From Candidatus Latescibacterota bacterium (lineage in GTDB: Bacteria > Latescibacterota > UBA2968 > UBA8231), in contig OY730476.1 in assembly GCA_963422735.1 (NCBI GenBank), forward strand, positions 1,600,001-1,664,000: a DNA stretch of 64,000 bases, read 5' to 3'. Below, piece by piece: positions 1 through 64,000 of this stretch (the stretch's first letter is position 1; each line of letters opens with the position of its first letter). Below the pieces are notes generated by a model. The model was not told the DNA's origin and searched no databases. It saw only the letters and a program-made list of their open reading frames with translations. The position numbers were made by a program, and so were the translations under genes.

Positions 1-13
1 CGGCCGCGATGAG

Positions 14-2050
14 ATGATCCGCCAGCTAAACGAGGCGTCTTGCATCGTGTTCGGCGGGCGACAGCTGGGCAAATCCTCCCTGTTGCGCCAAGTGGAGCGC
101 GAGTTCCACCAACCCACACGCAAGCAATACGCTTGGGTTGAGGACATCAAGCTAGTGGGAGATATACTTACAGGCGAGCAGCCGGCTCGGCTGTGGATCA
201 AATTGCGCGATGGCTTTAAGAATAACTCTCTAATAAGAGCAACAGAGGCAAACCAGCCTGAAAGGATCATCCAATACATCAAGAAAGCGATGGAGGAGTC
301 GCCCCAGCTGCGAGTTTTGGTTCTGTTTGACGAAGCCGATCACTTTCTCTCCGCCGATGCCAAGAACGGTTTCCAAGTGGTCGAGGGCTTGCGGAACTTG
401 ATGTCGAATACCCAAGGGCGCTTCAGAGTAGTCTTTGCTGGCCTGCACGATGTCCAGCGTTTTAACAATATCGCCAATCAGCCTCTGGCCCATTTCGGTC
501 AGAGCTTATTGATAGGACCTCTAGAGGCTGAGCCAGCCCAGCAGTTAGTGCAAGAGCCGCTAGATATATTGGGCTACCGGTTCGCCGATGAGACCACCGT
601 GCTCAAAGTTTTGTCCTACACCAATTACCACCCGGGTTTGATACAGTACTTCTGTCACGAACTCGTCAACCGGCTCCAGGAAAAAAAGTATTCGTCGGGA
701 CCGCCCTATGAAGTGCTCGCAGACGATGTAGAGGCAGTATATCGCACCCCTAGAGCACGGCAGATCATTCGGGAACGGCTTGACTGGACCTTGGCCCTAG
801 ATCATCGCTACCAGTGCATCGCTTGGACTATGATCTATGCCCAGAAAGAGACGCGCGATAGCTATGTCCGTTCATTCAGCGCAGCCGAACTTCTCGAACT
901 AGCGCATGAGGAGTGGTCGCAGGGTTTCGAGAAATGCGATAGCCAAGTTTTTAGGGTATTGCTCGAAGAAATGGTTGGCTTGGGTATATTGGTGCGCAAT
1001 TTGGAAAACCAATATCTGCTACGCAGTCCCAATCTGGTTCGCCTCATGGGTACCGTAGAGGATATAGAGTACCGTTTGCTAGAACTGGCTGAAAAATCTC
1101 CACCGTCTCAACTTCGTCCCGAAAGTCAGCATGTGTTGCTAGAGGCCCAAAACCGCCTGTATAGTCCCTTGACGTTGACGCAGCAAAGCGATTTGCAAGA
1201 AAGTGGGGAGTCGGGCGTAGCTTTAGTTTTTTGCTCTCCAGCATTGGGGCTGAATGTGTTGGACCAAGCCTTAAACCGCATAGGCGGAAGCGAGATTCCC
1301 GCCCAAGAATTGACCCGAGTCGAACGAACCTGTGCGTGGTTGCAAGACTATGCTGCCCGGAAACGACCCGGGGCCGACCAGTCCTTGGTGTATGGCCAAC
1401 TCAAGGGCACAGGAGGCAATATGGCCCAATGCGTCTGGCGCGTATGGCAAATGTGCGAAATTTTTAAGCAGGGGCGAAGACGGCCGCTAAAAGTGGTTTT
1501 TGCTTTCAATCCAGCGGCCACTCGGTCTTGGCTGAAGGTAGATGCAGACCAGCGCACAGATCGGGAAAATCGGGCGGAGCTCATGTATCTGCGCCGTTGG
1601 GACGAAGTAGGCATTCAGCAGGCGTTGAGCCAAGCCGAGAAAATGGATTCGCCCGAGGTCTGTCAAAAGGTACTGGAAGCTACGGGGGGATGGCCTTTCT
1701 TGCTGGACGCTCTTTTGCGCCGGTGTGGCGACGATACCAACCCTCGACCTTATGCAGATACCTTGATCGAGGAGACGGGGTCTGAGTTGCTACGTCAGGT
1801 TGGATTGGATTATCAGGAGTCTCTGGTTTTGCGGAAGCTCGCCGAGCTTGGCACAGTCCAAGATACGGATGAAGATTTAGAGACCTTGAGAAGTTTTATA
1901 AATGAAGACACTCTCGAAGATGACGCTCCTCTTACGATAGATGCCTGTAGGCTGACTGTGGAGTTTTTGCACCGAATGCAATGCCTTAAAAAGAATAACG
2001 AGGAGTACCGCGTTGAGTCCGTCTTGGGTCAAGTAGTTAGCCTTCTATGA
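14..2050 (+). CDS. STAND/AAA-type P-loop NTPase, probably 5'-truncated by the window edge; second degenerate NTPase-like module in the C-terminal half
   Basis: Walker A GGRQLGKSS, Walker B VLVLFDEAD, STAND-type helical motif TNYHPGLIQ; a second TGGWPFLL motif near the C-terminus; frame open from the window start. Confidence 0.75.
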   Translation: MIRQLNEASCIVFGGRQLGKSSLLRQVEREFHQPTRKQYAWVEDIKLVGDILTGEQPARLWIKLRDGFKNNSLIRATEANQPERIIQYIKKAMEESPQLRVLVLFDEADHFLSADAKNGFQVVEGLRNLMSNTQGRFRVVFAGLHDVQRFNNIANQPLAHFGQSLLIGPLEAEPAQQLVQEPLDILGYRFADETTVLKVLSYTNYHPGLIQYFCHELVNRLQEKKYSSGPPYEVLADDVEAVYRTPRARQIIRERLDWTLALDHRYQCIAWTMIYAQKETRDSYVRSFSAAELLELAHEEWSQGFEKCDSQVFRVLLEEMVGLGILVRNLENQYLLRSPNLVRLMGTVEDIEYRLLELAEKSPPSQLRPESQHVLLEAQNRLYSPLTLTQQSDLQESGESGVALVFCSPALGLNVLDQALNRIGGSEIPAQELTRVERTCAWLQDYAARKRPGADQSLVYGQLKGTGGNMAQCVWRVWQMCEIFKQGRRRPLKVVFAFNPAATRSWLKVDADQRTDRENRAELMYLRRWDEVGIQQALSQAEKMDSPEVCQKVLEATGGWPFLLDALLRRCGDDTNPRPYADTLIEETGSELLRQVGLDYQESLVLRKLAELGTVQDTDEDLETLRSFINEDTLEDDAPLTIDACRLTVEFLHRMQCLKKNNEEYRVESVLGQVVSLL

Positions 2051-3333
2051 GCTTGGGACTGACTAATTCCCTCGTGCAGATGCCCACGGCCCGGCAACTG
2101 CTCAACCTCATGCTGCGCGACCTGAGGAGCGGCCGCAGTGTGTTGGGCTTGCTACCCGAAGGAGTTGATTCCAGTCTGCTGCGGTCGGCTTTGTGGGATG
2201 GTCTGGAGCACTTGCATCTGCATATTGAAGAGATTGCTATATCCGATTTAGACGCCCAAATACCAATAGCGGCTTTAGGTCAAGCTATGGGAGTAGATTG
2301 GGGTGCTCCTACTACAGCGCGCACGGTAGGCAATCTCTTAAAACAAGCAGACTGGCTCGAAATTTTGTTCCTCGAGGGCTTTAACGAATTAACTGAAGAA
2401 AGCCGAGTACAGTGGCTGCAACTTATGGAGAGGTGGGCACGAGAATGCCAAGGTGGGGACTATGCTGACGCGAGCCCCCCGGCACTATGTCTGCTGGCTG
2501 AAGCATCGAAAATACCTTACTCACTTCCCGCAGCGAATGTATTGCTGTCCATCCATGTCTGGAGGGGCATCCCCACTACTGCGGAAATGCGGTTGTTGTG
2601 CCAATTGGCCGGTGAGCAGGATACTACTCCTTTAAGCTGCTGGAAAGAGCACACGATTCCATCCCTTGCGGGTTCTGATTTGGAATTGGTCGATTATTTG
2701 TGGGCAGAAGAGTATTGCGATGGAAGAGAATTGGCGGGTGTACTACAGATTTTTGCTGAGAGGCGCGGCTGGAATCAGGATGAGTTAGAGGCTTGGTCGG
2801 CTCATAGACTGCCCCAAGATGCGACTACTTGGCTAGATGACTGGCCGTTGTCTCCTCGTTTATACAGGGCTTGGGCCCGGGGGATAGTGCATTGGACCCC
2901 GGAGCACGGTCTGGAACGCCACAGCGCGGTCTTGGCCATGCTGGATCAACAAGAAGCCTTGGATCATCGATTGTGGCGTGGTCAGGCAGAATTTCTCTTG
3001 GCCCAAATTGACCAAATACGATTGGGTTTGTGTGCTCACCTCAACGAAACCTATGGACCAGCTTGGCCTTATAAGTGGCAAAAACCGGAGACCGATATAG
3101 AATGTCAGGAGGTAAGAGAAACGCCCTTTGCCTGTCAGTGGGGGCACCTGAAATTTTTGCTGCAAAACTGCTCGGAACTGCATAGAGAACGACGGTGGTC
3201 TTCCTTAGTGCAATACTCGTGGCACATTCGCACGAAACTAGCGCACTATCGCCCTATATCCCTCCAAGAATACGAAAAATTCTACCGGGAACGAATGCTT
3301 AGTCATCGGAACGGTCCATTGACCGCTTGGTGA
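2047..3333 (+). CDS. Hypothetical partner of the NTPase with C-terminal RxxxxH (HEPN-like) motif
   Basis: ATGA 4-bp overlap with the NTPase gene; 428 aa; C-terminal IRTKLAHYRP. Confidence 0.6.
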   Translation: MSLGLTNSLVQMPTARQLLNLMLRDLRSGRSVLGLLPEGVDSSLLRSALWDGLEHLHLHIEEIAISDLDAQIPIAALGQAMGVDWGAPTTARTVGNLLKQADWLEILFLEGFNELTEESRVQWLQLMERWARECQGGDYADASPPALCLLAEASKIPYSLPAANVLLSIHVWRGIPTTAEMRLLCQLAGEQDTTPLSCWKEHTIPSLAGSDLELVDYLWAEEYCDGRELAGVLQIFAERRGWNQDELEAWSAHRLPQDATTWLDDWPLSPRLYRAWARGIVHWTPEHGLERHSAVLAMLDQQEALDHRLWRGQAEFLLAQIDQIRLGLCAHLNETYGPAWPYKWQKPETDIECQEVRETPFACQWGHLKFLLQNCSELHRERRWSSLVQYSWHIRTKLAHYRPISLQEYEKFYRERMLSHRNGPLTAW

Positions 3334-3359
3334 TACATCGGCCTGCATCTGAATTGACT

Positions 3360-4319
3360 ATGGAACGCCTACGCAGACTCATGCGGCACAACGACTCCGG
3401 AATCGCCTTGTCGGCGGGGTTGTTGTTTATGGGATGTGCGCTCAGCTCGGAGAGCTTTCTATCGGCGTACAACCTCTTCAATATCTCCCGGATCGTTGCG
3501 TTTTCCGCGTTGGTGGCGCTGGCGCAGGCGGTAGTGCTGGTCGCCGGGGGGATGAACCTATCCGTGGGGGCCATCGGCGGCTTGGCGACCATCGCCACTG
3601 GGTACTGCATCGAGGTGTTGGGTCTGCCGGGGTGGTTAGCGGCGTTGGTGGCACTGGGGATCGGAGGCGTGGCCGGGTGGGTCAACGGGGTCATCATCAC
3701 GCGGTTGCAGATCAATTCCTTTATCGCCACGCTGGCTACGCTCTTTGTCTTTACGGGGTTGGTACATGGGTTTTCCGAAGGCTACGCCTATACGGACATC
3801 CCTCGGGAATTCACGTTTTTAGGGCGACAGAAGTTTTTGGGGCTGTCGAATTTGTTCTGGACGATGGGGCTGGTGCTGCTGGCGACGCACTACGCATTTC
3901 GGCACACGGTTTTCGGGCGGCGGCTGTTGGCGACCGGGGGGAATCAGGAGGCGGCTAGGCTAGCGGGGATCCATACCGACCGGATGATTTTGCTGTCGCA
4001 CGTGCTGTCGGGTGGAGTGGGTGCGCTGGCCGCGGTGTTGTGGGTCTCGCGGATGGGCTCGGCGCAACCGGCGACTGGTAAGGACTGGCTGATTACCAGC
4101 TTTGCGGTAGCCATTGTTGGGGGGACTGGGCTGGCGGGTGGGCGCATCTCGGCACTGGGCCTGCTATTAGGGGCAGTCATCATCGTTCTCATCAAGAACG
4201 GCTTGGTGATGCTGGAGGCCAACGTCTATTACGAGCAGGCGTTTTTGGGGTCGATCATCCTGTTGGCCGTGGTGGTGAGCCGGGTGCGGGAGCTGTATGG
4301 CGGGCGAGGCGGAGGTTAG
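3360..4319 (+). CDS. Sugar ABC transporter permease (RbsC/BPD_transp_2 family), orphan
   Basis: Hydrophobic; motifs GGMNLSVG, FIATLAT, GRRLLATGGNQEAARLAGI, VGGTGLAGG; start taken at ATG 3360. Confidence 0.9.
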   Translation: MERLRRLMRHNDSGIALSAGLLFMGCALSSESFLSAYNLFNISRIVAFSALVALAQAVVLVAGGMNLSVGAIGGLATIATGYCIEVLGLPGWLAALVALGIGGVAGWVNGVIITRLQINSFIATLATLFVFTGLVHGFSEGYAYTDIPREFTFLGRQKFLGLSNLFWTMGLVLLATHYAFRHTVFGRRLLATGGNQEAARLAGIHTDRMILLSHVLSGGVGALAAVLWVSRMGSAQPATGKDWLITSFAVAIVGGTGLAGGRISALGLLLGAVIIVLIKNGLVMLEANVYYEQAFLGSIILLAVVVSRVRELYGGRGGG

Positions 4320-4417
4320 CGAGCCGATCCAATCGGTCGCGAAGGCAGAGACGTTCATTAGGCCAGATAGTGGCTAGGGAAGCTAAGGCTGTCGCTCTAT
4401 CTCTTGACTAGTAGAGA

Positions 4418-4440
4418 ATGATCTCACATGATGAGATCAT
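4418..4440. promoter_or_regulatory. Palindromic operator upstream of antitoxin remnant
   Basis: ATGATCTCA-catga-TGAGATCAT perfect 9-bp inverted repeat downstream of TTGACT (4404). Confidence 0.5.
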
Positions 4441-4480
4441 ATTGCCCGCACATATTAGTTGTATCTCAAGGAGGTACGCC

Positions 4481-4695
4481 TTGGCGGATGTTCTGAAGAG
4501 CATGACCCTGCGTGGGCTGGATCCCCAGCTTGCCGCCAAGTTGAGGAAAGTGGCCGAACAGGAAGGCAAGAGCGTGAACCTAGCGGCACCAGAAGCCCTC
4601 CGCAAGCAGTTCGGATTGGACAAACTCCGTCGGTTCACGAAGATCACCTGTTCGGACGCTGGGACGAGGATGAGTTCACTCAGATTCAAAAGTAG
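4481..4695 (+). pseudogene. Frameshifted ribbon-helix-helix (Arc/CopG-like) antitoxin remnant
   Basis: RBS AAGGAGG at 4468; KSMTLRGLDPQLAAKLRKVAEQEGKSVN...RRFTK continues in another frame as DHLFGRWDEDEF; no toxin follows. Confidence 0.6.
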
Positions 4696-4708
4696 CCCAA
4701 TAATTACT

Positions 4709-7576
4709 TCATTTTTTATAAGCCCCTTCTTCTCCCGGCTCGCCTGACTCCTCTGGATAGAGCACTACCCGCACGTAGCGGTCCATATTGAAATACTTCT
4801 GCGCCGCCTGCTGCACCGCCTCCCCCGTCAGCGAATCGACCAACGCTGGATACTGAATCAGCAGCCTCGGATCGACCCCGTTGAAGTCGAGCGCCTCCAA
4901 AGACCCAGCCCAGAAGCTGTTCTCCTTGAGGTCGGTCTCGCGCTGGCGCTTGCGCATTTCCTTGACCTTATCGACATAGAGGTCGGTAGTGCCGACGGTT
5001 TTTAGGCTGTCGATCTGCTCAAAGACCACCTGAGTCAGCTCTTCGACGCGCCCGGGATCGCTGCCAAAGGTGATGGAAATGCGGTATTCCTCATCTGGGT
5101 AGCGCGCGCCGCTGCTGCTGACCCATACCCCATAGGTGCCGCCCAAATCCTCGCGCAACACCTCGCGCAGCTTGATCTGCAGCACGGAGGTCATGGCCCT
5201 GAGTTCGAGGTTGTTTTTCCAGCCGTCGTATTCAAAAGGACCAGTGAAAATCAGCCGCGATTGGCTCTTGGGTTCGATGCCGCGATAGACCGCTTTGTCG
5301 ATCACGCCCTCCGGGGCCTCAATGCCGACATCGCGCCAAGTCTCCTCCCGTCCCGTAGTCGGCAAACCGCCCAAATAGGTGCACACCAGCGGCTCCATCT
5401 CGTCGAGGGTGAAATTGCCGACAAAGAAAAACGAGAAGTCGCCGACATCGGCAAAGCGATCTTGGTACACGGCCATGGACGTGGCCAAGTCCATCTCGTC
5501 GAGCAACTCCAGCGACCAAGGACGCGCCCGGTGGTGATACTGCGCCATGGTGACCGCAATGGTGTCGCCGAAAGCCGTCTCCGGGCGCACACTGCGATTC
5601 TGGATGGAGCCTCTCATGCGCGTCTGATAGGCTTGGAAGGCCGTGCTGTCCTGTCGCGGCGCGGTGAAGAAGGCGTAGATCAGCTCGAACAGGGTCTGGA
5701 TATCTTCGGGCGAGGCCGAGCCAGAAATGCCCTCCCGCAAGCTGCTGATCCACGGCGATACTCGCACCACTTTGCCGGCCAGTTTCTTCTCCAGTGCGAT
5801 CTTGTCAAACGGCCCGACGCCGCCTTCGCTCACCACGGCGGTCGCCGTCGAGGCCGCCACGTAGTCCGCGTCGGGGACCAACGAATGCCCGCCGGGGCTA
5901 TAGGCCCGGAAGAGGATCTCATCGTTTTTGAAGTCCGTTGGTTTCAGGCACACTCGGATGCCATTGGCGAGGGTCCACCAAGTCGCGCCGATCTCGGGGA
6001 TTTGGCTGCGTTCGACGACTTCAGCCGGAGCTGGCACTTGCGCCACCAGCGGCTCGTCGGACACCTCGTCGGCGTATGGCGCGATTTCCTGCTGCGCCAC
6101 CTCGGCGAAGATCGCCAGCATATCTTGCTCGCTGGGCACGGCAATGTCCTCTTGCTCGGGTGCCTCTACGGCGATCACCCGGTTCTTTTCGCTCGTCCAC
6201 TCGCTGGCCAGCGCATTGACCTCCTCCAGAGCAATGCCGGGGACCAACTCTTGGTAGAGTTCGTACTCCTTGGCAATGCCGGGGATGGCCTCGTCGGTCA
6301 GCAGGTGGCGCACGTATTCGGCGGCAAAACCGCTCGACTGCTGCTTGTCGCGCTCGCGGTAGGACTGCTCCATGCCGCGCAGCATTTCCTTTTTCTCGCG
6401 CTCCAGCTCAGAGGCAGTAAAGCCGTATTCTCGCACTCGAGCCGCTTCAATCAACAGGGCATCAAGCCCGGCGTCGAAACCGTTGTTTTGCACCCCAGCG
6501 CCGAGGATGAAGAACTCCTTGGAGCGCAGCCAGCGTCCCTGGCCCGAATAAGCACCCAAAAAGGGCGGCTCGGGCCGCTTGGTCAGTTCGTGCAGCCGCT
6601 GGTTGAACATCCGGTGATATAGGGCCTCAATCAGCGAGCGGCGGTAGGTGCTCACCGTTCCTTGGGGCCGCACATCCATTTTGTAGTAGATGCTGACGCT
6701 GTTGTACGTGGCTTCTGGATCGGTGGCAATGGCGAAGAGCGTCTCCTCGTGGTCGGGCACGGGGAACACCGTGCGTTCGCCGGGGCTTGCTGCCGCCGGG
6801 ATGCGCGCAAAATACTCCTGCACTAGCGCCTCTATTGCCGCTGGCTCAATGTCGCCGACGGCCACAAAACCCATCAGATCGGGCCGGTACCAAGTGCGGT
6901 AAAAGCGGCGTAGAGCCTCGTGTTGAAAGGTGTCGAGCACGGCCTTCTGGCCGATGGGCAAGCGCACGGCGTAGCGCGAATCTTTTAGGAGGATGGGCAA
7001 TTGCTGGTCGAACATGCGCTGCTGAGCACCGCGCCTCAGCCGCCACTCTTCGATGACTACGCCCCGTTCCTTGTCGATCTCCTCGGTCTCAAAGCTGATC
7101 TGGTGCGCCCAATCCTCCAAAATTTGGAAGGCTGTCTGCACCACCTCGGCGCTGTCGGTGGGTACCGTCAGCATGTACACTGTTTCGTCGAAGCTGGTGT
7201 ACGCATTGAGGTCCGGCCCAAAGCGCATGCCGATTAGCTCCAGATAGTCCACCAACTCCTGCTTGGCAAAGTTTTTGGTGCCATTGAAGGCCATGTGCTC
7301 GGCAAAGTGCGCCAGCCCCTGCTGATTCTCGTCCTCCAAAACCGAGCCTACATCAACCACCAGCCGCAGTTCGACCCGGTTTTCGGGCTTCTGATTTTTG
7401 CGGATGACGTAGCGCAGGCCGTTGTCTAGCTGGCCGACGGTCACCAGCGAATCAATGGGCAGCTTTTCCTCGATCGTCTCCTCCACCGCGGCTTGCTGCA
7501 TGGGCGTTGGCGATGTGCTGGCGCAGGCGCACAGCAGCATTGGAAACACAACGAACAGCATCAAAACTCGTCTCAT
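4709..7576 (-). CDS. M16 family zinc protease (PqqL-like), probable lipoprotein
   Basis: Inverted zinc motif HFAEHMAF, NAYTSFDETVY, two M16 halves, N-terminal signal with Cys. Confidence 0.93.
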   Translation of the reverse strand: MRRVLMLFVVFPMLLCACASTSPTPMQQAAVEETIEEKLPIDSLVTVGQLDNGLRYVIRKNQKPENRVELRLVVDVGSVLEDENQQGLAHFAEHMAFNGTKNFAKQELVDYLELIGMRFGPDLNAYTSFDETVYMLTVPTDSAEVVQTAFQILEDWAHQISFETEEIDKERGVVIEEWRLRRGAQQRMFDQQLPILLKDSRYAVRLPIGQKAVLDTFQHEALRRFYRTWYRPDLMGFVAVGDIEPAAIEALVQEYFARIPAAASPGERTVFPVPDHEETLFAIATDPEATYNSVSIYYKMDVRPQGTVSTYRRSLIEALYHRMFNQRLHELTKRPEPPFLGAYSGQGRWLRSKEFFILGAGVQNNGFDAGLDALLIEAARVREYGFTASELEREKKEMLRGMEQSYRERDKQQSSGFAAEYVRHLLTDEAIPGIAKEYELYQELVPGIALEEVNALASEWTSEKNRVIAVEAPEQEDIAVPSEQDMLAIFAEVAQQEIAPYADEVSDEPLVAQVPAPAEVVERSQIPEIGATWWTLANGIRVCLKPTDFKNDEILFRAYSPGGHSLVPDADYVAASTATAVVSEGGVGPFDKIALEKKLAGKVVRVSPWISSLREGISGSASPEDIQTLFELIYAFFTAPRQDSTAFQAYQTRMRGSIQNRSVRPETAFGDTIAVTMAQYHHRARPWSLELLDEMDLATSMAVYQDRFADVGDFSFFFVGNFTLDEMEPLVCTYLGGLPTTGREETWRDVGIEAPEGVIDKAVYRGIEPKSQSRLIFTGPFEYDGWKNNLELRAMTSVLQIKLREVLREDLGGTYGVWVSSSGARYPDEEYRISITFGSDPGRVEELTQVVFEQIDSLKTVGTTDLYVDKVKEMRKRQRETDLKENSFWAGSLEALDFNGVDPRLLIQYPALVDSLTGEAVQQAAQKYFNMDRYVRVVLYPEESGEPGEEGAYKK

Positions 7577-7619
7577 CTAAGACTCCTGTTTTAAGTGGTT
7601 AATAGCCGATTAATCCACT

Positions 7620-7946
7620 TCAATTAGCGGTTCGCTCTAGGATGGAAATTTTCGCTTTGGGATGCGTACGGAGGATGCCGTGCATCCCCTGAACGGTGCG
7701 TCGATCCACTTCTCGGGCGTAAACTTGGTCCCAGAACGCTGCATTCTCTTGCTGCTCTTTGCTCAGATCTTCGAGGTATATTTCGTCTTCTTCTGCCGAA
7801 AATAGCAAATCAAAGACCTGATCGGGTACAGCGTATCGTTCAAAACGGCTGTTCAGTGCTTCATCGACAATGGCGGTATGGTTTTCTTGGTCGAGGCATG
7901 CATCATATAATTTCGCTCTTGTATAAGAATAGTGCCAGACCACCAA
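7620..7946 (-). CDS. Hypothetical protein, possibly a fragment
   Basis: 108-aa ORF with lower GC filling the gap between two co-oriented genes; no motif recognised. Confidence 0.4.
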   Translation of the reverse strand: MVVWHYSYTRAKLYDACLDQENHTAIVDEALNSRFERYAVPDQVFDLLFSAEEDEIYLEDLSKEQQENAAFWDQVYAREVDRRTVQGMHGILRTHPKAKISILERTAN

Positions 7947-7952
7947 GGCATC

Positions 7953-9443
7953 TCATTTGACGCTTGACGCTACTGGCGCAGAAGAGGGGCCACTGACAAA
8001 CGCCGCGCTCGCTTCGGCAATGGAGCCAAACGCGCCGTCGGCCACGGCGGCGCACAGCGCAGCACCAACGGCCGCCTCTTCGCCGTGCGAGCCTACGTGC
8101 AGCGGCATAGCAAACTCAGCCTCCAACGCCGCCCGCAGCACGGGATTCAGCTCGACGCCGTTGCCCGCGCCAACCAGCTTGGAGCGCACACCCGCGCCCA
8201 GCCTGATGGCCGCGCGATACGAGTCGGCCAGTTCGGCGGCCATGCCTTCCAGCAGCGCACGCGTTAAATGCCCGGCAGTCAGCGTCGCAGCGGTCAGCTC
8301 GCGGAAGGCAGCTTTGGCGCGTGGCCTGCTGCGCGACCCGGAAAACAGCGGGTCGGCGCGCACGCCCTCGGCCCCGGCCGGCACGTCGGCCGCTAAGGCT
8401 ACGAGCCGCTCGTAGAGGGCCTCGCTGTCGGGTTGGATATCGGCGAGGACATAGAGGGTGTCGGCGAAGAAGTCGCGCAAGGTTCTGAACGTCCGTCCGC
8501 CAACGGCCCCCACGCCGGCGAGCAGATAGCCGCGCTGCATATAGGGACGGAGTTCGAGCCAGCCGCACGGCAATGGAGCTTCGATGTGCAGTGCGGCTTG
8601 CCCGCCGGTGCCGACATTGACGGCCACGGTGTTGGCGCAATCGGCGACCGTGCCGGCAAAGCTGCACTGGTGATCGCCGGATGCCACGGCGACAGGCAGC
8701 CCCGCTGGAACGCCGAGCTTGTGGGCCATCGCTGCGGTTAGGGAGCCGGCCATGGTACACGATGAGACGAGATCGGGAAACAGCGACTGGTCCAGGCCGA
8801 GCGCGGCGATAAGCTCGTCCGCCCAGCCGCGCTGGGCCACGTCATAGACGCCCCAGCCGAGCGCATCTGTGGGATCGACAACCGGTCGTTTGCCCACCAA
8901 GCGCGACACCACAAACTCAGGGGCCGTTGTGCCGCTGACGCCGCTGGGAAGCTGATGGTTGGCTTGCAGCCAAAACAGGTGCGGCGCAGCATGGCCAGCC
9001 ACGAGGGGGCAGCCGGTATGGGCAAAGGCGAGCAGCTCTCCCTCGGCGGCGGTAGCACCCCCGCGCTGGGCCATGGCGTCGAGGTAAGTGTGCCGATGAT
9101 CCGGTAGAGGGTCTTGGGCACGTTGGTCCTGCCAAGAGAAAAAAGGACCTACGGCATTGAGCGCGGCGTCGAGGAGCTGCAGGCCCTGTTGCTGCCCGGT
9201 GACGCCGATGGCCGCTGGCCGGGCGCTGGTGCGGGCTACGAGTGCGGCGGCGTTGTCAATGGCTAGCTCGGTCATCGCGTCGAGGTCCCACTCCGAGCGG
9301 CTGATTCGCTTGTCCGCTGCGGAGGTTACTTCGGATAAATTGGCCGTACTGGCTGCGCCGACGACGGCGTTGGTGTCGAGGTCAATGACGATGGCGACGA
9401 CGGTCGTAGAGCCGATGTCTAGCGCGAGATAGTGCATTGACAT
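7953..9443 (-). CDS. FGGY-family carbohydrate kinase (sedoheptulokinase/xylulokinase-like)
   Basis: LDIGSTT, IGVTGQQQG, SGDHQCS, VNVGTGGQ, AAVGAAL motifs. Confidence 0.88.
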   Translation of the reverse strand: MSMHYLALDIGSTTVVAIVIDLDTNAVVGAASTANLSEVTSAADKRISRSEWDLDAMTELAIDNAAALVARTSARPAAIGVTGQQQGLQLLDAALNAVGPFFSWQDQRAQDPLPDHRHTYLDAMAQRGGATAAEGELLAFAHTGCPLVAGHAAPHLFWLQANHQLPSGVSGTTAPEFVVSRLVGKRPVVDPTDALGWGVYDVAQRGWADELIAALGLDQSLFPDLVSSCTMAGSLTAAMAHKLGVPAGLPVAVASGDHQCSFAGTVADCANTVAVNVGTGGQAALHIEAPLPCGWLELRPYMQRGYLLAGVGAVGGRTFRTLRDFFADTLYVLADIQPDSEALYERLVALAADVPAGAEGVRADPLFSGSRSRPRAKAAFRELTAATLTAGHLTRALLEGMAAELADSYRAAIRLGAGVRSKLVGAGNGVELNPVLRAALEAEFAMPLHVGSHGEEAAVGAALCAAVADGAFGSIAEASAAFVSGPSSAPVASSVK

Positions 9444-9447
9444 GAGA

Positions 9448-10467
9448 TTAAGAAAGGCGCGACCAGTCGAAGACCACGCCGAGGTATTCCTCTTTATTGG
9501 CGGTAAGTCCCTCGTACATCTGCTGACAGTCTGCCGGGGACGCTAGGTGCGTGAGCAGGGGTTCGACGACGAGCTGGCCGCCGGCGATCCACGCGGCGAT
9601 CTGGCGATAATTCGCGTCGAGATCGCGGCAGCGCTCGGTGGCGTGCTGCGGCCAGCGCCACTCGAGAGCGCCGATCATGCGAATCGCTTCTAGGTGAATG
9701 TGCAGCAGCATGGGCGTCACATCGAAGTGGGCCGGGGCGCGCGGACTGCCGAGGAGGATGAGTTCGCCGTGGCGGGCAATGCACATCGCGGTCTGGGCGA
9801 TGACTTCGCTGATGCCAATGGCCTCGACGCCGATGTGCGCACCGGTGCCGCCGGTCCAGTCGCGCACCACTTTTTCCAGATCGTCGCGGCCGGGATTGAC
9901 CGTGTGCTCAATGCCGCAGGCTTGCGCTTGGCGCAGGCGTAGCTCGGACAAATCTGCGAGCATGACGTCGGCACCGGCTAGGCGGAAGAGCTGGGCGGCG
10001 AAGTTGCCCACTAGGCCGCCGCCGACTATGAGCACGGTGTCTCCAGGCTGAACGCTAGAAGAGCGCAAAGCCGAGATGCTGACGCCGGCCATGCGAGCAA
10101 ACGCGAGGTGCTGGCCGGAGGCCTCGCGCGAGACGGGCAGCACCATGCGCTGTGCATCCGCCTTGACAATGGAAGCGTGGCGGGCAAAGGACAGCACGCG
10201 GTCGCCCGGTTGTATGCCGGTGACTGCGTCGCCGACTATGAGCACTTGACCGAGGTTGCCGTACCCGGTGTGGCGGGGATACTGGCCAGCGTCGCCAAAA
10301 GGCATCTGCTTGACGAGGCCGGTAAAGCCCGCGCCTTCGGTGCCGGCGCTGACGATGGAGTATTCGGTCTCTATCAGTACTTCCGAGGGATGCAGGCGGT
10401 CGTCGAGTTCGGTCTTGGCGACTTCAATCCGCCCCGGCTCTACGACGGTGAGTCCATGGATTAGCAC
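9448..10467 (-). CDS. MDR-superfamily (zinc-binding alcohol dehydrogenase-like) oxidoreductase
   Basis: SAGTE and YPRHTGY motifs, Rossmann GGGLVG; GTG start at 10467 after AAGGAGG RBS. Confidence 0.85.
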   Translation of the reverse strand: MLIHGLTVVEPGRIEVAKTELDDRLHPSEVLIETEYSIVSAGTEGAGFTGLVKQMPFGDAGQYPRHTGYGNLGQVLIVGDAVTGIQPGDRVLSFARHASIVKADAQRMVLPVSREASGQHLAFARMAGVSISALRSSSVQPGDTVLIVGGGLVGNFAAQLFRLAGADVMLADLSELRLRQAQACGIEHTVNPGRDDLEKVVRDWTGGTGAHIGVEAIGISEVIAQTAMCIARHGELILLGSPRAPAHFDVTPMLLHIHLEAIRMIGALEWRWPQHATERCRDLDANYRQIAAWIAGGQLVVEPLLTHLASPADCQQMYEGLTANKEEYLGVVFDWSRLS

Positions 10468-10569
10468 GCCGATCAATCCTCCTTGAACGGGCCGCAGTGG
10501 AAGCAAGTGAGAAGTATAAAGGGCCTTTAGGGGAGCAGCGTCAAGCCGTGCAGCGGCGGTGAAAGCTGC

Positions 10570-10599
10570 TTGACGAAAAATGCCGACCTTTTCTATTTT
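10570..10599 (+). promoter_or_regulatory. Putative sigma70 promoter of the MltF-like gene
   Basis: TTGACG-N18-TATTTT. Confidence 0.35.
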
Positions 10600-10670
10600 T
10601 ATCATTTTTTAGAGACTAAGACACCGCTGAGGCCCGGCCGAGCAGGCTGTTAGAAAGGAGGCGCATCGCG

Positions 10671-12767
10671 TTGTTTTGCACCCGAACGCTTCTTCCCACA
10701 GGACTTATTGCTCTTTCTGTCTTTGTGCAATGTAGCCGGTCGGCGACCCCGGCGACCCCACCGCCGCCCAAATACACCGGCGATCTGCCGGTGTTGCGAT
10801 CTCACGGCAAGTTGCGCGTCATAGTCCCCCCAGAGCCGATTGCTCACATACCCAAGTCCGCAGAACCGGTGACGATTGACTACGACCTCGCCTACGGCTT
10901 GGCCGAGGTGCTCAAGCTGGAGCTCATGCTGGTAAAGGCTGAAGATTATGCCCAGATGGTACAGAAACTACTAGAAGGCGAGGGCGACATCGTCGCTGCT
11001 AGCCTGACGATTACGCCAGCGCGACAGAAGCAAGCGGCGTTTTCCGTGCCGTATCTCTATGTGGATGAATATCTGATTACCGCGGCCGGCGACAGTCTGC
11101 CGATGGCGATTGAGGACTTGGCCGGCATGAAAATCGGCGTCCGGCACTCCAGCTCTCACTATCAGACCCTGTTGGATATTCAGCAACAGGTACCGTCGTT
11201 GCACATAGATGCCGCGCCGGAAAAGCTCGGGCTCGAACATCTCCTCGACGGCATTGTCCGCGGCGAATACCAAGCGACCGTAGCCGACGAGCATTTGTGG
11301 CGGGTGGTGGAAAGCTATTACGACAGCATGGTCACGCCGCTAATAGTGGCCGAAAACCGCCCGATTGCCCTAATGATGCGGCCCGATGATGTGCAGCTCA
11401 AGACCAAGGTCAATGAATATCTGATCGCCCAGCAGTTTACGCGCCAGTCCCAGCAGGCCTTCACCGACGACCTGCCCGGCTTAAAAGAGCGTCAGCGGCT
11501 GCGCATGATCACGCGCAATAATGCGATGACCTATTTCATCCACCGCGGCCGGCAGGTGGGCTTTGAATACGAGCTTATCAAGGGATTCGCCGACCGGCAC
11601 GACCTGCGGCTCGATATTGTCATTCCGGAAAGCCACGCCGACCTGCTGTCGCATTTGAACGAAGGCAAAGGCGACCTCGTAGCCGTGGCAATGACCATTA
11701 CCGAGGAGCGACGGGCACAGGCGGCATTTACCCTGCCCTATAACGAGGTAGAAGAGCTCGTGGTCGTGCGTGCGGAGGAGGATTCGATTGCCAGCGTCCA
11801 AGACTTGGCCGGACGCACGGTCCACGTGCGCCCAAGCTCTTCTTTTTACGCCACCCTGATGGCCCTCGCCGATTCCATAGAGGGTTTGCAGATCGCGCTA
11901 CTACCCGACTCCCTCGAAACCGAAGACATCCTAGCCGGCGTCGAGGAGGGGCGCTACGACATTACTCTGTGCGACTCCAATCTGCTCGACGTGGAACTTG
12001 CCTACGGACGCCAGCTAAAGGCGGCCTTTAGCATCAAGCCGACGTCTTTGGGATGGGCGGTGCGCGAGGACAATCCGGCCTTATTGGCGGCGCTTAACCA
12101 GTATATAAAAAAAGAAAAAGGTGGCTTGTTTTTTAACATGATGAAGAAGCGATACTTCAAAAACAAGCGCACCATCGCCAAGGCGAAGGACTCGCTGCGG
12201 GTCGATTTGAGCGGTCGCCTGTCGCCCTATGATGAGTTAGTAAAAAAATACGCCCAACAGTACGGTCAGGATTGGCGGTTGATTACCGCGCAGATGTACC
12301 AGGAATCCAAATTCGATCCCGAGGCCACCAGTTGGGTCGGCGCTCGCGGGCTGATGCAGATCATGCCGGGCACCGGGCACGAGTTGGGATTTACCGATCT
12401 GCACGACCCTGAAAAGAATATTCACGCGGGGGTGAAGTACATGTACCAACTGCTCAACCGCTTCGATTCAAAAATCCCCATGGATGAGCGGATGCGCTTT
12501 GCGCTGGCCGCCTACAATGTCGGGTACGGGCACGTGCTTGACGCGCGCCGCCTAGCCCGCGAAAAAGGGTGGAATCCCGACAGGTGGTTTGGCCATGTGG
12601 AACAGGCAATGCGGCTGCTGGCCAAGCCGGCCTACTACAAGCGAGCGCGCTACGGCTTCTGTCGCGGCGGACAGCCCGTGCATTACGTGAGCAACATTCA
12701 GAATAGGTACGACGCCTATGTCGGGATGCTGACTTTGGCGCAGCGGGACAGCCAAACGCGCATCTGA
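10671..12767 (+). CDS. mltF: MltF-like lytic transglycosylase with two tandem SBP_bac_3 domains
   Basis: Two substrate-binding repeats (GDIVAASLTIT, GDLVAVAMTIT) followed by SLT motifs YQESKF, GLMQIMP, ALAAYNVG, RYGFCRG. Confidence 0.85.
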   Translation: MFCTRTLLPTGLIALSVFVQCSRSATPATPPPPKYTGDLPVLRSHGKLRVIVPPEPIAHIPKSAEPVTIDYDLAYGLAEVLKLELMLVKAEDYAQMVQKLLEGEGDIVAASLTITPARQKQAAFSVPYLYVDEYLITAAGDSLPMAIEDLAGMKIGVRHSSSHYQTLLDIQQQVPSLHIDAAPEKLGLEHLLDGIVRGEYQATVADEHLWRVVESYYDSMVTPLIVAENRPIALMMRPDDVQLKTKVNEYLIAQQFTRQSQQAFTDDLPGLKERQRLRMITRNNAMTYFIHRGRQVGFEYELIKGFADRHDLRLDIVIPESHADLLSHLNEGKGDLVAVAMTITEERRAQAAFTLPYNEVEELVVVRAEEDSIASVQDLAGRTVHVRPSSSFYATLMALADSIEGLQIALLPDSLETEDILAGVEEGRYDITLCDSNLLDVELAYGRQLKAAFSIKPTSLGWAVREDNPALLAALNQYIKKEKGGLFFNMMKKRYFKNKRTIAKAKDSLRVDLSGRLSPYDELVKKYAQQYGQDWRLITAQMYQESKFDPEATSWVGARGLMQIMPGTGHELGFTDLHDPEKNIHAGVKYMYQLLNRFDSKIPMDERMRFALAAYNVGYGHVLDARRLAREKGWNPDRWFGHVEQAMRLLAKPAYYKRARYGFCRGGQPVHYVSNIQNRYDAYVGMLTLAQRDSQTRI

Positions 12768-13030
12768 GCTGGTGGGCTGCTACTTGGCCTCGCAGATGGC
12801 AAGAAGCCCGTGGCATTCCGATGCTGATAGCGTGCGCCGTCAGGTGGTTTACCGCATGCGCGACCCCGTATCCCGCACTCGTCGTATTTCCCCTCTCTCA
12901 CCAGCTTAGCAATTATCCGCTGCGGCGGCTCTGATTCCATTTTACATAGCTGAGGCCGTCACCTTTTGCGTCGCGGTCGGCCCGGATTGGGCGCGGACAA
13001 AACAGGCCAGCAGTGCGCTATACTTGGTGC

Positions 13031-13316
13031 GGCAACCCCACCAACCTTTACCCGCGTCCTAACACCCTCGCCGGCAGATGCGTAGCCAGCTCCGGCACGA
13101 ACCACAGCCCCACCAACAGCAGCACCTGAATCGCGATAAAGGGCACGACTCCCCGATAGATATGTTGAACTGCCCTTTGGCCAGCGCCAAGAGCATGGCC
13201 CCCACCGCGCCAACCGAAGCCGCCTCAGTCGGCGTAGCCACCCCGAAGAGGATGGAGCCGAGCCACCCCACAGATGAGGACTAGGGGCGGCACGAGCGCT
13301 GCGCCGAGGCGGCGGA
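13031..13316 (-). repeat. Degenerate duplicate of the dctM 3' end (direct repeat bounding the island), with ~400 bp internal deletion
   Basis: 13031-13161 matches 17993-18123 (3 mismatches by eye); 13164-13316 matches 18526-18677 (4 substitutions, 1 indel). Confidence 0.95.
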
Positions 13317-13353
13317 TGAAGTGAACGGAACCCGGTCCGCACCTAGGAAGGAG

Positions 13354-14874
13354 ATGGGGACAGTGAATAAAAACATCTCGAGATATCTATTACCGGCTGT
13401 GCTGATTTCGGCTATGGCAAGTGCCGACACGCCAGCATCGTACGATCTGATGGCAGGAGCGTGTTTGTGGCCCTTAAGATCAGGGACGATATCTCTGTCT
13501 TAGGAGAGGCTGGCTTCTCGCGTACTTGGAACGACGATGCTGTAGAGGTCTACTTCGCCTCGGACCCTCTGACCTCCGGCGACAAATACGAGTCCAATGA
13601 TGGACAAGTGCGCATTTCATCGCATGATGGGCAGACCGCAAGCCTTGAGGGTGCGGTGGCTATTTTCGGCACACCAACACAATTGCCCTTTCTGTGGGAC
13701 GTGTTGGGAGTCCGGGCGGCCTTCTTGCGAGAAGGCGAGGTGACGAGCTACGAGGTTGAGCTGCCATCCCAAGTGTTAGGCAGGCCATGGCTTCCAAGCG
13801 GCGTAACTATAGGTCTGAATGTCAAGGTCACGGATGACGATGACGGGGGGGGGCTAGACCATGTGCTGAGTTGGATGCCAGACGAGAAGAGTAACAGTTG
13901 GATCGCCACAGACGGCTTCGCAGAAGTGCAATTCTCAGGCAATGTCTCCTCGGTGGACGAGGGTGAGGCACAGATGACGGAAGCTAGAGCGACAGAAGTC
14001 GCTATAGCTGAGAAAGCCATCGGAGCCCTCCGGTCCTATCAGGACGGTCGCCTTTCGCAAGCCTATACGGAGTTCTCAGAGATCCGTGCGGAAGGCACTG
14101 TCGCAGAGCAGGCGCTGAGCATCTTTGTTCTAGCTGAGATCGCAGAAGCGCGGGGCCACAGCGACAAGAAGGCCGAGTTGCTTGAAGATCTGATACAGCT
14201 TCGCCTCGGCCCGGGATGGTCTTCGTGGAGGGCGTCGTATGCCCTGTGGGAGCTAGGTTGGGCATACGTTGACATGGGCGAGCCTAGCAGGGCTAGAAGC
14301 ACCTTCACGGAGGGCCGTGACGTCGTGGCTGGTATTCTTGGAAGCGGAGTATTACTTCCACAGAGCACTCTCCTATTGCTTGCCGGTCGAGGGAGGAAGC
14401 ACCAACGATCAAGATCGCTATTCAAGTGAGGTGGTTCCGGTGCTCGAAGCGAAGGCGCGGAGCCGCAGCCCTCGGGCCTTCGCCGCGGCGAAGGTTCTGG
14501 CGCGCCATTATTTAGATAGCGAGCAATATGAGGATGCAGTGAGAGTTGCTGATATAGGGCTCGGAATTGATCCGCTGTATGATGGAACGCGGCTAGTCAG
14601 AGCGCACGCCTACGAACGCAGCGGAGACTACGAGAGCGCAATGGAGGACTTCCGCTTCGTCCACGAACAGGGAATGGATCCCGTCAAACGAGGATCCGCT
14701 ACCCTTGGAATTGCGAGGTGCCTAGCGGCAGCGGGCGACTGGTCTGGCGTTACGACCCTATTCAATAGCAACACGGGTCAATTCACGACCGCAGATCAGC
14801 AGATAAGTGCGGAAAGTCTTCTTCAGCGAGCCACAGCCGGTGGTAGGAGCGGCGGATGGTGGATCACCGAATGA
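13354..14874 (+). pseudogene. Secreted CBM9-like sugar-binding plus TPR protein, split over three frames
   Basis: Signal peptide ORF (RBS AAGGAG, ATG 13354) shifts into DDAVEVYF...IGLNVKVTDDDDGG (CBM9/DOMON-like), then TPR helices continuing in the 14269-14874 frame. Confidence 0.6.
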
Positions 14875-14923
14875 GGCACACACTGGATACTCACTCAGAC
14901 CATGGAATAGGAGGAAAAGGCAA

Positions 14924-15970
14924 ATGTACTGGTTCAGCTTAGATCGAGGGGCTCATTTAGGCTCGTGCAAGGCCACGCGGATCGGTTCTCTGCTCATAGG
15001 AGCTTGCGTGGCATTTTCGTCACCAACGCAGGTGGAGGCAGTCAGTGCTGAGGAGGCCGTTGCATCCGCGATTGGACAGTGGGATAGAGTGCAAAACGGA
15101 CACGGTCACTCTGTGGCTGAGTACCGTTGGGCAACTGGCAATATAGACACTCTGTCCGTGCTTTGGCAGCGAGAGCAGTGGGTTGCATTTGACAAGGAGC
15201 GTCTGCTCTCACAGACGGAGATGACTTTTTGGGGAGATAATGGAGAGCGAAAGACGTTCCATGTTGAAGAGTTCGATGGCGAAACGTGGACTCGTCTTGT
15301 GGGGAGTGACACTAGTAGGGTAGAGAGTGCATCAAGCGGGAACAGGCCGATGCCACACTCATACGAAGGTCATCCCGTTGGTTGGAGCGGCCTTCTCCCG
15401 GGCGATCCCAAGAGCCTTTTGGAAGAGGCTGCGAAACGCGGCGATTTTGAGGCCCAAGGTGTGGTGACGGAGAAAGGGCTACAGCGCCTTCTCCTCAAAG
15501 GCTCCGTTGTGGTTGATGATGTTGTTCGCAACATCGAATTCTGGCTGGCAGAAGAACGTGGGTATCTTCCGGTGAAAATCAGGATGCCCTTGGGCCCTGA
15601 TTACCCAGGGGAGTGCGTGGTACGGCTTGAATATCGGCAGTACGGCAGTGGAGTGTGGACCCTATCAGCAGGCAGGAGTACAATGACTGACAATGAGACG
15701 TATTTGACGGAACATACGGTCGCGTTCCAGCCGGACTTTAGTGTCAACACAGGCGCACATCCTCGCTTGGAAGAGGGGCTTCAGATCCCTCCAGGTACGC
15801 TCATCATTGATGAAAGCACGGGTAATCGTAGCATCAGGCATTCCGGAGGAGGACAGGGCTTCCTTGAAGACACCGGTCCACAGAACTGGGTGGCAATGGA
15901 GCCTCAGCTTCTCGATGACGAGCAGTTGGAGAAGGTGGTTGGTAGAGGGACAAGAGTGAAATGCAGCTAG
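14924..15970 (+). CDS. Secreted LolA-like-fold protein with C-terminal double-glycine-type leader
   Basis: RBS AGGAGG then ATG 14924; signal-like SLLIGACVAFSSPTQVEA; beta-rich motifs FWLAEERGYLPVK, IPPGTLIIDE; ends LLDDEQLEKVVGRGTRVKCS. Confidence 0.6.
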   Translation: MYWFSLDRGAHLGSCKATRIGSLLIGACVAFSSPTQVEAVSAEEAVASAIGQWDRVQNGHGHSVAEYRWATGNIDTLSVLWQREQWVAFDKERLLSQTEMTFWGDNGERKTFHVEEFDGETWTRLVGSDTSRVESASSGNRPMPHSYEGHPVGWSGLLPGDPKSLLEEAAKRGDFEAQGVVTEKGLQRLLLKGSVVVDDVVRNIEFWLAEERGYLPVKIRMPLGPDYPGECVVRLEYRQYGSGVWTLSAGRSTMTDNETYLTEHTVAFQPDFSVNTGAHPRLEEGLQIPPGTLIIDESTGNRSIRHSGGGQGFLEDTGPQNWVAMEPQLLDDEQLEKVVGRGTRVKCS

Positions 15971-16147
15971 ATATGCAACGAGTGCGAAGTCTCGTGGCCG
16001 TGCGATTGGGGTAGCTTTTGGTGCCGTGCGGGATGCGCCTCGGGGTCAAGCAATTGTAATCTGTCAAACAAGACGGACCTGTGTTGGTGGCAATGTCCGG
16101 GACTATATCCGCAGGTTGTTACGGGTTACGCAGGGTGTGGGAGTTGA
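15896..16147 (+). other. Cys/Trp-rich peptide precursor (leader plus 10-Cys core) interrupted by in-frame TAG at 15968-15970
   Basis: Manual translation: MEPQLLDDEQLEKVVGRG/TRVKCS*ICNECEVSWPCDWGSFWCRAGCASGSSNCNLSNKTDLCWWQCPGLYPQVVTGYAGCGS*. Confidence 0.65.
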
Positions 16148-16262
16148 TCCTGCAGGGCAAGAAATAGCTAGGGGGTGAGTTCTTGTTACAACCTGCGGAT
16201 GGCGGTCCACAGGGCTTCACGGTGAGGGACCACGTGTGGTGTTCCACCGATAGACGTAAACA

Positions 16263-16773
16263 GTGAGACCATCGCGAGAGAAACCAGTTGCATTGGGCCG
16301 TGGCATCCTTACTGTGCTTGTTGCAGTGTTGCTATGGGTCCACCTAAGCCACGCGGAAAACGGTGTGTTGTGTGGTCCGAGGTCCCTCCTTGCGTGGTTG
16401 CATTTATCCGGAAAGCGAGCGTCTCTGGACGATGTCTTGACAGCAGTTCGGTACAAACCGGGAGCTGCCGTCAGTATGTTGAGTCTAAAGTCGGCGGCTG
16501 ATTATGGACTTGCCTTAGAGGGCTTGAGGATCAACCTAGAGGACTACGTGAATGAAGGGCTCCGGGGAATCGTGTTCCTCGACGGTGGCCACTTCGCCAC
16601 TGTAGTGGGGCATACAACCGACGCAGTTGCCTTAGTAGACCCCCGACAGCTTGGTGGTTGAAGTGTCTCAGGACACGCTGAGACGGCGTTGGGGAGGGAT
16701 AGTTCTCGTGCCTAAGAGTAGTGCTGAAGTGCTGACTCCTCCTGCAACACCAACCTTGGCCGATGATTTGTGA
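16263..16773 (+). pseudogene. Stand-alone peptidase C39 with signal peptide; 1-bp frameshift in a C5 run at 16640-16644
   Basis: Catalytic LCGPRSL (Cys), VSMLSL, GHFATV (His), VDP (Asp); removing one C gives DPDSLVVEVSQDTLRRRWGGIVLVP, the typical C39 end. Confidence 0.8.
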
Positions 16774-17872
16774 TTCCCTAGCCACCTCAAGGGCGGGCTC
16801 AATTCTCGTCGGAGTGTGGCTGATAATCGGAGTCTCGGTGCTTTCTAGCTGTGACTTTCTCTTATTTTCTGAATTAGAAGATGGCAAGGACGCGGGGTTA
16901 GAGTTCGCAGGCTGGCTACCAGCTTGGGCAGGAGATGCCGGATACCTAAGTGTGCTTGAAAACCGGGAGATGTTAACTACCGTCTCTCCTGTGTGGTACC
17001 AAGTGAACGAGAGCGGAGAGATAAGGTTCGTTGGTCCAGATAATCATCGGCGGATCGTGGACTCACTGCAGGATATGGACATCGGCATCCTTCCTTCGGT
17101 GCCTCTCTTCGATCATGAGCTTTTCACGACGATTGTAACAGACTCAATGCGCTTCGAGCGGCACGTTGCTGGTCTTGTCGATATCGGCCCTGATCCGGCA
17201 AATGACGGGATTGACCTCAACTATGAGTCCATCAAGCTCACAGATGGATCGGCCTACTATGAGATCCTCAAGCGTGTGGCAGCGTCTCTACAGGCCGAGG
17301 GGAAGACCGTCTCGGTGACTGTATTAGCGGAGTGGTCTGACTCCTCAGATGTATATCCGTCGTTCAAGGAGACGCATGAGGTCATTGACTACGCAAAGAT
17401 CGCGGCGGTAGCAGATGAACTACGCATTATGGCCTATGACTTCACTTCTGCGTATATGCAGTCTCCTGGCCCGATCGGGCCGCTCACTTGGCAACATCAG
17501 GTCCTCAATTATGCGATTGCTAAGGGAGTACCAAGAGGGAAGATTGTTCTAGGAGTCCATCTCTACGGGTACGAGTGGCACGTAGTCGTCCGAGGAGAGT
17601 CAAGGGATGAGAAAGAAGAAAGGCCCTCGTTCACGCCAGACTTTAGAGACAACAGCATTACTGACGTCCGAGTGCGTACATACGATTACCGCCTTGTCAA
17701 GAAAGCACTGTCGATCGCCTCAAGGTCAGCCACTTCCGAGCAAACGGCCCATCAGGGAGAGCAGATTCTCCGCTATACCCGGGTGTACGAAGGAGGACGC
17801 CCAACAGAGGTCGGAGCTATCGCTGATGGCTTGGAATCTCGTCACTTCATAGTTGAACGATCCGACAAATGA
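16763..17872 (+). CDS. Glycoside hydrolase family 18 lipoprotein (spore-hydrolase/chitinase-like), C-terminus possibly degenerate
   Basis: Lipobox LSSC, VSPVWY, DGIDLNYE, IMAYDF, KIVLGVHLYGYEW. Confidence 0.8.
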   Translation: MICDSLATSRAGSILVGVWLIIGVSVLSSCDFLLFSELEDGKDAGLEFAGWLPAWAGDAGYLSVLENREMLTTVSPVWYQVNESGEIRFVGPDNHRRIVDSLQDMDIGILPSVPLFDHELFTTIVTDSMRFERHVAGLVDIGPDPANDGIDLNYESIKLTDGSAYYEILKRVAASLQAEGKTVSVTVLAEWSDSSDVYPSFKETHEVIDYAKIAAVADELRIMAYDFTSAYMQSPGPIGPLTWQHQVLNYAIAKGVPRGKIVLGVHLYGYEWHVVVRGESRDEKEERPSFTPDFRDNSITDVRVRTYDYRLVKKALSIASRSATSEQTAHQGEQILRYTRVYEGGRPTEVGAIADGLESRHFIVERSDK

Positions 17873-18009
17873 CGGAGACGTGGTCCAGTCAGTTGCCACG
17901 CCATCAAGGACATGGGCCTCGGAGATTGGCAGTAGGGGGATGGATGTGTTCCAGTCTGCCGGGTAAGCAGGGACAGACGCTATGATCAGGAAGGCAACCC
18001 CACCAACCC

Positions 18010-19404
18010 TTACCCGCGTCCTAACACCCTCGCCGGCAGATACGTAGCCAGCTCCGGCACGAACCACAGCCCCACCAACAGCAGCACCTGAATCGCGATA
18101 AAGGGCACGACTCCCCGGTAGATCTGCGGCGTGCTGATCTGAGGGGGAGCGACGCCGCGCAAGTAAAAGAGCGAAAAGCCAAACGGGGGCGTGAGAAAAG
18201 AGGTCTGCAAATTAAGGGCGATCATCACGCCCAACCACACGGGATCCAAGCCCATCGCCAAGAGGATCGGGCCGACGATGGGCACGACGACGAAGATGAT
18301 CTCGAAGAAGTCGAGAAAGAAGCCGAGCAAAAACATCACGACCATCACCAGCGCGAAAGAGCCGACCACGCCGCCGGTCACCTCATGGGTCAGAAAGTGC
18401 TCGACCGCTTCGTCGCCTCCGTAGCCGCGAAAGACCAACGAAAACGCGCTCGCGCCGATGAGGATGATAAAGACCATGGCGTTAATCTCGGTGGTGGTGC
18501 GCATGACTTGTTTGAGCGCGGCGCGGTTGAACTGCCCTTTGGCCAGCGCCAAGAGCATGGCCCCCACCGCGCCAACTGAAGCCGCCTCAGTCGGCGTAGC
18601 CACTCCGAAGAGGATGGAGCCGAGCACCCCACAGATGAGGACTAACGGCGGCACGAGCGCTGCGCCGAGGCGGCGGAGGAAAGCCGCGCTGAGAATTTGC
18701 ACGCGCTCCTCGGCCGGCACGGCCGGCACGGCGGCTGGTTTGAACAGGCCGAGACCGACTATATAGAGGATATAGAGACTCATCAGCACGAGGCCGGGCA
18801 AGAGCGCGCCCATAAAGAGGTCCCCGACCGAGACCGAGACCGGGGCGAAGTTGCCCATTTTGATCTGGGCCTGCTGATACGCTGAGGAGACCGTATCGCC
18901 GAGGATGACTAAGACGATGCTGGGCGGGATGATCTGGCCGAGCGTCCCCGAAGCGCAGATGATGCCGGTGGAAGCCGCTGGGGAGTACGCACGTTTGAGC
19001 ATGGCCGGCAGCGAAATAAGCCCCATGGTGACGACCGTCGCGCCGACGATGCCGGTGGAAGCCGCCAACAGGCCCCCGACCAGACAAACCGAAATCCCTA
19101 GCCCCCCGCACAAGCTGCCGCAGAGTTGGGCCATGGTTTCGAGTAGGTCCTCGGCGATTTTCGAGCGCTCTAGCACGACCCCCATAAAGACGAACAGCGG
19201 CACGGCCATCAGGGTCTCGTTGGCCATGATGCCGTAGATGCGGGCTGGCAAAGCCGAGAGAAAAGCCGCGTCAAAGTCGCCGGTGAGGACGCCGAGGCCG
19301 GCAAAGCCGAGGGCTGTACCCGCAAGGCAAAAGGCCACCGGGAAGCCGGATAGCAGCACCGCGAAGGTGCAGAGGAACATGGCCAGCGGCGCGAGTTCGC
19401 TCAT
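18010..19404 (-). CDS. dctM: TRAP transporter large permease
   Basis: AVPLFVFMG, GTLGQIIPPS, ATPTEAAS, LTPPFG; start MSELAP overlaps the dctQ stop. Confidence 0.95.
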   Translation of the reverse strand: MSELAPLAMFLCTFAVLLSGFPVAFCLAGTALGFAGLGVLTGDFDAAFLSALPARIYGIMANETLMAVPLFVFMGVVLERSKIAEDLLETMAQLCGSLCGGLGISVCLVGGLLAASTGIVGATVVTMGLISLPAMLKRAYSPAASTGIICASGTLGQIIPPSIVLVILGDTVSSAYQQAQIKMGNFAPVSVSVGDLFMGALLPGLVLMSLYILYIVGLGLFKPAAVPAVPAEERVQILSAAFLRRLGAALVPPLVLICGVLGSILFGVATPTEAASVGAVGAMLLALAKGQFNRAALKQVMRTTTEINAMVFIILIGASAFSLVFRGYGGDEAVEHFLTHEVTGGVVGSFALVMVVMFLLGFFLDFFEIIFVVVPIVGPILLAMGLDPVWLGVMIALNLQTSFLTPPFGFSLFYLRGVAPPQISTPQIYRGVVPFIAIQVLLLVGLWFVPELATYLPARVLGRG

Positions 19405-19877
19405 TGGGTGCGGAGGGTTTGCACACTGTGGTAAATGATGGCTAGGGCTTGCAAAAACAGCAACGCGAAGCACAAGGGAATGGCGGTTTTGAGCAGATAG
19501 ACCGCCTCCAAGCCGCCGCCGTCTTGGGAGCCTTCGAATACGGCCCAAGAGTCGGCGACAAAGGGCAGCGACTGGTAGAGCAGGACCAAGCAGCAGGGGA
19601 TCAGCAGCAGCAAGCTGCCCAAAAGATCGACTAGGGCCTTGCGCCGGACGCCCAAGGGCCGATAGAGGATATCGACGCGGACGTGCGCGTCGCGCGAGAG
19701 GGTATAGCCGGCCGCGAGGAGGAAAGTAAAGGCATGCATATACAGAGCTATTTCCTGCATCCAGACCCAGCCGCGCCCAAAGAGGTAGCGCAAGATCACG
19801 ATGACAAAGGTCACCAAGACCATGCCCAGCGTCAGCCAAGGCACGGTGTGGGCAATGAAGCGGTTGAGGCGTTCCAT
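19401..19877 (-). CDS. dctQ: TRAP transporter small permease
   Basis: 4 TM segments, HVRVDILY motif. Confidence 0.92.
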   Translation of the reverse strand: MERLNRFIAHTVPWLTLGMVLVTFVIVILRYLFGRGWVWMQEIALYMHAFTFLLAAGYTLSRDAHVRVDILYRPLGVRRKALVDLLGSLLLLIPCCLVLLYQSLPFVADSWAVFEGSQDGGGLEAVYLLKTAIPLCFALLFLQALAIIYHSVQTLRTQ

Positions 19878-19883
19878 CCGGGG

Positions 19884-21008
19884 TCAGCCAAAGGTCAGGG
19901 CGCGGGCCTGAGCATAGGCTTCCTCGGAGATGCGCGTGTACGCGATGGAGTTTTTGCGAAAGGCATCAAACGAGCTATAGACCCGGCTGGAAAAGGGATC
20001 TTGCCCCGCGATCTCGGCTACGACTTCGGCGGCCACTTTGCCGATTTGCGCCAAGAGTTCGTCGGAGAAGCGCCGGAGCTGGACGCCGTGTTCGTCGACC
20101 AACGTCTTGAGGGCGTGGCTATTGCGCGCGGTGAACTCGCTGAGCATGTCGTCGTTGGCCGCTTGGCAGGCGCATGCGACGACGGCTTGGAGGTCTGCGG
20201 GGAGGGCTTCTAAGGCCTGTTTGTTGACCATGCACTCTAGCGCTGTCCCCGGCTCGTGCCAGCCCGGCCAGTAGTAGTATTTGGCGGCTTGGTGCAGCCC
20301 AAAGGCGAGATCGTTGTACGGGCCGACCCATTCGGTGGCGTCGATGGCACCGGTCTTGAGAGCTTGGAAGATCTCGCCACCGGGCAGGGCTTTGACCGTG
20401 ACTTCAAGGCGGCGCAGGACCTCACCGCCCAAACCCGGCATCCGCATGACCAAGCCGGAGAAGTCGGCTAGGGTGTTGATTTCCCGGTTGAACCAACCGC
20501 CCATCTGCACGCCCGTGTTGCCGACGGGAAAGGCCCGGAGGTTGAACGGAGCGTAGAGTTCGTCCCACAGACTCTGGCCGCCGCCATAGCGCAGCCAGCC
20601 GTTGATCTCGGCCGCGTTTAGCCCAAAGGGGACGGCCGAGAAAAATTGGGTCGCCTCGTGCTTGCCCTTCCAGTAGTAAGCGGCTCCGTGGCCCATCTCG
20701 GCGGTGCCGCCGGAGACCGCGTCGAATACGCCCGAGGCCGGCACCAGCTCACCCGCGCCGTACACTTTGACGTGCAGGCGTCCCTCGGACAGGGCCGCAA
20801 TGCTGCGGGCGAGGTTGTTGGCCCCGGTGCCCAAGGCCGGAAAGTCCTTGGGCCACGTGGTGACCATCTTCCATTTGAAATGCTGTTGGGATTGGACGGC
20901 AGGGGCTGCTTGCTGTTGGGATTCGCCACAGGCGACCAAGGTGCCGGCCGCAAGGAGCGGGGCGCGTTGCAGAAAGGAGCGGCGCGAGCGTGGTGCAGAA
21001 TCGTGCAT
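19884..21008 (-). CDS. dctP: TRAP substrate-binding protein (TakP-like, 2-oxoacid type), Tat signal
   Basis: SRRSFL Tat motif, WKMVTTWP, GNTGVQMGGWF, DATEWVGPYND. Confidence 0.92.
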   Translation of the reverse strand: MHDSAPRSRRSFLQRAPLLAAGTLVACGESQQQAAPAVQSQQHFKWKMVTTWPKDFPALGTGANNLARSIAALSEGRLHVKVYGAGELVPASGVFDAVSGGTAEMGHGAAYYWKGKHEATQFFSAVPFGLNAAEINGWLRYGGGQSLWDELYAPFNLRAFPVGNTGVQMGGWFNREINTLADFSGLVMRMPGLGGEVLRRLEVTVKALPGGEIFQALKTGAIDATEWVGPYNDLAFGLHQAAKYYYWPGWHEPGTALECMVNKQALEALPADLQAVVACACQAANDDMLSEFTARNSHALKTLVDEHGVQLRRFSDELLAQIGKVAAEVVAEIAGQDPFSSRVYSSFDAFRKNSIAYTRISEEAYAQARALTFG

Positions 21009-21015
21009 GGAAATC

Positions 21016-21696
21016 TCAGCTTTTGTTGATCAGGTGGCAGGAGCCGTCGTCTTGGCCGACGATCACGAGGTGGGTCATCCCGACAAAAAGCCCGTTTTCC
21101 ACGACTCCGGGCAAGGCGTTGAGCCAGCGCTCGGTGGCGTGGGCGTCGTCGATTCCGGCGGGAAAACGAGCGTCGATGACGTAATGGCCGTTGTCAGTGA
21201 CATACGGGATGTCCGGGGCGCGCAAGCGCAAGGCCGGGGCGAGGCCCCGCTCTTTGAGGCCCCGCGCGACGAGGGGATGGGACCAAGGGACGACCTCGAC
21301 CGGCAGCGGGGCCTTGGTGCCGAGCTGATCGACTAGCTTGGATGGATCGGCGACAATGATTTGGCGCGCGGTGATGGAGGCGACGACTTTCTCGCGCAGG
21401 AGCGCACCGCCGAGGCCCTTGATTAAGTCGAGGCTGGGATCGACCTCGTCGGCCCCGTCGATGGTCAAATCGACGCTGGACACCTCGGCGAGCGTCGTCA
21501 GTCCAATGCCGAGGGAGCGGGCCAAGGCGGTCGTAGCTTCCGAGGTGGGGATGGCTTTAGCCGCTAGCCCGGCCGCGACGCGTTCCCCGAGGGCGCGGAT
21601 GGCCCACTCGGCGGTCGAGCCAGTGCCTAGCCCCACGATCATACCGGCTTCAATGTACTCGGCGGCGCGGCGGCCTGCGGCTTCTTTCGGAGTCAT
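21016..21696 (-). CDS. rpiA: Ribose-5-phosphate isomerase A
   Basis: GLGTGST, DGADEVD, IKGLGGALLREK, TDNG, PGVVENG. Confidence 0.97.
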   Translation of the reverse strand: MTPKEAAGRRAAEYIEAGMIVGLGTGSTAEWAIRALGERVAAGLAAKAIPTSEATTALARSLGIGLTTLAEVSSVDLTIDGADEVDPSLDLIKGLGGALLREKVVASITARQIIVADPSKLVDQLGTKAPLPVEVVPWSHPLVARGLKERGLAPALRLRAPDIPYVTDNGHYVIDARFPAGIDDAHATERWLNALPGVVENGLFVGMTHLVIVGQDDGSCHLINKS

Positions 21697-21708
21697 GTCT
21701 CTATCAAT

Positions 21709-22176
21709 TTACAGGCGCGTGCAATAGTGAATCTGGCGAGCGACTTCCTCAAAGCCGAGGCTGGGATACAAGTGTGCGCCGATGGGGTTTTGCGCCAGCG
21801 TCTCGATCTTGGCGCACTCCATACCCTCGGCGCGCAAATGCGCTAGCCCGCGCTCTATAAGCTGGCGGCCCATGCCCTCGCCTTGGCGGTGCGGCAGGAC
21901 GGCGATGTTGGGAATCCCGCCGATTTTGCTCTCGCGGTCGATGCGGGTGGTGATGTAGCCGACAACCTCGCCGTCTTCCTCCCACACAAAAACGCCGCTT
22001 GCCCGCTCGCCGGCCACATCGTCGTCAATGTGGCGCAGCTTGCGAAATTGCCAGTCGCGCTCGCCGATTAGCCCGAAGCGCTGCTCGATGTTGTGATCGA
22101 TGGATACCCCGGAGAAGCAAACGGCCGTGACGCGCTTGAGCGCGGGCAAGTCCTCTGGGCGATAGGGGCGGATCAC
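21709..22176 (-). CDS. GNAT family N-acetyltransferase
   Basis: VLPHRQGEGMG acetyl-CoA motif, LYPSLGF; GTG start at 22176. Confidence 0.85.
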   Translation of the reverse strand: MIRPYRPEDLPALKRVTAVCFSGVSIDHNIEQRFGLIGERDWQFRKLRHIDDDVAGERASGVFVWEEDGEVVGYITTRIDRESKIGGIPNIAVLPHRQGEGMGRQLIERGLAHLRAEGMECAKIETLAQNPIGAHLYPSLGFEEVARQIHYCTRL

Positions 22177-22190
22177 GGGAAGTTTAGCTT

Positions 22191-25100
22191 CTAGGTGGAT
22201 GCGGAGATCTGCAACAGCGCTGGGTTCGGGGCGGCCTCGCGCCCGGCTAGCAACTCGGCAGCCCGCTTTTTGGCCGCCTCCATTTTGGGCTGCCGAACGC
22301 CGCGGTAGCCGCGCACCTCCTCGGGCAGGGACAGGACTTGCACCCAAGTGTCGTACTCGTCTGCGGAGCGCGGGGAAAAATCGGCGAGCAGGCTTTCGTA
22401 CCAAGCGGCAAAGTCGCGCTCTTCGCGGTGCCACCACGAGGAGCAGAGCCGACGGAGGAACTTCATGCGGGCGATCCACTTCAGCGGCCCATCGCCCAGC
22501 TTGAGATCCGGGCGGAAATCGCGGCCCAACAGGCGCAGATGCGGTCGATTTAGATGGCGGTAGCGGATGCGGTCGCCGCGGCCTGGGTCGATGTTGTAGC
22601 GGCGGCGGTCGCGGCGGTACTTTTCCTCGCAGGTGAGCAAATAGGCCACGTATATTTCGTCCTTGATGGCGAGGACCTTGGCGAGTTGGTAGATGACCGC
22701 GCGGGTCGCCGCGAAACTGTACTCAGGTCCGTCTTTGGCCTGCACGGCGAGCACTTGACGGATATAGCGGTCAGCGTACGCAAGGTCTTCGTACTGGATC
22801 AGGTCGTACACTCGCAGCGCGAAGTGCCGCCGCGCTGCGACGATGGGCATCTCGCGGATGCGTTGGCGGTAGCCCTCGGCGACGCGCTTGCCCCGCGTCT
22901 GGGCCAGCAGCGCAATTTTGTCGGCGACGAGTTCGGCGTAGCTAAGTGGTTTTTCTTCGACCGGAAAGTGGTTAGGATTGAGCGCCAGATACCGCCCCAT
23001 GTTAAAGGCTTTTAGGTTGGTCTCGAGGTCGCGGCGCACGGCCCGGCCTATGGCCCACAGCAAGGTGTCTAGCTCTAGGAAGAGCAACCCGCGCTGGAAG
23101 GCTACGCCGAGCATCATGATGTTGGCGTAGAGCTTGTTGCCCAAGTAGTGCTCGCAGATGCGGAAGAGATCCGCTCCGAAGTACGCGTCTTGGCGGGTGT
23201 GTTGGCGGATGAGGTCGGTTTGGGTCTCAGCCGAGAAGTCCTCTTGGCCGATGAGGGTGTCGATCGTGGGGGTCTTGGCGGTATTGACGATGGCTGCGGT
23301 GCGCTGCGGGTGGGCGATGCGATAGCGGCCTTGGGGTTCGAGGCCCCGCGCCGCTTCGAGTACGTCGAGTCCGAGGAGCAAGTCGGCCTTACCGCAGGGA
23401 ATCAGCGGGGAAACCGGGGTTCCCTTGGGCGCGTAGCTCAAATGCGAATAGACCGAGCCGTTGCGGATGGCCAGCCCCTTCTTGTTGGTCAGCCGCACCT
23501 CGTAGCCCTGCCGCACCCCGGCTTGCGCCAGCACTGAGGCCACCACGTTGACGCCCATGCCACCGACTCCTGCTATATAGGTGTACCAGATGTCGGCGAG
23601 GGGGTGGGATGTGGGTGCGGGCAACTCACCGACGTCAATGGGAGGGATAGAGACGGTGGGGGGGGCTTGGCGATAGACGGTGATCTCCTCAAAGGAGGGA
23701 CAGGTTTTGTCGCCATCGCCGACTTCGACCCGGGTACAGGCACCGTCGGCAACGCAAGAGGAAGGATCGATGGCGATCTTGGGGCCGTACTCGGTGGCGG
23801 ATGCGACCGTCAGGCCGCTGCACCCGGTGGCGCGGGTGCATTCGAGGCAGTACTCGCAGACATCTTCGCTGATGTTGATGTGCTTTTCGGCCGGCAGGAA
23901 GCCCCGTTCTTTTGCGATCGCGCTCTGGTGCGCCCGCTCACGGCGGTGGTAGGTGATGCCGCATTCCTTGTCGGCGATGATGATTTTAACCCCGTCGCGG
24001 AGCAAGGTTTCGCGAACGAGGGCGTCGTAGTCTTGGCGTTGGGATGGGTCCATGCGGGCGATAAAGGTCGGCGAGTCGCCCGCTAAGCCAGCGACGGTCT
24101 TTTCAATATCTTGGGCAAAGGTCGGTTTGCCCAAGACGTCGACGTCCACGCCCGGGGTGGGCTGGTGTCCGGTCATGGCCGTAGTCTTGTTATCGAGGAT
24201 GATGTAGGTGATGTCTTGGCCGTTTTTGATGGAGTCGGAGATGGCGATCATGCCGGTGTGGAAGAAGGTCGAATCCCCCATGAAGACGAGCTGTTTGTTG
24301 TCGATGAAGGGATCGATGCCCGCACCGGTGCCGCCGCCCAAGCCCATGCCGGAAAGATTGTGCATCAGCTCGGAAAACGGCGCGTACTTGAGCATGGAAT
24401 AGCAACCAATATCGCCGTGGAAGACCAAATCTACCGGAGCTTGGCCCTCAGGCGGCGCAGCTAGGTCGGCCGAGGCTTTCTTGAGCACACTGGCCGAGTC
24501 GCGGTGCGGGCACCCCGGGCAGAAGGAGGGTGCGCGCGGCGGAACGGCCGTGGTGGCGGGCACGGGGGCCAAGGCGTCGAGTTCGGCCTGTAGTTTCTCG
24601 CGGTCAATAGGTAGCTCGGCGTCCAGTGCGGCGAAGAGGCGGGATAGGTCTTGAATGATGAGCGAGGGATGCAGACCCTGGACATCGGGAAAGCCCGGGG
24701 CGTTGCCCGGGAAGCGCTTCCCCCACAGCGCAGGGCCGAGGTCTTTTTGCCGCGCTAGCTCGGTGGCGACCTGCGGCTCGATAAAGGGCCGCTTTTCCTC
24801 GACCACGCAGAAGGCCTGCACACAATCGGCAAAGCGCGCGATCATGTGGGGATCGGTTGGGTAGGTAATGCCCAGCTTGAGGATGGGGAAGTGCCCGCTC
24901 AACCCGAGGATGTGCAGGGCGTGTTCGAGATAGCTATACGCCAAGCCGGAGGTGATAAAGCCCAGCGGCTTGGGGGCTGCGCTCGGAGGATAGAGGATTT
25001 GGTTGATGCCCGCCTCCCGCGCTAGCTGCCATAGGCGGGGATAGCGCTGGTGTACTACTTCGCGCTCTTTGTGCGCCGTGGCCGGCGGGATGATGACGCG

Positions 25101-25739
25101 GTCGTCAGAGCAAATAGCACTGGTGTCCAGCGCGATGCGCTGCTTGCGGTTGAGGACGGCAAAGCGGTTGGGATAGACACTGACGCTGCCGCCGCCGTCG
25201 GCTTGGTTGGAGGTGACCAGATAGGTCAGATAGAGACGCGAGCGCCGCGACAGCTCAAAACCCTTCCCGACCCAGTCTTTGATCTCCTGAAAGGTCGCGG
25301 GTTCGAGGACCGGCATGTAGAGATGCTGGGACAGAAAGCGCGAGTCAGCCGGCACTTGGGTCCCCTCGGACCAAGTGTCGTCGCCCACGGCGACTAGGGC
25401 GCCCCCGCTGGGCGATGCACCGACCATGTTGCCGAGGGCCAACCCGTCGGCCGCCACGTGCAGACCGACGCTCTTCATCACGGCCAAGGCGCGGATACCC
25501 TCCATCTGCGAGCCGTTGAGGCGGGCGGCGGCGAGGGCTTCATTGTTGGCGATCTGAGCGACGATGCCGTGTTCGTTAAAGAGATCCTTATTGTTTTCGA
25601 GGGTCTCGAAAAGCTCGGCCAAGGGCGAACCGGGGTACCCGGTGATGACGCCGACTTGGCTTTCTAGGGCACCCTTGACGATCAGCTCGTTGCCGGTGTA
25701 AATGCCCGTGCCTTGTTCGAGTGAGAAGCGAGGATCCAT
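22191..25739 (-). CDS. Fused indolepyruvate/2-oxoacid:ferredoxin oxidoreductase (alpha-ferredoxin-beta)
   Basis: TGYPGSP, FCPGCPHR, GDIGCY, MGDSTFFH, TAMTGHQP, ferredoxin Cys cluster, GVGGMGV, KDEIYVA. Confidence 0.92.
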   Translation of the reverse strand: MDPRFSLEQGTGIYTGNELIVKGALESQVGVITGYPGSPLAELFETLENNKDLFNEHGIVAQIANNEALAAARLNGSQMEGIRALAVMKSVGLHVAADGLALGNMVGASPSGGALVAVGDDTWSEGTQVPADSRFLSQHLYMPVLEPATFQEIKDWVGKGFELSRRSRLYLTYLVTSNQADGGGSVSVYPNRFAVLNRKQRIALDTSAICSDDRVIIPPATAHKEREVVHQRYPRLWQLAREAGINQILYPPSAAPKPLGFITSGLAYSYLEHALHILGLSGHFPILKLGITYPTDPHMIARFADCVQAFCVVEEKRPFIEPQVATELARQKDLGPALWGKRFPGNAPGFPDVQGLHPSLIIQDLSRLFAALDAELPIDREKLQAELDALAPVPATTAVPPRAPSFCPGCPHRDSASVLKKASADLAAPPEGQAPVDLVFHGDIGCYSMLKYAPFSELMHNLSGMGLGGGTGAGIDPFIDNKQLVFMGDSTFFHTGMIAISDSIKNGQDITYIILDNKTTAMTGHQPTPGVDVDVLGKPTFAQDIEKTVAGLAGDSPTFIARMDPSQRQDYDALVRETLLRDGVKIIIADKECGITYHRRERAHQSAIAKERGFLPAEKHINISEDVCEYCLECTRATGCSGLTVASATEYGPKIAIDPSSCVADGACTRVEVGDGDKTCPSFEEITVYRQAPPTVSIPPIDVGELPAPTSHPLADIWYTYIAGVGGMGVNVVASVLAQAGVRQGYEVRLTNKKGLAIRNGSVYSHLSYAPKGTPVSPLIPCGKADLLLGLDVLEAARGLEPQGRYRIAHPQRTAAIVNTAKTPTIDTLIGQEDFSAETQTDLIRQHTRQDAYFGADLFRICEHYLGNKLYANIMMLGVAFQRGLLFLELDTLLWAIGRAVRRDLETNLKAFNMGRYLALNPNHFPVEEKPLSYAELVADKIALLAQTRGKRVAEGYRQRIREMPIVAARRHFALRVYDLIQYEDLAYADRYIRQVLAVQAKDGPEYSFAATRAVIYQLAKVLAIKDEIYVAYLLTCEEKYRRDRRRYNIDPGRGDRIRYRHLNRPHLRLLGRDFRPDLKLGDGPLKWIARMKFLRRLCSSWWHREERDFAAWYESLLADFSPRSADEYDTWVQVLSLPEEVRGYRGVRQPKMEAAKKRAAELLAGREAAPNPALLQISAST

Positions 25740-25775
25740 GGGCCTATCTAAGAGGGTTGGAGAATGAACGCAAAC

Positions 25776-25803
25776 ATAGTACGGGGTCTGGGGCAGTTGT
25801 CAA
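25776..25803 (-). promoter_or_regulatory. Sigma70 promoter of the oxidoreductase-GNAT-rpiA-TRAP run
   Basis: TTGACA-N16-TACTAT on the minus strand. Confidence 0.6.
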
Positions 25804-25832
25804 GTCGGCCCGCTCGCACCGGCCCGGCGGCC

Positions 25833-26378
25833 TCACGCTTCGGCATTGAGCCAGTAGCGCTGGTATTCCTCTAAGAAGGTAAGGGTCTGCAGATCGGCCA
25901 TGCGGTCTGGGAAGAGTACGCCGTCGAGATGGTCAATTTCGTGCTGGAGGACGCGGGCGAAAAGCCCCTCGGCCGCCTGCTCCACCGCTCGCCCTTCGCG
26001 GTCGTAGCCCTGGACCTCGACGGCTGCCGAGCGCGGGACAACGCCGCGCAATTGGGGGATGCTCAAGCAGCCTTCCCAGCCGTCTAGGCGCGCTGGCGAC
26101 AGGGCGGTAAACTGCGGATTGAAGAGCACGGTCAGCGGGATGGCGGCCTCGTCTTGGGGGCCGGATTGGTCGGCTGCGGGGTCGCCGAGGACGATCAGCC
26201 GCAAGGGTTCAAATACTTGCGGCGCAGCCAAACCAATGCCCTCGTAGTCGATCATGGTCTCGATCATGTCGTCGATTAAACGCTGTATCTGGGCACACTG
26301 TATCTGGGCAGGGGAAATCTCTGCGGCGCGCTGGCGCAGCACCGGATGCCCCATCTGCGACACCTTGCGAATGGCCAC
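25833..26378 (-). CDS. def: Peptide deformylase
   Basis: GIGLAAPQ, EGCLS, QHEIDHLDG. Confidence 0.97.
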   Translation of the reverse strand: MAIRKVSQMGHPVLRQRAAEISPAQIQCAQIQRLIDDMIETMIDYEGIGLAAPQVFEPLRLIVLGDPAADQSGPQDEAAIPLTVLFNPQFTALSPARLDGWEGCLSIPQLRGVVPRSAAVEVQGYDREGRAVEQAAEGLFARVLQHEIDHLDGVLFPDRMADLQTLTFLEEYQRYWLNAEA

Positions 26379-26382
26379 GGCG

Positions 26383-26970
26383 TTACGGCACTTGGGGGGG
26401 AGCCCCCGAGCGACAGCAGCGAAACCCCACTAAGTCGAGGTGGTACTCGGGGCCGAGGAACCGGCCGTAGCGGGCGTCGGCCCGGGCTAGGTTGACGCTG
26501 TGGAAAAAGGAGCCACCGCGCACGATCCGCCAGCGATCGGCGCGCGAATACCAAGATGCGGTCCACTCCCAAACATTGCCGAGCATGTCATAGACCCCGT
26601 AGGCGTTGGTGCAGCGTTCATACGCGCCGCTGCGTGCTAGGCCCGGCCCGCGCTGCCAGATCCCATCAACGGCAAAGCGCGTATTGCAGCGCCCCAGCTC
26701 GAATTCCGCGCCATAGGAGTACGCGAAATTCTGCGGCCCGGTGCAGGCTTTCTGCCATTCCTGTTCGGTACACAGCCGCTTGCCCTGCGCCGCGCAGAGC
26801 GATTCCGCTTCGCCCCAAGTGATGTCGACTGTGGGGAGGGTGCCGCGCTGGTTGGGATACTCGTAGATGTCGATGTAGAAGTCCGGGCCGATCCATACCA
26901 TGCCTTCTTCGTCGGCCGCGGTCAGTGCCGGCAAGGCAAGCAAAAAGCAGAGGGCTAAGAGCTTATTCAT
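26383..26970 (-). CDS. Formylglycine-generating-enzyme (SUMF1/FGE-sulfatase) domain protein, secreted
   Basis: RLCTEQEWQKAC, YDMLGNVWEW, RGGS, GFRCC; signal peptide. Confidence 0.88.
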   Translation of the reverse strand: MNKLLALCFLLALPALTAADEEGMVWIGPDFYIDIYEYPNQRGTLPTVDITWGEAESLCAAQGKRLCTEQEWQKACTGPQNFAYSYGAEFELGRCNTRFAVDGIWQRGPGLARSGAYERCTNAYGVYDMLGNVWEWTASWYSRADRWRIVRGGSFFHSVNLARADARYGRFLGPEYHLDLVGFRCCRSGAPPQVP

Positions 26971-26976
26971 GGCTAC

Positions 26977-27771
26977 TCATTCCGCAAATTGCACCGCGCC
27001 AAAGCGGTCGGGGTGGTGAAAACCGCGCTGGTAGGTCTCGCTCCAAGCCGTGTATTCGGTCTGCTCGTGGTAGTGCTGTTGGAGCGCGTCTGCGTCTTGG
27101 AGGTCGTTTAGGCGGCTTTTTAGATTGCGCCCGCCCTTGCGTTCGATGCGATAGAGGTTGAGTCGCCAGACATCGCCTGCTGTCGGGCGCGCACCGCCGG
27201 TGACGCTATCCGCTAAAGCGGCCCAGGGAATGGCGATTTCCGCGGTCCAGCCCCAATCGAGCGCGAGCGAGTCGTTCACTGTGCCGTACGCTCGGACTGC
27301 TGTTTTAAGCCCGGCGATATCCCAGTCTTTGGACGAGTGCCACTCGGGCGACACCGAATAGATCAGCAAATCAACGACCACATTGAGCGGATTGACCTCC
27401 AGCTCTAGGTAGCGTTTGCCATCGCCGTCGGGATCGATAAAAATTTCCACGACTTCCTCTCCCCATAGCGGATCGTCTTCCTCTTCGTAAATGGCCCACA
27501 TGTCCGCATCCTGACAGACGAAGGCAAAGTAAAAGTAGTCCCCATCCCACAGCATTTTCGCCCGCGTGGGAAAAAGCACTTCGTCGTAATCGTTGAGGAT
27601 GCGCTCAAAGCGGTTGATTTGATGCGCCCTTTCCCACGAGAATTCGTCCAATTTGCCATCGACGACGACCGGTTCGAGAGCGCGCTGTACTGCGTACTGC
27701 GCCTGCGGGCCTACTTCGGCGTATGTTGCGAGTGGAAAGGCGACGAGCGCGAGAATCGTCAAGAAGCGCAT
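26977..27771 (-). CDS. Carbohydrate-binding family 9-like secreted protein
   Basis: VDGKLDE, EVVEIFIDPDGD, ELEVNP, WTAEIAIPW, WRLNLYR, FHHPDRFG. Confidence 0.85.
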   Translation of the reverse strand: MRFLTILALVAFPLATYAEVGPQAQYAVQRALEPVVVDGKLDEFSWERAHQINRFERILNDYDEVLFPTRAKMLWDGDYFYFAFVCQDADMWAIYEEEDDPLWGEEVVEIFIDPDGDGKRYLELEVNPLNVVVDLLIYSVSPEWHSSKDWDIAGLKTAVRAYGTVNDSLALDWGWTAEIAIPWAALADSVTGGARPTAGDVWRLNLYRIERKGGRNLKSRLNDLQDADALQQHYHEQTEYTAWSETYQRGFHHPDRFGAVQFAE

Positions 27772-27821
27772 ACATTCTCCTTAATTTTAGGGGACTGAAT
27801 ATACGAAAATCGCGCGGGCGT

Positions 27822-27856
27822 AAAAGGGGCGATACCAAGCTGGCACCGCCCCTTTG
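27822..27856 (-). terminator. Rho-independent terminator downstream of glnA
   Basis: AAAGGGGCG...CGCCCCTTT hairpin flanked by T-tracts. Confidence 0.55.
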
Positions 27857-27917
27857 TATCGTTTGTAGATAATTAACTACTGATGTTATGCAGTTTGCCG
27901 TCCAAGGCGTGGTTTCG

Positions 27918-27998
27918 CCCTGCCTCTTTCGCGGGAATGACGAGCCTTGGGTTCGAACCTCGGTCCGGGCGGGGGTCATTCCTGTAGAAACAGGCTTC
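27918..27998. repeat. Degenerate REP-like palindromic element
   Basis: GCGGGAATGAC ... GTCATTCCTGT inverted arms and CCTGT-agaa-ACAGG mini-hairpin. Confidence 0.35.
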
Positions 27999-28062
27999 AC
28001 CGCGCCTTTAAGCGTGACATCCAGCGGGAGGTCGGCCCCTACTGCGTAACGTCAGTATTTGT

Positions 28063-29544
28063 TTACACGTCGTAGTATAGGGCGAACTCATAGGGATGGG
28101 GTCTGAGTCTTATGGCGTCGATTTCTTGGGTGCGCTTGTAGTCGATCCAGGCGTCGATCAGGTCGTCGGAGAACACATCGCCCTGCAACAGGAAGTCTCG
28201 GTCCTGCTCCAAGTGCTCCAACGACGCCTCCAACGACCCCGCCGTCTGCGGCACCCCAGCCCGCTCCTCAGCCGACAGATCATACAGATTCTTGTCCAGT
28301 GGGGCCCCCGGATCCAGCTGCTGCTCAATGCCGTCCAACCCCGCCATCAGCATCGCCGACAGCGCCAAGTAGATGTTGCACGACGGATCGGGACAACGAA
28401 ACTCCACCCGCTTGCTCTTGGGTGAAGGTGAATACATCGGAATGCGCACCGACGCACTGCGGTTGCGCTGCGAATAGGCCAAGTTGACCGGGGCTTCGTA
28501 GCCTGGCACCAGCCGCTTGTAGGAGTTGGTCGTCGGATTGGTAAAAGCCAACAGCGCCGGCGCGTGGTGCAACAGCCCGCCGATGTAGTGCAGTGCCATC
28601 GGGCTGAGACCGGCGTAGCCACTGCCGGCAAACAGCGGCTGATCACCCTGCCACAGGCTCTGGTGGGTGTGCATGCCCGTGCCGTTGTCCTCAAACAGCG
28701 GCTTGGGCATGAACGTAGCCGTCTTGCCGTGCTGACGCGCCACATTCTTGACGATGTACTTATACAGCATCATCCGGTCGCCGCAAACAAGCAGAGGGCA
28801 AAAGCGGATGTCGATTTCGCCTTGGCCGGCCGTGCCCACCTCGTGGTGGTGAATCTCCACGTCGATGCCGCAGGCGATCATCGTCTGCACCATCTTTGTG
28901 CGGAGGTCTTGCTGGGAGTCGGTCGGCGGCACGGGGAAGTAGCCGCCCTTGTAGTCGGGCTTGTAGCCGAGGTTGGGGCCTTCGTCGGTGCCGCTGTTCC
29001 AGCGGCCTTCCGTCGAGTCAATCGCATAGAAGGCTTGGTGGGCTTGCTGGTCGAACTGGATGTTGTCGAAGACGAAAAACTCGGCTTCGGGGCCGAAGAA
29101 GGCCGTGTCGGCAAGCTGGGTGCGCAGCAAGTAGGCTTGGGCGCGTTGGGCTACGCCCCGGGGATCGCGCCCATAGGGCTGGCGGGTGATGGGGTCTTCA
29201 ATCGAGCAGATCAGCGACAGGGTCGGCACCTCGGTGAACGGATCCATCACGGCGGTGGTTGGATCGGGCAGGACGAGCATGTCGGATTCGTTGATCTCCT
29301 GCCAGCCGCGAATGGAGGAGCCGTCGAAGCCGAGGCCGTCGTCGAACAGGTCGGGTTCGAGGCGGGCAGCCGGCATGGTGAAGTGCTGCCACGTGCCGGG
29401 CAGATCGACGAACTTGAAATCGACCATCTGCGCTTGGTGAGTGCCTGCTAAGGCCAGGGCAGACTCGACCGCACTGAGACGAGATGACTTCGTTTTGGCT
29501 TTCGTTTGAGTCTTGGCTTTAGCTTTAGCTTTGGATTTGGCCAT
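28063..29544 (-). CDS. glnA: Glutamine synthetase type I
   Basis: [37 protein letters not shown], adenylylation-site motif KNLYDL. Confidence 0.98.
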
Positions 29545-29582
29545 GAGCAATTCCTTTCGCAAAGTAGTGGTTGAGATGGGAT

Positions 29583-29616
29583 CAGGGGGCGCGCTCCCCG
29601 CAGCACGCGCCCCCTG
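29583..29616. other. GC-rich intergenic hairpin between the channel gene and glnA
   Basis: CAGGGGGCGCG...CGCGCCCCCTG 11-bp stem without U-tract. Confidence 0.4.
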
Positions 29617-29664
29617 CTTCCGATCGGCTCCCGCCGTTTAGGCGCGGGATGTGCCGACCAAGTT

Positions 29665-30354
29665 TTAGAAGCTCCTACCAAAGACGAGGAAGGTGGATTC
29701 CCTGTTGGGGTTGAGGATGTACGAGGCGAAGTAATCGCCTTTGCCGAAGTTGAGGCCGACGCTGACCAAGGCCGGGTCGGTATCTGTGGTGTAAACCCCG
29801 TTGCCGAGGCCGACGCTGACGCTGACGGCGGTTTCTTCCATCTCTCCCAAGTCGTAGGTCGCTTCCGCCCAGAACGAATTGTCGGCGTCGCCGGAGAAGT
29901 TATAGGCAACCAAGGCGCTCAAGGGTACGCCGTCGGGGGCGAGGGACGCGCTGACTTCGAGGATGTGTACTGCGTCTTCGTCGCTGTAGCTGAAGAACAT
30001 GTCGTCTTCGGTCAGGCCCGGGAAGTAGTAGTCGGTCAGGGTAATGCCTATGGGGCCGGAGGAGAAGCTGGCGTAGAGGTCGTTCTCGTTGGCACCGCCG
30101 CCGGAGATCGCCCACGACGACCAAGCACCGACTTCGATGTTGCCGTGGCTGATGGACATGCCCGGCTGGACGCTGACGGCGTTGCCAAAGTCCGTGCCGC
30201 GCCACACGTAGCGGTTGACTACGTCGGCACCAAAGCCGACCCCGGCATCGGTCGGAACAGGGGCTAAGGTCAGCGCGAAGAGAAGGGGTGCGGCAAAAAG
30301 CAAACGGTTCATCAATTTCTCCTTATGGATTGAGGCAAAAAGCAAGCGGTTCAT
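29665..30354 (-). CDS. Outer-membrane beta-barrel channel (TorF/Gcw_chp-like) in the amtB-glnK operon; alternative start at 30312
   Basis: Signal peptide, NRYVWRG, QPG, E-x-D-L-Y, DYYFP motifs, C-terminal Phe. Confidence 0.75.
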   Translation of the reverse strand: MNRLLFASIHKEKLMNRLLFAAPLLFALTLAPVPTDAGVGFGADVVNRYVWRGTDFGNAVSVQPGMSISHGNIEVGAWSSWAISGGGANENDLYASFSSGPIGITLTDYYFPGLTEDDMFFSYSDEDAVHILEVSASLAPDGVPLSALVAYNFSGDADNSFWAEATYDLGEMEETAVSVSVGLGNGVYTTDTDPALVSVGLNFGKGDYFASYILNPNRESTFLVFGRSF

Positions 30355-30375
30355 CAATTTCTCCTTATGGATTGA
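30292..30375. repeat. 42-bp tandem duplication of RBS, start codon and first codons
   Basis: GGCAAAAAGCAA(A/G)CGGTTCATCAATTTCTCCTTATGGATTGA twice, 1 mismatch. Confidence 0.95.
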
Positions 30376-30430
30376 GGTAAAAGGTAAGAGGTGGGGCCGG
30401 TGCAGCCGGGCCACGCCGGCCCCTTGCTTA

Positions 30431-30769
30431 TCACAGGGCGCCTTCGCCCGTCTCGCCGGTGCGGATGCGCACAGCTTCCTGAATCGGTGAGGCAAAGACC
30501 TTGCCGTCGCCGACTTTGCCGGACTTGGCCGCCTCGACGATGGTGTTGATCGCCTGCTCGAGGTCTGCGTCCTTGACGACGACCTCGACTTTGATCTTAG
30601 GGACGAAATCAATGCGGTACTCAGCGCCGCGATAGACCTCGCGGTGACCGCGCTGGCGGCCAAAGCCCCGCACTTCGGTTACGGACATGCCGGCGATGCC
30701 CCGTTCGCCGAGGGCCTTCTGCACGTCCTCAAGGGCCGATGGCCGGAGAAATGCTTCAATTTTATACAT
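30431..30769 (-). CDS. glnK: Nitrogen regulatory protein P-II
   Basis: 112 aa; GFGRQRG, T-loop YRGAEY, GDGKVF, RIRTGE; adjacent to amtB. Confidence 0.95.
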   Translation of the reverse strand: MYKIEAFLRPSALEDVQKALGERGIAGMSVTEVRGFGRQRGHREVYRGAEYRIDFVPKIKVEVVVKDADLEQAINTIVEAAKSGKVGDGKVFASPIQEAVRIRTGETGEGAL

Positions 30770-30787
30770 CGTTAGTTCTCCCCTCGC

Positions 30788-32134
30788 TTAGTTGTTGATG
30801 TGCTGGAAATCCGCGTACGCGGGCTGGCCGTGCTCGCCTAGGTCGAGGCCTTCTTCCTCGTCCTCCTCATCGACGCGGAACCCAAGTATCGCCTTGACAA
30901 TGGTCGCGAGGACAAAGGAGAAGATAAAGGCGAAGGCTGCATACGACAGGGCGCCTAGGATCTGGATGCCCAAGGTGTGGTCGGCGTTGGTGCTGAACAG
31001 CCCGACCGCGACCGTGCCCCAGATGCCGCAGATGCCGTGGACGGAAATCGCGCCTACCGGGTCGTCGATCTTGATGCGGTCGATAAAGACGATGGCAAAT
31101 ACGACGATGATCCCGGCGACCAGCCCAATCCAGATGGCCCCGGCCCAAGTGACCACGTCGGCACCAGCCGTGATGCCAACTAGCCCGGCGAGGATGCCGT
31201 TGAGCGCCATGGTGATGTCGGGCTTTTTAAGGTAGATATAAGAGGTGAAAATCGAGGCCATACAACCGGCCGCAGCGGCGAGGGTCGTGGTGACAAAGAC
31301 CAGCGAGACGCTCGCTGGGTCCGCGCTGAGCACCGAACCGCCGTTGAAGCCGAACCAGCCGAGCCAGAGCATGAAAACGCCGATAGTCGATAGCGGCATA
31401 CTGTGCCCGAGGATGGGCCTGATTTCCCCATTGACGTACTTGCCCTTGCGCGCCCCTAGCACCAAGACTGCGGCGAGGGCCGAGAAGCCGCCAAAGGCGT
31501 GGACTACCGACGAGCCAGCGAAGTCGTAGAAACCGAGGTCGTCGAGCCAGCCGGCACCCCACTTCCAAGAGCCTGCTATGGTGTAGCCAAAGGCCACCAA
31601 GAACGCGGCGTAGAGCATGAAGCCCGACAGCTTGACGCGCTCGGCCACAGCACCGGAGACGATGGTGGCGGCCGTGGCAGCGAACATGGCTTGGAAGATG
31701 AAGTCCGACCAGTAGGTGTAATCTGCGTACTGGTTGGTCAGGTTGGCCACATCGTCGTCAAAGCCGATCCAGCCCTTGAGGGCCAGCACATCGGCGATGA
31801 GCCAATCGTCGCCCGGATACATGATGTTGAAGCCGCACAAGGCGTAGGTGAGGATGCCGGCCGAGAGGATAAAGAGGTTCTTGAAGAGGATGTTGACCGT
31901 ATTCTTCTGCCGGGTCAGGCCGGATTCGAGCATGGCAAAGCCCAAGTGCATGATGAAGACCAAGGCTGCGGCGATGAGAATCCACAGGTTGTCCACCATG
32001 AATTTGGGATAGGCCAAAGGCATGGCTTGAAAGGCTTCTACGGTTTTGAAATCTCCTGCCGAAGCCTGAGTAGTCGCCCCGAGGATCCCGGCACAGATCC
32101 ATAAGAGCGAAGGACGGTTGCGAAAAACAGACAT
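30788..32134 (-). CDS. amtB: Ammonium transporter
   Basis: FQAMFAAT, SGAVAER, DFAGSSVVH, GWFGFNG, DDPVGAISVHG. Confidence 0.97.
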   Translation of the reverse strand: MSVFRNRPSLLWICAGILGATTQASAGDFKTVEAFQAMPLAYPKFMVDNLWILIAAALVFIMHLGFAMLESGLTRQKNTVNILFKNLFILSAGILTYALCGFNIMYPGDDWLIADVLALKGWIGFDDDVANLTNQYADYTYWSDFIFQAMFAATAATIVSGAVAERVKLSGFMLYAAFLVAFGYTIAGSWKWGAGWLDDLGFYDFAGSSVVHAFGGFSALAAVLVLGARKGKYVNGEIRPILGHSMPLSTIGVFMLWLGWFGFNGGSVLSADPASVSLVFVTTTLAAAAGCMASIFTSYIYLKKPDITMALNGILAGLVGITAGADVVTWAGAIWIGLVAGIIVVFAIVFIDRIKIDDPVGAISVHGICGIWGTVAVGLFSTNADHTLGIQILGALSYAAFAFIFSFVLATIVKAILGFRVDEEDEEEGLDLGEHGQPAYADFQHINN

Positions 32135-32215
32135 GGGCAATCCCTTCCCTATGTATGAGATATGAGGAGGCATCCGATCGACGCCTCGTGGGTGCGAACG
32201 TCGGCTTGCTATAAG

Positions 32216-32231
32216 GCAAGAAATGTGCCAA
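32216..32231 (-). promoter_or_regulatory. Sigma54 (-24/-12) promoter of the amtB operon
   Basis: TTGGCAC-ATTTC-TTGC, exact consensus spacing. Confidence 0.85.
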
Positions 32232-32320
32232 GTGGATTGGGCGCGGATACTTCAGAATTGTAGCTTGTTGTAAATTAGGGAGTTAGAAAAAATAACAATA
32301 AAGAGGGAAACGAGACGAGC

Positions 32321-32370
32321 ATAAGCTACAAAATTGGAAATAGAAGAAAAAAAACAATTTCGTAGCTTAT
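32321..32370. promoter_or_regulatory. Candidate enhancer-binding-protein upstream activating sites
   Basis: 16-bp inverted repeat ATAAGCTACAAAATTG / CAATTTCGTAGCTTAT about 100-140 bp upstream of the sigma54 site, with an AT-rich tract between. Confidence 0.65.
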
Positions 32371-32374
32371 ATGG

Positions 32375-33928
32375 CTACTTCTTGTAGTTTTTCGGGCAGA
32401 TGTCTAGTTTTTCGATGCTATAAGAGAAAATGCGGGTCGTAGTGCCGAGGGTGCGGGCAGCCTTGGCCATATTGCCGCGGGCGTTCTTGAGGGCCTCGAT
32501 GATGATTTCTCGTTCATAAGCCCGCATCATCGCCTTAAAGGATCCGGCGACCGGCGTTCCGGTAGCGTCAGCCGTTTGCAAGGAGGGGGGCAGGTGGTGG
32601 CCGTGGATGACGCCGTCGTTACTGAGGATGCTCGCCCGTTCAATGCAGTTTTCCAACTCGCGCACGTTGCCCGGCCAGTGGTAGCTCATCATCATATCAA
32701 TAGCGGGCGTAGAAATGCGGCGCATCTTCACGCCGTGCTGGCGGGAGTACTTTTCTAGGAAGTGGTCGGCTAGTTGGAGGATGTCATCCCGCCGCTGGCG
32801 CAAGGGCGGGATAAAGATGGGAAAGACATTGAGTCGGTAGAAGAGATCCTCGCGGAAGGATCCCTCGACCAGAGCTTTTTCCAAATCTATGTGGGTTGCC
32901 GCCACGACGCGGACATCAATCGGCACTGGGCCGCGGCCACCGAGGCGCTCGACTTCGCGGTTTTGCAGTACGCGGAGCAGCTTGACCTGCGCGTCCGGGC
33001 TAAGCTCGCCGATTTCGTCGAGGAAAATCGTCCCGCCGCGTGCTCGTTCAAACCGGCCGGCTTTGCTCGTCGAGGCCCCGGTGTAAGCTCCGCGCTCGTG
33101 GCCGAATAGCTCGGATTCGACCAAGGTTTCCGGCAGGGCAGCGACATGCACTTTAACAAAGGGTTTGTCGGCGCGTAAGCTGTTGTAATGTATGGCATCT
33201 GCGACAAGTTCCTTACCCGTGCCGCTCGCGCCGCGCAACAGGACCGTGGCGTCGCTGGGGGCCACTTGGCCGATGAGTTGGCCAACCTCCTGCATGGGTC
33301 GGGAGTTGCCGATGAGGTTGGTGGGGTGGAAGCGCTCGCGGAGCTCATTTTGCAGGCGCAAGTTTTCGTCGAGAAGCTGGGTTTGCTCGGCGCGGGCGCG
33401 CTGGCGGGCGGCGACCGATTGGCCGATCATGACGGATATGATGGACAGCAAGCGCACGGTATCTTGCAGGCTTTCGTTGTCTTTATAAGGAATATCGACG
33501 CTAATGGTGCCTACTACCTTCTGCTGCTGGAGGATGGGCACGCAAATGAACGAGGTCTGGCTCTTGGCCGCGCTGCCGCGGGCACCGGTGCGGTTGAGGA
33601 AGAGAGGCTCGCTGCTGATGCGCGGCACGATCACGGGCTTGCCAGATTCTACGACCTTGCCGGTGATGCCTTCCCCGACGTCGTAGCGACCTCGCTTGAT
33701 TTCCGATTGCGAGAGTCCATACGCCACGTCGATGGAGACTTCGGTGGCTTCTTGGCTCAAGATGCTGACCGTCCCCAAGCTCATGTCGAGCCGGTCGCAC
33801 ATGAGCTTGAGAATGACGTTGAGCGCCTCCTCAAACTCGGTCGTCGAGCCTAGTATTTGCCCGATTTCGTGTAGAATGGAGATCTGTTGTTGGGCACGGG
33901 CGTTCGGTAGAGTGGGCATGTAAGGCAT
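32375..33928 (-). CDS. NifA-like GAF + sigma54-interaction + Fis HTH activator
   Basis: GAF (GEGITGKV, FLNRTG), GASGTGKE, ESELFGHERGAYTGA, FREDLFYRLNV, WPGNVRELEN. Confidence 0.92.
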   Translation of the reverse strand: MPYMPTLPNARAQQQISILHEIGQILGSTTEFEEALNVILKLMCDRLDMSLGTVSILSQEATEVSIDVAYGLSQSEIKRGRYDVGEGITGKVVESGKPVIVPRISSEPLFLNRTGARGSAAKSQTSFICVPILQQQKVVGTISVDIPYKDNESLQDTVRLLSIISVMIGQSVAARQRARAEQTQLLDENLRLQNELRERFHPTNLIGNSRPMQEVGQLIGQVAPSDATVLLRGASGTGKELVADAIHYNSLRADKPFVKVHVAALPETLVESELFGHERGAYTGASTSKAGRFERARGGTIFLDEIGELSPDAQVKLLRVLQNREVERLGGRGPVPIDVRVVAATHIDLEKALVEGSFREDLFYRLNVFPIFIPPLRQRRDDILQLADHFLEKYSRQHGVKMRRISTPAIDMMMSYHWPGNVRELENCIERASILSNDGVIHGHHLPPSLQTADATGTPVAGSFKAMMRAYEREIIIEALKNARGNMAKAARTLGTTTRIFSYSIEKLDICPKNYKK

Positions 33929-34099
33929 CCTATTTTATGATATTTTTGTTGTTAGTATGATTAAAAACAACATTTTTGTAAATGGCAAGAAGCCACATAT
34001 TCGTTGTTGAAAAGCGAAAAATAGACAAAATATCCAGTGGTACGCACCACAAAGGGCCTCATTCAATCAAATGTAAAGGAGGTGTCGTACATTGTTGTA

Positions 34100-34114
34100 G
34101 CATAAAATGTGCCA
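34100..34114 (-). promoter_or_regulatory. Sigma54 promoter upstream of the NifA-like gene
   Basis: TGGCAC-ATTTT-ATGC (GG-N10-GC). Confidence 0.65.
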
Positions 34115-34278
34115 TCGCAGGCCAAGGTCCAAAAGATCCGCGGGAATGGTGCGGCCCCGAGGCCGCGGGAAGGTCATTGCCGTAACGCATCAACTCGGTT
34201 ATTATTTTGCGATGAGAATTTCCGTCCTGCAGGCGCGAGGTCTGAAATGTCAGTAAACGGCGGTTGTGCGAGGTTGGC

Positions 34279-35052
34279 ATGAGTCGAGACATGACCGACC
34301 TATTAAATGAATGGTCCTTCGACCCGGAGGCGAATGTGCGAAAAATATCGGGAAGGGATGGGGTTGCGAAGATCCAGATCCGGGTGGATCAAGGGGCCTT
34401 TCAGGGCATTTTGCAGCTAAACCTCGACGGTCGGCCCGACGGCCGACGGCCCCACGGGCGGGATTTTGCCCTCGATTACTACCGAGGCGAATTGGAAAAA
34501 TACCGCCACGAGCACGGGGCCTGCGACGAGAGCTTCGCGCTCGATGAAGCGGCTTGCCGCGAGCTTTTCGACGAGGGGAGCCGCTTGTACAAGCGCTACG
34601 CCTTTCTGATCCAACTGCAAGACTATCGGCGGGTCGTGCGCGATACCGAGCGCAATATGGCACTCTTTCGGTTTGTCAACCGCTATGCCGAGCGCGAAGA
34701 GGACCGCGACAATCTAGAGAAATGGTGGCCTTATATCTTGCGCATCAACGGCATGGCCCGGGCCATGATCGCCATTGGCGACCAAGACTACGATAGCGCG
34801 TTGGCGATCGTGCGGCAGACTCGCGCGCGGATTGACACGCGGCCCGAGGTGGAGGCCGAGGAGTTCTACTTCGAGCGCGAGCGTTCAGAAGTCGCGCTCG
34901 AGGAGTTGGAGCAGGAGATTTTGCAAAAGAGACCGCTGAGCCAAAAGGAGCAGCTAGAGCACTGGCTACAAGAAGCGGTCGATAGCGAAGAATTTGAAAA
35001 AGCCGCGCTCTTGCGCGACGAACTCAAGAAGTTGCGGGAAGGCGAAGGCTGA
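34279..35052 (+). CDS. UvrB/UvrC-motif-containing protein (paralog 1)
   Basis: GRPDGRRPHG...LDYY; C-terminal LQEAVDSEEFEKAALLRDEL UVR motif. Confidence 0.8.
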   Translation: MSRDMTDLLNEWSFDPEANVRKISGRDGVAKIQIRVDQGAFQGILQLNLDGRPDGRRPHGRDFALDYYRGELEKYRHEHGACDESFALDEAACRELFDEGSRLYKRYAFLIQLQDYRRVVRDTERNMALFRFVNRYAEREEDRDNLEKWWPYILRINGMARAMIAIGDQDYDSALAIVRQTRARIDTRPEVEAEEFYFERERSEVALEELEQEILQKRPLSQKEQLEHWLQEAVDSEEFEKAALLRDELKKLREGEG

Positions 35053-35152
35053 GCAGTCGGAAGCCGTCCGCAGGACTCCACTTCCACTACGTACACCCTA
35101 CCGAATTGGCGGTCCGCTGCCCGCGCCTAGGGCAGCGGACTCGCTTGCAATC

Positions 35153-36025
35153 CTAGTAAAACTCCGTCTCATCTACCAACGCGAGGAGCGACTGGTAGCG
35201 AGTCGGATGGCGAAGTTTGCTCAGGGCGCGCTCCTTGAGCTGGCGCACGCGCTCCCGCGTCAGGCCCATCAACCCACCGATCTGCTCCAAGGTCAGAGCT
35301 TGGCTGCCGTCGAGACCGAAGTAGAGGCGAATGATGCGCAACTCGCGGTCTTCAAGGCTGGCGAGGGCTCCCTCTAAGTGGGCGCGGGCCGAGCTTTGCA
35401 AGACGTCGCTGTCGGGCGTCGCCTGATTGTCGTCGGCGAGGAGGCTGAGCAGGCTGCGATCGTCGTCGTCCTCAAAGGACTCGTCGAGCGAACGCACCGA
35501 GCGGGCGCTGAGCATGGTATCGAGAATCTCCTCGGTTGGCAGGCCCAACTCAGCGGCGACTTCCTCGACATCCGGTTCGCTTTCGCGACCTTGGCCCAGC
35601 TTGCGCACGGCCCGCGAAATGTCCTTGAGCAGGCTGAGCTTGTTCAGCGGCAGGCGCACGGTGCGGGCGTGCTCGGCGATGGTCTGCAAGATGGATTGCT
35701 TGATCCACCACACGGCGTACGAGATGAACTTGTATCCCTTGGTGCCGTCGAAACGCTCGGCCGCGGTCAGCAAGCCCACGTTGCCCGCGCTGATTAAGTC
35801 CTCTAGCGAGAGACCTCGGTTCTGGTAGTTTTTGGCCACATCAATGACGAAGCGCAGGTTGGCTTGAACCAACTCGTCGCGGGCGGCCATGTCGCCGCCT
35901 TGGATCCGCGCCGATAGCTCAACTTCCCGCTGGCGGCTCAGCGGCCTAGACTCGGCGATGTCGTCGAAGTAGAGGCGCAGGGTGTTGTCTTCGTCACTTA
36001 GGGCTTCTTGGATCGCGTAAGCCAT
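35153..36025 (-). CDS. Short RpoD/SigA-family sigma70 factor lacking region 1.1
   Basis: ANLRFVI, DLISAGNVGL, KFISYAVWWIKQ, region 4 LTRERVRQLKERAL. Confidence 0.93.
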   Translation of the reverse strand: MAYAIQEALSDEDNTLRLYFDDIAESRPLSRQREVELSARIQGGDMAARDELVQANLRFVIDVAKNYQNRGLSLEDLISAGNVGLLTAAERFDGTKGYKFISYAVWWIKQSILQTIAEHARTVRLPLNKLSLLKDISRAVRKLGQGRESEPDVEEVAAELGLPTEEILDTMLSARSVRSLDESFEDDDDRSLLSLLADDNQATPDSDVLQSSARAHLEGALASLEDRELRIIRLYFGLDGSQALTLEQIGGLMGLTRERVRQLKERALSKLRHPTRYQSLLALVDETEFY

Positions 36026-36060
36026 GTTACGAAACCTCCCTTGGGTAATGGGGTCAGCAG

Positions 36061-36470
36061 GCGCAAATTTTTGCACTCAGTTGCAACAATTTTGGGCCAA
36101 TGTCCTGCAAGGCACTTGAATTGCGCGAGTTAGAAGGGTTAGGCCCTAGTGTGTCAAAGTGCATAATTTGCACTCTCACCATTTTAATTGGGGGCCGCAA
36201 AGTGCCCCCGCGTTGCTCAATGCTTGGTGCGCCAAAAATGTTTGCTCTGTATTAACAGATAGTTAAGGTCGATATGTGCCGTGAAACCCTTCCGGTCTCG
36301 TGGAGGGGCGAGAGGCGCGCCTTTCAACCTACGTATAGATAAGCAAATCCAATGCCACATGTGGCTGATGGCCAATTAAGACATTGTAAATGCGCTATTT
36401 ACGAAAAGATTACTGCCGGGCGAGTAGCAAGTCGATGGGCCGCGCAAGTGCAAAAGTGCAAAAAATGCAG
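36061..36470. promoter_or_regulatory. Repeated GTGCA-N5-TGCAC-type palindromes, candidate activator sites
   Basis: GCGCAAATTTTTGCAC (36061), GTGCATAATTTGCAC (36159), GTGCAAAAAATGCAG (36456). Confidence 0.5.
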
Positions 36471-36473
36471 GTG

Positions 36474-37838
36474 CTACTTAGTTGTGATGTTGTATCGCTT
36501 GATCTTGTACTGGAGGGAGCGGACGCTAATGCCCAAAATGGCGGCCGCTTCGCGGCGGTTGCCCGTGAGGCGTTGAAGGGTCTGGCGGATGAGTTCGGCT
36601 TCGACCTCTTGCAGGGAAGAGCCGAGGGCCATTGAGAACTGTCCGGGGCCATCGGCTAGCTCGCCGAGTGGGCCGGGCAGGTGTTCGGGGAGGATGACTG
36701 CAGCCGGGGTGGTGACCACGAGCCGCTGAAGCAGGTTGCGCAATTGGCGCACATTGCCCGGCCAATTATAGGCGATGAGGCCCTCCATGGCTTCCGGGCT
36801 GATTTTCTTTGGGGGCTTGTTCTGAGCGCGGCAGGCTTCGTCGAGACACATTTCAACTAAGACCGGGATGTCTTCCCGCCGCTGGCGCAAGGGGGGAATG
36901 TCGATGGGGATCACGTTGAGCCGGTAGTACAGGTCTTCGCGGAAGGCACCTGTTGCGACAGCGTCTTCAAGGTCGCGGTTGGTCGCGGCGATGATGCGCA
37001 CATCGGCGCGGTGGACCTGCGGGTCCCCAAGCGGTTGGAACTCGTGGGACTCTAGGACGCGCAAAAGCTCGACCTGATTTTTGTGCGAGACCTCGCCGAT
37101 TTCGTCGAGGAAGAGGGTCCCGCCCTCGGCGAGGGTGAAACGGCCGGGCCGGTCGGCGTGGGCGCTGGTAAAGGCCCCGCGCTTGTGGCCGAACAGTTCG
37201 CTGGTAAAAAGCTCTTCGGTGAAACCGCCGCAGTTGACGGCCACAAAGGGGGCTTCGCGGCGCTTACTGCGCTCGTGGATGGAGCGTGCTACCAAATCCT
37301 TGCCAACGCCGGTCTCGCCGCGCAAGAGCACCGGTACATCCGCTTGGGCCACTTGTTTGATCGTGGCCGCGGCGGCCTGCATGGCCGGGCTGCGGCGCAC
37401 GAGGCGGCGGAAGGGGGCTTCTTTTTCGAGACGGTTGTGGAGCTTGCGGTTTTCGACGACGAGTTCGAAGCGATCAAGTGCACGGGCGACTACGAGCCGC
37501 AAATGGTCTAGATCGACGGGTTTGGTCACTACGTCATACGCGCCTTTGCGCATGGCTTCGACCGCCGTGTGGACGTTGTCGTGGGCCGTGAGTATGATGC
37601 ACAGGGTGGCGGGGTGGCGCTGGCCGATCTCCTGCAAAAGTTGCATCCCAGAGGGGCCGGGCATCTGCAAGTCGAGAACGGCCAAGTGGAAGTCGCCGAC
37701 TCCCAGCATCCGGCGCGTTTGGGCACCGTCCGCAGCGGTTTCGATGGCATAGCCGGGTTTTTGCAACGCCTCTTGCAGCCCTTCGCGGATAAAGAGCGAA
37801 TGGTCGGCGATAAGGATGTTGGCTTGGAGTTGGGGCAT
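36474..37838 (-). CDS. Sigma54-dependent response regulator (NtrC/AtoC family)
   Basis: Receiver domain (LDLQMPG, TKP), GETGVGKD, SELFGHKRGAFTSA, WPGNVRQL, Fis HTH. Confidence 0.93.
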   Translation of the reverse strand: MPQLQANILIADHSLFIREGLQEALQKPGYAIETAADGAQTRRMLGVGDFHLAVLDLQMPGPSGMQLLQEIGQRHPATLCIILTAHDNVHTAVEAMRKGAYDVVTKPVDLDHLRLVVARALDRFELVVENRKLHNRLEKEAPFRRLVRRSPAMQAAAATIKQVAQADVPVLLRGETGVGKDLVARSIHERSKRREAPFVAVNCGGFTEELFTSELFGHKRGAFTSAHADRPGRFTLAEGGTLFLDEIGEVSHKNQVELLRVLESHEFQPLGDPQVHRADVRIIAATNRDLEDAVATGAFREDLYYRLNVIPIDIPPLRQRREDIPVLVEMCLDEACRAQNKPPKKISPEAMEGLIAYNWPGNVRQLRNLLQRLVVTTPAAVILPEHLPGPLGELADGPGQFSMALGSSLQEVEAELIRQTLQRLTGNRREAAAILGISVRSLQYKIKRYNITTK

Positions 37839-37847
37839 GGGCTTTTG

Positions 37848-37875
37848 TTGACAGTGATAGGAAGAGGACTAGCTT
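37848..37875 (+). promoter_or_regulatory. Putative sigma70 promoter of menG (leaderless geometry)
   Basis: TTGACA-N16-TAGCTT ending 7 nt before ATG 37883. Confidence 0.4.
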
Positions 37876-37882
37876 TTCCAGC

Positions 37883-38611
37883 ATGGAGAATAGGCAAAAC
37901 GTCGCCGAACACAAGAGGCGCAACCGAGACATGTTCAACGCCATTGCTCGGCGCTACGACTTGCTCAACCATCTTCTCAGCGGCGGCGTCGATGTGTACT
38001 GGCGGCGGCGCGCCCTCGACTGCACCCTAGAGACCGCCCCACAGCGCGTCTTGGACCTCGCTACTGGCACCGGTGATTTTGCCCTCGCGGCCGCTCGCCT
38101 AGGGCCGCAGCAAGTCGTCGGTATTGACATGGCCATTGAGATGCTGCGGCTAGGGGCGGCCAAGGTGGAAGCCAAGGGGCCGTCCGCGCGCGTGGATTTA
38201 TTAGTCGGCGACGCCGAGCAGCTACCGTTTCAGGACAATACCTTCGACTTGGTGACCGGGGCCTTTGGGGTGCGCAACTTTGGGCACATTCCCAGCGGTT
38301 TGGCCGAGGCCCTCCGCGTCCTCAAGCCCGGCGGCCAGCTTTTGGTACTCGACTTCTGCGAGCCTACCGCGCCGCTGTTTCGGCAATTGTACTTGTTCTA
38401 CTTCCACAAAGTGCTGCCCCTGATCGGCGGCTTAATCTCCGGCCAGCGCCGGGCCTACGCCTATCTGCCACGCTCGGTGGGGACCTTTCCCCAAGGGCAG
38501 GCCTTTGTCGAATTGCTCGTCGCGGCCGGTTTCAGCCAGACGCGCTACACACCCTTGACTCTAGGGATTGCCGCGGTGTACCAAGGCGTCAAAAGGCCGG
38601 TTGACGAATAG
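37883..38611 (+). CDS. menG: Demethylmenaquinone methyltransferase
   Basis: MFNAIARRYDLLNHLLS, LDLATGTGD, FGVRN, RVLKPGG, AYAYLPRS. Confidence 0.93.
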   Translation: MENRQNVAEHKRRNRDMFNAIARRYDLLNHLLSGGVDVYWRRRALDCTLETAPQRVLDLATGTGDFALAAARLGPQQVVGIDMAIEMLRLGAAKVEAKGPSARVDLLVGDAEQLPFQDNTFDLVTGAFGVRNFGHIPSGLAEALRVLKPGGQLLVLDFCEPTAPLFRQLYLFYFHKVLPLIGGLISGQRRAYAYLPRSVGTFPQGQAFVELLVAAGFSQTRYTPLTLGIAAVYQGVKRPVDE

Positions 38612-38629
38612 GATCCCCATAGGTACTAT
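38601..38629 (+). promoter_or_regulatory. Sigma70 promoter of mqnE
   Basis: TTGACG-N17-TACTAT. Confidence 0.6.
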
Positions 38630-38651
38630 ATACTAAACGCGGGAGAAATAA

Positions 38652-39776
38652 GTGATTTACGACGACCTTATAGGCCGCGCCGGCCTCGCAGATGTCCACG
38701 ACAAAGTGCTGGCCGGCCAGCGCTTGAGCTTAGACGACGGCCTGCGCCTGTACGCCTGCGATGAACTGCCTATCTTGGGCTATATGGCCAATATCGTCCG
38801 CGAGCGCAAAAGCGGCGATATTGCGTACTACGTGCGCAACCAGCACATCAACTACACCAATATCTGCAACAAGCTCTGTAAGTTCTGCTCCTTCTACGTC
38901 AAGCCCAAAGACGAGCGCGGCTACGTGCTGGCACCCGAGCAGGTCGCCGCACGAGTCGCCGAGTACGATCAAGCCCCGATTACCGAGATCCACATGGTCG
39001 GCGGCGTCAACCCCAAACTGCCCTACCAATACTATCTAGATGTCTTGCGGGCGATGAAGCAAGCCCGCCCCACCGCGCATCTGAAGGCCTTCACCATGAT
39101 CGAGATCGCCCAGATTCAGCGCATCGCCAAAAAGCCGCTGGAAGAGGTCTTTGCCGATATGAAGGCGGCCGGGCTAGAGTCGCTGCCCGGTGGCGGGGCT
39201 GAGGTATTTAGCGATCGGGTTCAAGGCGACCTTTTCTGGACTAAGGCGGACTCTGAGGAGTGGCTAGAAATTGCTCAGACAGCGCATCGAGCCGGCCTGC
39301 CTTCCAACGCCACTATGCTTTACGGCCACATCGAAAATACCGAGGAGAAGGTCTATCACCTCGTGCGGCTGCGCGAAGTGCAGGACGAGACCGGGGGCTT
39401 CCTCTGCTATATCCCGCTTTCTTTTCACCCCGAGCGCACCGAGTTGGAGCACTTATCCGGGCCGACGGGTTGCCTAGATCTTAAGGAAATCGCCGTGGGG
39501 CGGCTGATGCTCGACAACTTTCCCCACGTCAAGACCTTCTGGATTATGAATACCATCGAGATTTCGCAGACCGCGCTCTGGTACGGGGCCGACGATATCG
39601 ACGGCACGGTCATGGATTACGAAATCACCCGCAAGAGTTTCACCCAGACCCAGCAGCGGCTGACTCAGGCCGAACTCGTGCAGCGCATCGTCGAGGCTGG
39701 TCGCCTGCCCTTGGAACGCGACTCCCTCTACAATATCGTCGCCGATACCCCGACTTTGCTGGCGGTGGCCGGATAG
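38652..39776 (+). CDS. mqnE: Aminofutalosine synthase (radical SAM)
   Basis: CNKLCKFC, EIHMVGG, PGGGAEVF, NATMLYGHIE, YGADDIDGT. Confidence 0.9.
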   Translation: MIYDDLIGRAGLADVHDKVLAGQRLSLDDGLRLYACDELPILGYMANIVRERKSGDIAYYVRNQHINYTNICNKLCKFCSFYVKPKDERGYVLAPEQVAARVAEYDQAPITEIHMVGGVNPKLPYQYYLDVLRAMKQARPTAHLKAFTMIEIAQIQRIAKKPLEEVFADMKAAGLESLPGGGAEVFSDRVQGDLFWTKADSEEWLEIAQTAHRAGLPSNATMLYGHIENTEEKVYHLVRLREVQDETGGFLCYIPLSFHPERTELEHLSGPTGCLDLKEIAVGRLMLDNFPHVKTFWIMNTIEISQTALWYGADDIDGTVMDYEITRKSFTQTQQRLTQAELVQRIVEAGRLPLERDSLYNIVADTPTLLAVAG

Positions 39777-40924
39777 TGCCCGTGATCGCCGATATTGCCG
39801 AAAAGATCTATGCCAGAAAGCGCCTCGCGCTCGATGATGCCCGACGCCTGTACGCGCACCACAACCTCGCCGAGCTGGGGATGCTAGCGCATTGGGTGCG
39901 CCTGCAGAAACACCCCGAACAGGTGGTCACTTACAACGTCGGGCGCAACATCAACTACACCAATGTCTGCTGGGTCAAGTGCGACTTTTGCGCCTTCTAC
40001 CGGCCACCGGGTTCTAACGAAGGCTACATCCTGCCCCGAGAGCAGATATTTGCCAAAATCGACGAGTTGGTAGCCTTTGGCGGCGACGAGCCTAAGTCCT
40101 GCGAAATCCTGATGCAGGGCGGCCTCAACCCCAAGCTGCGCCTCGATTACTACGAACAGTTGCTCTCGGCGATCAGGGACCGCTATCCCCAAGTGCAGCT
40201 GCACTGTCTTTCGGCCACGGAAATCATCTACATCGCTCATCTGTCGCGACTGCCGCTGGACGAGACCATTCGCCGCCTGCGCGACGCTGGGCTGGATTCG
40301 ATACCGGGTGCCGGAGCCGAGATCCTCAACGACGAGGTGCGCGACATCATCGGCTTTCGCAAGGACCGCACCGAGGAGTGGCTGGAAGTGCATCGCGTGG
40401 CGCACGAACTGGGGATGCCGACCACCGCGACGATGATGTACGGCCACGTGGAGACGGTCGAACACCGCCTAGAGCACCTCAACCGCTTGCGGCAGCTACA
40501 GGACGAGCGCGGTGGTTTCACCGCCTTTATCGCTTGGAACTTCCAGCCCAACCACACGAACTTGGGCGCGGACGCGTCCCGCTGGAACGGCACCAAAGCG
40601 ACCGGCTACGACCACCTGCGCACGGTGGCCGTAGCACGGCTCTTCCTCGACAATATCCCCAGCCTGCAAGCCTCGTGGGTGACCCAAGGGCCTAAAATCG
40701 CCCAAGTCAGCTTGCGCTACGGCGTCAACGACTTCGGCAGCACCATGCTCGAAGAAAACGTCGTCAGCGCCGCTGGCACCAGTCACACCAACGAGATGGG
40801 CTTGGATGCTATGGAACGGCTAATCCGCGACGCCGGCCTTGCGCCGAGGCGGCGCAACACCCGCTACGAGCCGGTGGCTTCACCCTGTCGGATCAGCGTT
40901 TTGCAAGAGGCCCTCCATTCATGA
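39776..40924 (+). CDS. mqnC: Cyclic dehypoxanthine futalosine synthase (radical SAM)
   Basis: RNINYTNVCWVKCDFCAFYR, TATMMYGHVE, QASWVTQG, NDFGSTMLEENVV. Confidence 0.93.
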   Translation: MPVIADIAEKIYARKRLALDDARRLYAHHNLAELGMLAHWVRLQKHPEQVVTYNVGRNINYTNVCWVKCDFCAFYRPPGSNEGYILPREQIFAKIDELVAFGGDEPKSCEILMQGGLNPKLRLDYYEQLLSAIRDRYPQVQLHCLSATEIIYIAHLSRLPLDETIRRLRDAGLDSIPGAGAEILNDEVRDIIGFRKDRTEEWLEVHRVAHELGMPTTATMMYGHVETVEHRLEHLNRLRQLQDERGGFTAFIAWNFQPNHTNLGADASRWNGTKATGYDHLRTVAVARLFLDNIPSLQASWVTQGPKIAQVSLRYGVNDFGSTMLEENVVSAAGTSHTNEMGLDAMERLIRDAGLAPRRRNTRYEPVASPCRISVLQEALHS

Positions 40925-41715
40925 AGCCGCGCTTGGGCGCGGTCCCGTACCTCAACACGCAGCCCCTCGTCTTTGCCCTCGAAAGCGATCCCGCACCTTT
41001 CGCACTGAGTTATTCGGTTCCCTCGCGCTGCGCGAGAAAACTGGCGGCCGGCACCATTGATGTGGGGATCATTCCCTCAATCGAATACGCCCGCAGTCCT
41101 CGCCCCTACTGGATCGTCCCGGACATAGCTATTGGTTCGCAGGGTCCGGTGCTGACGGTGCGCCTCTTTTGCCGCCGTCCGTTGCCGCAGATCAAGCGCA
41201 TAGCCTTGGATCCCAGTTCCCGCACTTCAGTAGCTTTGTTGTCCATTCTTCTGCGCGAAAAATTCGCTCGCACCCCGCAATTGATCGAAGCCCCGCCCGA
41301 TCTGAAGGCCATGTTAGAGTGCGCCGATGCGGCCCTGCTCATCGGCGATCAAGTATTCCCGCATTTGGACGAGGACTTGGAGAGCCTAGACTTGGGTCGG
41401 GAATGGACTGCCATGACCGATCTGCCTTTTGTCTTTGCTTTTTGGGCCGGTCGCCAACAGGCGCTGACACCCGCCCAAGTCCAACAATTGCAGTGGGCCA
41501 AAGATCAGGGGTTATGCCAAGTGCCGTCCATCGCCGCAACATATAGCCGAGAATGCGGCGGTTCGCCCGAGTTCTACGAGCGCTACCTGACCCACCACAT
41601 CCGCTTTGATTTGGACGAGGCCGCCCAAGCCGGGTTGCGGCTGTTCTACCAACTAGCTCATCGTCACGGCCTGATCGACGCGGTTCCCCCGCTGCGCTTT
41701 TATCCAGCGGCCTGA
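40921..41715 (+). CDS. mqnA: Chorismate dehydratase
   Basis: VPYLNTQPL, SSRTSVAL, LLIGD, DLGREW, LPFVFAFW. Confidence 0.92.
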   Translation: MKPRLGAVPYLNTQPLVFALESDPAPFALSYSVPSRCARKLAAGTIDVGIIPSIEYARSPRPYWIVPDIAIGSQGPVLTVRLFCRRPLPQIKRIALDPSSRTSVALLSILLREKFARTPQLIEAPPDLKAMLECADAALLIGDQVFPHLDEDLESLDLGREWTAMTDLPFVFAFWAGRQQALTPAQVQQLQWAKDQGLCQVPSIAATYSRECGGSPEFYERYLTHHIRFDLDEAAQAGLRLFYQLAHRHGLIDAVPPLRFYPAA

Positions 41716-41745
41716 CCTAGGCCGCCCTTGTCGAGGAAGGTCGAG

Positions 41746-42636
41746 ATGGCTCCCTTGTTACAGGCCATTGCGGTGTACGGCCGCATGATCAAATTTTCCC
41801 ACAGCGTCTTTGCCCTACCTTTTGCCTTTAGCGGAGCCTTGCTGGCCGCGACGTACGCTGGCATCACCCCGGCCCAAATCGGCTGGATCGCGCTGGCCAT
41901 GGTCGGGGCGCGCAGCGCGGCGATGGGTTTTAATCGCCTCGTTGACCGCCACCTCGACGCGGCCAATCCCCGCACCCAAAACCGCGAACTGCCGCGAGGT
42001 GTGGTCTCGCCCCAAGCCGTGGGGTTGTTCGTGGTTCTGTCGGCCCTCGTCTTGGTCTTGGCAGCTTACCAGCTCAACCCTTTGTGCTTTTACCTGTCGC
42101 CGCTGGTTTTGGCTGTACTCTTGTTCTATTCGCTGACCAAGCACTTCACTTGGGCCTCCCACTTGGTTTTGGGGCTGAGCTTAGGCGGGGCACCGCTGGG
42201 TGCTTGGATTGCGGTCACCGGCGGCTTTGACCTCATCCCGCTGCTGCTCTGCTTGGGGGTGCTGGTTTGGGTGGCCGGCTTTGACATCATCTACGCCTGC
42301 GAGGATCGCGCCTTTGACGTGCGGGCCGGACTCCATTCCATCCCGGTCCGCTTTGGCACTGCCCGTGCCCTGTACATCGCCCGCGCCTTGCATCTGTTGT
42401 TCGTGGTGCTGCTAGTCCTCGTGGGCCGCACGGCCGGCTTGAGCCTTTTATACTGGTTGGGTGTAGTAGTGGTCGCCGGCTTGCTGGTGTACGAGCACCG
42501 GCTGGTGCGGGCCGACGACCTGTCCCGCCTGAGCACGGCCTTTATGACGATCAATAGCACGGTCAGCCTGATCTACTTTGCCGCGATCTTAGCCGATCTG
42601 CTCGTCTTTGGCGAGGGGGAATTGCTGCGATTTTGA
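41746..42636 (+). CDS. mqnP: UbiA-family prenyltransferase of the futalosine pathway
   Basis: IKFSHSVFALPFA, FNRLVDRHLDAANPRT, WVAGFDIIYACED. Confidence 0.85.
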   Translation: MAPLLQAIAVYGRMIKFSHSVFALPFAFSGALLAATYAGITPAQIGWIALAMVGARSAAMGFNRLVDRHLDAANPRTQNRELPRGVVSPQAVGLFVVLSALVLVLAAYQLNPLCFYLSPLVLAVLLFYSLTKHFTWASHLVLGLSLGGAPLGAWIAVTGGFDLIPLLLCLGVLVWVAGFDIIYACEDRAFDVRAGLHSIPVRFGTARALYIARALHLLFVVLLVLVGRTAGLSLLYWLGVVVVAGLLVYEHRLVRADDLSRLSTAFMTINSTVSLIYFAAILADLLVFGEGELLRF

Positions 42637-42718
42637 CGAGGGAATATGGCTGCGAGTTGTCTAGGCGCTAGACAATCACTAAGTAATTGAAAGCCTGCTC
42701 ACCTTTTTTTGATCCGAC

Positions 42719-43243
42719 ATGGCAGAATGCGAACACATCGAACACATCCTAGACAATCGCCAGCACCGCGTTGTCGATTATTTGCGGCAGCACCTGTCCG
42801 CCGCCGAGGTGTTTCGCCTCGTGTCGGCGTATTTCACCATTCACGGGTACGAGGCCCTGCAAAGCGAGTTGCGAGAGGTAAAAGATGTGCGCTTTCTCTT
42901 GGGCGATCCGGGAGCGGTCGGCGAGTTGGATCCCAGTGAGAAAGCGCAAAAGTCTTTTGATCTGACCGAAGGCGGGCTCTCGCCGAATCATCCATTGCAA
43001 CAGACATACCTCGCCCGGCAACGCGCCGCATGGCTGCAAAGCAGTGGAGTCAAAGTCCGTTCTGTCGGCCAAGCCAATTTTCTGCACGGCAAGATGTATC
43101 TCACCGAATCAGCCAACAAAGGCGCGGCGGCGGCGGGCACCAGAAGCGGCCTAGGCTGCGGAATGGTCGCCAATTTGGAGATCAACTCGCCGCCATTTGC
43201 CCGACCGAGTGAGCGACCTAGAATATGCCTGCCCCTAGTGTAA
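42719..43243 (+). pseudogene. N-terminal PLD-like nuclease domain fragment of an SNF2/DEAD-type helicase
   Basis: ILDN..., VSAYFTIHGY, VRFLLG, NFLHGKMY; degenerates after the HxK motif, no helicase follows. Confidence 0.7.
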
Positions 43244-43365
43244 CTAAAGAAATCCGGCAATGTAGCTTGCAGGGGCCGAGATCCAGATGCCCGCCGGCGT
43301 TTCTGCAAGAATAAGGGAAGTAATTGACACGAGACGATTCGTAGATAACCCATAGGAGAAGCGAC

Positions 43366-43596
43366 ATGAGCCGAGTAGCTTTTCAGTTGCCCAATACAGT
43401 CTTTGAACGGCTACAGAAACTGGCTGCCCGCACGGGACGCAGCGAAACCGAATGTATGATTGAGGCTATCCGGGAGTATCTGGATGACCTCGAAGACTTG
43501 CATCTTGCCGAATAACGACTGAAGGATATTCACGAGGGGAAATCTCAGACCGTGCCTCTTGAGAAAGTCGTGAAAGAGCATGGCTTGGCAGATTGA
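43366..43596 (+). pseudogene. relB: RelB-type (RHH) antitoxin with premature TAA at 43513
   Basis: MSRVAFQLP...RLQKLAARTGRS...EAIREYLDDLEDLHLAE*RLKDIHEGKSQTVPLEKVVKEHGLAD; RBS AGGAG. Confidence 0.8.
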
Positions 43597-43748
43597 GCTT
43601 GCCAAGGACGCCGAGCGTGAATTGAGGAGACGACCCGCGCAGCATTGGCGAAGCCCTCAAGGGTTCCAATTTAGGCGAGTTCTGGAAATACCGCGTGGGC
43701 GATTATCGCGTAATCAGCCACATCAAGGACGATGCCCTTCTCATCCTC
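43580..43748 (+). pseudogene. relE: RelE/StbE toxin with internal deletion and truncation
   Basis: MAWQIELAKDAERELRR shifts frame into DPRSIGEALKGSNLGEFWKYRVGDYRVISHIKDDALLIL. Confidence 0.85.
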
Positions 43749-43918
43749 AAACAACAACCGCCTACGCGACCATGCAACATCTCTGAGCACGGTGTGGGTG
43801 CGCGCTGGCGTTTTATCGGGAATAAGGGTATCTACTGAAATCCCGGCTGTGAGTTGCCCAAATGTTAGACAATTATTAAATAACGGACCATGCACCCAAT
43901 CCCTAACCAAAAGAATCC

Positions 43919-44929
43919 ATGACTACCCTGTTCGTCACCGGCGGCGCTGGCTTCATCGGCTCCAATTTCATTCGCTATTGGCTATCGACCTATCCCGACG
44001 ACCGCATTGTCAACTACGATCTGCTCACCTACGCCGGCAATTTGGCCAGCCTGAAGGACGTGGAAGCAAGCTATGGTGACCGCTACACTTTTGTCCGCGG
44101 CGATATTCAGAATGCCGATTTGACCCGCTATCTCTTCGAGGTCCACCGCCCCGACTACGTGATCAACTTTGCCGCGGAATCGCACAACAGCTTGGCCATT
44201 GTCAATCCCTCGGCCTTTTTTCAGACCAATGTCGTGGGTACGCAAAAGCTGTTGCAGGCCGCCGCCGACGCCCAAGTGCCGCGCTTCCACCACATTTCCA
44301 CCTGCGAAGTGTACGGCGATCTAGCCCTCGACGCGGACGAGTCCTTTACCGAGGAATCGCCCTACCGGCCGCGCACTCCGTACAATGCGGCTAAGGCCGC
44401 CGCCGACCTAGCCGTGCGCGCTTATGGCCATACCTTTGGCCTGCCAGTCACGCTGTCGAACTGCGCCAACAATTTTGGCCCCTATCAATTCCCGGAAAAA
44501 GTCATCCCCTTCTTCGCCGTCCGCCTGCTCACCGGCCAGAAGATGCCGCTGTACAAATCCAGCCAGAACCGCCGCGAGTGGCTCCACGTCGATGATCACT
44601 GCCGGGCCATAGACCTAGTGCTGAAAAAAGGCGAGATTGGACAGACGTACAACGTTGGCAGCGGCATTGAAAAAGACGTCGAAGCCATCGCCGACCTGAT
44701 CCTCAATGCCTTGGAGATGGACGCCACACACAAAACTTATGTGGAGGACCGGCCCGGCCACGACCGGCGCTACCTACTCGATTCAACCAGAATCCGCACC
44801 CAACTAGGTTGGGAACCGCGAGTCGATTTCGCCCAAGGCTTCCGCGATACGGTCCACTGGTACCGCGACAATGAAGCCTGGTGGCGTCCCCTGCTAAAAA
44901 AAATCCAAGTCCGCGAAGAGGGCTGGTAA
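43919..44929 (+). CDS. rfbB: dTDP-glucose 4,6-dehydratase
   Basis: TGGAGFIGSNF, LTYAGN, FAAESH, YNAAK, NNFGPYQFPEK, DRPGHDRRY. Confidence 0.93.
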   Translation: MTTLFVTGGAGFIGSNFIRYWLSTYPDDRIVNYDLLTYAGNLASLKDVEASYGDRYTFVRGDIQNADLTRYLFEVHRPDYVINFAAESHNSLAIVNPSAFFQTNVVGTQKLLQAAADAQVPRFHHISTCEVYGDLALDADESFTEESPYRPRTPYNAAKAAADLAVRAYGHTFGLPVTLSNCANNFGPYQFPEKVIPFFAVRLLTGQKMPLYKSSQNRREWLHVDDHCRAIDLVLKKGEIGQTYNVGSGIEKDVEAIADLILNALEMDATHKTYVEDRPGHDRRYLLDSTRIRTQLGWEPRVDFAQGFRDTVHWYRDNEAWWRPLLKKIQVREEGW

Positions 44930-44966
44930 GGGCATCTTTCTGAATCAGAAAGCATAACGAGGCAGC

Positions 44967-46949
44967 ATGAGTACCGATTCCTTTGCAGAAATCGTCGGCG
45001 AGACCGATGATCCGATCTACCAAGTCCGCACCCGCGCTCCCGGTCCTAGCGGCAAGCTGCCGCTGACCATAGAGCAGGTCGTCGAAGCGCCGAGTGGCCA
45101 CATCTTTGGCTACAGCCAGAACGCGGGAATGGGCTGGAACCCCGCCGAACTAGGCCGGGGAGAATTCCTCATCGTCAGCACCCAAGGCGGCATCCGCGCC
45201 CCGGACGGTCGGCCGATCGCGCTGGGCTACCACACTGGCCACTGGGAAATCGGCCTATTGATGGAGGCCGCTGCCGAGGAAATCCACCGCCGGGGCGGCA
45301 TCCCCTTTGCCGCCTATTGCTCGGACCCGTGCGATGGCCGCTCGCAGGGAACGACCGGCATGTTCGATAGCTTACCGTACCGCAACGACGCGGCCATGAT
45401 CCTGCGCCGCTTGATCCGCTCGTTGCCAACGCGGCGCGGCGTGATGGGCGTGGGCACCTGCGACAAGGGATTGCCGGCGGTTCTCATCGCCTTAGCTGGT
45501 ACGCCGGACCTGCCGGTCATTGTCGTGCCCGGCGGGGTGACCCTGCCGCCGGAAGAAGGCGAGGACGCGGGCAAGATCCAGTCGGCGGGTTCGCGGCTGG
45601 CGCGGGGCGAGATGAGCATTGACGACTTTCAGGTGCTCGGCTGCCGCGCCTGCGCCACGCCGGGGGGCGGCTGCCAGTTTTTGGGGACCGCGGCCACGGC
45701 TCAGGTTGTGGGCGAGGCACTGGGGCTTTCGCTGCCGCATTCGGCGCTGGCTCCTTCGGGAGAAGCGGTCTGGCGCGATATGGCCGTGCGCTCGGCGAGG
45801 GCACTGATGGCACTGGAGGCCGCGGACATTCGCTCGCAGGAGGTGGTCACCGAACAGGCACTGCACAACGCCATGGTCGTCCACGCGGCCTTTGGTGGTT
45901 CGACTAATTTGATATTGCACGTACCGGCCATTGCCCATGCGGCCGGGCGGAAACGGCCGGAAGTGGGGGATTGGGACCGGATCAACCGCGAGGTGCCGCG
46001 CTTGGTCGATGTGCTGCCCAACGGCCCGGAGTTCCACGTTACCGTGCGCGCCTTTTTGGCTGGCGGGGTGCCGGAGGTCATGTTGCACCTGCGGCGCTTG
46101 GGGCTTTTGGAGGAGGGGGTAATGACGGTCACGGGCCGCACACTGGGCGAAAATCTCGACTGGTGGGAGAGTGCGCCGCGCCGCCACCGCTTCCGCGAGG
46201 AACTGCGCAAGCTAGACGGGGTGGACCCGGACGACGTGATTATGGACGCCAGTCGCGCCCGCGCCAAGGGCCTGACCAGCACCACCTGCTTCCCGGTTGG
46301 CAACATCTCGCCCGAGGGCGCGGTCGTCAAAAGTACGGCCATTGATTCTTCATTGCTGGACGCGCAGGGAATCTATCGACACACGGGGCCAGCGAAGGTT
46401 TTTACCACCGAACGCGACACCATCGCCGCAATCAAGGCCGGCGCGATCGAGCAGGGCGACGTACTGGTGATGATTAGCTGCGGGCCGATGGGCACGGGCA
46501 TGGAGGAAGTCGCGCAGGTTACGATCGCGCTCAAATACACGGATATTGGCAAGCGCGTGGCACTGCTTACGGACGCGCGGTTTTCGGGGTTTTCCTCCGG
46601 CCCTTGTATCGGGCATATCGGCCCAGAGGCTTTGGCTGGTGGGCCGATCGGCAAGCTGCGAGACGGCGACTTGATCGCCATTGAAATCGACTGCTACAAC
46701 CTGCGCGGACGCATCGACTTGGTCGGCTGCTTAGGAGAGGAGTTCGGCGTAGAGGAAGGCCAGCGAGTGCTGGCCGAGCGCACCTTGCGTCCAGACCTTG
46801 CGCCCGAAGCGGAACTGCCCGACGACACTAGGCTGTGGGCGGCTTTGCAAAACGTCGGCGGTGGTACTTGGGGCGGTTGCGTTTATGATGTGGATGCGAT
46901 TGTCGCCACGCTCGAAGCGGGTCGCGCGGTGCTAAAGGGGGCGTCGTGA
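44967..46949 (+). CDS. YjhG/YagF-family D-xylonate dehydratase (IlvD/Edd superfamily)
   Basis: [46 protein letters not shown]. Confidence 0.92.
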
Positions 46950-47560
46950 GCGGCAAGCAGATCGTCGTCGGCATCACCGGAGCCAGTGGCGCACTCTACG
47001 CTGGCCGCCTGCTGCGCGCCCTGCTGATCGGCGGGCACCAAGTGCATTTGGTCCTGTCTAAATACGGGCGCTACCTGCTCGTCGAAGAGTTGGGTTTCCG
47101 CCCCGACAAGGAGAGCCTACGAGCGTTTATAAGGCGGTGCTATGGGGAGGAGACCCAAGCCGGCGAACTGCACGAGTACAACGCTGGTGACCTATCGGCC
47201 TCCATAGCCAGCGGTTCGGTGCCTATCGACGGCATGGTGGTGGTGCCTTGTTCGGCCAAGACGCTTTCGAGCATCGCTCGCGGGGCGTCTTCGAGTCTGA
47301 TTGAGCGAGCCGCCGATGTCAGCCTCAAGGAGCAACGACCGCTGGTGCTGGTGGTGCGCGAGACCCCGCTCAACCTGATTCAGTTGCGCAATATGACGGC
47401 GGCGGCCGAGGCTGGAGCCGTCATTCTGCCGGCCATGCCGGCTTTTTATCAAAAGCCGCAGACCTTTGACGATTTGGGCGATTTCATCGCTGGCCGCGTC
47501 TGCAACATGCTGCGGATCGAACACCAGCTCTTCCCCTCTTGGCCGGGGCCTGCGCGATAA
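46946..47560 (+). CDS. ubiX: Flavin prenyltransferase
   Basis: [36 protein letters not shown]. Confidence 0.95.
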
Positions 47561-47566
47561 CTTCCC

Positions 47567-49030
47567 TTACACTAGCCGCTCCAAATTAGCGCGAAATAAC
47601 GCGCGCGGCAGCATGCCTTCGAGCAGGCGGCCTCCCTCTCTGGCGATGGCGCGACAGACGGTCCACGGCCCAAAGCGACAGAAGATTTCGCCTTTGAGGC
47701 CCGTGGGCGGATCGCAGTAGATTGGACCCCCCGCGAACAGGTCCTGTAGTTGGGGCCAGTTCAACTCGACGCTGGGACCCTGCATGAGATGTCCCCACAG
47801 GGCGACGGTTTGCTGGGACAGGTAGTAGTACTCTTTGTGGTGGCGGGCAACCCTCATGCCGCTGCGGACGAAGTAGGGCAGATGCTCTTGGATGGCTGGG
47901 CCGAGCGATGGCTGCCGGCACAGATGGCGGTTGCTGAGGGTGAATATCTGCTCCGGAGGGCAGGGTAGGGTGCCGCTCCACCGGCCTTCGATGGCGCGCC
48001 GGGACTCGGCGGCGGCGGGATCGGTCGCCGAGGCATCCCAAGCAGGCGCGTCTTCGGGGCTTGGCGTCGGTGCGCGTTTGGAGAGGCAAGCGACGAAAGC
48101 CCCTTCGGTGTCGTGGTGGTGGGGCCAGACGCGGACGCAGTGGGCAAACCCGGGCGGGAACTGGGCAGCCAGCGCATCCGGCAGCAGCGGCCCTGCGAAC
48201 TCTGCGATGGGGAGGATAGCCACATCTTCTCTATAGCGGCGCAACAGCCCGAGGAGCACTTCTTCGTTTTCCTCCAGCGAGAGTGAGCACGTCGAGTACA
48301 CTAAGGTGCCGCTAGGGCGCAGCATCTGGTAGGCAGCGCGCAAGAGGCCCTTCTGCTGCTGTGCGAGGCGTTGGGCGTCTTGCGGCGACCAGTAGGCGAG
48401 CATGTTCTGGTCTTTGCGCACGATGCCGTCGCCCGAGCAGGGGGCATCTACTAAGATGCGGTCGAAAAAGTTGGGGAAGTAACGCGCCAGCATGGTCCCT
48501 GGGGCTTGGGTCAAGACGTGATTGGCGACCCCACAGCGCTCCAAATTGCCCACGAGGGCCGGCATGCGCTTGCGCTGGAGTTCATTGGCCAGCAGCAGGC
48601 CACTGTTTTGCATTCGTGCGGCAATCTGGGTGGACTTGCCGCCCGGGGCGGCGCATAGGTCGAGGACGCGCTCGCCGGGCTGAGGGGCTAGTACCTCGAC
48701 AGCTAGCATGGGGGCCTTGGCTTGGACGTAATACGCGCCCATGGCGTGTTCAATGGTCTGGCCGAGGTTCGCGTCGCTTTCTGGCAAGGCGAAGCCCTCG
48801 CTGCACCAAGGCACGCGTTGGCCGCACTGATGCAAGTGAAGCCGTACGTGCTGCGCTTGCGCTTGGAGCGCGTTCAAGCGAAGCGAAGCTGGGGGGGGCG
48901 TACGCGAGCATTGATAAAAGGCCGCGCGCTCTTTGTCATTGGGCAACAGACGGCCAATGTACTGGAGCAGGGCCTGTAATTTATCCGGGTCGTACGCTTT
49001 GCGTGCAGGTGGGGTTGTCTGTTTATTCAT
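47567..49030 (-). CDS. RsmB/RsmF (NOL1/NOP2/Sun) RNA m5C methyltransferase
   Basis: LDLCAAPGGKS, ILVDAPCSG, LVYSTCS, ENE. Confidence 0.9.
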   Translation of the reverse strand: MNKQTTPPARKAYDPDKLQALLQYIGRLLPNDKERAAFYQCSRTPPPASLRLNALQAQAQHVRLHLHQCGQRVPWCSEGFALPESDANLGQTIEHAMGAYYVQAKAPMLAVEVLAPQPGERVLDLCAAPGGKSTQIAARMQNSGLLLANELQRKRMPALVGNLERCGVANHVLTQAPGTMLARYFPNFFDRILVDAPCSGDGIVRKDQNMLAYWSPQDAQRLAQQQKGLLRAAYQMLRPSGTLVYSTCSLSLEENEEVLLGLLRRYREDVAILPIAEFAGPLLPDALAAQFPPGFAHCVRVWPHHHDTEGAFVACLSKRAPTPSPEDAPAWDASATDPAAAESRRAIEGRWSGTLPCPPEQIFTLSNRHLCRQPSLGPAIQEHLPYFVRSGMRVARHHKEYYYLSQQTVALWGHLMQGPSVELNWPQLQDLFAGGPIYCDPPTGLKGEIFCRFGPWTVCRAIAREGGRLLEGMLPRALFRANLERLV

Positions 49031-49210
49031 CGGGCATCGGGCAGTTATTCAACAAATATCGGAATTTCCTAGTTTACGGTTGGGAATTCAGGTTTCATTT
49101 AGGCGATTTCACTCGGCATGCCCGTAGCCCTCGTCCGGGCCGCGGTCCCCCGCGTCGATGTTCCGAGGCCAGTCGCCGGGCACCCGTCGCCAAGAGGGCG
49201 GATGGGACGG

Positions 49211-49232
49211 ACCACTAACCACTAACCACTGA
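49211..49232. repeat. Short heptamer tandem repeat
   Basis: ACCACTA-ACCACTA-ACCACTG in intergenic DNA. Confidence 0.5.
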
Positions 49233-49288
49233 TTAAACAGTCCTTACTCTAGGAAAGTCCGATCAATATAACCCATACAGCAAGAGGC

Positions 49289-49963
49289 ATGGGCGTCGCA
49301 CGCTGCTTCATCGTCAGCGATCTGCACCTCGGATCGGCTTACTTTTACCATCGCAACTTTTCTTCTTGGTTGGATGCCTTGCCCCAAGGGGTGCCGCTCG
49401 TGCTCAACGGCGACGTTATGGATAAGCCGGGCCAAGCCTTGCCCGGTGCCCATCGGGTCGTGCTGGAGCGCATCGTGAGCGAGTCGCAATCCCGGCCCGT
49501 AATCTGGGTGTACGGCAATCGCGATGCCCAATTCAAACTGGCCGATCCGGGGCAGATCCGCTTTGTCGATAGCTGGCGGCTCGATCAGCGGCTGCTCGTA
49601 GTCCACGGCCATCGGCTCGACCAACTGATGCCTCGACACGCGGCGTTCAAATGGGCTTTCCGCCGCTTGCACCGTTGCCGCATCTGGCTTGGTGGGAGCA
49701 ATGCCCACGTGGCCGAGTACGCCAAGAAATGGCCTTTGCTCTATCGAATGCTCAACGAGCACGTAGCGCGCAACGCCCTGCGCGTGGCGCGGCAGGAGGG
49801 AGTTGATGCTGTGGTCTGCGGGCACACGCACGCGGCCATGGCGATTGAGCGGCAGGGTCGGTGCTACTTCAACACCGGTGCTTGGACCGAAAAACCTCTC
49901 CACTTTCTCGAAGTAGCCCCAGACCGCATGGCCCTGCATACATACGAGGACGCTTGTGATTAA
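49289..49963 (+). CDS. Calcineurin-like metallophosphoesterase (LpxH-like)
   Basis: SDLHLG, LNGD, GNRD, HGH, CGHTH, NTGAW. Confidence 0.82.
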   Translation: MGVARCFIVSDLHLGSAYFYHRNFSSWLDALPQGVPLVLNGDVMDKPGQALPGAHRVVLERIVSESQSRPVIWVYGNRDAQFKLADPGQIRFVDSWRLDQRLLVVHGHRLDQLMPRHAAFKWAFRRLHRCRIWLGGSNAHVAEYAKKWPLLYRMLNEHVARNALRVARQEGVDAVVCGHTHAAMAIERQGRCYFNTGAWTEKPLHFLEVAPDRMALHTYEDACD

Positions 49964-52148
49964 ATGGATGCTCTTATTGGTGGCGGCCGCGCGGCTGCCG
50001 GCTAGCGCGCAAGAGGTGGCTCTCGTCTGGCCGCTGCGTCTTGCACCGGCTCTGTCTTCCACCTTCGGCGAATCGCGTTCCCGAGCTTTCCACGCCGGCA
50101 TAGACCTCAAGACTTGGGGCGAGACCGGCCACCCCGTACAGGCCCTAGCCGACGGCTATATCTGGCGAGCGCGCACCTCGCCTTGGGGCTATGGCCGGGC
50201 CTTGTACCAGAAATTGGCCGATGGCCGCATTGTAGTATATGCCCATCTAGAGGACTTTGCCGCGCCCGTGGCCGAGCGCGTACAGCAAGCACAGCAGCAG
50301 CGCGGGCGCTATAGCGTGGATTTGTATTTCGAGGCCGGGGAGATTCCAGTGTTCGGCGGCGCGGTCATCGCTTGGAGTGGCCAGAGCGGAGCAGGCCCCC
50401 CCCATTTGCACTTAGAGTTGCGCGATGCAAATAACGTGGCAATCAATCCCCTCTTGCAGGGGTTCGCCATCGCCGATACGATCGCGCCGACCTTGCAACG
50501 AGTGGCCATCACGCCGCATGGCCATAGTGCCCAAGTCGAGGGCGGGCGCGATCCCTATGTGCTGAATTTGCGCTGGCAGCCGGGCCGGGGGGAGTTCACC
50601 GGAGCGCGGACCGTGCAGGTGCTCGGCCCGGTGAGTATCAGCGCGTTGATGTACGATCGCGCCGATGCGGCCCCCAACAAGCTAGCCCCCTATCGCGCGG
50701 CCTTGCACATCGATGGCGATCCGATTTTTGCCGCGCACTACGAACGGGTCGGATACGGCGATATGCACCAGATGTATTTGGACCGGCCGCTAACTGCTTT
50801 TAAGGGCGGGGTGGGTCGCTTTTACAACTTGTGCCGTCTGCCGGGCAATCGCCTCGAATTCTACGAGGGGCCTGACGATGGAATTCTGAACTTGGCCAAG
50901 GGGCGGCACGAAGCCGTCGTCGTTGTCGCGGATGTCAACGGCAACGAGAGCCGGGCGCGCTTTGGGTTGATGGTTGATGAACCGCCGGCCATTGCCGGAG
51001 CGCGGATCGTGGCTGAAGCGGACGGAACCTTTATCGAGGCGCGGCTGACCGATGCGGACGATCCGCTCGTGGAAGTAGAATTGGCCAGTTCTCGCGATGG
51101 CGAGACTTGGCGGCGCGTAGATCGGCGGCAGAGTCGCTCCGGCCCGCTCAAGTGGCGGATCCACCGGAATGCCCCCTACTGGCGGATCCGGGCGCGGGAT
51201 CCGGCGGGCGTCGCAGCCTTTGCCGTTTGTCGCCTGCCCGACGACGGGGCCGCTGCGCCGACCTTTTCCTTAGAGCGCCGTCCCCACACAGGTTTCGTGG
51301 AGCTCGTGATGCGCTACGCACGAGTGCCCAGCGCTGCGCCCTTAGTCCGCGCTGATAACGCTAATATCGCTCCCCGCCAGACCGGCTTGCGCGAGTTCCG
51401 GGTCGTAGTACCGCTCGATCCGAGGGATTCGGCAGCCGGGCCAGTTTTGCTGCGGACGCCGAAGGCAGCCGTACAAAAGGTCGTCCTCGACCGGCAGCTC
51501 GTGCAGCCGGGTGCCGTAGCCGAATTGACCTATGCCGGAGGCGAGGTCGAATTGGGTTTTGTCGCGGAGAGCGCGTACGCGCCGTTTTTCCCGCAGGTCG
51601 CGGCTTTTGAGCCGCGCGTGCCCGCTGCGCTAGTCGCGGCCGGGTCGGCTTTTGCCTTGGGGCCTGATGTTAGTTTCGATCGCAAGGTCTCGCTGCGCTT
51701 CCGCTACGACCGGGGAACGCTGCCGCCGGAGAAGTTAGGCATCTACCGAGAGGTCGCCGCTGAAAAGTGGACGCTCGTGGGCAACGAATGGGACGCGGTG
51801 CGCCGGCAGGTCGTGGGCCGGGTGCGCCACTTTGGCCGCTACGCGCTGTTGGCCGACTTGGAAGCCCCTCAGATCAGCATTGTGCAACCCGCAGAGGGGG
51901 CGGTTGTTGGCCCGCGCCCAGAAATTCGCGGTGCAGTGCGCGACCAAGGCGCAGGCATTGGGCGGGAAGAAGACCTTGAATTAGAGCTAGACGGACGCCC
52001 GCTGATCGCCGAATACGATCCAGAAGCCGGGCGCGTGTACGGGCATCTAGCGGAAGATTTGTCGCCGGGTATGCACCGCCTAGTACTGAGGGTGCGGGAT
52101 ATGAGCGGCAACCAAGCCGAGATCCATTCGGAGTTTACCGTGCGCTAG
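49956..52148 (+). CDS. M23 family metallopeptidase, secreted multidomain
   Basis: FGESR..FHAGIDLKT, YAHL, PHLHLE, INPL. Confidence 0.88.
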   Translation: MIKWMLLLVAAARLPASAQEVALVWPLRLAPALSSTFGESRSRAFHAGIDLKTWGETGHPVQALADGYIWRARTSPWGYGRALYQKLADGRIVVYAHLEDFAAPVAERVQQAQQQRGRYSVDLYFEAGEIPVFGGAVIAWSGQSGAGPPHLHLELRDANNVAINPLLQGFAIADTIAPTLQRVAITPHGHSAQVEGGRDPYVLNLRWQPGRGEFTGARTVQVLGPVSISALMYDRADAAPNKLAPYRAALHIDGDPIFAAHYERVGYGDMHQMYLDRPLTAFKGGVGRFYNLCRLPGNRLEFYEGPDDGILNLAKGRHEAVVVVADVNGNESRARFGLMVDEPPAIAGARIVAEADGTFIEARLTDADDPLVEVELASSRDGETWRRVDRRQSRSGPLKWRIHRNAPYWRIRARDPAGVAAFAVCRLPDDGAAAPTFSLERRPHTGFVELVMRYARVPSAAPLVRADNANIAPRQTGLREFRVVVPLDPRDSAAGPVLLRTPKAAVQKVVLDRQLVQPGAVAELTYAGGEVELGFVAESAYAPFFPQVAAFEPRVPAALVAAGSAFALGPDVSFDRKVSLRFRYDRGTLPPEKLGIYREVAAEKWTLVGNEWDAVRRQVVGRVRHFGRYALLADLEAPQISIVQPAEGAVVGPRPEIRGAVRDQGAGIGREEDLELELDGRPLIAEYDPEAGRVYGHLAEDLSPGMHRLVLRVRDMSGNQAEIHSEFTVR

Positions 52149-53155
52149 CGCAGCAGCACGGGGGCACCGGCTTGGCGCAGCGACGCCTGTGCGGCCTCCA
52201 AGACCCGCACGACGCGCAGCCCGTCGCGACCATCGCTGCGGGGCATCTGGCCGGTGCGCACGCACTCGGCGAAGTGCTGGCACTCCAGCTTGAGTGGCTC
52301 GGCCATTTGCAGCCGCGGAATGACGACATCGCCAAAGCGCAGCGCGATGGAGTCGCCATAAGAGTCGTATTGCGGTCGCTCGGCCGATTTGTCGTAGATG
52401 CGCACCTTTTCTGTGCTTTCCACATCGTCAAATACAGCCATCTTGAGGCTGCCGACCACGGTCAGGCGGCGGATGCGGTGCGGGTCGAGCCAAGAGATCT
52501 GCATCTGCGCCATCTTGCCATCGGCAAAGTGCAAATTGGCAAAGACCACGTCTTCAATGTCGGGTTGTAGATAGCACTCGCCGCGAGCGCTGACCGCGTC
52601 TGGCTCTTGGCCGAGCAGGTACAGGATGACCGATATGTCGTGTGGTGCCAAGCTCCATAAGGCATTTTCGTCGCTGCGGACAATGCCCAAGTTGACGCGC
52701 TGAGAGTACAGATAATACAAGTCGCCTAGCCCGCCTTCCCTTACTAAATCATGTAGCATTTGCACGGCTGGGTGGTACTTCAGCAGGTGCCCGACCATCA
52801 GTACCCGGTCCCGTTCTACGGCTAATTCGACTAAGTGGGCCGACGTGGCGGTGCCGAGGGTCATGGGCTTTTCGACGTACACGTGCTTGCCCCGCTCTAG
52901 AGCGCGCCGGGCCAATTCGTAGTGGTCGGCGGCCGGGACGGCCAATACTACGGCGTCGAGCGCGTCGTCGCCGAGCACCTCATCGTAGCTGGCGGTGATT
53001 GGGACCTCCGGGTACTGGTGCTGGATGGCACTGCGGGTTTCCGGGCTAGCGTCGCAGATTTGGCGCAGATGTACGTCGGGCAAGTCGCGGAAGACGCGCA
53101 CTAGATTCTTGCCCCAATACCCAGCGCCGACGCAGGCGATTTGGACGCAGCTCAT
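52145..53155 (-). CDS. Gfo/Idh/MocA oxidoreductase (sugar-nucleotide type)
   Basis: GAGYWG, VEKPM, WSLAPHDIS, SWLDPH. Confidence 0.9.
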   Translation of the reverse strand: MSCVQIACVGAGYWGKNLVRVFRDLPDVHLRQICDASPETRSAIQHQYPEVPITASYDEVLGDDALDAVVLAVPAADHYELARRALERGKHVYVEKPMTLGTATSAHLVELAVERDRVLMVGHLLKYHPAVQMLHDLVREGGLGDLYYLYSQRVNLGIVRSDENALWSLAPHDISVILYLLGQEPDAVSARGECYLQPDIEDVVFANLHFADGKMAQMQISWLDPHRIRRLTVVGSLKMAVFDDVESTEKVRIYDKSAERPQYDSYGDSIALRFGDVVIPRLQMAEPLKLECQHFAECVRTGQMPRSDGRDGLRVVRVLEAAQASLRQAGAPVLLR

Positions 53156-53943
53156 GCGCGTTGGAAATAAGTGTCGATGTCGGCAGCCAGGCGCGCGAGG
53201 GCTTGGCTGCCCTCGGCATGGGGGTGCGCTCTTACGACCGGCTCACCCGCGTCGGCTTGGCTGCGGACGAGCGGGTCGAGCGGAATTTCGCCCAGATAGG
53301 GAATGCCCAAGCGGCTGGCTGTGGCACGGCCCCCTCCGGTTCCGAAAATGGGATCGGCATGGCCGCAGTTGTCGCAGCGGAAATAGCTCATGTTCTCAAC
53401 CAAGCCGACGATGGGCACCTCGGTCTGGCGGAACATCTCGACGCCGCGACGCACGTCTTCGAGGGCAATGGCCGAGGGCGTGGTGACGATCAAGGCCGCA
53501 GTCAAGGGTGCCACTTGGGTCAGCGTGATTTGTACGTCTCCGGTCCCGGGGGGCAGGTCTATGAGCAGGAAGTCGAGCTCGCCCCAAGTGACGTTGAAGA
53601 GGAATTGGTGCATCATCTTGGCCAGCATGGGACCGCGCCACACGACCGGGGTACCTGGGTCGATTAGCAACCCCATGGAAATGGCTTTGAGACCGTGCCC
53701 GGACAAGGGGTGGATGCGGCCGTCCGTTGCGGTGGGTCGGCCCTCTATGCCTAGCAGACCCGGAATGTTGGGGCCGTAGATGTCGGCGTCGAGCAAGCCG
53801 ACCTGTAGCCCTTGGTGGGCCAAGCTCACGGCCAAGTTGGCGCAGAGCGTGGACTTGCCAACGCCGCCCTTGCCGCTGGCTATGGCTAGTGTATCTTTAA
53901 TGCCGGGAATGGGTTGGCGGTTGTGGGTTTGTGGGGAGTTCAC
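53152..53943 (-). CDS. mrp: Mrp/ApbC Fe-S cluster carrier ATPase
   Basis: SGKGGVGKST, DADIYGP, WRGPM, DLPPGTGD, ENMS...CDNC. Confidence 0.93.
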   Translation of the reverse strand: MNSPQTHNRQPIPGIKDTLAIASGKGGVGKSTLCANLAVSLAHQGLQVGLLDADIYGPNIPGLLGIEGRPTATDGRIHPLSGHGLKAISMGLLIDPGTPVVWRGPMLAKMMHQFLFNVTWGELDFLLIDLPPGTGDVQITLTQVAPLTAALIVTTPSAIALEDVRRGVEMFRQTEVPIVGLVENMSYFRCDNCGHADPIFGTGGGRATASRLGIPYLGEIPLDPLVRSQADAGEPVVRAHPHAEGSQALARLAADIDTYFQRA

Positions 53944-54025
53944 TGGAGTTCCTGCTGCGTAGTGGAAAATTTGGAGTATAGAAGAAAGACCTTCTCACGG
54001 CAAGGGGGATGGGGGCGGGGAGAGG

Positions 54026-54182
54026 TTCAATGACCCGCAAGGCAACTACGCCATCAACCTACAATTCGGCGACGTTAGGCCGTTTTCGGAAGGATTGGCG
54101 GCGGTACGGATCGGCGACGGGGAGACAGGCAAGTGGGGCTCAAATTCGACGGAGTAGGGCCTTTTCGGAAGGATTAGTAGTG
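54026..54182 (+). pseudogene. WG (KWG) repeat protein remnant
   Basis: FNDPQGNYAINLQFGDVRPFSEGLAAVRIGDGETGKWG, then a second out-of-frame FSEGLVV unit. Confidence 0.7.
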
Positions 54183-54242
54183 CCTCTTTCGGCACCTTCT
54201 CCCATTCGTGCCAGAATTTCTGACCTGTGTAGGACAAGTAGA

Positions 54243-54383
54243 GGCGGCATCGAAGCCAAGATTGACGCCAACCGCGAGACCCTCGAAGCCAAAATAGACG
54301 GGCTGTATCGTTGGGTGATACCGCTTCAGATAACGACGATCTTAGCGGTCGAGGGGCTGGCGTTCAAGGCGTTTAGCGGCTAG
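54243..54383 (+). pseudogene. Coiled-coil plus C-terminal TM remnant (DUF1640/CCDC90-like)
   Basis: IEAKIDANRETLEAKIDGLYRWVIPLQITTILAV; no proper start. Confidence 0.45.
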
Positions 54384-54485
54384 AGCCGAACAAAACGACG
54401 CGGCGGCCGGGGAATGGATCGCCTCACTGGACCTAACCCCGGCCCCTTCCCTGCGAGAGAAGTAAGTAGAGCGATAGGAGTTCCA

Positions 54486-55349
54486 ATGCACTTTACCATC
54501 ATGTATAGGATCGCGCTTTTAGTGATCGTTTTGGCCCCCTTGGGTTGCACGAATGTCAACCAGATGCACAAGCTCTATCAGGAGGGAGACCACTCGCAGT
54601 TAGATCGGATTATGGAGATCGTCTCCCGTCAGGACTACCCTTATGCTACGCGGCGCAAGGCCGCACGCATTCTCGGCGAGATCGGCGACCCGCGCGCCGT
54701 GCCGGTGCTGAAAATGGCACTCCAAGACTACGACCAGCGCACCACGCTCAAGCAGGACGCGCTCCGCTCCCTAGGCACCATCGGCGACCGGAGCGCAACC
54801 CCGGATATAGGGAGGTTACTCGATCGATCGCTCAATACGGCCGACGCCGAGTTGCGAATGGCCGCCATTGAAGCACTCGGGAAGATGGGGGGGACCAAGG
54901 CGGCTGAAATTTTGGTCAATGCCCTCGGCTACTACGACATACTCACCCTGCGCTCTGAGCAGCGAACCCGTCGGGGGGTGTTCACCGGCGAGGAGCGACC
55001 CTTTCCCTACGGGCCCTATGGACGGCTCGACGCCGACTCCACGGGAGGCCCGCGGCGCTATCCAAATGTGGGACTAGATCCCTTTGGGGAGGGGGGGCAG
55101 CCCCGAGTGAGCATGTTCGGTACGCCCATCGAGCCTACGCAGATGGAATACGACCCCACCCCCGAGGAGCGCACCCTAACCCATCAGGCTATTACAGCGG
55201 TAGGGACGGACGCCATTCCGGTGGTTGAAAACTACCTAGACAGCCTGCGTGTAAGCCCGACTTTGCGCAGGGAACTGCTGGTCATTATAGGCGAAATTAC
55301 AGGCACTCCGCCGCCAGTAAAAGTTGATTCCACAGCCTCCCGCCTGTAA
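54486..55349 (+). CDS. HEAT/PBS-lyase repeat lipoprotein
   Basis: RBS AGGAG, lipobox PLGC, repeats AARILGEIGD, ALRSLGTIGD, AIEALGKMG. Confidence 0.8.
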   Translation: MHFTIMYRIALLVIVLAPLGCTNVNQMHKLYQEGDHSQLDRIMEIVSRQDYPYATRRKAARILGEIGDPRAVPVLKMALQDYDQRTTLKQDALRSLGTIGDRSATPDIGRLLDRSLNTADAELRMAAIEALGKMGGTKAAEILVNALGYYDILTLRSEQRTRRGVFTGEERPFPYGPYGRLDADSTGGPRRYPNVGLDPFGEGGQPRVSMFGTPIEPTQMEYDPTPEERTLTHQAITAVGTDAIPVVENYLDSLRVSPTLRRELLVIIGEITGTPPPVKVDSTASRL

Positions 55350-55350
55350 G

Positions 55351-55379
55351 TTGACAAGGATACGCCCAGCGCATATTAT
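55351..55379 (+). promoter_or_regulatory. Sigma70 promoter
   Basis: TTGACA-N17-TATTAT. Confidence 0.7.
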
Positions 55380-55510
55380 GAGACGATTCCAACCGAAAAA
55401 TCACCAAAATACGCGATAGGCCCACCCCGTTCAGAATGGAATAGGCGGACGCCTAATTCGTCTGCTACCCCGGTCTAAAGGCCAAGTATAGTTCGAGGTT
55501 TTTACCCATT

Positions 55511-56281
55511 ATGGAAAGCGATATAGGCCCAATCCTCGGCGATTGGAAATACGCCCCAGGCGAGTTAAGCGTGCGCAAGATACGAAGCGGCAACGGCAGT
55601 GCAAAGCTCCAAATCCGCATGGATCTGGGCTTGATGCAGCTAGAATGGCGGGGGCGTCCCGACGCGCTCCGTCCGCACGGTTATGTGTCGCTGTTGGATT
55701 ACTACTGCCAAAAGCGACGCGAGTGGGAGGAAGCGCACGGCCCGGGCACCTTTAGCCTCTCGCACGAGGATTGTTCCAAGCTGGCCCAAGAGGCCATGAA
55801 ATACTACTGGCGGCGGATCGGTTTTTTTGAACTGAAGGAATACGAGCGGGCCGAAGAGGATGCCAAGCACAACCTCGCCATCCTCGACTTGTGCTACGAA
55901 TACGCCGAAGAGGACGAAGACCGCCAGTTAGCCGAACAATACCGCGTCTTTGTCACAGCACATCGGGTGCAGGCGCGAGCGCTGGCCTGTCTAGAGGCCG
56001 AAAACCACGCCGAGGCCCTAACCGAGATCCGCCGGGGTATTGCCGAGATCGAGGCGTTTCTCGCCAAAATTGGCCAATTGGACCAGCTCGACGAGTGCCC
56101 TGAGTTGCTCTTTTTGCGCGAGTGGGAAGGCGAAATAGAGAGCACCCGGCCGCGCACGCTGCGCGAGCGGCTGATGGCCGATTTACAGGCCGCGGTTGAG
56201 GCGGAGCGGTTCGAGTTGGCCGCTTCGCTCAGGGACCGCTTGCGTTCGCTCGAGACCGAGCAAGCCGGCAGGTTGCCTTGA
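55511..56281 (+). CDS. UvrB/UvrC-motif-containing protein (paralog 2)
   Basis: QIRMDLGLMQL, GRPDALRPHG..LLDYY, C-terminal LQAAVEAERFELAASLRDRL. Confidence 0.8.
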   Translation: MESDIGPILGDWKYAPGELSVRKIRSGNGSAKLQIRMDLGLMQLEWRGRPDALRPHGYVSLLDYYCQKRREWEEAHGPGTFSLSHEDCSKLAQEAMKYYWRRIGFFELKEYERAEEDAKHNLAILDLCYEYAEEDEDRQLAEQYRVFVTAHRVQARALACLEAENHAEALTEIRRGIAEIEAFLAKIGQLDQLDECPELLFLREWEGEIESTRPRTLRERLMADLQAAVEAERFELAASLRDRLRSLETEQAGRLP

Positions 56282-58044
56282 AAGGACGATTGCTGCCGAA
56301 GGGTGGGCCGAGGGGCGTTGTCTCTCGGCCCTTTTACTTTGCCCTGTTCGCACTGTTAAGTGCTTGCGGGCAAATGGCTCCCAAGACAACGCCCGAGGTG
56401 CCGACGGCCCAGATCATCCAAGAGCAGCTACCCTTAGTAGGCGACAACCTGCTCGACTTGCAGTTATTCAGGCCGGGTACTGGTTCGCGCCTCCTGATAG
56501 CTCTGCTGGAGTGGGAAACCCCTTCGGGCGAGCACCGCGAAGTCGAGCACCGGTTGCAAGTGCCACAAGGGCGTCTCGTGCGCTATGCGCTGCCGTATCG
56601 GTTGGAAGAGGCTGGCATACACCGCGCGGCCCTGCGGCTGTACGATCCGGAGCGCGACACGCTCATCCATGCTGTCGAAGAGTTGCGCCTGTTTGCCCGG
56701 CCCGCTTGGGAGCTTTCGGGCGATCGCTCGTATTATACCGTAGAGTATGAGATTCGCTTCCGGCTGCGGCGCAATCGTCACGGTGATACGACCATCCCCG
56801 TGACGGTCGAGTTGCGGCGCGGCGTCGAGGTCTTGGATCGCGTGGATGTAAACATGGTCGGGCAGGAGATCTCAGGGGCCTTTGCTGCATACGACTTGCC
56901 CGAGGGGCGTTATTGGCTGGCGGCGCGGTGGCTGGATCCGATCGGCGGTGCGGATTCGCTGGCCGTGGCCTGCGATAAGTTTGCGCCAGCCACGCGGGAG
57001 GTAAAAATCGACCTGTTCAGCCAGTCCTTGCTCGTCGATGGCGAGCCGTTCTTTCCCATTGGGCTATACTGGCTGCAGGCGGATATCCTAGCCCCGATGC
57101 GACGTCTGCATTTCAATTCCGGGGATTACTTCTACAAGCTGCGCGGAGAAGAAGTTGCCGCGCTGATGGATGCAGCAGCCGTAGAGGGGATGCAGATCCT
57201 CCTAGAACTGACCGAGTACGCCCGGCGGAAACCCAAGCCGGACTATCAGGCCATCGCCGCCCTCGTCAAACGCTATCGTCGGCATCCGGCACTCTTGGCT
57301 TGGTATCTGATTGACGAGCCAGACGAGACCAAAATGGACCCTCGGTCCGCGGTGGCGATATACGATCTGATCCGGGATCTCGACCCCTATCATCCGGTCT
57401 ATTTAGTCAATAATCGGCCGCGCACATACGCCGCGTACTCGGACGCCAGCGATATTCTAGCCATAGACGTCTATCCGATCCCGAATTACCCCATCAGTCA
57501 GGTAGGCGACTATATGCAGCAGGCGCGCTGGACTTCGCTGGAGCGAAAACCAGTCTGGTTGGTCGCCCAGGCCTTTGGCGGCGTGGAACACTGGCCGCGC
57601 TCGCCGACGGCGAGCGAATTGCGGAACATGATCTACCAAGGGCTGGTCGAAGGGGCCAAGGGGGTGTTGTTCTACCGCTATTGCCAAGAGAACGAACGCC
57701 GCATCCAACCCCTATCCCTGTGGCGAGAAGTGCAGCGTCTCGCGGCCGAGCTTGCCGAATTAGGGCCGGTGCTCTTGCAGGAGGAGCTCAGCTTGGAGGC
57801 ACAACCGGCTGGTGGCGGGGTCAAAGTAGCGGTCAAAGAGTACAAACGCGATTTTTACGTATTTGTCGTCAATGTCGCCGAGGAGTCGCGACGGCTCGAT
57901 TTGCGCCTAGAAGGCTTGCCGCCTATGGGACGGGCCGAAGTGCTCCATGGGCGGGCGGACCCAACGCTGGCCAACGGACGGCTCGCCGCGGAGCTGGGAC
58001 CGCTGGGTACGGCGGTTTTTCGCTTGCAGACAGCGGGCATTTGA
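56278..58044 (+). CDS. Lipoprotein with glycoside-hydrolase-like TIM barrel
   Basis: Lipobox LSAC, VDGEPFFPIGLY, HPALLAWYLIDEP, DPYHP, DVYPI, GAKGVLFY. Confidence 0.7.
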   Translation: MKGRLLPKGGPRGVVSRPFYFALFALLSACGQMAPKTTPEVPTAQIIQEQLPLVGDNLLDLQLFRPGTGSRLLIALLEWETPSGEHREVEHRLQVPQGRLVRYALPYRLEEAGIHRAALRLYDPERDTLIHAVEELRLFARPAWELSGDRSYYTVEYEIRFRLRRNRHGDTTIPVTVELRRGVEVLDRVDVNMVGQEISGAFAAYDLPEGRYWLAARWLDPIGGADSLAVACDKFAPATREVKIDLFSQSLLVDGEPFFPIGLYWLQADILAPMRRLHFNSGDYFYKLRGEEVAALMDAAAVEGMQILLELTEYARRKPKPDYQAIAALVKRYRRHPALLAWYLIDEPDETKMDPRSAVAIYDLIRDLDPYHPVYLVNNRPRTYAAYSDASDILAIDVYPIPNYPISQVGDYMQQARWTSLERKPVWLVAQAFGGVEHWPRSPTASELRNMIYQGLVEGAKGVLFYRYCQENERRIQPLSLWREVQRLAAELAELGPVLLQEELSLEAQPAGGGVKVAVKEYKRDFYVFVVNVAEESRRLDLRLEGLPPMGRAEVLHGRADPTLANGRLAAELGPLGTAVFRLQTAGI

Positions 58045-58089
58045 ACAGGTGATTCACTGGCTTTGGAGCCGGTTAAAGGAGAAAAAACT

Positions 58090-58578
58090 ATGGCCAAAAA
58101 GGTGGCCCTCGCTAAGCGAGATCGAGAACGAATAAAGAAGATGCTCTTGGTGCGTCGCGCTGAATTGCTCAGTGATCTGGACGGCACCGAGCACGAGATC
58201 GACGAACTGCAAGACCCCAAGGCCGACGACCTCGACCGAGCTGTCGAGGCCGGGGCCATGGAGCTTTTGGTAACTCTGGGCGATACTGAGCGCCGCGAGC
58301 TGGAGGAGGTCGTGCTAGCACTTGAGAAGCTGGATAGCACGACGTATGGCAAGTGCGAAGCCTGCCTCGAAAAGCCCTTAAACCTGTGCCCGACCTGTCC
58401 GTTTATTCCCGAGCCGCGCTTGGAGGCCCTGCCCACGGCGCGGCTGTGCGTGTCCTGTCAGGAGGCCGAGGAGCAGAACCAGATTCCGTCCTATACCCGG
58501 CTGCGCCCGCGGCGGATGTTTGGCGAGAACATAGAGGAATTCTCGCATCCGCTGATGGATTCAGAAGACGACAGATAG
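58090..58578 (+). CDS. dksA: DksA/TraR C4 zinc-finger protein
   Basis: Coiled-coil tip DDLDRA (DxxDxA), YGKCEAC...RLEALPTARLCVSC. Confidence 0.8.
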   Translation: MAKKVALAKRDRERIKKMLLVRRAELLSDLDGTEHEIDELQDPKADDLDRAVEAGAMELLVTLGDTERRELEEVVLALEKLDSTTYGKCEACLEKPLNLCPTCPFIPEPRLEALPTARLCVSCQEAEEQNQIPSYTRLRPRRMFGENIEEFSHPLMDSEDDR

Positions 58579-58609
58579 GCTCTTAATCGGCGCGTTATTC
58601 GAGCCTAAT

Positions 58610-58651
58610 CAAAGGCGGCCTAAGCTTTTTGAGAAGCTTAGGCCGCCTTTG
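58610..58651. terminator. Bidirectional terminator between convergent dksA and TolC genes
   Basis: CAAAGGCGGCCTAAGCTT / AAGCTTAGGCCGCCTTTG perfect 18-bp stem. Confidence 0.85.
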
Positions 58652-58671
58652 TGTTGGACTGGGATGGGAGG

Positions 58672-60111
58672 CTAAGGTGCCAGTTCTTTCAGCTCGGCCA
58701 TGGTGGCGAGTCGCACGTTTTTGAGCTGGCGCTGGTAACCTATGACTGCGGCTAAGGAGTTGATTTGGGCCTGCGTCAAACTGCCTTGGGCTTGGAGCAG
58801 TTGCTGGCTGTCGGCCAAGCCGAGTTCAAAGCGGCTCTGCTCGACGTCGTAGGTGCGCTGGGCGAACTGAAGGGCGGCTTGGCGCAGGTCGATCTGGCGC
58901 TCGGCCTCGTGGACGCGGCGCGTGCCGTCGCGGATCTGCTGGACAATTTGGCGTCGCTGCTGCTCGCGGGCGAGGCGGCTTTGCTCCAAGGCGAGGCGCG
59001 CTTGGTTGACGTTGGCGCGCCGCTGGCCGCTGTCGATCAGCGGCAGGGTTATCTGCAGGTCAACTCCCCACCGATTGCGCTCGAAATTGTCGCTGACATC
59101 GCCAATTGCGCTGCCGTGCCCCCGCATACTGACATTGGCACCTAAGATCGCGTTGATGCCGTTGCGGCGGCGGGTGTCTTCTAGATCCAACGCGCGGATT
59201 TCCTCGAAAATTTCGGCTCGCTTCATATCGGTGCGGCGTGCCAAGCCGATTTCAAGGGCGCGTTGGGCGTCGATGGGGTGAATCTCGTACTGGACCTCGG
59301 TGTCGATTTCGAGCGGTGCCCACACATCGAGTCCGAGGGTTTCGCGGAGAATGTCGCGGCGCGATTCGATATTGGTTCGGGCCTGGTCGTACGTGGCCTC
59401 GGCCTGTAGCATTTCTACCTGTAAGCGCAGGGCTTCCACTTCGGCGATGAGGCCGACCTCAAATTTCCGTTGGGCCAGTTCCAAATTGGCGCGCGACTGC
59501 GCTAGGCGCTGTTCCTCTATTTCGAGCTCGCGGACGCTCTGCACCAAGTCGTAGTAATCGTCGATAACTTGGCCCTCTAGCTGGAGCCGCTGGCGGTCGA
59601 AGTTGAGGCGTGCGCTTTGCAGGCTGTGCTCGGCGCGCTTGAGCGCGATTTCCTCGCTGGGCTGGCCGAGTAGATCGCGTGCGTAAAAAAGGCGCGTCGA
59701 ACCCGAATAGTCGAGGAAGTCGGCGCGGCGACTGGACGAGAAGTTGCGGCGCAGGGCTGCAGTGGTCAGCGTGAATTGGCCGAGGTGGCGCAGGCGCTGG
59801 GCCATGCGCAGGTTGCCCGAGTAGAGGACATCGGAACTCTCTTCGCGGACTCGTTTTTCGAGAGCGATATTTTCTTGGGTATCGCTCAGCCCAGTGAAGC
59901 TAGGGGCGGTGACGTCGGCGTTCATGTTGAAGGCAAAGGGCGCACGCGCCGCCGCTAGTTGGGCGCGGTTGCTGGCTAGGGTCTGTTGGTCCATTTGGTG
60001 TTGCAAGTTGTTTTGCATGGCCAAGTCGATGCACTCTTGCAGCGAGAGGACATCGGCTGCGGAGCAGGTGGTGGCAATCAGCAAACCGACCAGTGCCCAT
60101 TGATATTTCAT
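58672..60111 (-). CDS. TolC-family outer-membrane efflux protein
   Basis: Signal peptide, LSLQECIDLAMQNN, RKFEVGL, LPLIDSG, RFELGL. Confidence 0.88.
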   Translation of the reverse strand: MKYQWALVGLLIATTCSAADVLSLQECIDLAMQNNLQHQMDQQTLASNRAQLAAARAPFAFNMNADVTAPSFTGLSDTQENIALEKRVREESSDVLYSGNLRMAQRLRHLGQFTLTTAALRRNFSSSRRADFLDYSGSTRLFYARDLLGQPSEEIALKRAEHSLQSARLNFDRQRLQLEGQVIDDYYDLVQSVRELEIEEQRLAQSRANLELAQRKFEVGLIAEVEALRLQVEMLQAEATYDQARTNIESRRDILRETLGLDVWAPLEIDTEVQYEIHPIDAQRALEIGLARRTDMKRAEIFEEIRALDLEDTRRRNGINAILGANVSMRGHGSAIGDVSDNFERNRWGVDLQITLPLIDSGQRRANVNQARLALEQSRLAREQQRRQIVQQIRDGTRRVHEAERQIDLRQAALQFAQRTYDVEQSRFELGLADSQQLLQAQGSLTQAQINSLAAVIGYQRQLKNVRLATMAELKELAP

Positions 60112-60279
60112 CACAGAGTCCCTTCTTATCAGATGACGAGCGAGATGCAACTGTCTTCTGCTAATTATACACTACGCGTTTTACAAAGCCAACCGCGGCC
60201 ATTTTTCGGCGGTGGGTTTTATGTTTAATATTTAATATCCATAGACTTAAGCCTATCAAGAATGTAAAGGAGCTATGCT

Positions 60280-61029
60280 ATGACCACCTTCACTTCGCAA
60301 GTGCTCGCGTACGAAAAATCCGCCGCCGACCTCGCGGTCAAAATCTTTGCCGACGGGGCCGACCGCGAGAGCATGCTGGCGAGCTATGCCAACCCGCTAG
60401 TCTCTGGGTTTACGACCAATCCCACCTTGATGCGCCAAGCGGGCATCACCGACTACCGAGCCTTTGCCCGCGACATCGTCGCGGTCATTCCCGATCGCCA
60501 CATTTCTTTTGAGGTCTTTTCAGACGAGTTCGACGACATGGAGCGCCAAGCCCGCGAGATCGCAACGTGGGGCGAAAATGTGTACGCCAAAATTCCCGTC
60601 AGCAACACCAAGGGCGAGGTCAGCTACGACTTGGTCCATCGGCTGTCTCAAGATGGAGTCAAGGTCAACGTCACGGCGATCTTTCTGCCCGACCAAGTGC
60701 GAGAAGTGGCGGCCGCAGTCGAGGGTGGGGCACCGTGCTGCGTGTCGGTCTTTGCCGGTCGCATCGCCGACGCCGGGCTAGATTACATGCCGGTCATGGC
60801 CGAATCGGTCGAGTTGCTCGCGCCCAACCCCCAAGCCGAACTCATCTGGGCCAGCCCCCGCGAGGTGTACAATGTCGTCCAAGCCGACAGCATTGGTTGC
60901 CACATTATCACCTGCACCAGCGACATCATCAAAAAGCTGCCGACCTTGGGCAAGGAGCTGGGACAGTTCTCGCTAGAAACCGTACAGATCTTTTACGCGG
61001 ATGCCACGGCTGCCGGCTACAGCCTGTGA
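60280..61029 (+). CDS. tal: Transaldolase-family protein (short type)
   Basis: IFADGAD, GFTTNPTLM, YAKIP Schiff-base Lys, VNVTA, FAGRIAD, WASPRE. Confidence 0.88.
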   Translation: MTTFTSQVLAYEKSAADLAVKIFADGADRESMLASYANPLVSGFTTNPTLMRQAGITDYRAFARDIVAVIPDRHISFEVFSDEFDDMERQAREIATWGENVYAKIPVSNTKGEVSYDLVHRLSQDGVKVNVTAIFLPDQVREVAAAVEGGAPCCVSVFAGRIADAGLDYMPVMAESVELLAPNPQAELIWASPREVYNVVQADSIGCHIITCTSDIIKKLPTLGKELGQFSLETVQIFYADATAAGYSL

Positions 61030-61038
61030 GTGCGGCAG

Positions 61039-61623
61039 ATGAGTTACACCCAGCAGTACTTGGCGGCGGCAGCTCAAGTCATCGAGCAGCTAGATCGCCA
61101 TGCGATCGAAGCGATGGTGCGCCTCTTCGTCGAGACCCGTCAGCGCGGGGGGCGGCTCTTTATCCTCGGCGTGGGGGGCAGCGCGGGCAACGCGAGCCAC
61201 GCGGTCAACGACTTTCGCAAGATCGCTGGTATTGAATCCTACGCGCCCACGGACAACGTATCGGAGCTGACGGCGCGCATCAACGACGAGGGTTGGGAGA
61301 CGGCCTTTGCCAGATGGCTGGAGGGCAGCCGTTTGAACGAAAAGGATCTGATCTTGGTCTTTTCCGTCGGCGGTGGCAATCGCCCGATGAACACAAGCGT
61401 CAACCTGGTTGCAGCACTGGAGTACGCCAAAGAGGTCGGAGCCAAAATCTGCGGCATCGTGGGGCGGGATGGTGGCTTTACGGCCCAAATCGCCGACGCC
61501 TGCGCGATTGTGCCAACGGTCGCCCCGGATGCAGTCACGCCGCTGACGGAATCCTTCCAAGCCGTTATATGGCATTTAATTGTCTCGCATCCCGAGATAC
61601 AAGTAGGGCGCACCAGATGGTAG
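61039..61623 (+). CDS. gmhA: Phosphoheptose isomerase-like SIS protein
   Basis: GVGGSAGNASH, TARIND, FSVGGG, GRDGG. Confidence 0.8.
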   Translation: MSYTQQYLAAAAQVIEQLDRHAIEAMVRLFVETRQRGGRLFILGVGGSAGNASHAVNDFRKIAGIESYAPTDNVSELTARINDEGWETAFARWLEGSRLNEKDLILVFSVGGGNRPMNTSVNLVAALEYAKEVGAKICGIVGRDGGFTAQIADACAIVPTVAPDAVTPLTESFQAVIWHLIVSHPEIQVGRTRW

Positions 61624-61657
61624 ATGCGCTCGCGCCATTCACAACGAAAGGCTGAAC

Positions 61658-62710
61658 ATGTCTGCTCTCCCCCAAGGCTTGCGCCAGTTTTTGCACCGCT
61701 ACATTCCAAAACTGGAAGAGGAGATGTTCTCGTTCCTCGTGGTGCGCGAACCCGAAGAGTTCCTATATCGGCTGATGCGCGACTACCCAGAGCGCGGCGG
61801 CAAGCGATTCCGCCCGGTGCTGGTGCTCTTGGCATGCCAAGCCTGCGGCGGCGACGCAAAGAACGCCATGCGGACTGCGGTGGCCTTTGAGATGTTCCAG
61901 TCGTTTGCCGTAGTCCACGACGATATTGAAGACGATTCGGAGATGCGGCGCGGCAAGCCCTGTTTGCACAAGCTGCACGGGATTCCATTGGCCATTAACG
62001 TCGGCGATGCCCTGTACGCCAAGGTCTTTGAAATCCTCAGCGCGAACCGCGAGGTATTGGGGGCGGATGTCGCACTCGATTTGATGGACGAAATGATCCG
62101 CGGCGCGTGCGAGACGTTTGAGGGACAGGCATACGACGTGGGCTGGATTCGCCAGCGCTATATCCCCAGCGAGGGCGAGTTTATGGCCATGTTGCGCAAA
62201 AAGACCGGGTGGTACACGGGCCGAGGGCCGTGTACGGCCGGGGCGATTATCGCGGGTGCCAAAATGGAGTTGCGAACTTGTATCGGCGACTTCGGCGAGT
62301 CCATGGCCATCGCGTTCCAGCTCCGCGACGACCTGCTGAATTTGAGCTCTTCCGAACAAGACGCTGGCTCTGCGCCCGGAGTTACTTCCGGGGCCTACGG
62401 CAAGGAGCGGGGCGGGGATATTGCGGAAGGGAAGCGGACCTTGATTATCATCGATCTATTGGGCAAATGCACGGCGGCGGAGCGCGAGGAGGTGCTGGCG
62501 ATCTTGCATCAAGAGCGGCACCGCAACACAGCCGCCGAGATCGAGCGGGTTATCGCCTTAGTTGAGCACTACGAATGCGACCGCTACGTCGAGTGCGCGT
62601 GCCAGCAGAAGGTCGAAGAGAGCCTGACACACCTAGAGAAGCTCCCGGCCAACCCCGCTCGCGAGATGCTGGGAGAGATGCTGGACTTTCTGGTCCAGCG
62701 CGCCTTCTAG
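61658..62710 (+). CDS. Polyprenyl (GGPP/FPP-type) synthetase
   Basis: GGKRFRP, FARM VHDDIED, RRGKP, GQAYD, KKTGWY, SARM FQLRDD. Confidence 0.92.
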   Translation: MSALPQGLRQFLHRYIPKLEEEMFSFLVVREPEEFLYRLMRDYPERGGKRFRPVLVLLACQACGGDAKNAMRTAVAFEMFQSFAVVHDDIEDDSEMRRGKPCLHKLHGIPLAINVGDALYAKVFEILSANREVLGADVALDLMDEMIRGACETFEGQAYDVGWIRQRYIPSEGEFMAMLRKKTGWYTGRGPCTAGAIIAGAKMELRTCIGDFGESMAIAFQLRDDLLNLSSSEQDAGSAPGVTSGAYGKERGGDIAEGKRTLIIIDLLGKCTAAEREEVLAILHQERHRNTAAEIERVIALVEHYECDRYVECACQQKVEESLTHLEKLPANPAREMLGEMLDFLVQRAF

Positions 62711-62738
62711 AAGCGGTCTGCGAACGCCAGCCAGCTTC

Positions 62739-63794
62739 TTAGTCCACCACTGAATTTTCCAAATAAGCCAAAAGCAATCGCGCCGCGTTGACGATGCCGT
62801 CCCACGCGCAGATTTCGTATCCATGCGTGTTGTCGCCTGGGTAGCCAATCAACGCAGCGCGCGCAATAGCACCGGACGTTTTGGCAATCGACGAGTCGCT
62901 GGAGTACGAAGTGAGGACGGCCGTTTGGATGCCGAACCCGCAGGCGGTGGCTAGGGCGTCAAAGCGGTCGATGATGCGTGCGTCGTACAGGCCGCGACTG
63001 TCCCGGACGCCGATGATGGGGTCGCCGCTGTTGGCCGTGCCGTATTCGGCGGCCGCGGGCGCAATGTCAACGGCAACGGCCGCGTCAACCGGCAGCCGCC
63101 CGAGCGCGTAGATCGCGCCGTGCCCACCGATTTCCTCGCTGGAGCTGGCCACGAGATATGCGTCTTGAGCCGGCCGGTTCTCCCGCAAGTGCAGGCCCAC
63201 TTCGAGCATGGCCGCCAAGCCAGCGCGGCAATCGAGGTTGTAGCCGCAAACGCAATCGCCTAGACGCCAGAGCGTCTTGTGTTTGCCGGCGATGACGACC
63301 CGAGTGCCGGTGCGGATCCCGCGCTGAGCTAACTCTTCGGCTGTGAGCCTCGTTTCAATCCACATCTGTTCCCACTTGAGGGGTTGGCCGTCTTTGAGCC
63401 GCCCTGCCGGGCTCTCTGTGGAGACATGCTTGGCACCGGTGGAGAGCACACCCGGGCAGAGGCCATCTCGCGCCATGATCTCCACCGGGCTTTCGCCTAG
63501 TGCCCAAGGGTGCAAGCCGCCCAAGGGCTGCACCCTAATTTTGCCGTCGGATTCAATGCGCTTGACGATGAGGGCGATCTCGTCCTTGTGGGCGAGGGCT
63601 GCCACGGGCTGGTCGTGGCTTCGGCCCTTGATGTGGATGATTATGTTGTCGGCCGCGTCCTGCCAGACGGCGTCGCCGATGGGGGCGGCGAGCTCGGAGA
63701 CGAGGGCGTCCATAGCGGATTCTGCGCCCGAGGGCGCGTGGGCAGCGAGCAGTTGCTCGACAAAGCCATAGAGGCGTTGGGCATCGATGGTCAT
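62739..63794 (-). CDS. M42 family metallopeptidase
   Basis: PSGAE, AHKDEI, LDCRAG, SEEIG, VDI, THGYE. Confidence 0.88.
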   Translation of the reverse strand: MTIDAQRLYGFVEQLLAAHAPSGAESAMDALVSELAAPIGDAVWQDAADNIIIHIKGRSHDQPVAALAHKDEIALIVKRIESDGKIRVQPLGGLHPWALGESPVEIMARDGLCPGVLSTGAKHVSTESPAGRLKDGQPLKWEQMWIETRLTAEELAQRGIRTGTRVVIAGKHKTLWRLGDCVCGYNLDCRAGLAAMLEVGLHLRENRPAQDAYLVASSSEEIGGHGAIYALGRLPVDAAVAVDIAPAAAEYGTANSGDPIIGVRDSRGLYDARIIDRFDALATACGFGIQTAVLTSYSSDSSIAKTSGAIARAALIGYPGDNTHGYEICAWDGIVNAARLLLAYLENSVVD

Positions 63795-63870
63795 GGGGTG
63801 CTCCTAATTGAAGGTAAGCGAAAATAATTAGGAGCAAGTCGATGGACAATGAAAACGCCGCTGTGAGGGG

Positions 63871-64000
63871 TCAGGCCGGAGCGGCGAGGGACCCAATAAC
63901 TTCTTCGGCCAGTCCGCGCAAGGTCTTTTGCAGCCGCAGGCGGCCCCGGTTGACGCGCGATTTGACCGTGCCTACGGGACAGTTGATGATCTTGGCGATT
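63871..64000 (-). CDS. ECF sigma factor, region 4 C-terminus (partial)
   Basis: Manual translation IAKIINCPVGTVKSRVNRGRLRLQKTL; gene runs off the window. Confidence 0.85.
   Translation of the reverse strand, partial: IAKIINCPVGTVKSRVNRGRLRLQKTLRGLAEEVIGSLAAPA

What the first reader, a model, noticed from the sequence alone, without database searches (positions are those of the whole stretch)
14924..16773. Candidate new peptide system: Sec-exported LolA-like carrier fused to a GG-type leader and 10-Cys core, beside an exported stand-alone C39 peptidase
Seen in sequence: the 14924 ORF has a signal-like N-terminus and ends in MEPQLLDDEQLEKVVGRG. Reading on through one TAG, the same frame gives TRVKCS*ICNECEVSWPCDWGSFWCRAGCASGSSNCNLSNKTDLCWWQCPGLYPQVVTGYAGCGS* (10 Cys, 5 Trp), which the ORF track misses. 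The next gene is a C39 peptidase (Cys-His-Asp) with its own signal peptide and no ABC domains. Established: C39 peptidases cut after double-glycine leaders of the form LxxxELxxVxGG, normally in the cytoplasm as part of PCAT exporters. Inference: here the precursor rides at the C-terminus of a ~320-aa carrier, is exported by Sec, and is released outside the cytoplasm as a disulfide-rich peptide. No PCAT or modifying enzyme is visible.
Basis: partly seen in the sequence, partly recalled or inferred. Interest (0 to 1): 0.88.

Follow-up and report, generated by a model that had tools for sequence, protein, structure and literature searches.

The report
Exported cysteine-rich peptide system, decayed copy
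A small imported gene cluster, now broken in this bacterium, once made an exported protein whose cysteine-rich tail was probably cut off outside the cell membrane by the protease encoded next door, a layout that intact relatives share and that I could not find described.

Summary
ORF 14924-15970 stops at a TAG and the same frame runs on to TGA 16145-16147, giving a double-glycine-like leader and a 10-Cys core. Two near relatives that cover the TAG position (P0014, 407 aa; P0016) read Trp there. A relative of the next gene (P0020) is an intact C39 peptidase; the window copy has lost 2 nt.

The N-terminal domain models as a LolA-superfamily fold. A complex model places the leader on the C39 catalytic Cys/His (0.71, best control 0.32).

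The genes lie in a 4.7-kb, lower-GC, four-gene island (13318-17997) inserted between mltF-like and dctM. It is absent from 60 relatives and carries at least four lesions, so it is almost certainly dead here.

Six loci of another family of the same phylum hold the same parts as separate genes: exported CBM9-TPR protein, signal-anchored C39-DUF1573, BlaI/BlaR1, a small ORF with signal peptide + ...GG + Cys-rich core, and a LolA-like protein.

Best reading: a Sec-exported pro-peptide matured outside the cytoplasm by a dedicated C39. The fusion to LolA is specific to the island lineage. Cleavage and export are inferred, not shown. My six literature searches found no description.

The parts
12797..18004 (.). 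Stretch specific to this genome, between the mltF-like gene (10671-12767) and the stop of dctM (18010, minus strand)
   Evidence: In 14 of 30 same-genus genomes the two flanks lie within 100 nt of each other (in G022 they abut). 10 hold 1.5-9.2 kb of other DNA there. 6 gave no usable pair.
13016..13320 (-). Duplicated 3' fragment of dctM. It is 93-96% identical to 17978-18126 plus 18526-18681, and so lacks about 400 nt of the full copy.
   Evidence: Direct repeat families D1-D3; matching translations.
13318..17997 (+). Island proper: one four-gene operon, GC 0.53-0.60 against 0.62-0.70 outside
   Evidence: Composition. Contigs of runs X2 and X3 match only between 13318 and 17997 and run on into unlike sequence at those two places (tables 7 and 8).
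13357..14874 (+). Gene 1: signal peptide + CBM9-like + TPR protein, broken twice. It is 136 nt shorter than X3 near 13441 and lacks 2 nt at 14336 relative to X2.
   Evidence: PF06452 E 7.4e-12 and TPR hits. ORFs in three frames. Indels. 29% identical, E 5e-11, to the CBM9-TPR gene next to the C39 of G074.
14924..16147 (+). Gene 2: pro-protein of 407 codons, namely signal peptide, LolA-like domain, linker, leader and Cys-rich core. Broken by TAG.
14924..15037 (+). Residues 1-38: Sec-type signal peptide (K/R n-region, IGSLLIGACVAF, ...VEA). Type I or lipoprotein type is not decided.
   Evidence: Inspection; helix 14-31 in the model. Homologues P0004 and P0006 have LIGC/VTGC lipobox-like ends.
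15038..15808 (+). Residues 39-295: LolA-superfamily fold domain
   Evidence: pLDDT 84-95 over most of 40-288. Foldseek PDB top hits are 3bk5 (E 1.2e-8), LolA3 9tp6, DUF1329 4z48, LprG, LolA/LolB and RseB; 64 matches at E<=0.001.
15896..15949 (+). Residues 325-342: double-glycine-type leader MEPQLLDDEQLEKVVGRG
   Evidence: Hydrophobic residues at -4, -7 and -12 if G-R is taken as -2/-1. In MAFFT, G-R aligns with the invariant GG of seven precursors of the other family. Residues 326-343 form the modelled interface with the C39.
15968..15970 (+). In-frame TAG where relatives have Trp
   Evidence: P0014 and P0016 read W at residue 349.
15950..16144 (+). Residues 343-407: 65-aa core with 10 Cys
   Evidence: All 10 Cys are kept in P0014 and P0016, and 8 in P0008. 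17 of 64 residues differ from P0014, against 14 of 257 in the LolA-like domain, Fisher p 5e-6.
16263..16773 (+). Gene 3: small C39 peptidase with N-terminal signal or anchor. Catalytic Cys37 is at 16371-16373. Broken by loss of 2 nt within 16639-16652.
   Evidence: X2 and X3 carry 2 extra letters at 16639-16641.
16763..17872 (+). Gene 4: GH18-like protein with lipoprotein-like N-terminus (…VLSSC). It is intact and overlaps the end of gene 3 by 11 nt.
   Evidence: PF00704 E 6.7e-16; ORF.

Best explanation
Window 14924-16147 is the remnant of one gene for an exported pro-protein. It has a Sec-type signal peptide, a LolA-fold domain, a short linker, an 18-residue double-glycine-type leader and a 65-residue, 10-Cys core.

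The next gene encodes a small C39 cysteine peptidase with its own N-terminal signal or anchor. Enzyme and substrate would therefore meet outside the cytoplasm. The peptidase would bind the leader and cut at G-R-G, most likely after G-R, which aligns with the GG of relatives. That would free a disulfide-rich peptide that acts with, or is carried by, the LolA-like domain.

This is a compact, fused form of a wider cluster. In the wider cluster the precursor (signal peptide + GG leader + Cys-rich core) and the LolA-like protein are adjacent separate genes. They sit beside a signal-anchored C39-DUF1573, a CBM9-TPR protein and a BlaI/BlaR1 pair. The product is probably a strain-variable secreted signal or antimicrobial peptide.

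In this genome the four-gene operon is a horizontally acquired island and is decaying, so it is almost certainly not functional here.

Shown: gene structure, the lesions, the fold, C39 membership of the intact relative, and the conserved neighbourhood. Inferred: export, cleavage, disulfides and biological role.
For: 1. One ancestral gene. P0014 (407 aa) and P0016 run from the LolA-like domain through leader and core without a stop, with Trp at the TAG position.
2. The core is coding. P0008 matches leader plus core across the TAG. The Cys framework is conserved while the core diverges about five times faster than the LolA-like domain (17/64 against 14/257, p 5e-6).
3. The peptidase. P0020 is 86% identical to the window copy and sits on a contig of the same length (6841 bp) as P0014's. 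It passes PF03412 (35.4 bits, cut-off 22). Cys, His and Asp align with the double-glycine protease 6mpz.
4. Topology. The window C39 ORF starts MRPSREKPVALGRGILTVLVAVLLWVHLSHA, with Cys at position 37. FapD, with a Sec signal and catalytic Cys38, is an experimentally periplasmic and active C39 (PMC5557850, passages read).
5. Complex model, P0020[14-154] with P0014[318-407]. The score is 0.71 (three runs: 0.71, 0.72, 0.71) and the best of 3 controls is 0.32. That mark was reached by 51 of 78 solved complexes and by 2 of 108 mismatched pairs. The runs share at least 55% of contacts and the partner's pLDDT is at least 43. The interface is leader residues 326-343 against C20, G21 and G93-H94-F95. 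C39-leader complexes are, as I recall, already solved, so this pass may only reflect likeness to them.
6. LolA fold.
7. Conserved context. I fetched 6 loci from the 8 genomes of family f10 that have a C39 hit.
- All 6 hold at least one ORF of 97-140 aa with a hydrophobic N-terminus, an invariant GG and a Cys-rich core (7 ORFs in all).
- CBM9-TPR lies next to the C39-DUF1573 in 5 of 6.
- BlaI + BlaR1 are present in 5 of 6.
- A LolA-like gene lies directly after the precursor in 5 of 6.
- The carrier profile matches the G074 LolA-like protein (hhalign probability 96%, E 3.5e-9).
- In G074 the BlaR1-like protein carries a C-terminal LolA-like domain 38% identical to its neighbour (E 2e-69).
8. 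A second type occurs in this genus and family (G030, G146): TPR protein, membrane-anchored C39 (97.9 bits in G030), an 84-90-aa ORF with signal peptide + ...IKGG + hydrophobic core, and in G030 an Rce1-like/CPBP protein.
9. Island and decay.
Against: - No experiment and no SignalP run; export and cleavage are inferred.
- The site is G-R-G, not GG/GA/GS.
- No Pfam or NCBIfam leader or bacteriocin family hits the leader or core.
- The oxyanion Gln that I recall about 6 residues before the catalytic Cys of PCAT C39 domains is absent by inspection (HAENGVLC here, HAESGKLC in P0020).
- P0020 as called starts at MLVTVFLW..., with too short a hydrophobic stretch for a signal peptide. Its contig could not be fetched, so the true start is unknown.
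- Homology between the island-type cores and the f10 precursors is not established (hhalign probability 14%, E 0.002). What they share is architecture and context.
- The fusion is seen only within one cluster at 90% identity. P0015 of that cluster stops at residue 293, and 5 of 5 distant carriers have no tail.
- The one distant carrier locus with downstream DNA (L008) has a methyltransferase-like ORF and no C39.
- The linker also holds SGGGQG (residues 307-312), which I left out of the complex job.
- The core alone folds with pLDDT 44.6.
Confidence: 0.6

Rival explanations
1. The Cys-rich C-terminus is a stable, uncleaved domain of an exported LolA-like protein, for example a small binding or anchoring module, and the 'leader' is just a linker. 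The C39 acts on something else, such as the CBM9-TPR protein or a signalling component.
For: CBM9-TPR and C39 are the tightest pair: adjacent in 5 of 6 f10 loci and present in the island. The substrate of the one studied periplasmic C39, FapD, is still unknown (PMC5557850). The site is G-R-G, not GG. No leader family is matched. GH18-like and CBM9 neighbours hint at glycan biology.
Against: The leader is the part modelled on the catalytic Cys/His, at 0.71 against a best control of 0.32. Seven f10 ORFs have a textbook ...E(M/L)xxxxGG directly before the first Cys. The same leader + core module sits behind two unrelated exported N-terminal parts, in P0008 and in the LolA fusion. No Pfam carbohydrate-binding or other domain hits the core at E<=1.
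Confidence: 0.2
2. The precursor is a classical, separately translated small gene that starts at ATG 15896 (an 18-residue leader, cytoplasmic). Its being in frame with the upstream ORF is an accident.
For: The leader begins with Met exactly 18 residues before the end of GRG. P0008 also has Met at the start of its leader. The distant carriers end before this point.
Against: Only GGTGG, 2 nt before the ATG, could serve as a ribosome site. There is no stop between the domains in the window, P0014 or P0016. No ABC/PCAT exporter lies in the island, and there is no PF03412 hit elsewhere in this genome at E<=0.01, with controls positive in 7 of 14 genomes. The C39 has a signal or anchor. The f10 precursors carry their own signal peptides.
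Confidence: 0.07
3. Artefact: a chance open frame, a mis-assembly, or a TAG that this organism reads as sense.
For: The open frame by itself is not rare (29% of windows). The island is bounded by repeats.
Against: The stretch is held, half of its sampled words or more, by 7 runs. X1 shows the same sequence with 0 differences over 15714-16919, and X5 holds it whole. Relatives read Trp at the TAG. The same island also has frame-breaking deletions in two other genes, which fits decay, not recoding.
Confidence: 0.03

Closest known systems
Double-glycine leader peptides cut by the C39 domain of peptidase-containing ABC transporters (PCATs; for example the 6mpz protease domain; consensus M(R/K)ELX3E(I/L)X2(I/V)XG(G/A) as quoted in PMC3140520)
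   Same: A papain-like C39 with Cys/His/Asp. An amphipathic leader with hydrophobic residues at -4, -7 and -12 that ends in Gly-x. A variable, often Cys-rich core follows. The leader is modelled in the active site.
   Different: The peptidase stands alone, has an N-terminal signal or anchor and no ABC domains. The leader is internal, after a Sec signal peptide (f10 type, P0008) or after a whole LolA-like domain (island). The site reads G-R-G here. No exporter gene is present.
FapD, the periplasmic C39 peptidase of the Pseudomonas Fap amyloid system (PMC5557850, passages read)
   Same: A Sec signal followed almost at once by the catalytic Cys (Cys38 in FapD, Cys37 here). FapD is active outside the cytoplasm, and that paper says this class of C39 peptidases has yet to be characterised.
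   Different: No fap-type amyloid or FapF-like gene is among the neighbours seen. Here a candidate substrate with a recognisable leader lies next door.
NHLP / Nif11-type precursors with long leader domains (recalled; named in PMC3140520; the best NCBIfam hit of the C39 is the NHLP exporter model TIGR03796, E 4.1e-8, far below its cut-off)
   Same: A large folded N-terminal part precedes a GG-type site and a short core.
   Different: Those leaders are cytoplasmic and are exported by PCATs. Here the N-terminal part is itself a Sec-exported LolA-fold domain.
LolA / LolB / LprG / RseB superfamily
   Same: Fold. A signal or lipoprotein-type N-terminus.
   Different: No Pfam LolA family hits the island protein. 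A role in lipoprotein sorting is neither indicated nor tested. The protein is linked to a peptide precursor, and in G074 the domain serves as the outer domain of a BlaR1-like sensor.
Bufferins: RiPP precursors with Sec signal peptides (PMC11626156; search listing and start of the abstract only)
   Same: A ribosomal peptide product that leaves the cytoplasm by Sec rather than by a dedicated ABC exporter.
   Different: Bufferins depend on MNIO modification enzymes. No modifying enzyme and no MNIO gene were seen here.

Membership tests
Peptidase C39 (PF03412) | Score above Pfam's gathering cut-off (22 bits) | tested here: met
   The intact relative P0020 scores 35.4 bits, E 1.1e-8, over profile positions 12-131 of 133. 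The broken window fragment alone scores 18.4 bits, below the cut-off.
Peptidase C39 (PF03412) | Catalytic Cys and His (plus Asp) in register with a solved double-glycine protease | tested here: met
   The Cys of LCGP, the His of GGHF and the Asp of VDP align with C, H and D of 6mpz_A. The phmmer E-value itself is weak (0.6).
Peptidase C39 (PF03412) | Oxyanion-hole Gln a few residues before the Cys (recalled feature) | tested here: not met
   By inspection: HAENGVLC (window) and HAESGKLC (P0020). Some f10 homologues have Asn at -6.
PCAT / classical double-glycine bacteriocin system | C39 fused to ABC transporter transmembrane and ATPase domains | tested here: not met
   The gene is about 170 codons with no ABC domain. 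There is no PF03412 hit elsewhere in the genome at E<=0.01; controls were positive in 7 of 14 genomes.
PCAT / classical double-glycine bacteriocin system | Leader at the very N-terminus of a short precursor, ending GG/GA/GS | tested here: not met
   The leader starts at residue 325 and ends G-R-G. The f10 precursors end GG but follow a signal peptide.
PCAT / classical double-glycine bacteriocin system | Leader or core recognised by a curated leader or bacteriocin model | tested here: not met
   No Pfam or NCBIfam family covers the leader or core of P0001, P0014 or P0008. The one hit on P0014, TIGR03093 at E 0.012, lies at residues 160-174.
LolA superfamily | Unclosed beta-barrel with helical plug (fold) | tested here: met
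   The Foldseek top 30 are nearly all LolA, LolB, LprG, LppX, RseB or 'lipoprotein-sorting' entries; best E 1.2e-8, TM on target about 0.5.
LolA superfamily | Sequence-family membership (PF17131 and related) | tested here: not met
   No Pfam hit for P0001 or P0014. The G078 homologue scores 21.9 bits, below the cut-off of 30.
FapD-type periplasmic C39 | Sec signal directly before the C39 domain | tested here: inconclusive
   The window ORF has a textbook n-h-c region, but no predictor was run, and the called start of P0020 is shorter.
FapD-type periplasmic C39 | Lies in a fapA-F amyloid operon | tested here: not met
   The neighbours are CBM9-TPR, LolA-like and GH18-like genes.

The most novel reading that the evidence does not exclude
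These loci define an undescribed envelope-side peptide system of diderm bacteria.
- Cys-rich peptides leave the cytoplasm by Sec while still carrying a double-glycine leader.
- They are matured outside by a signal-anchored C39 (often C39-DUF1573) that works with a CBM9-TPR partner.
- They are bound by dedicated LolA-fold proteins.
- They are sensed by a BlaR1-type protease, whose outer domain in G074 is itself a LolA-like domain, which then relieves a BlaI-type repressor.

This would be a self-regulating signal or bacteriocin circuit. The island gene in this window would be a Rosetta-stone fusion showing that the peptide and the LolA-like protein work together.
Probability: 0.35. Interest if true: 0.82.

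Novelty: new variant of a known kind. Interest (0 to 1): 0.7.

Why it matters
Double-glycine leaders and C39 peptidases are textbook parts of cytoplasmic, ABC-coupled peptide export. Here both parts appear re-plumbed to the outer side of the membrane, behind Sec.

The only studied periplasmic C39, FapD, still lacks a known substrate. These loci pair such enzymes with an obvious candidate substrate, which makes their specificity directly testable.

Genome-mining tools that look for short N-terminal GG leaders next to PCATs would, I expect, miss this whole class. That includes its fast-evolving, disulfide-rich products.

The LolA-like partner, and a BlaR1 with a LolA-like sensor domain, suggest a new ligand class for that fold.

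For this genome itself the locus is a dead import and has no functional weight.

Tried and rejected
- The search for related loci with the carrier alignment A2 failed twice, because no stretch was conserved enough.
- With P0006 alone it returned only a 1578-bp metagenome contig (L008). Downstream of the carrier there is a methyltransferase-like ORF, with no C39 and no Cys-rich ORF.
- Scans of 185,579 species genomes found nothing, either with P0014 or with two patterns from the tail alignment A4.
- A word-based search with the 83-aa tail alone found no candidate.
- The ESM Atlas gave no usable hit for the tail. For the LolA-like part it gave only unnamed clusters, commonest in Planctomycetota. 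These are leads, not evidence.
- The tail folded alone with a 4-row alignment gave pLDDT 44.6, too poor for a fold search.
- The profile comparison of island-type tails with the f10 precursors was weak (probability 14%).
- P0010, a 1072-aa repeat protein, was a short repeated match and was set aside.
- In the script, five further ORFs passed the Cys filter. They have neither an evident N-terminal signal sequence nor a GG site by eye (their N-terminal hydropathy scores partly overlap those of the precursors), and I did not count them: L027 7760-7963, L028 3562-3711, L029 9149-9298, L032 1623-1802 and L032 6353-6670.
- I considered TAG recoding or read-through and an assembly chimera, and rejected both (see rivals).
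That P0014 and P0020 are neighbours rests only on the equal contig length (6841 bp).
- The table of other letters lists only 40 of 265 differences, so I could not see whether X2 and X3 have the TAG.
Full report
**1. The observation**

The window is G000:C1:1600001-1664000 of a single 4.95-Mb contig. ATG 14924, 9 nt after GGAGG, opens a 348-codon ORF. It ends ...MEPQLLDDEQLEKVVGRGTRVKCS at TAG 15968-15970. Read through with X, the frame continues for 58 codons to TGA 16145-16147. That gives ICNECEVSWPCDWGSFWCRAGCASGSSNCNLSNKTDLCWWQCPGLYPQVVTGYAGCGS. The 65 residues after GRG hold 10 Cys.

The next gene starts at GTG 16263 with a textbook n-h-c signal region, and Cys37 follows in LCGPRSL. Frame 0 ends at 16661 and the rest of the domain (VVEVSQDTLRRRWGG...) continues in the +1 frame to 16773.

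An open frame of this length is not rare by itself: 1293 of 4500 windows in the island's + frames are open. So everything rests on relatives.

**2. Relatives show one ancestral gene, broken here**

A word-based search found 2 proteins among 4191 candidates: the window's own protein and an 84%-identical fragment. An exhaustive phmmer run against 1.84 billion representatives gave 8 proteins at E<=0.001:
- the same fragment (P0003);
- four full-length carrier homologues and one carrier fragment at 31-35% identity (P0004-7, P0009), matching only residues 24-301;
- P0008 (175 aa), which matches only residues 331-406, that is leader plus core across the TAG (39% identity, pairwise E 1e-16);
- a repeat protein, which I set aside.

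The window protein's own cluster at 90% identity has 5 members:
- P0014 is 407 aa, the exact read-through length, with Trp at the TAG position.
- P0016 (290 aa) covers the second half of the LolA-like domain, the leader and the core, also with Trp. Its N-terminal part is split off as P0017.
- P0015 stops at residue 293.

So 2 of 2 near relatives that cover the TAG read Trp. Two of 3 that reach the junction run from the LolA-like domain into the leader without a stop.

Against P0014, identity by region is as follows:

| Region | Identity |
|---|---|
| LolA-like domain | 94.6% |
| Leader | 88.9% |
| Core | 73.4% |

The difference between core and LolA-like domain (17/64 against 14/257 residues changed) gives Fisher p 5e-6. 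All 10 Cys are kept. The window's CWWQCP resembles CWFQCP of the distant P0008, so the divergence is not simply decay after the nonsense change.

**3. The peptidase**

The 132-aa window fragment scores 18.4 bits on PF03412, below the cut-off of 22. P0020 (154 aa, 86% identical, on a contig of the same length as P0014's) scores 35.4 bits. It reads VDPPDSLAVEV where the window reads VDPRQLGG*. Cys, His and Asp align with the double-glycine protease domain 6mpz. There are no ABC domains, and the genome has no other PF03412 hit at E<=0.01, with controls positive in 7 of 14 genomes.

**4. Fold and complex**

With an 11-row alignment, residues 40-288 of P0014 fold with pLDDT mostly 84-95, while the tail stays below 30. 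The best Foldseek matches in the PDB are LolA-superfamily entries: 3bk5 at E 1.2e-8, LolA3, DUF1329, LprG, LolA/LolB and RseB, with 64 matches at E<=0.001.

A complex job with P0020[14-154] and P0014[318-407] scored 0.71 (three runs: 0.71, 0.72, 0.71). The best of 3 controls was 0.32. That mark was reached by 51 of 78 solved complexes and by 2 of 108 mismatched pairs. The runs agree in at least 55% of contacts, and the partner's pLDDT is at least 43. The confident interface is leader residues 326-343 against C20, G21 and G93-H94-F95 of the peptidase. C39-leader complexes have, as I recall, been solved, so this may show likeness rather than binding of this copy. The job did not include the SGGGQG of the linker.

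**5. The setting: an imported operon in decay**

GC is 0.53-0.60 over 13000-18000 and 0.62-0.70 outside. The carrier was not found in 60 relatives.

In 14 of 30 same-genus genomes the mltF-like and dctM flanks lie within 100 nt of each other. Ten hold 1.5-9.2 kb of unrelated DNA there. Six gave no usable pair. A dctM 3' fragment is duplicated at 13016-13320.

Seven runs hold half or more of the sampled words of the stretch. When four runs were laid on it:
- X5 is identical and may be the source.
- X1 has no difference over 15714-16919, so it has the same TAG and the same C39 break.
- X2 (95-99% alike) and X3 (a marine metagenome, 90-95% alike) match only between 13318 and 17997, then run into unlike sequence. 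The island therefore sits in another context there.

The lesions follow from the same call:

| Place | Difference | Effect in the window |
|---|---|---|
| 14336 | X2 has GA extra | The two gene-1 ORFs are out of frame here; the extra 2 nt would join them |
| ~13441 | X3 has 136 more letters | The signal-peptide ORF (from 13357) is cut off from the CBM9 ORF |
| 16639-16641 | X2 and X3 have 2 extra letters | C39 frame is broken |

The window copy thus has at least four lesions. X2 has others of its own: 19 nt missing at 15894 and 59 nt skipped at 16457-16517.

The island is exactly one operon:
- gene 1, signal peptide-CBM9-TPR (13357-14874);
- gene 2 (14924-16147);
- gene 3, the C39 (16263-16773);
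- gene 4, a GH18-like lipoprotein (16763-17872), which is intact.

**6. The wider system**

Searching 168 genomes of the phylum with P0020 gave matches in 23, including G000. Eight of 13 genomes of one other family (f10) had a match. I fetched loci from 6 of those 8 and mapped them by tblastn and Pfam.

Five loci show this order:
1. signal peptide-CBM9-TPR;
2. signal-anchored C39 + DUF1573 (in G074, PF03412 63.2 bits and PF07610 90.1 bits);
3. BlaI-like repressor (PF03965);
4. BlaR1-like M56 protease (PF05569);
5. a small ORF;
6. a LolA-like protein.

In one of these five (L030) no CBM9-TPR was detected in the 1.2 kb that the contig leaves upstream. The sixth locus (L031) has two CBM9-TPR + small-ORF pairs around the C39, and no BlaI, BlaR1 or LolA-like gene in the 7 kb fetched.

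All 6 loci hold at least one small ORF of 97-140 aa, 7 in all. Each has a hydrophobic N-terminus, then ...LTISEMETLVGG...NELLQVKGG...MEDMSMTIGG...ETEMQALIGG...LDDMSQISGG...HEDLLDMKGG or ...ETSLLSGG, and then a Cys-rich core. The GG is invariant.

Links to the island genes:
- The carrier profile matches the G074 LolA-like protein (hhalign probability 96%, E 3.5e-9).
- Gene 1 matches the G074 CBM9-TPR protein (E 5e-11).
- In G074 the BlaR1-like protein ends in a LolA-like domain 38% identical to its neighbour (E 2e-69).
- MAFFT aligns the island's G-R with the f10 GG and keeps five Cys columns invariant (a sixth nearly so) plus the terminal GC.
- The profile comparison of the two precursor groups is weak (probability 14%, E 0.002). 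I therefore claim shared architecture and context, not proven homology of the cores.

A second type occurs in this genus and family (G030, G146): TPR protein, membrane-anchored C39 (97.9 bits in G030), an 84-90-aa ORF with signal peptide + ...IKGG + hydrophobic core, and in G030 an Rce1-like/CPBP protein.

**7. Reading**

The simplest account is a Sec-exported pro-peptide matured on the outer side of the membrane by a dedicated C39. A LolA-fold protein would act as its partner, and in the island lineage the two are fused. The strain-variable, Cys-conserved core and the BlaI/BlaR1 or CPBP neighbours fit a signal or a bacteriocin.

FapD shows that a Sec-exported C39 can be active in the periplasm, and that its substrates are still unknown (PMC5557850, passages read). 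The leader consensus quoted in PMC3140520 (passages read) fits the hydrophobic spacing if G-R is taken as positions -2/-1.

Export, cleavage, disulfides and role are inferred. In this genome the operon is dead.

**8. Novelty**

Six full-text searches found no description of this arrangement:
- no paper holds both 'LolA-like' and 'C39';
- no paper holds both 'DUF1573' and 'C39';
- the polymorphic-toxin survey PMC3482391 mentions C39 only as a toxin domain (passages read).

Supplements were not available, and subscription journals are not covered. I rate it a new variant of a known kind.

Noticed in passing
window 12767-18010; G010, G003, G018, G006, G021, G029, G030, G008, G026, G027: The gap between the mltF-like gene and dctM is a variable spot in the genus. 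10 of 30 genomes hold 1.5-9.2 kb of other DNA there. A 42-nt element (window 12978-13019) recurs next to dctM in several of them.
   Followed up: partly
window 13016-13320 against 17978-18681: The dctM 3' fragment on the left edge of the island is 93-96% identical to the resident gene and lacks about 400 nt of it. It may be a scar of the recombination that brought the island in.
   Followed up: no
window 15917-15993 and 17807-17997, in run X2: One X2 contig joins 15993 (early in the core) to 17807 through 262 other letters. This is a second form that shares the leader and the start of the core but has a different continuation and no C39 or GH18-like gene. It may be another precursor cassette.
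   Followed up: no
window 13300-18000, in run X1: Depth in X1 is very uneven (3 to over 500), and one loose end resembles a cDNA-synthesis adaptor that I recall. If X1 is RNA-derived, the dead operon is still transcribed.
   Followed up: no
L023 (G030) 204-3348 and L019 (G146) 650-2735: A native four-gene set in this genus and family: TPR protein, membrane-anchored 181-aa C39, an 84-90-aa ORF with signal peptide + ...IKGG + hydrophobic core, and in G030 an Rce1-like/CPBP protein. G000 itself has no such C39.
   Followed up: partly
L027 (G074) 4718-6772: A BlaR1-type M56 protease whose outer domain is a LolA-like domain, 38% identical to the LolA-like protein two genes downstream.
   Followed up: partly
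L031 (G083) 646-6984: Two CBM9-TPR genes, each followed by a signal peptide + GG + Cys-rich ORF, flank one C39-DUF1573 gene. No BlaI, BlaR1 or LolA-like gene lies in the 7 kb read.
   Followed up: no
window 16763-17872: The GH18-like gene reads DGIDLNYE where I recall the catalytic DxxDxDxE of GH18 enzymes, so it has Asn in place of the third Asp. It may be a weak or non-catalytic member. It has no counterpart in the six f10 loci.
   Followed up: no
L027 (G074) 1422-1646 (L013 2-226): The ORF upstream of the G074 cluster ends in what looks like a T9SS-type C-terminal sorting domain (recalled likeness, not tested).
   Followed up: no
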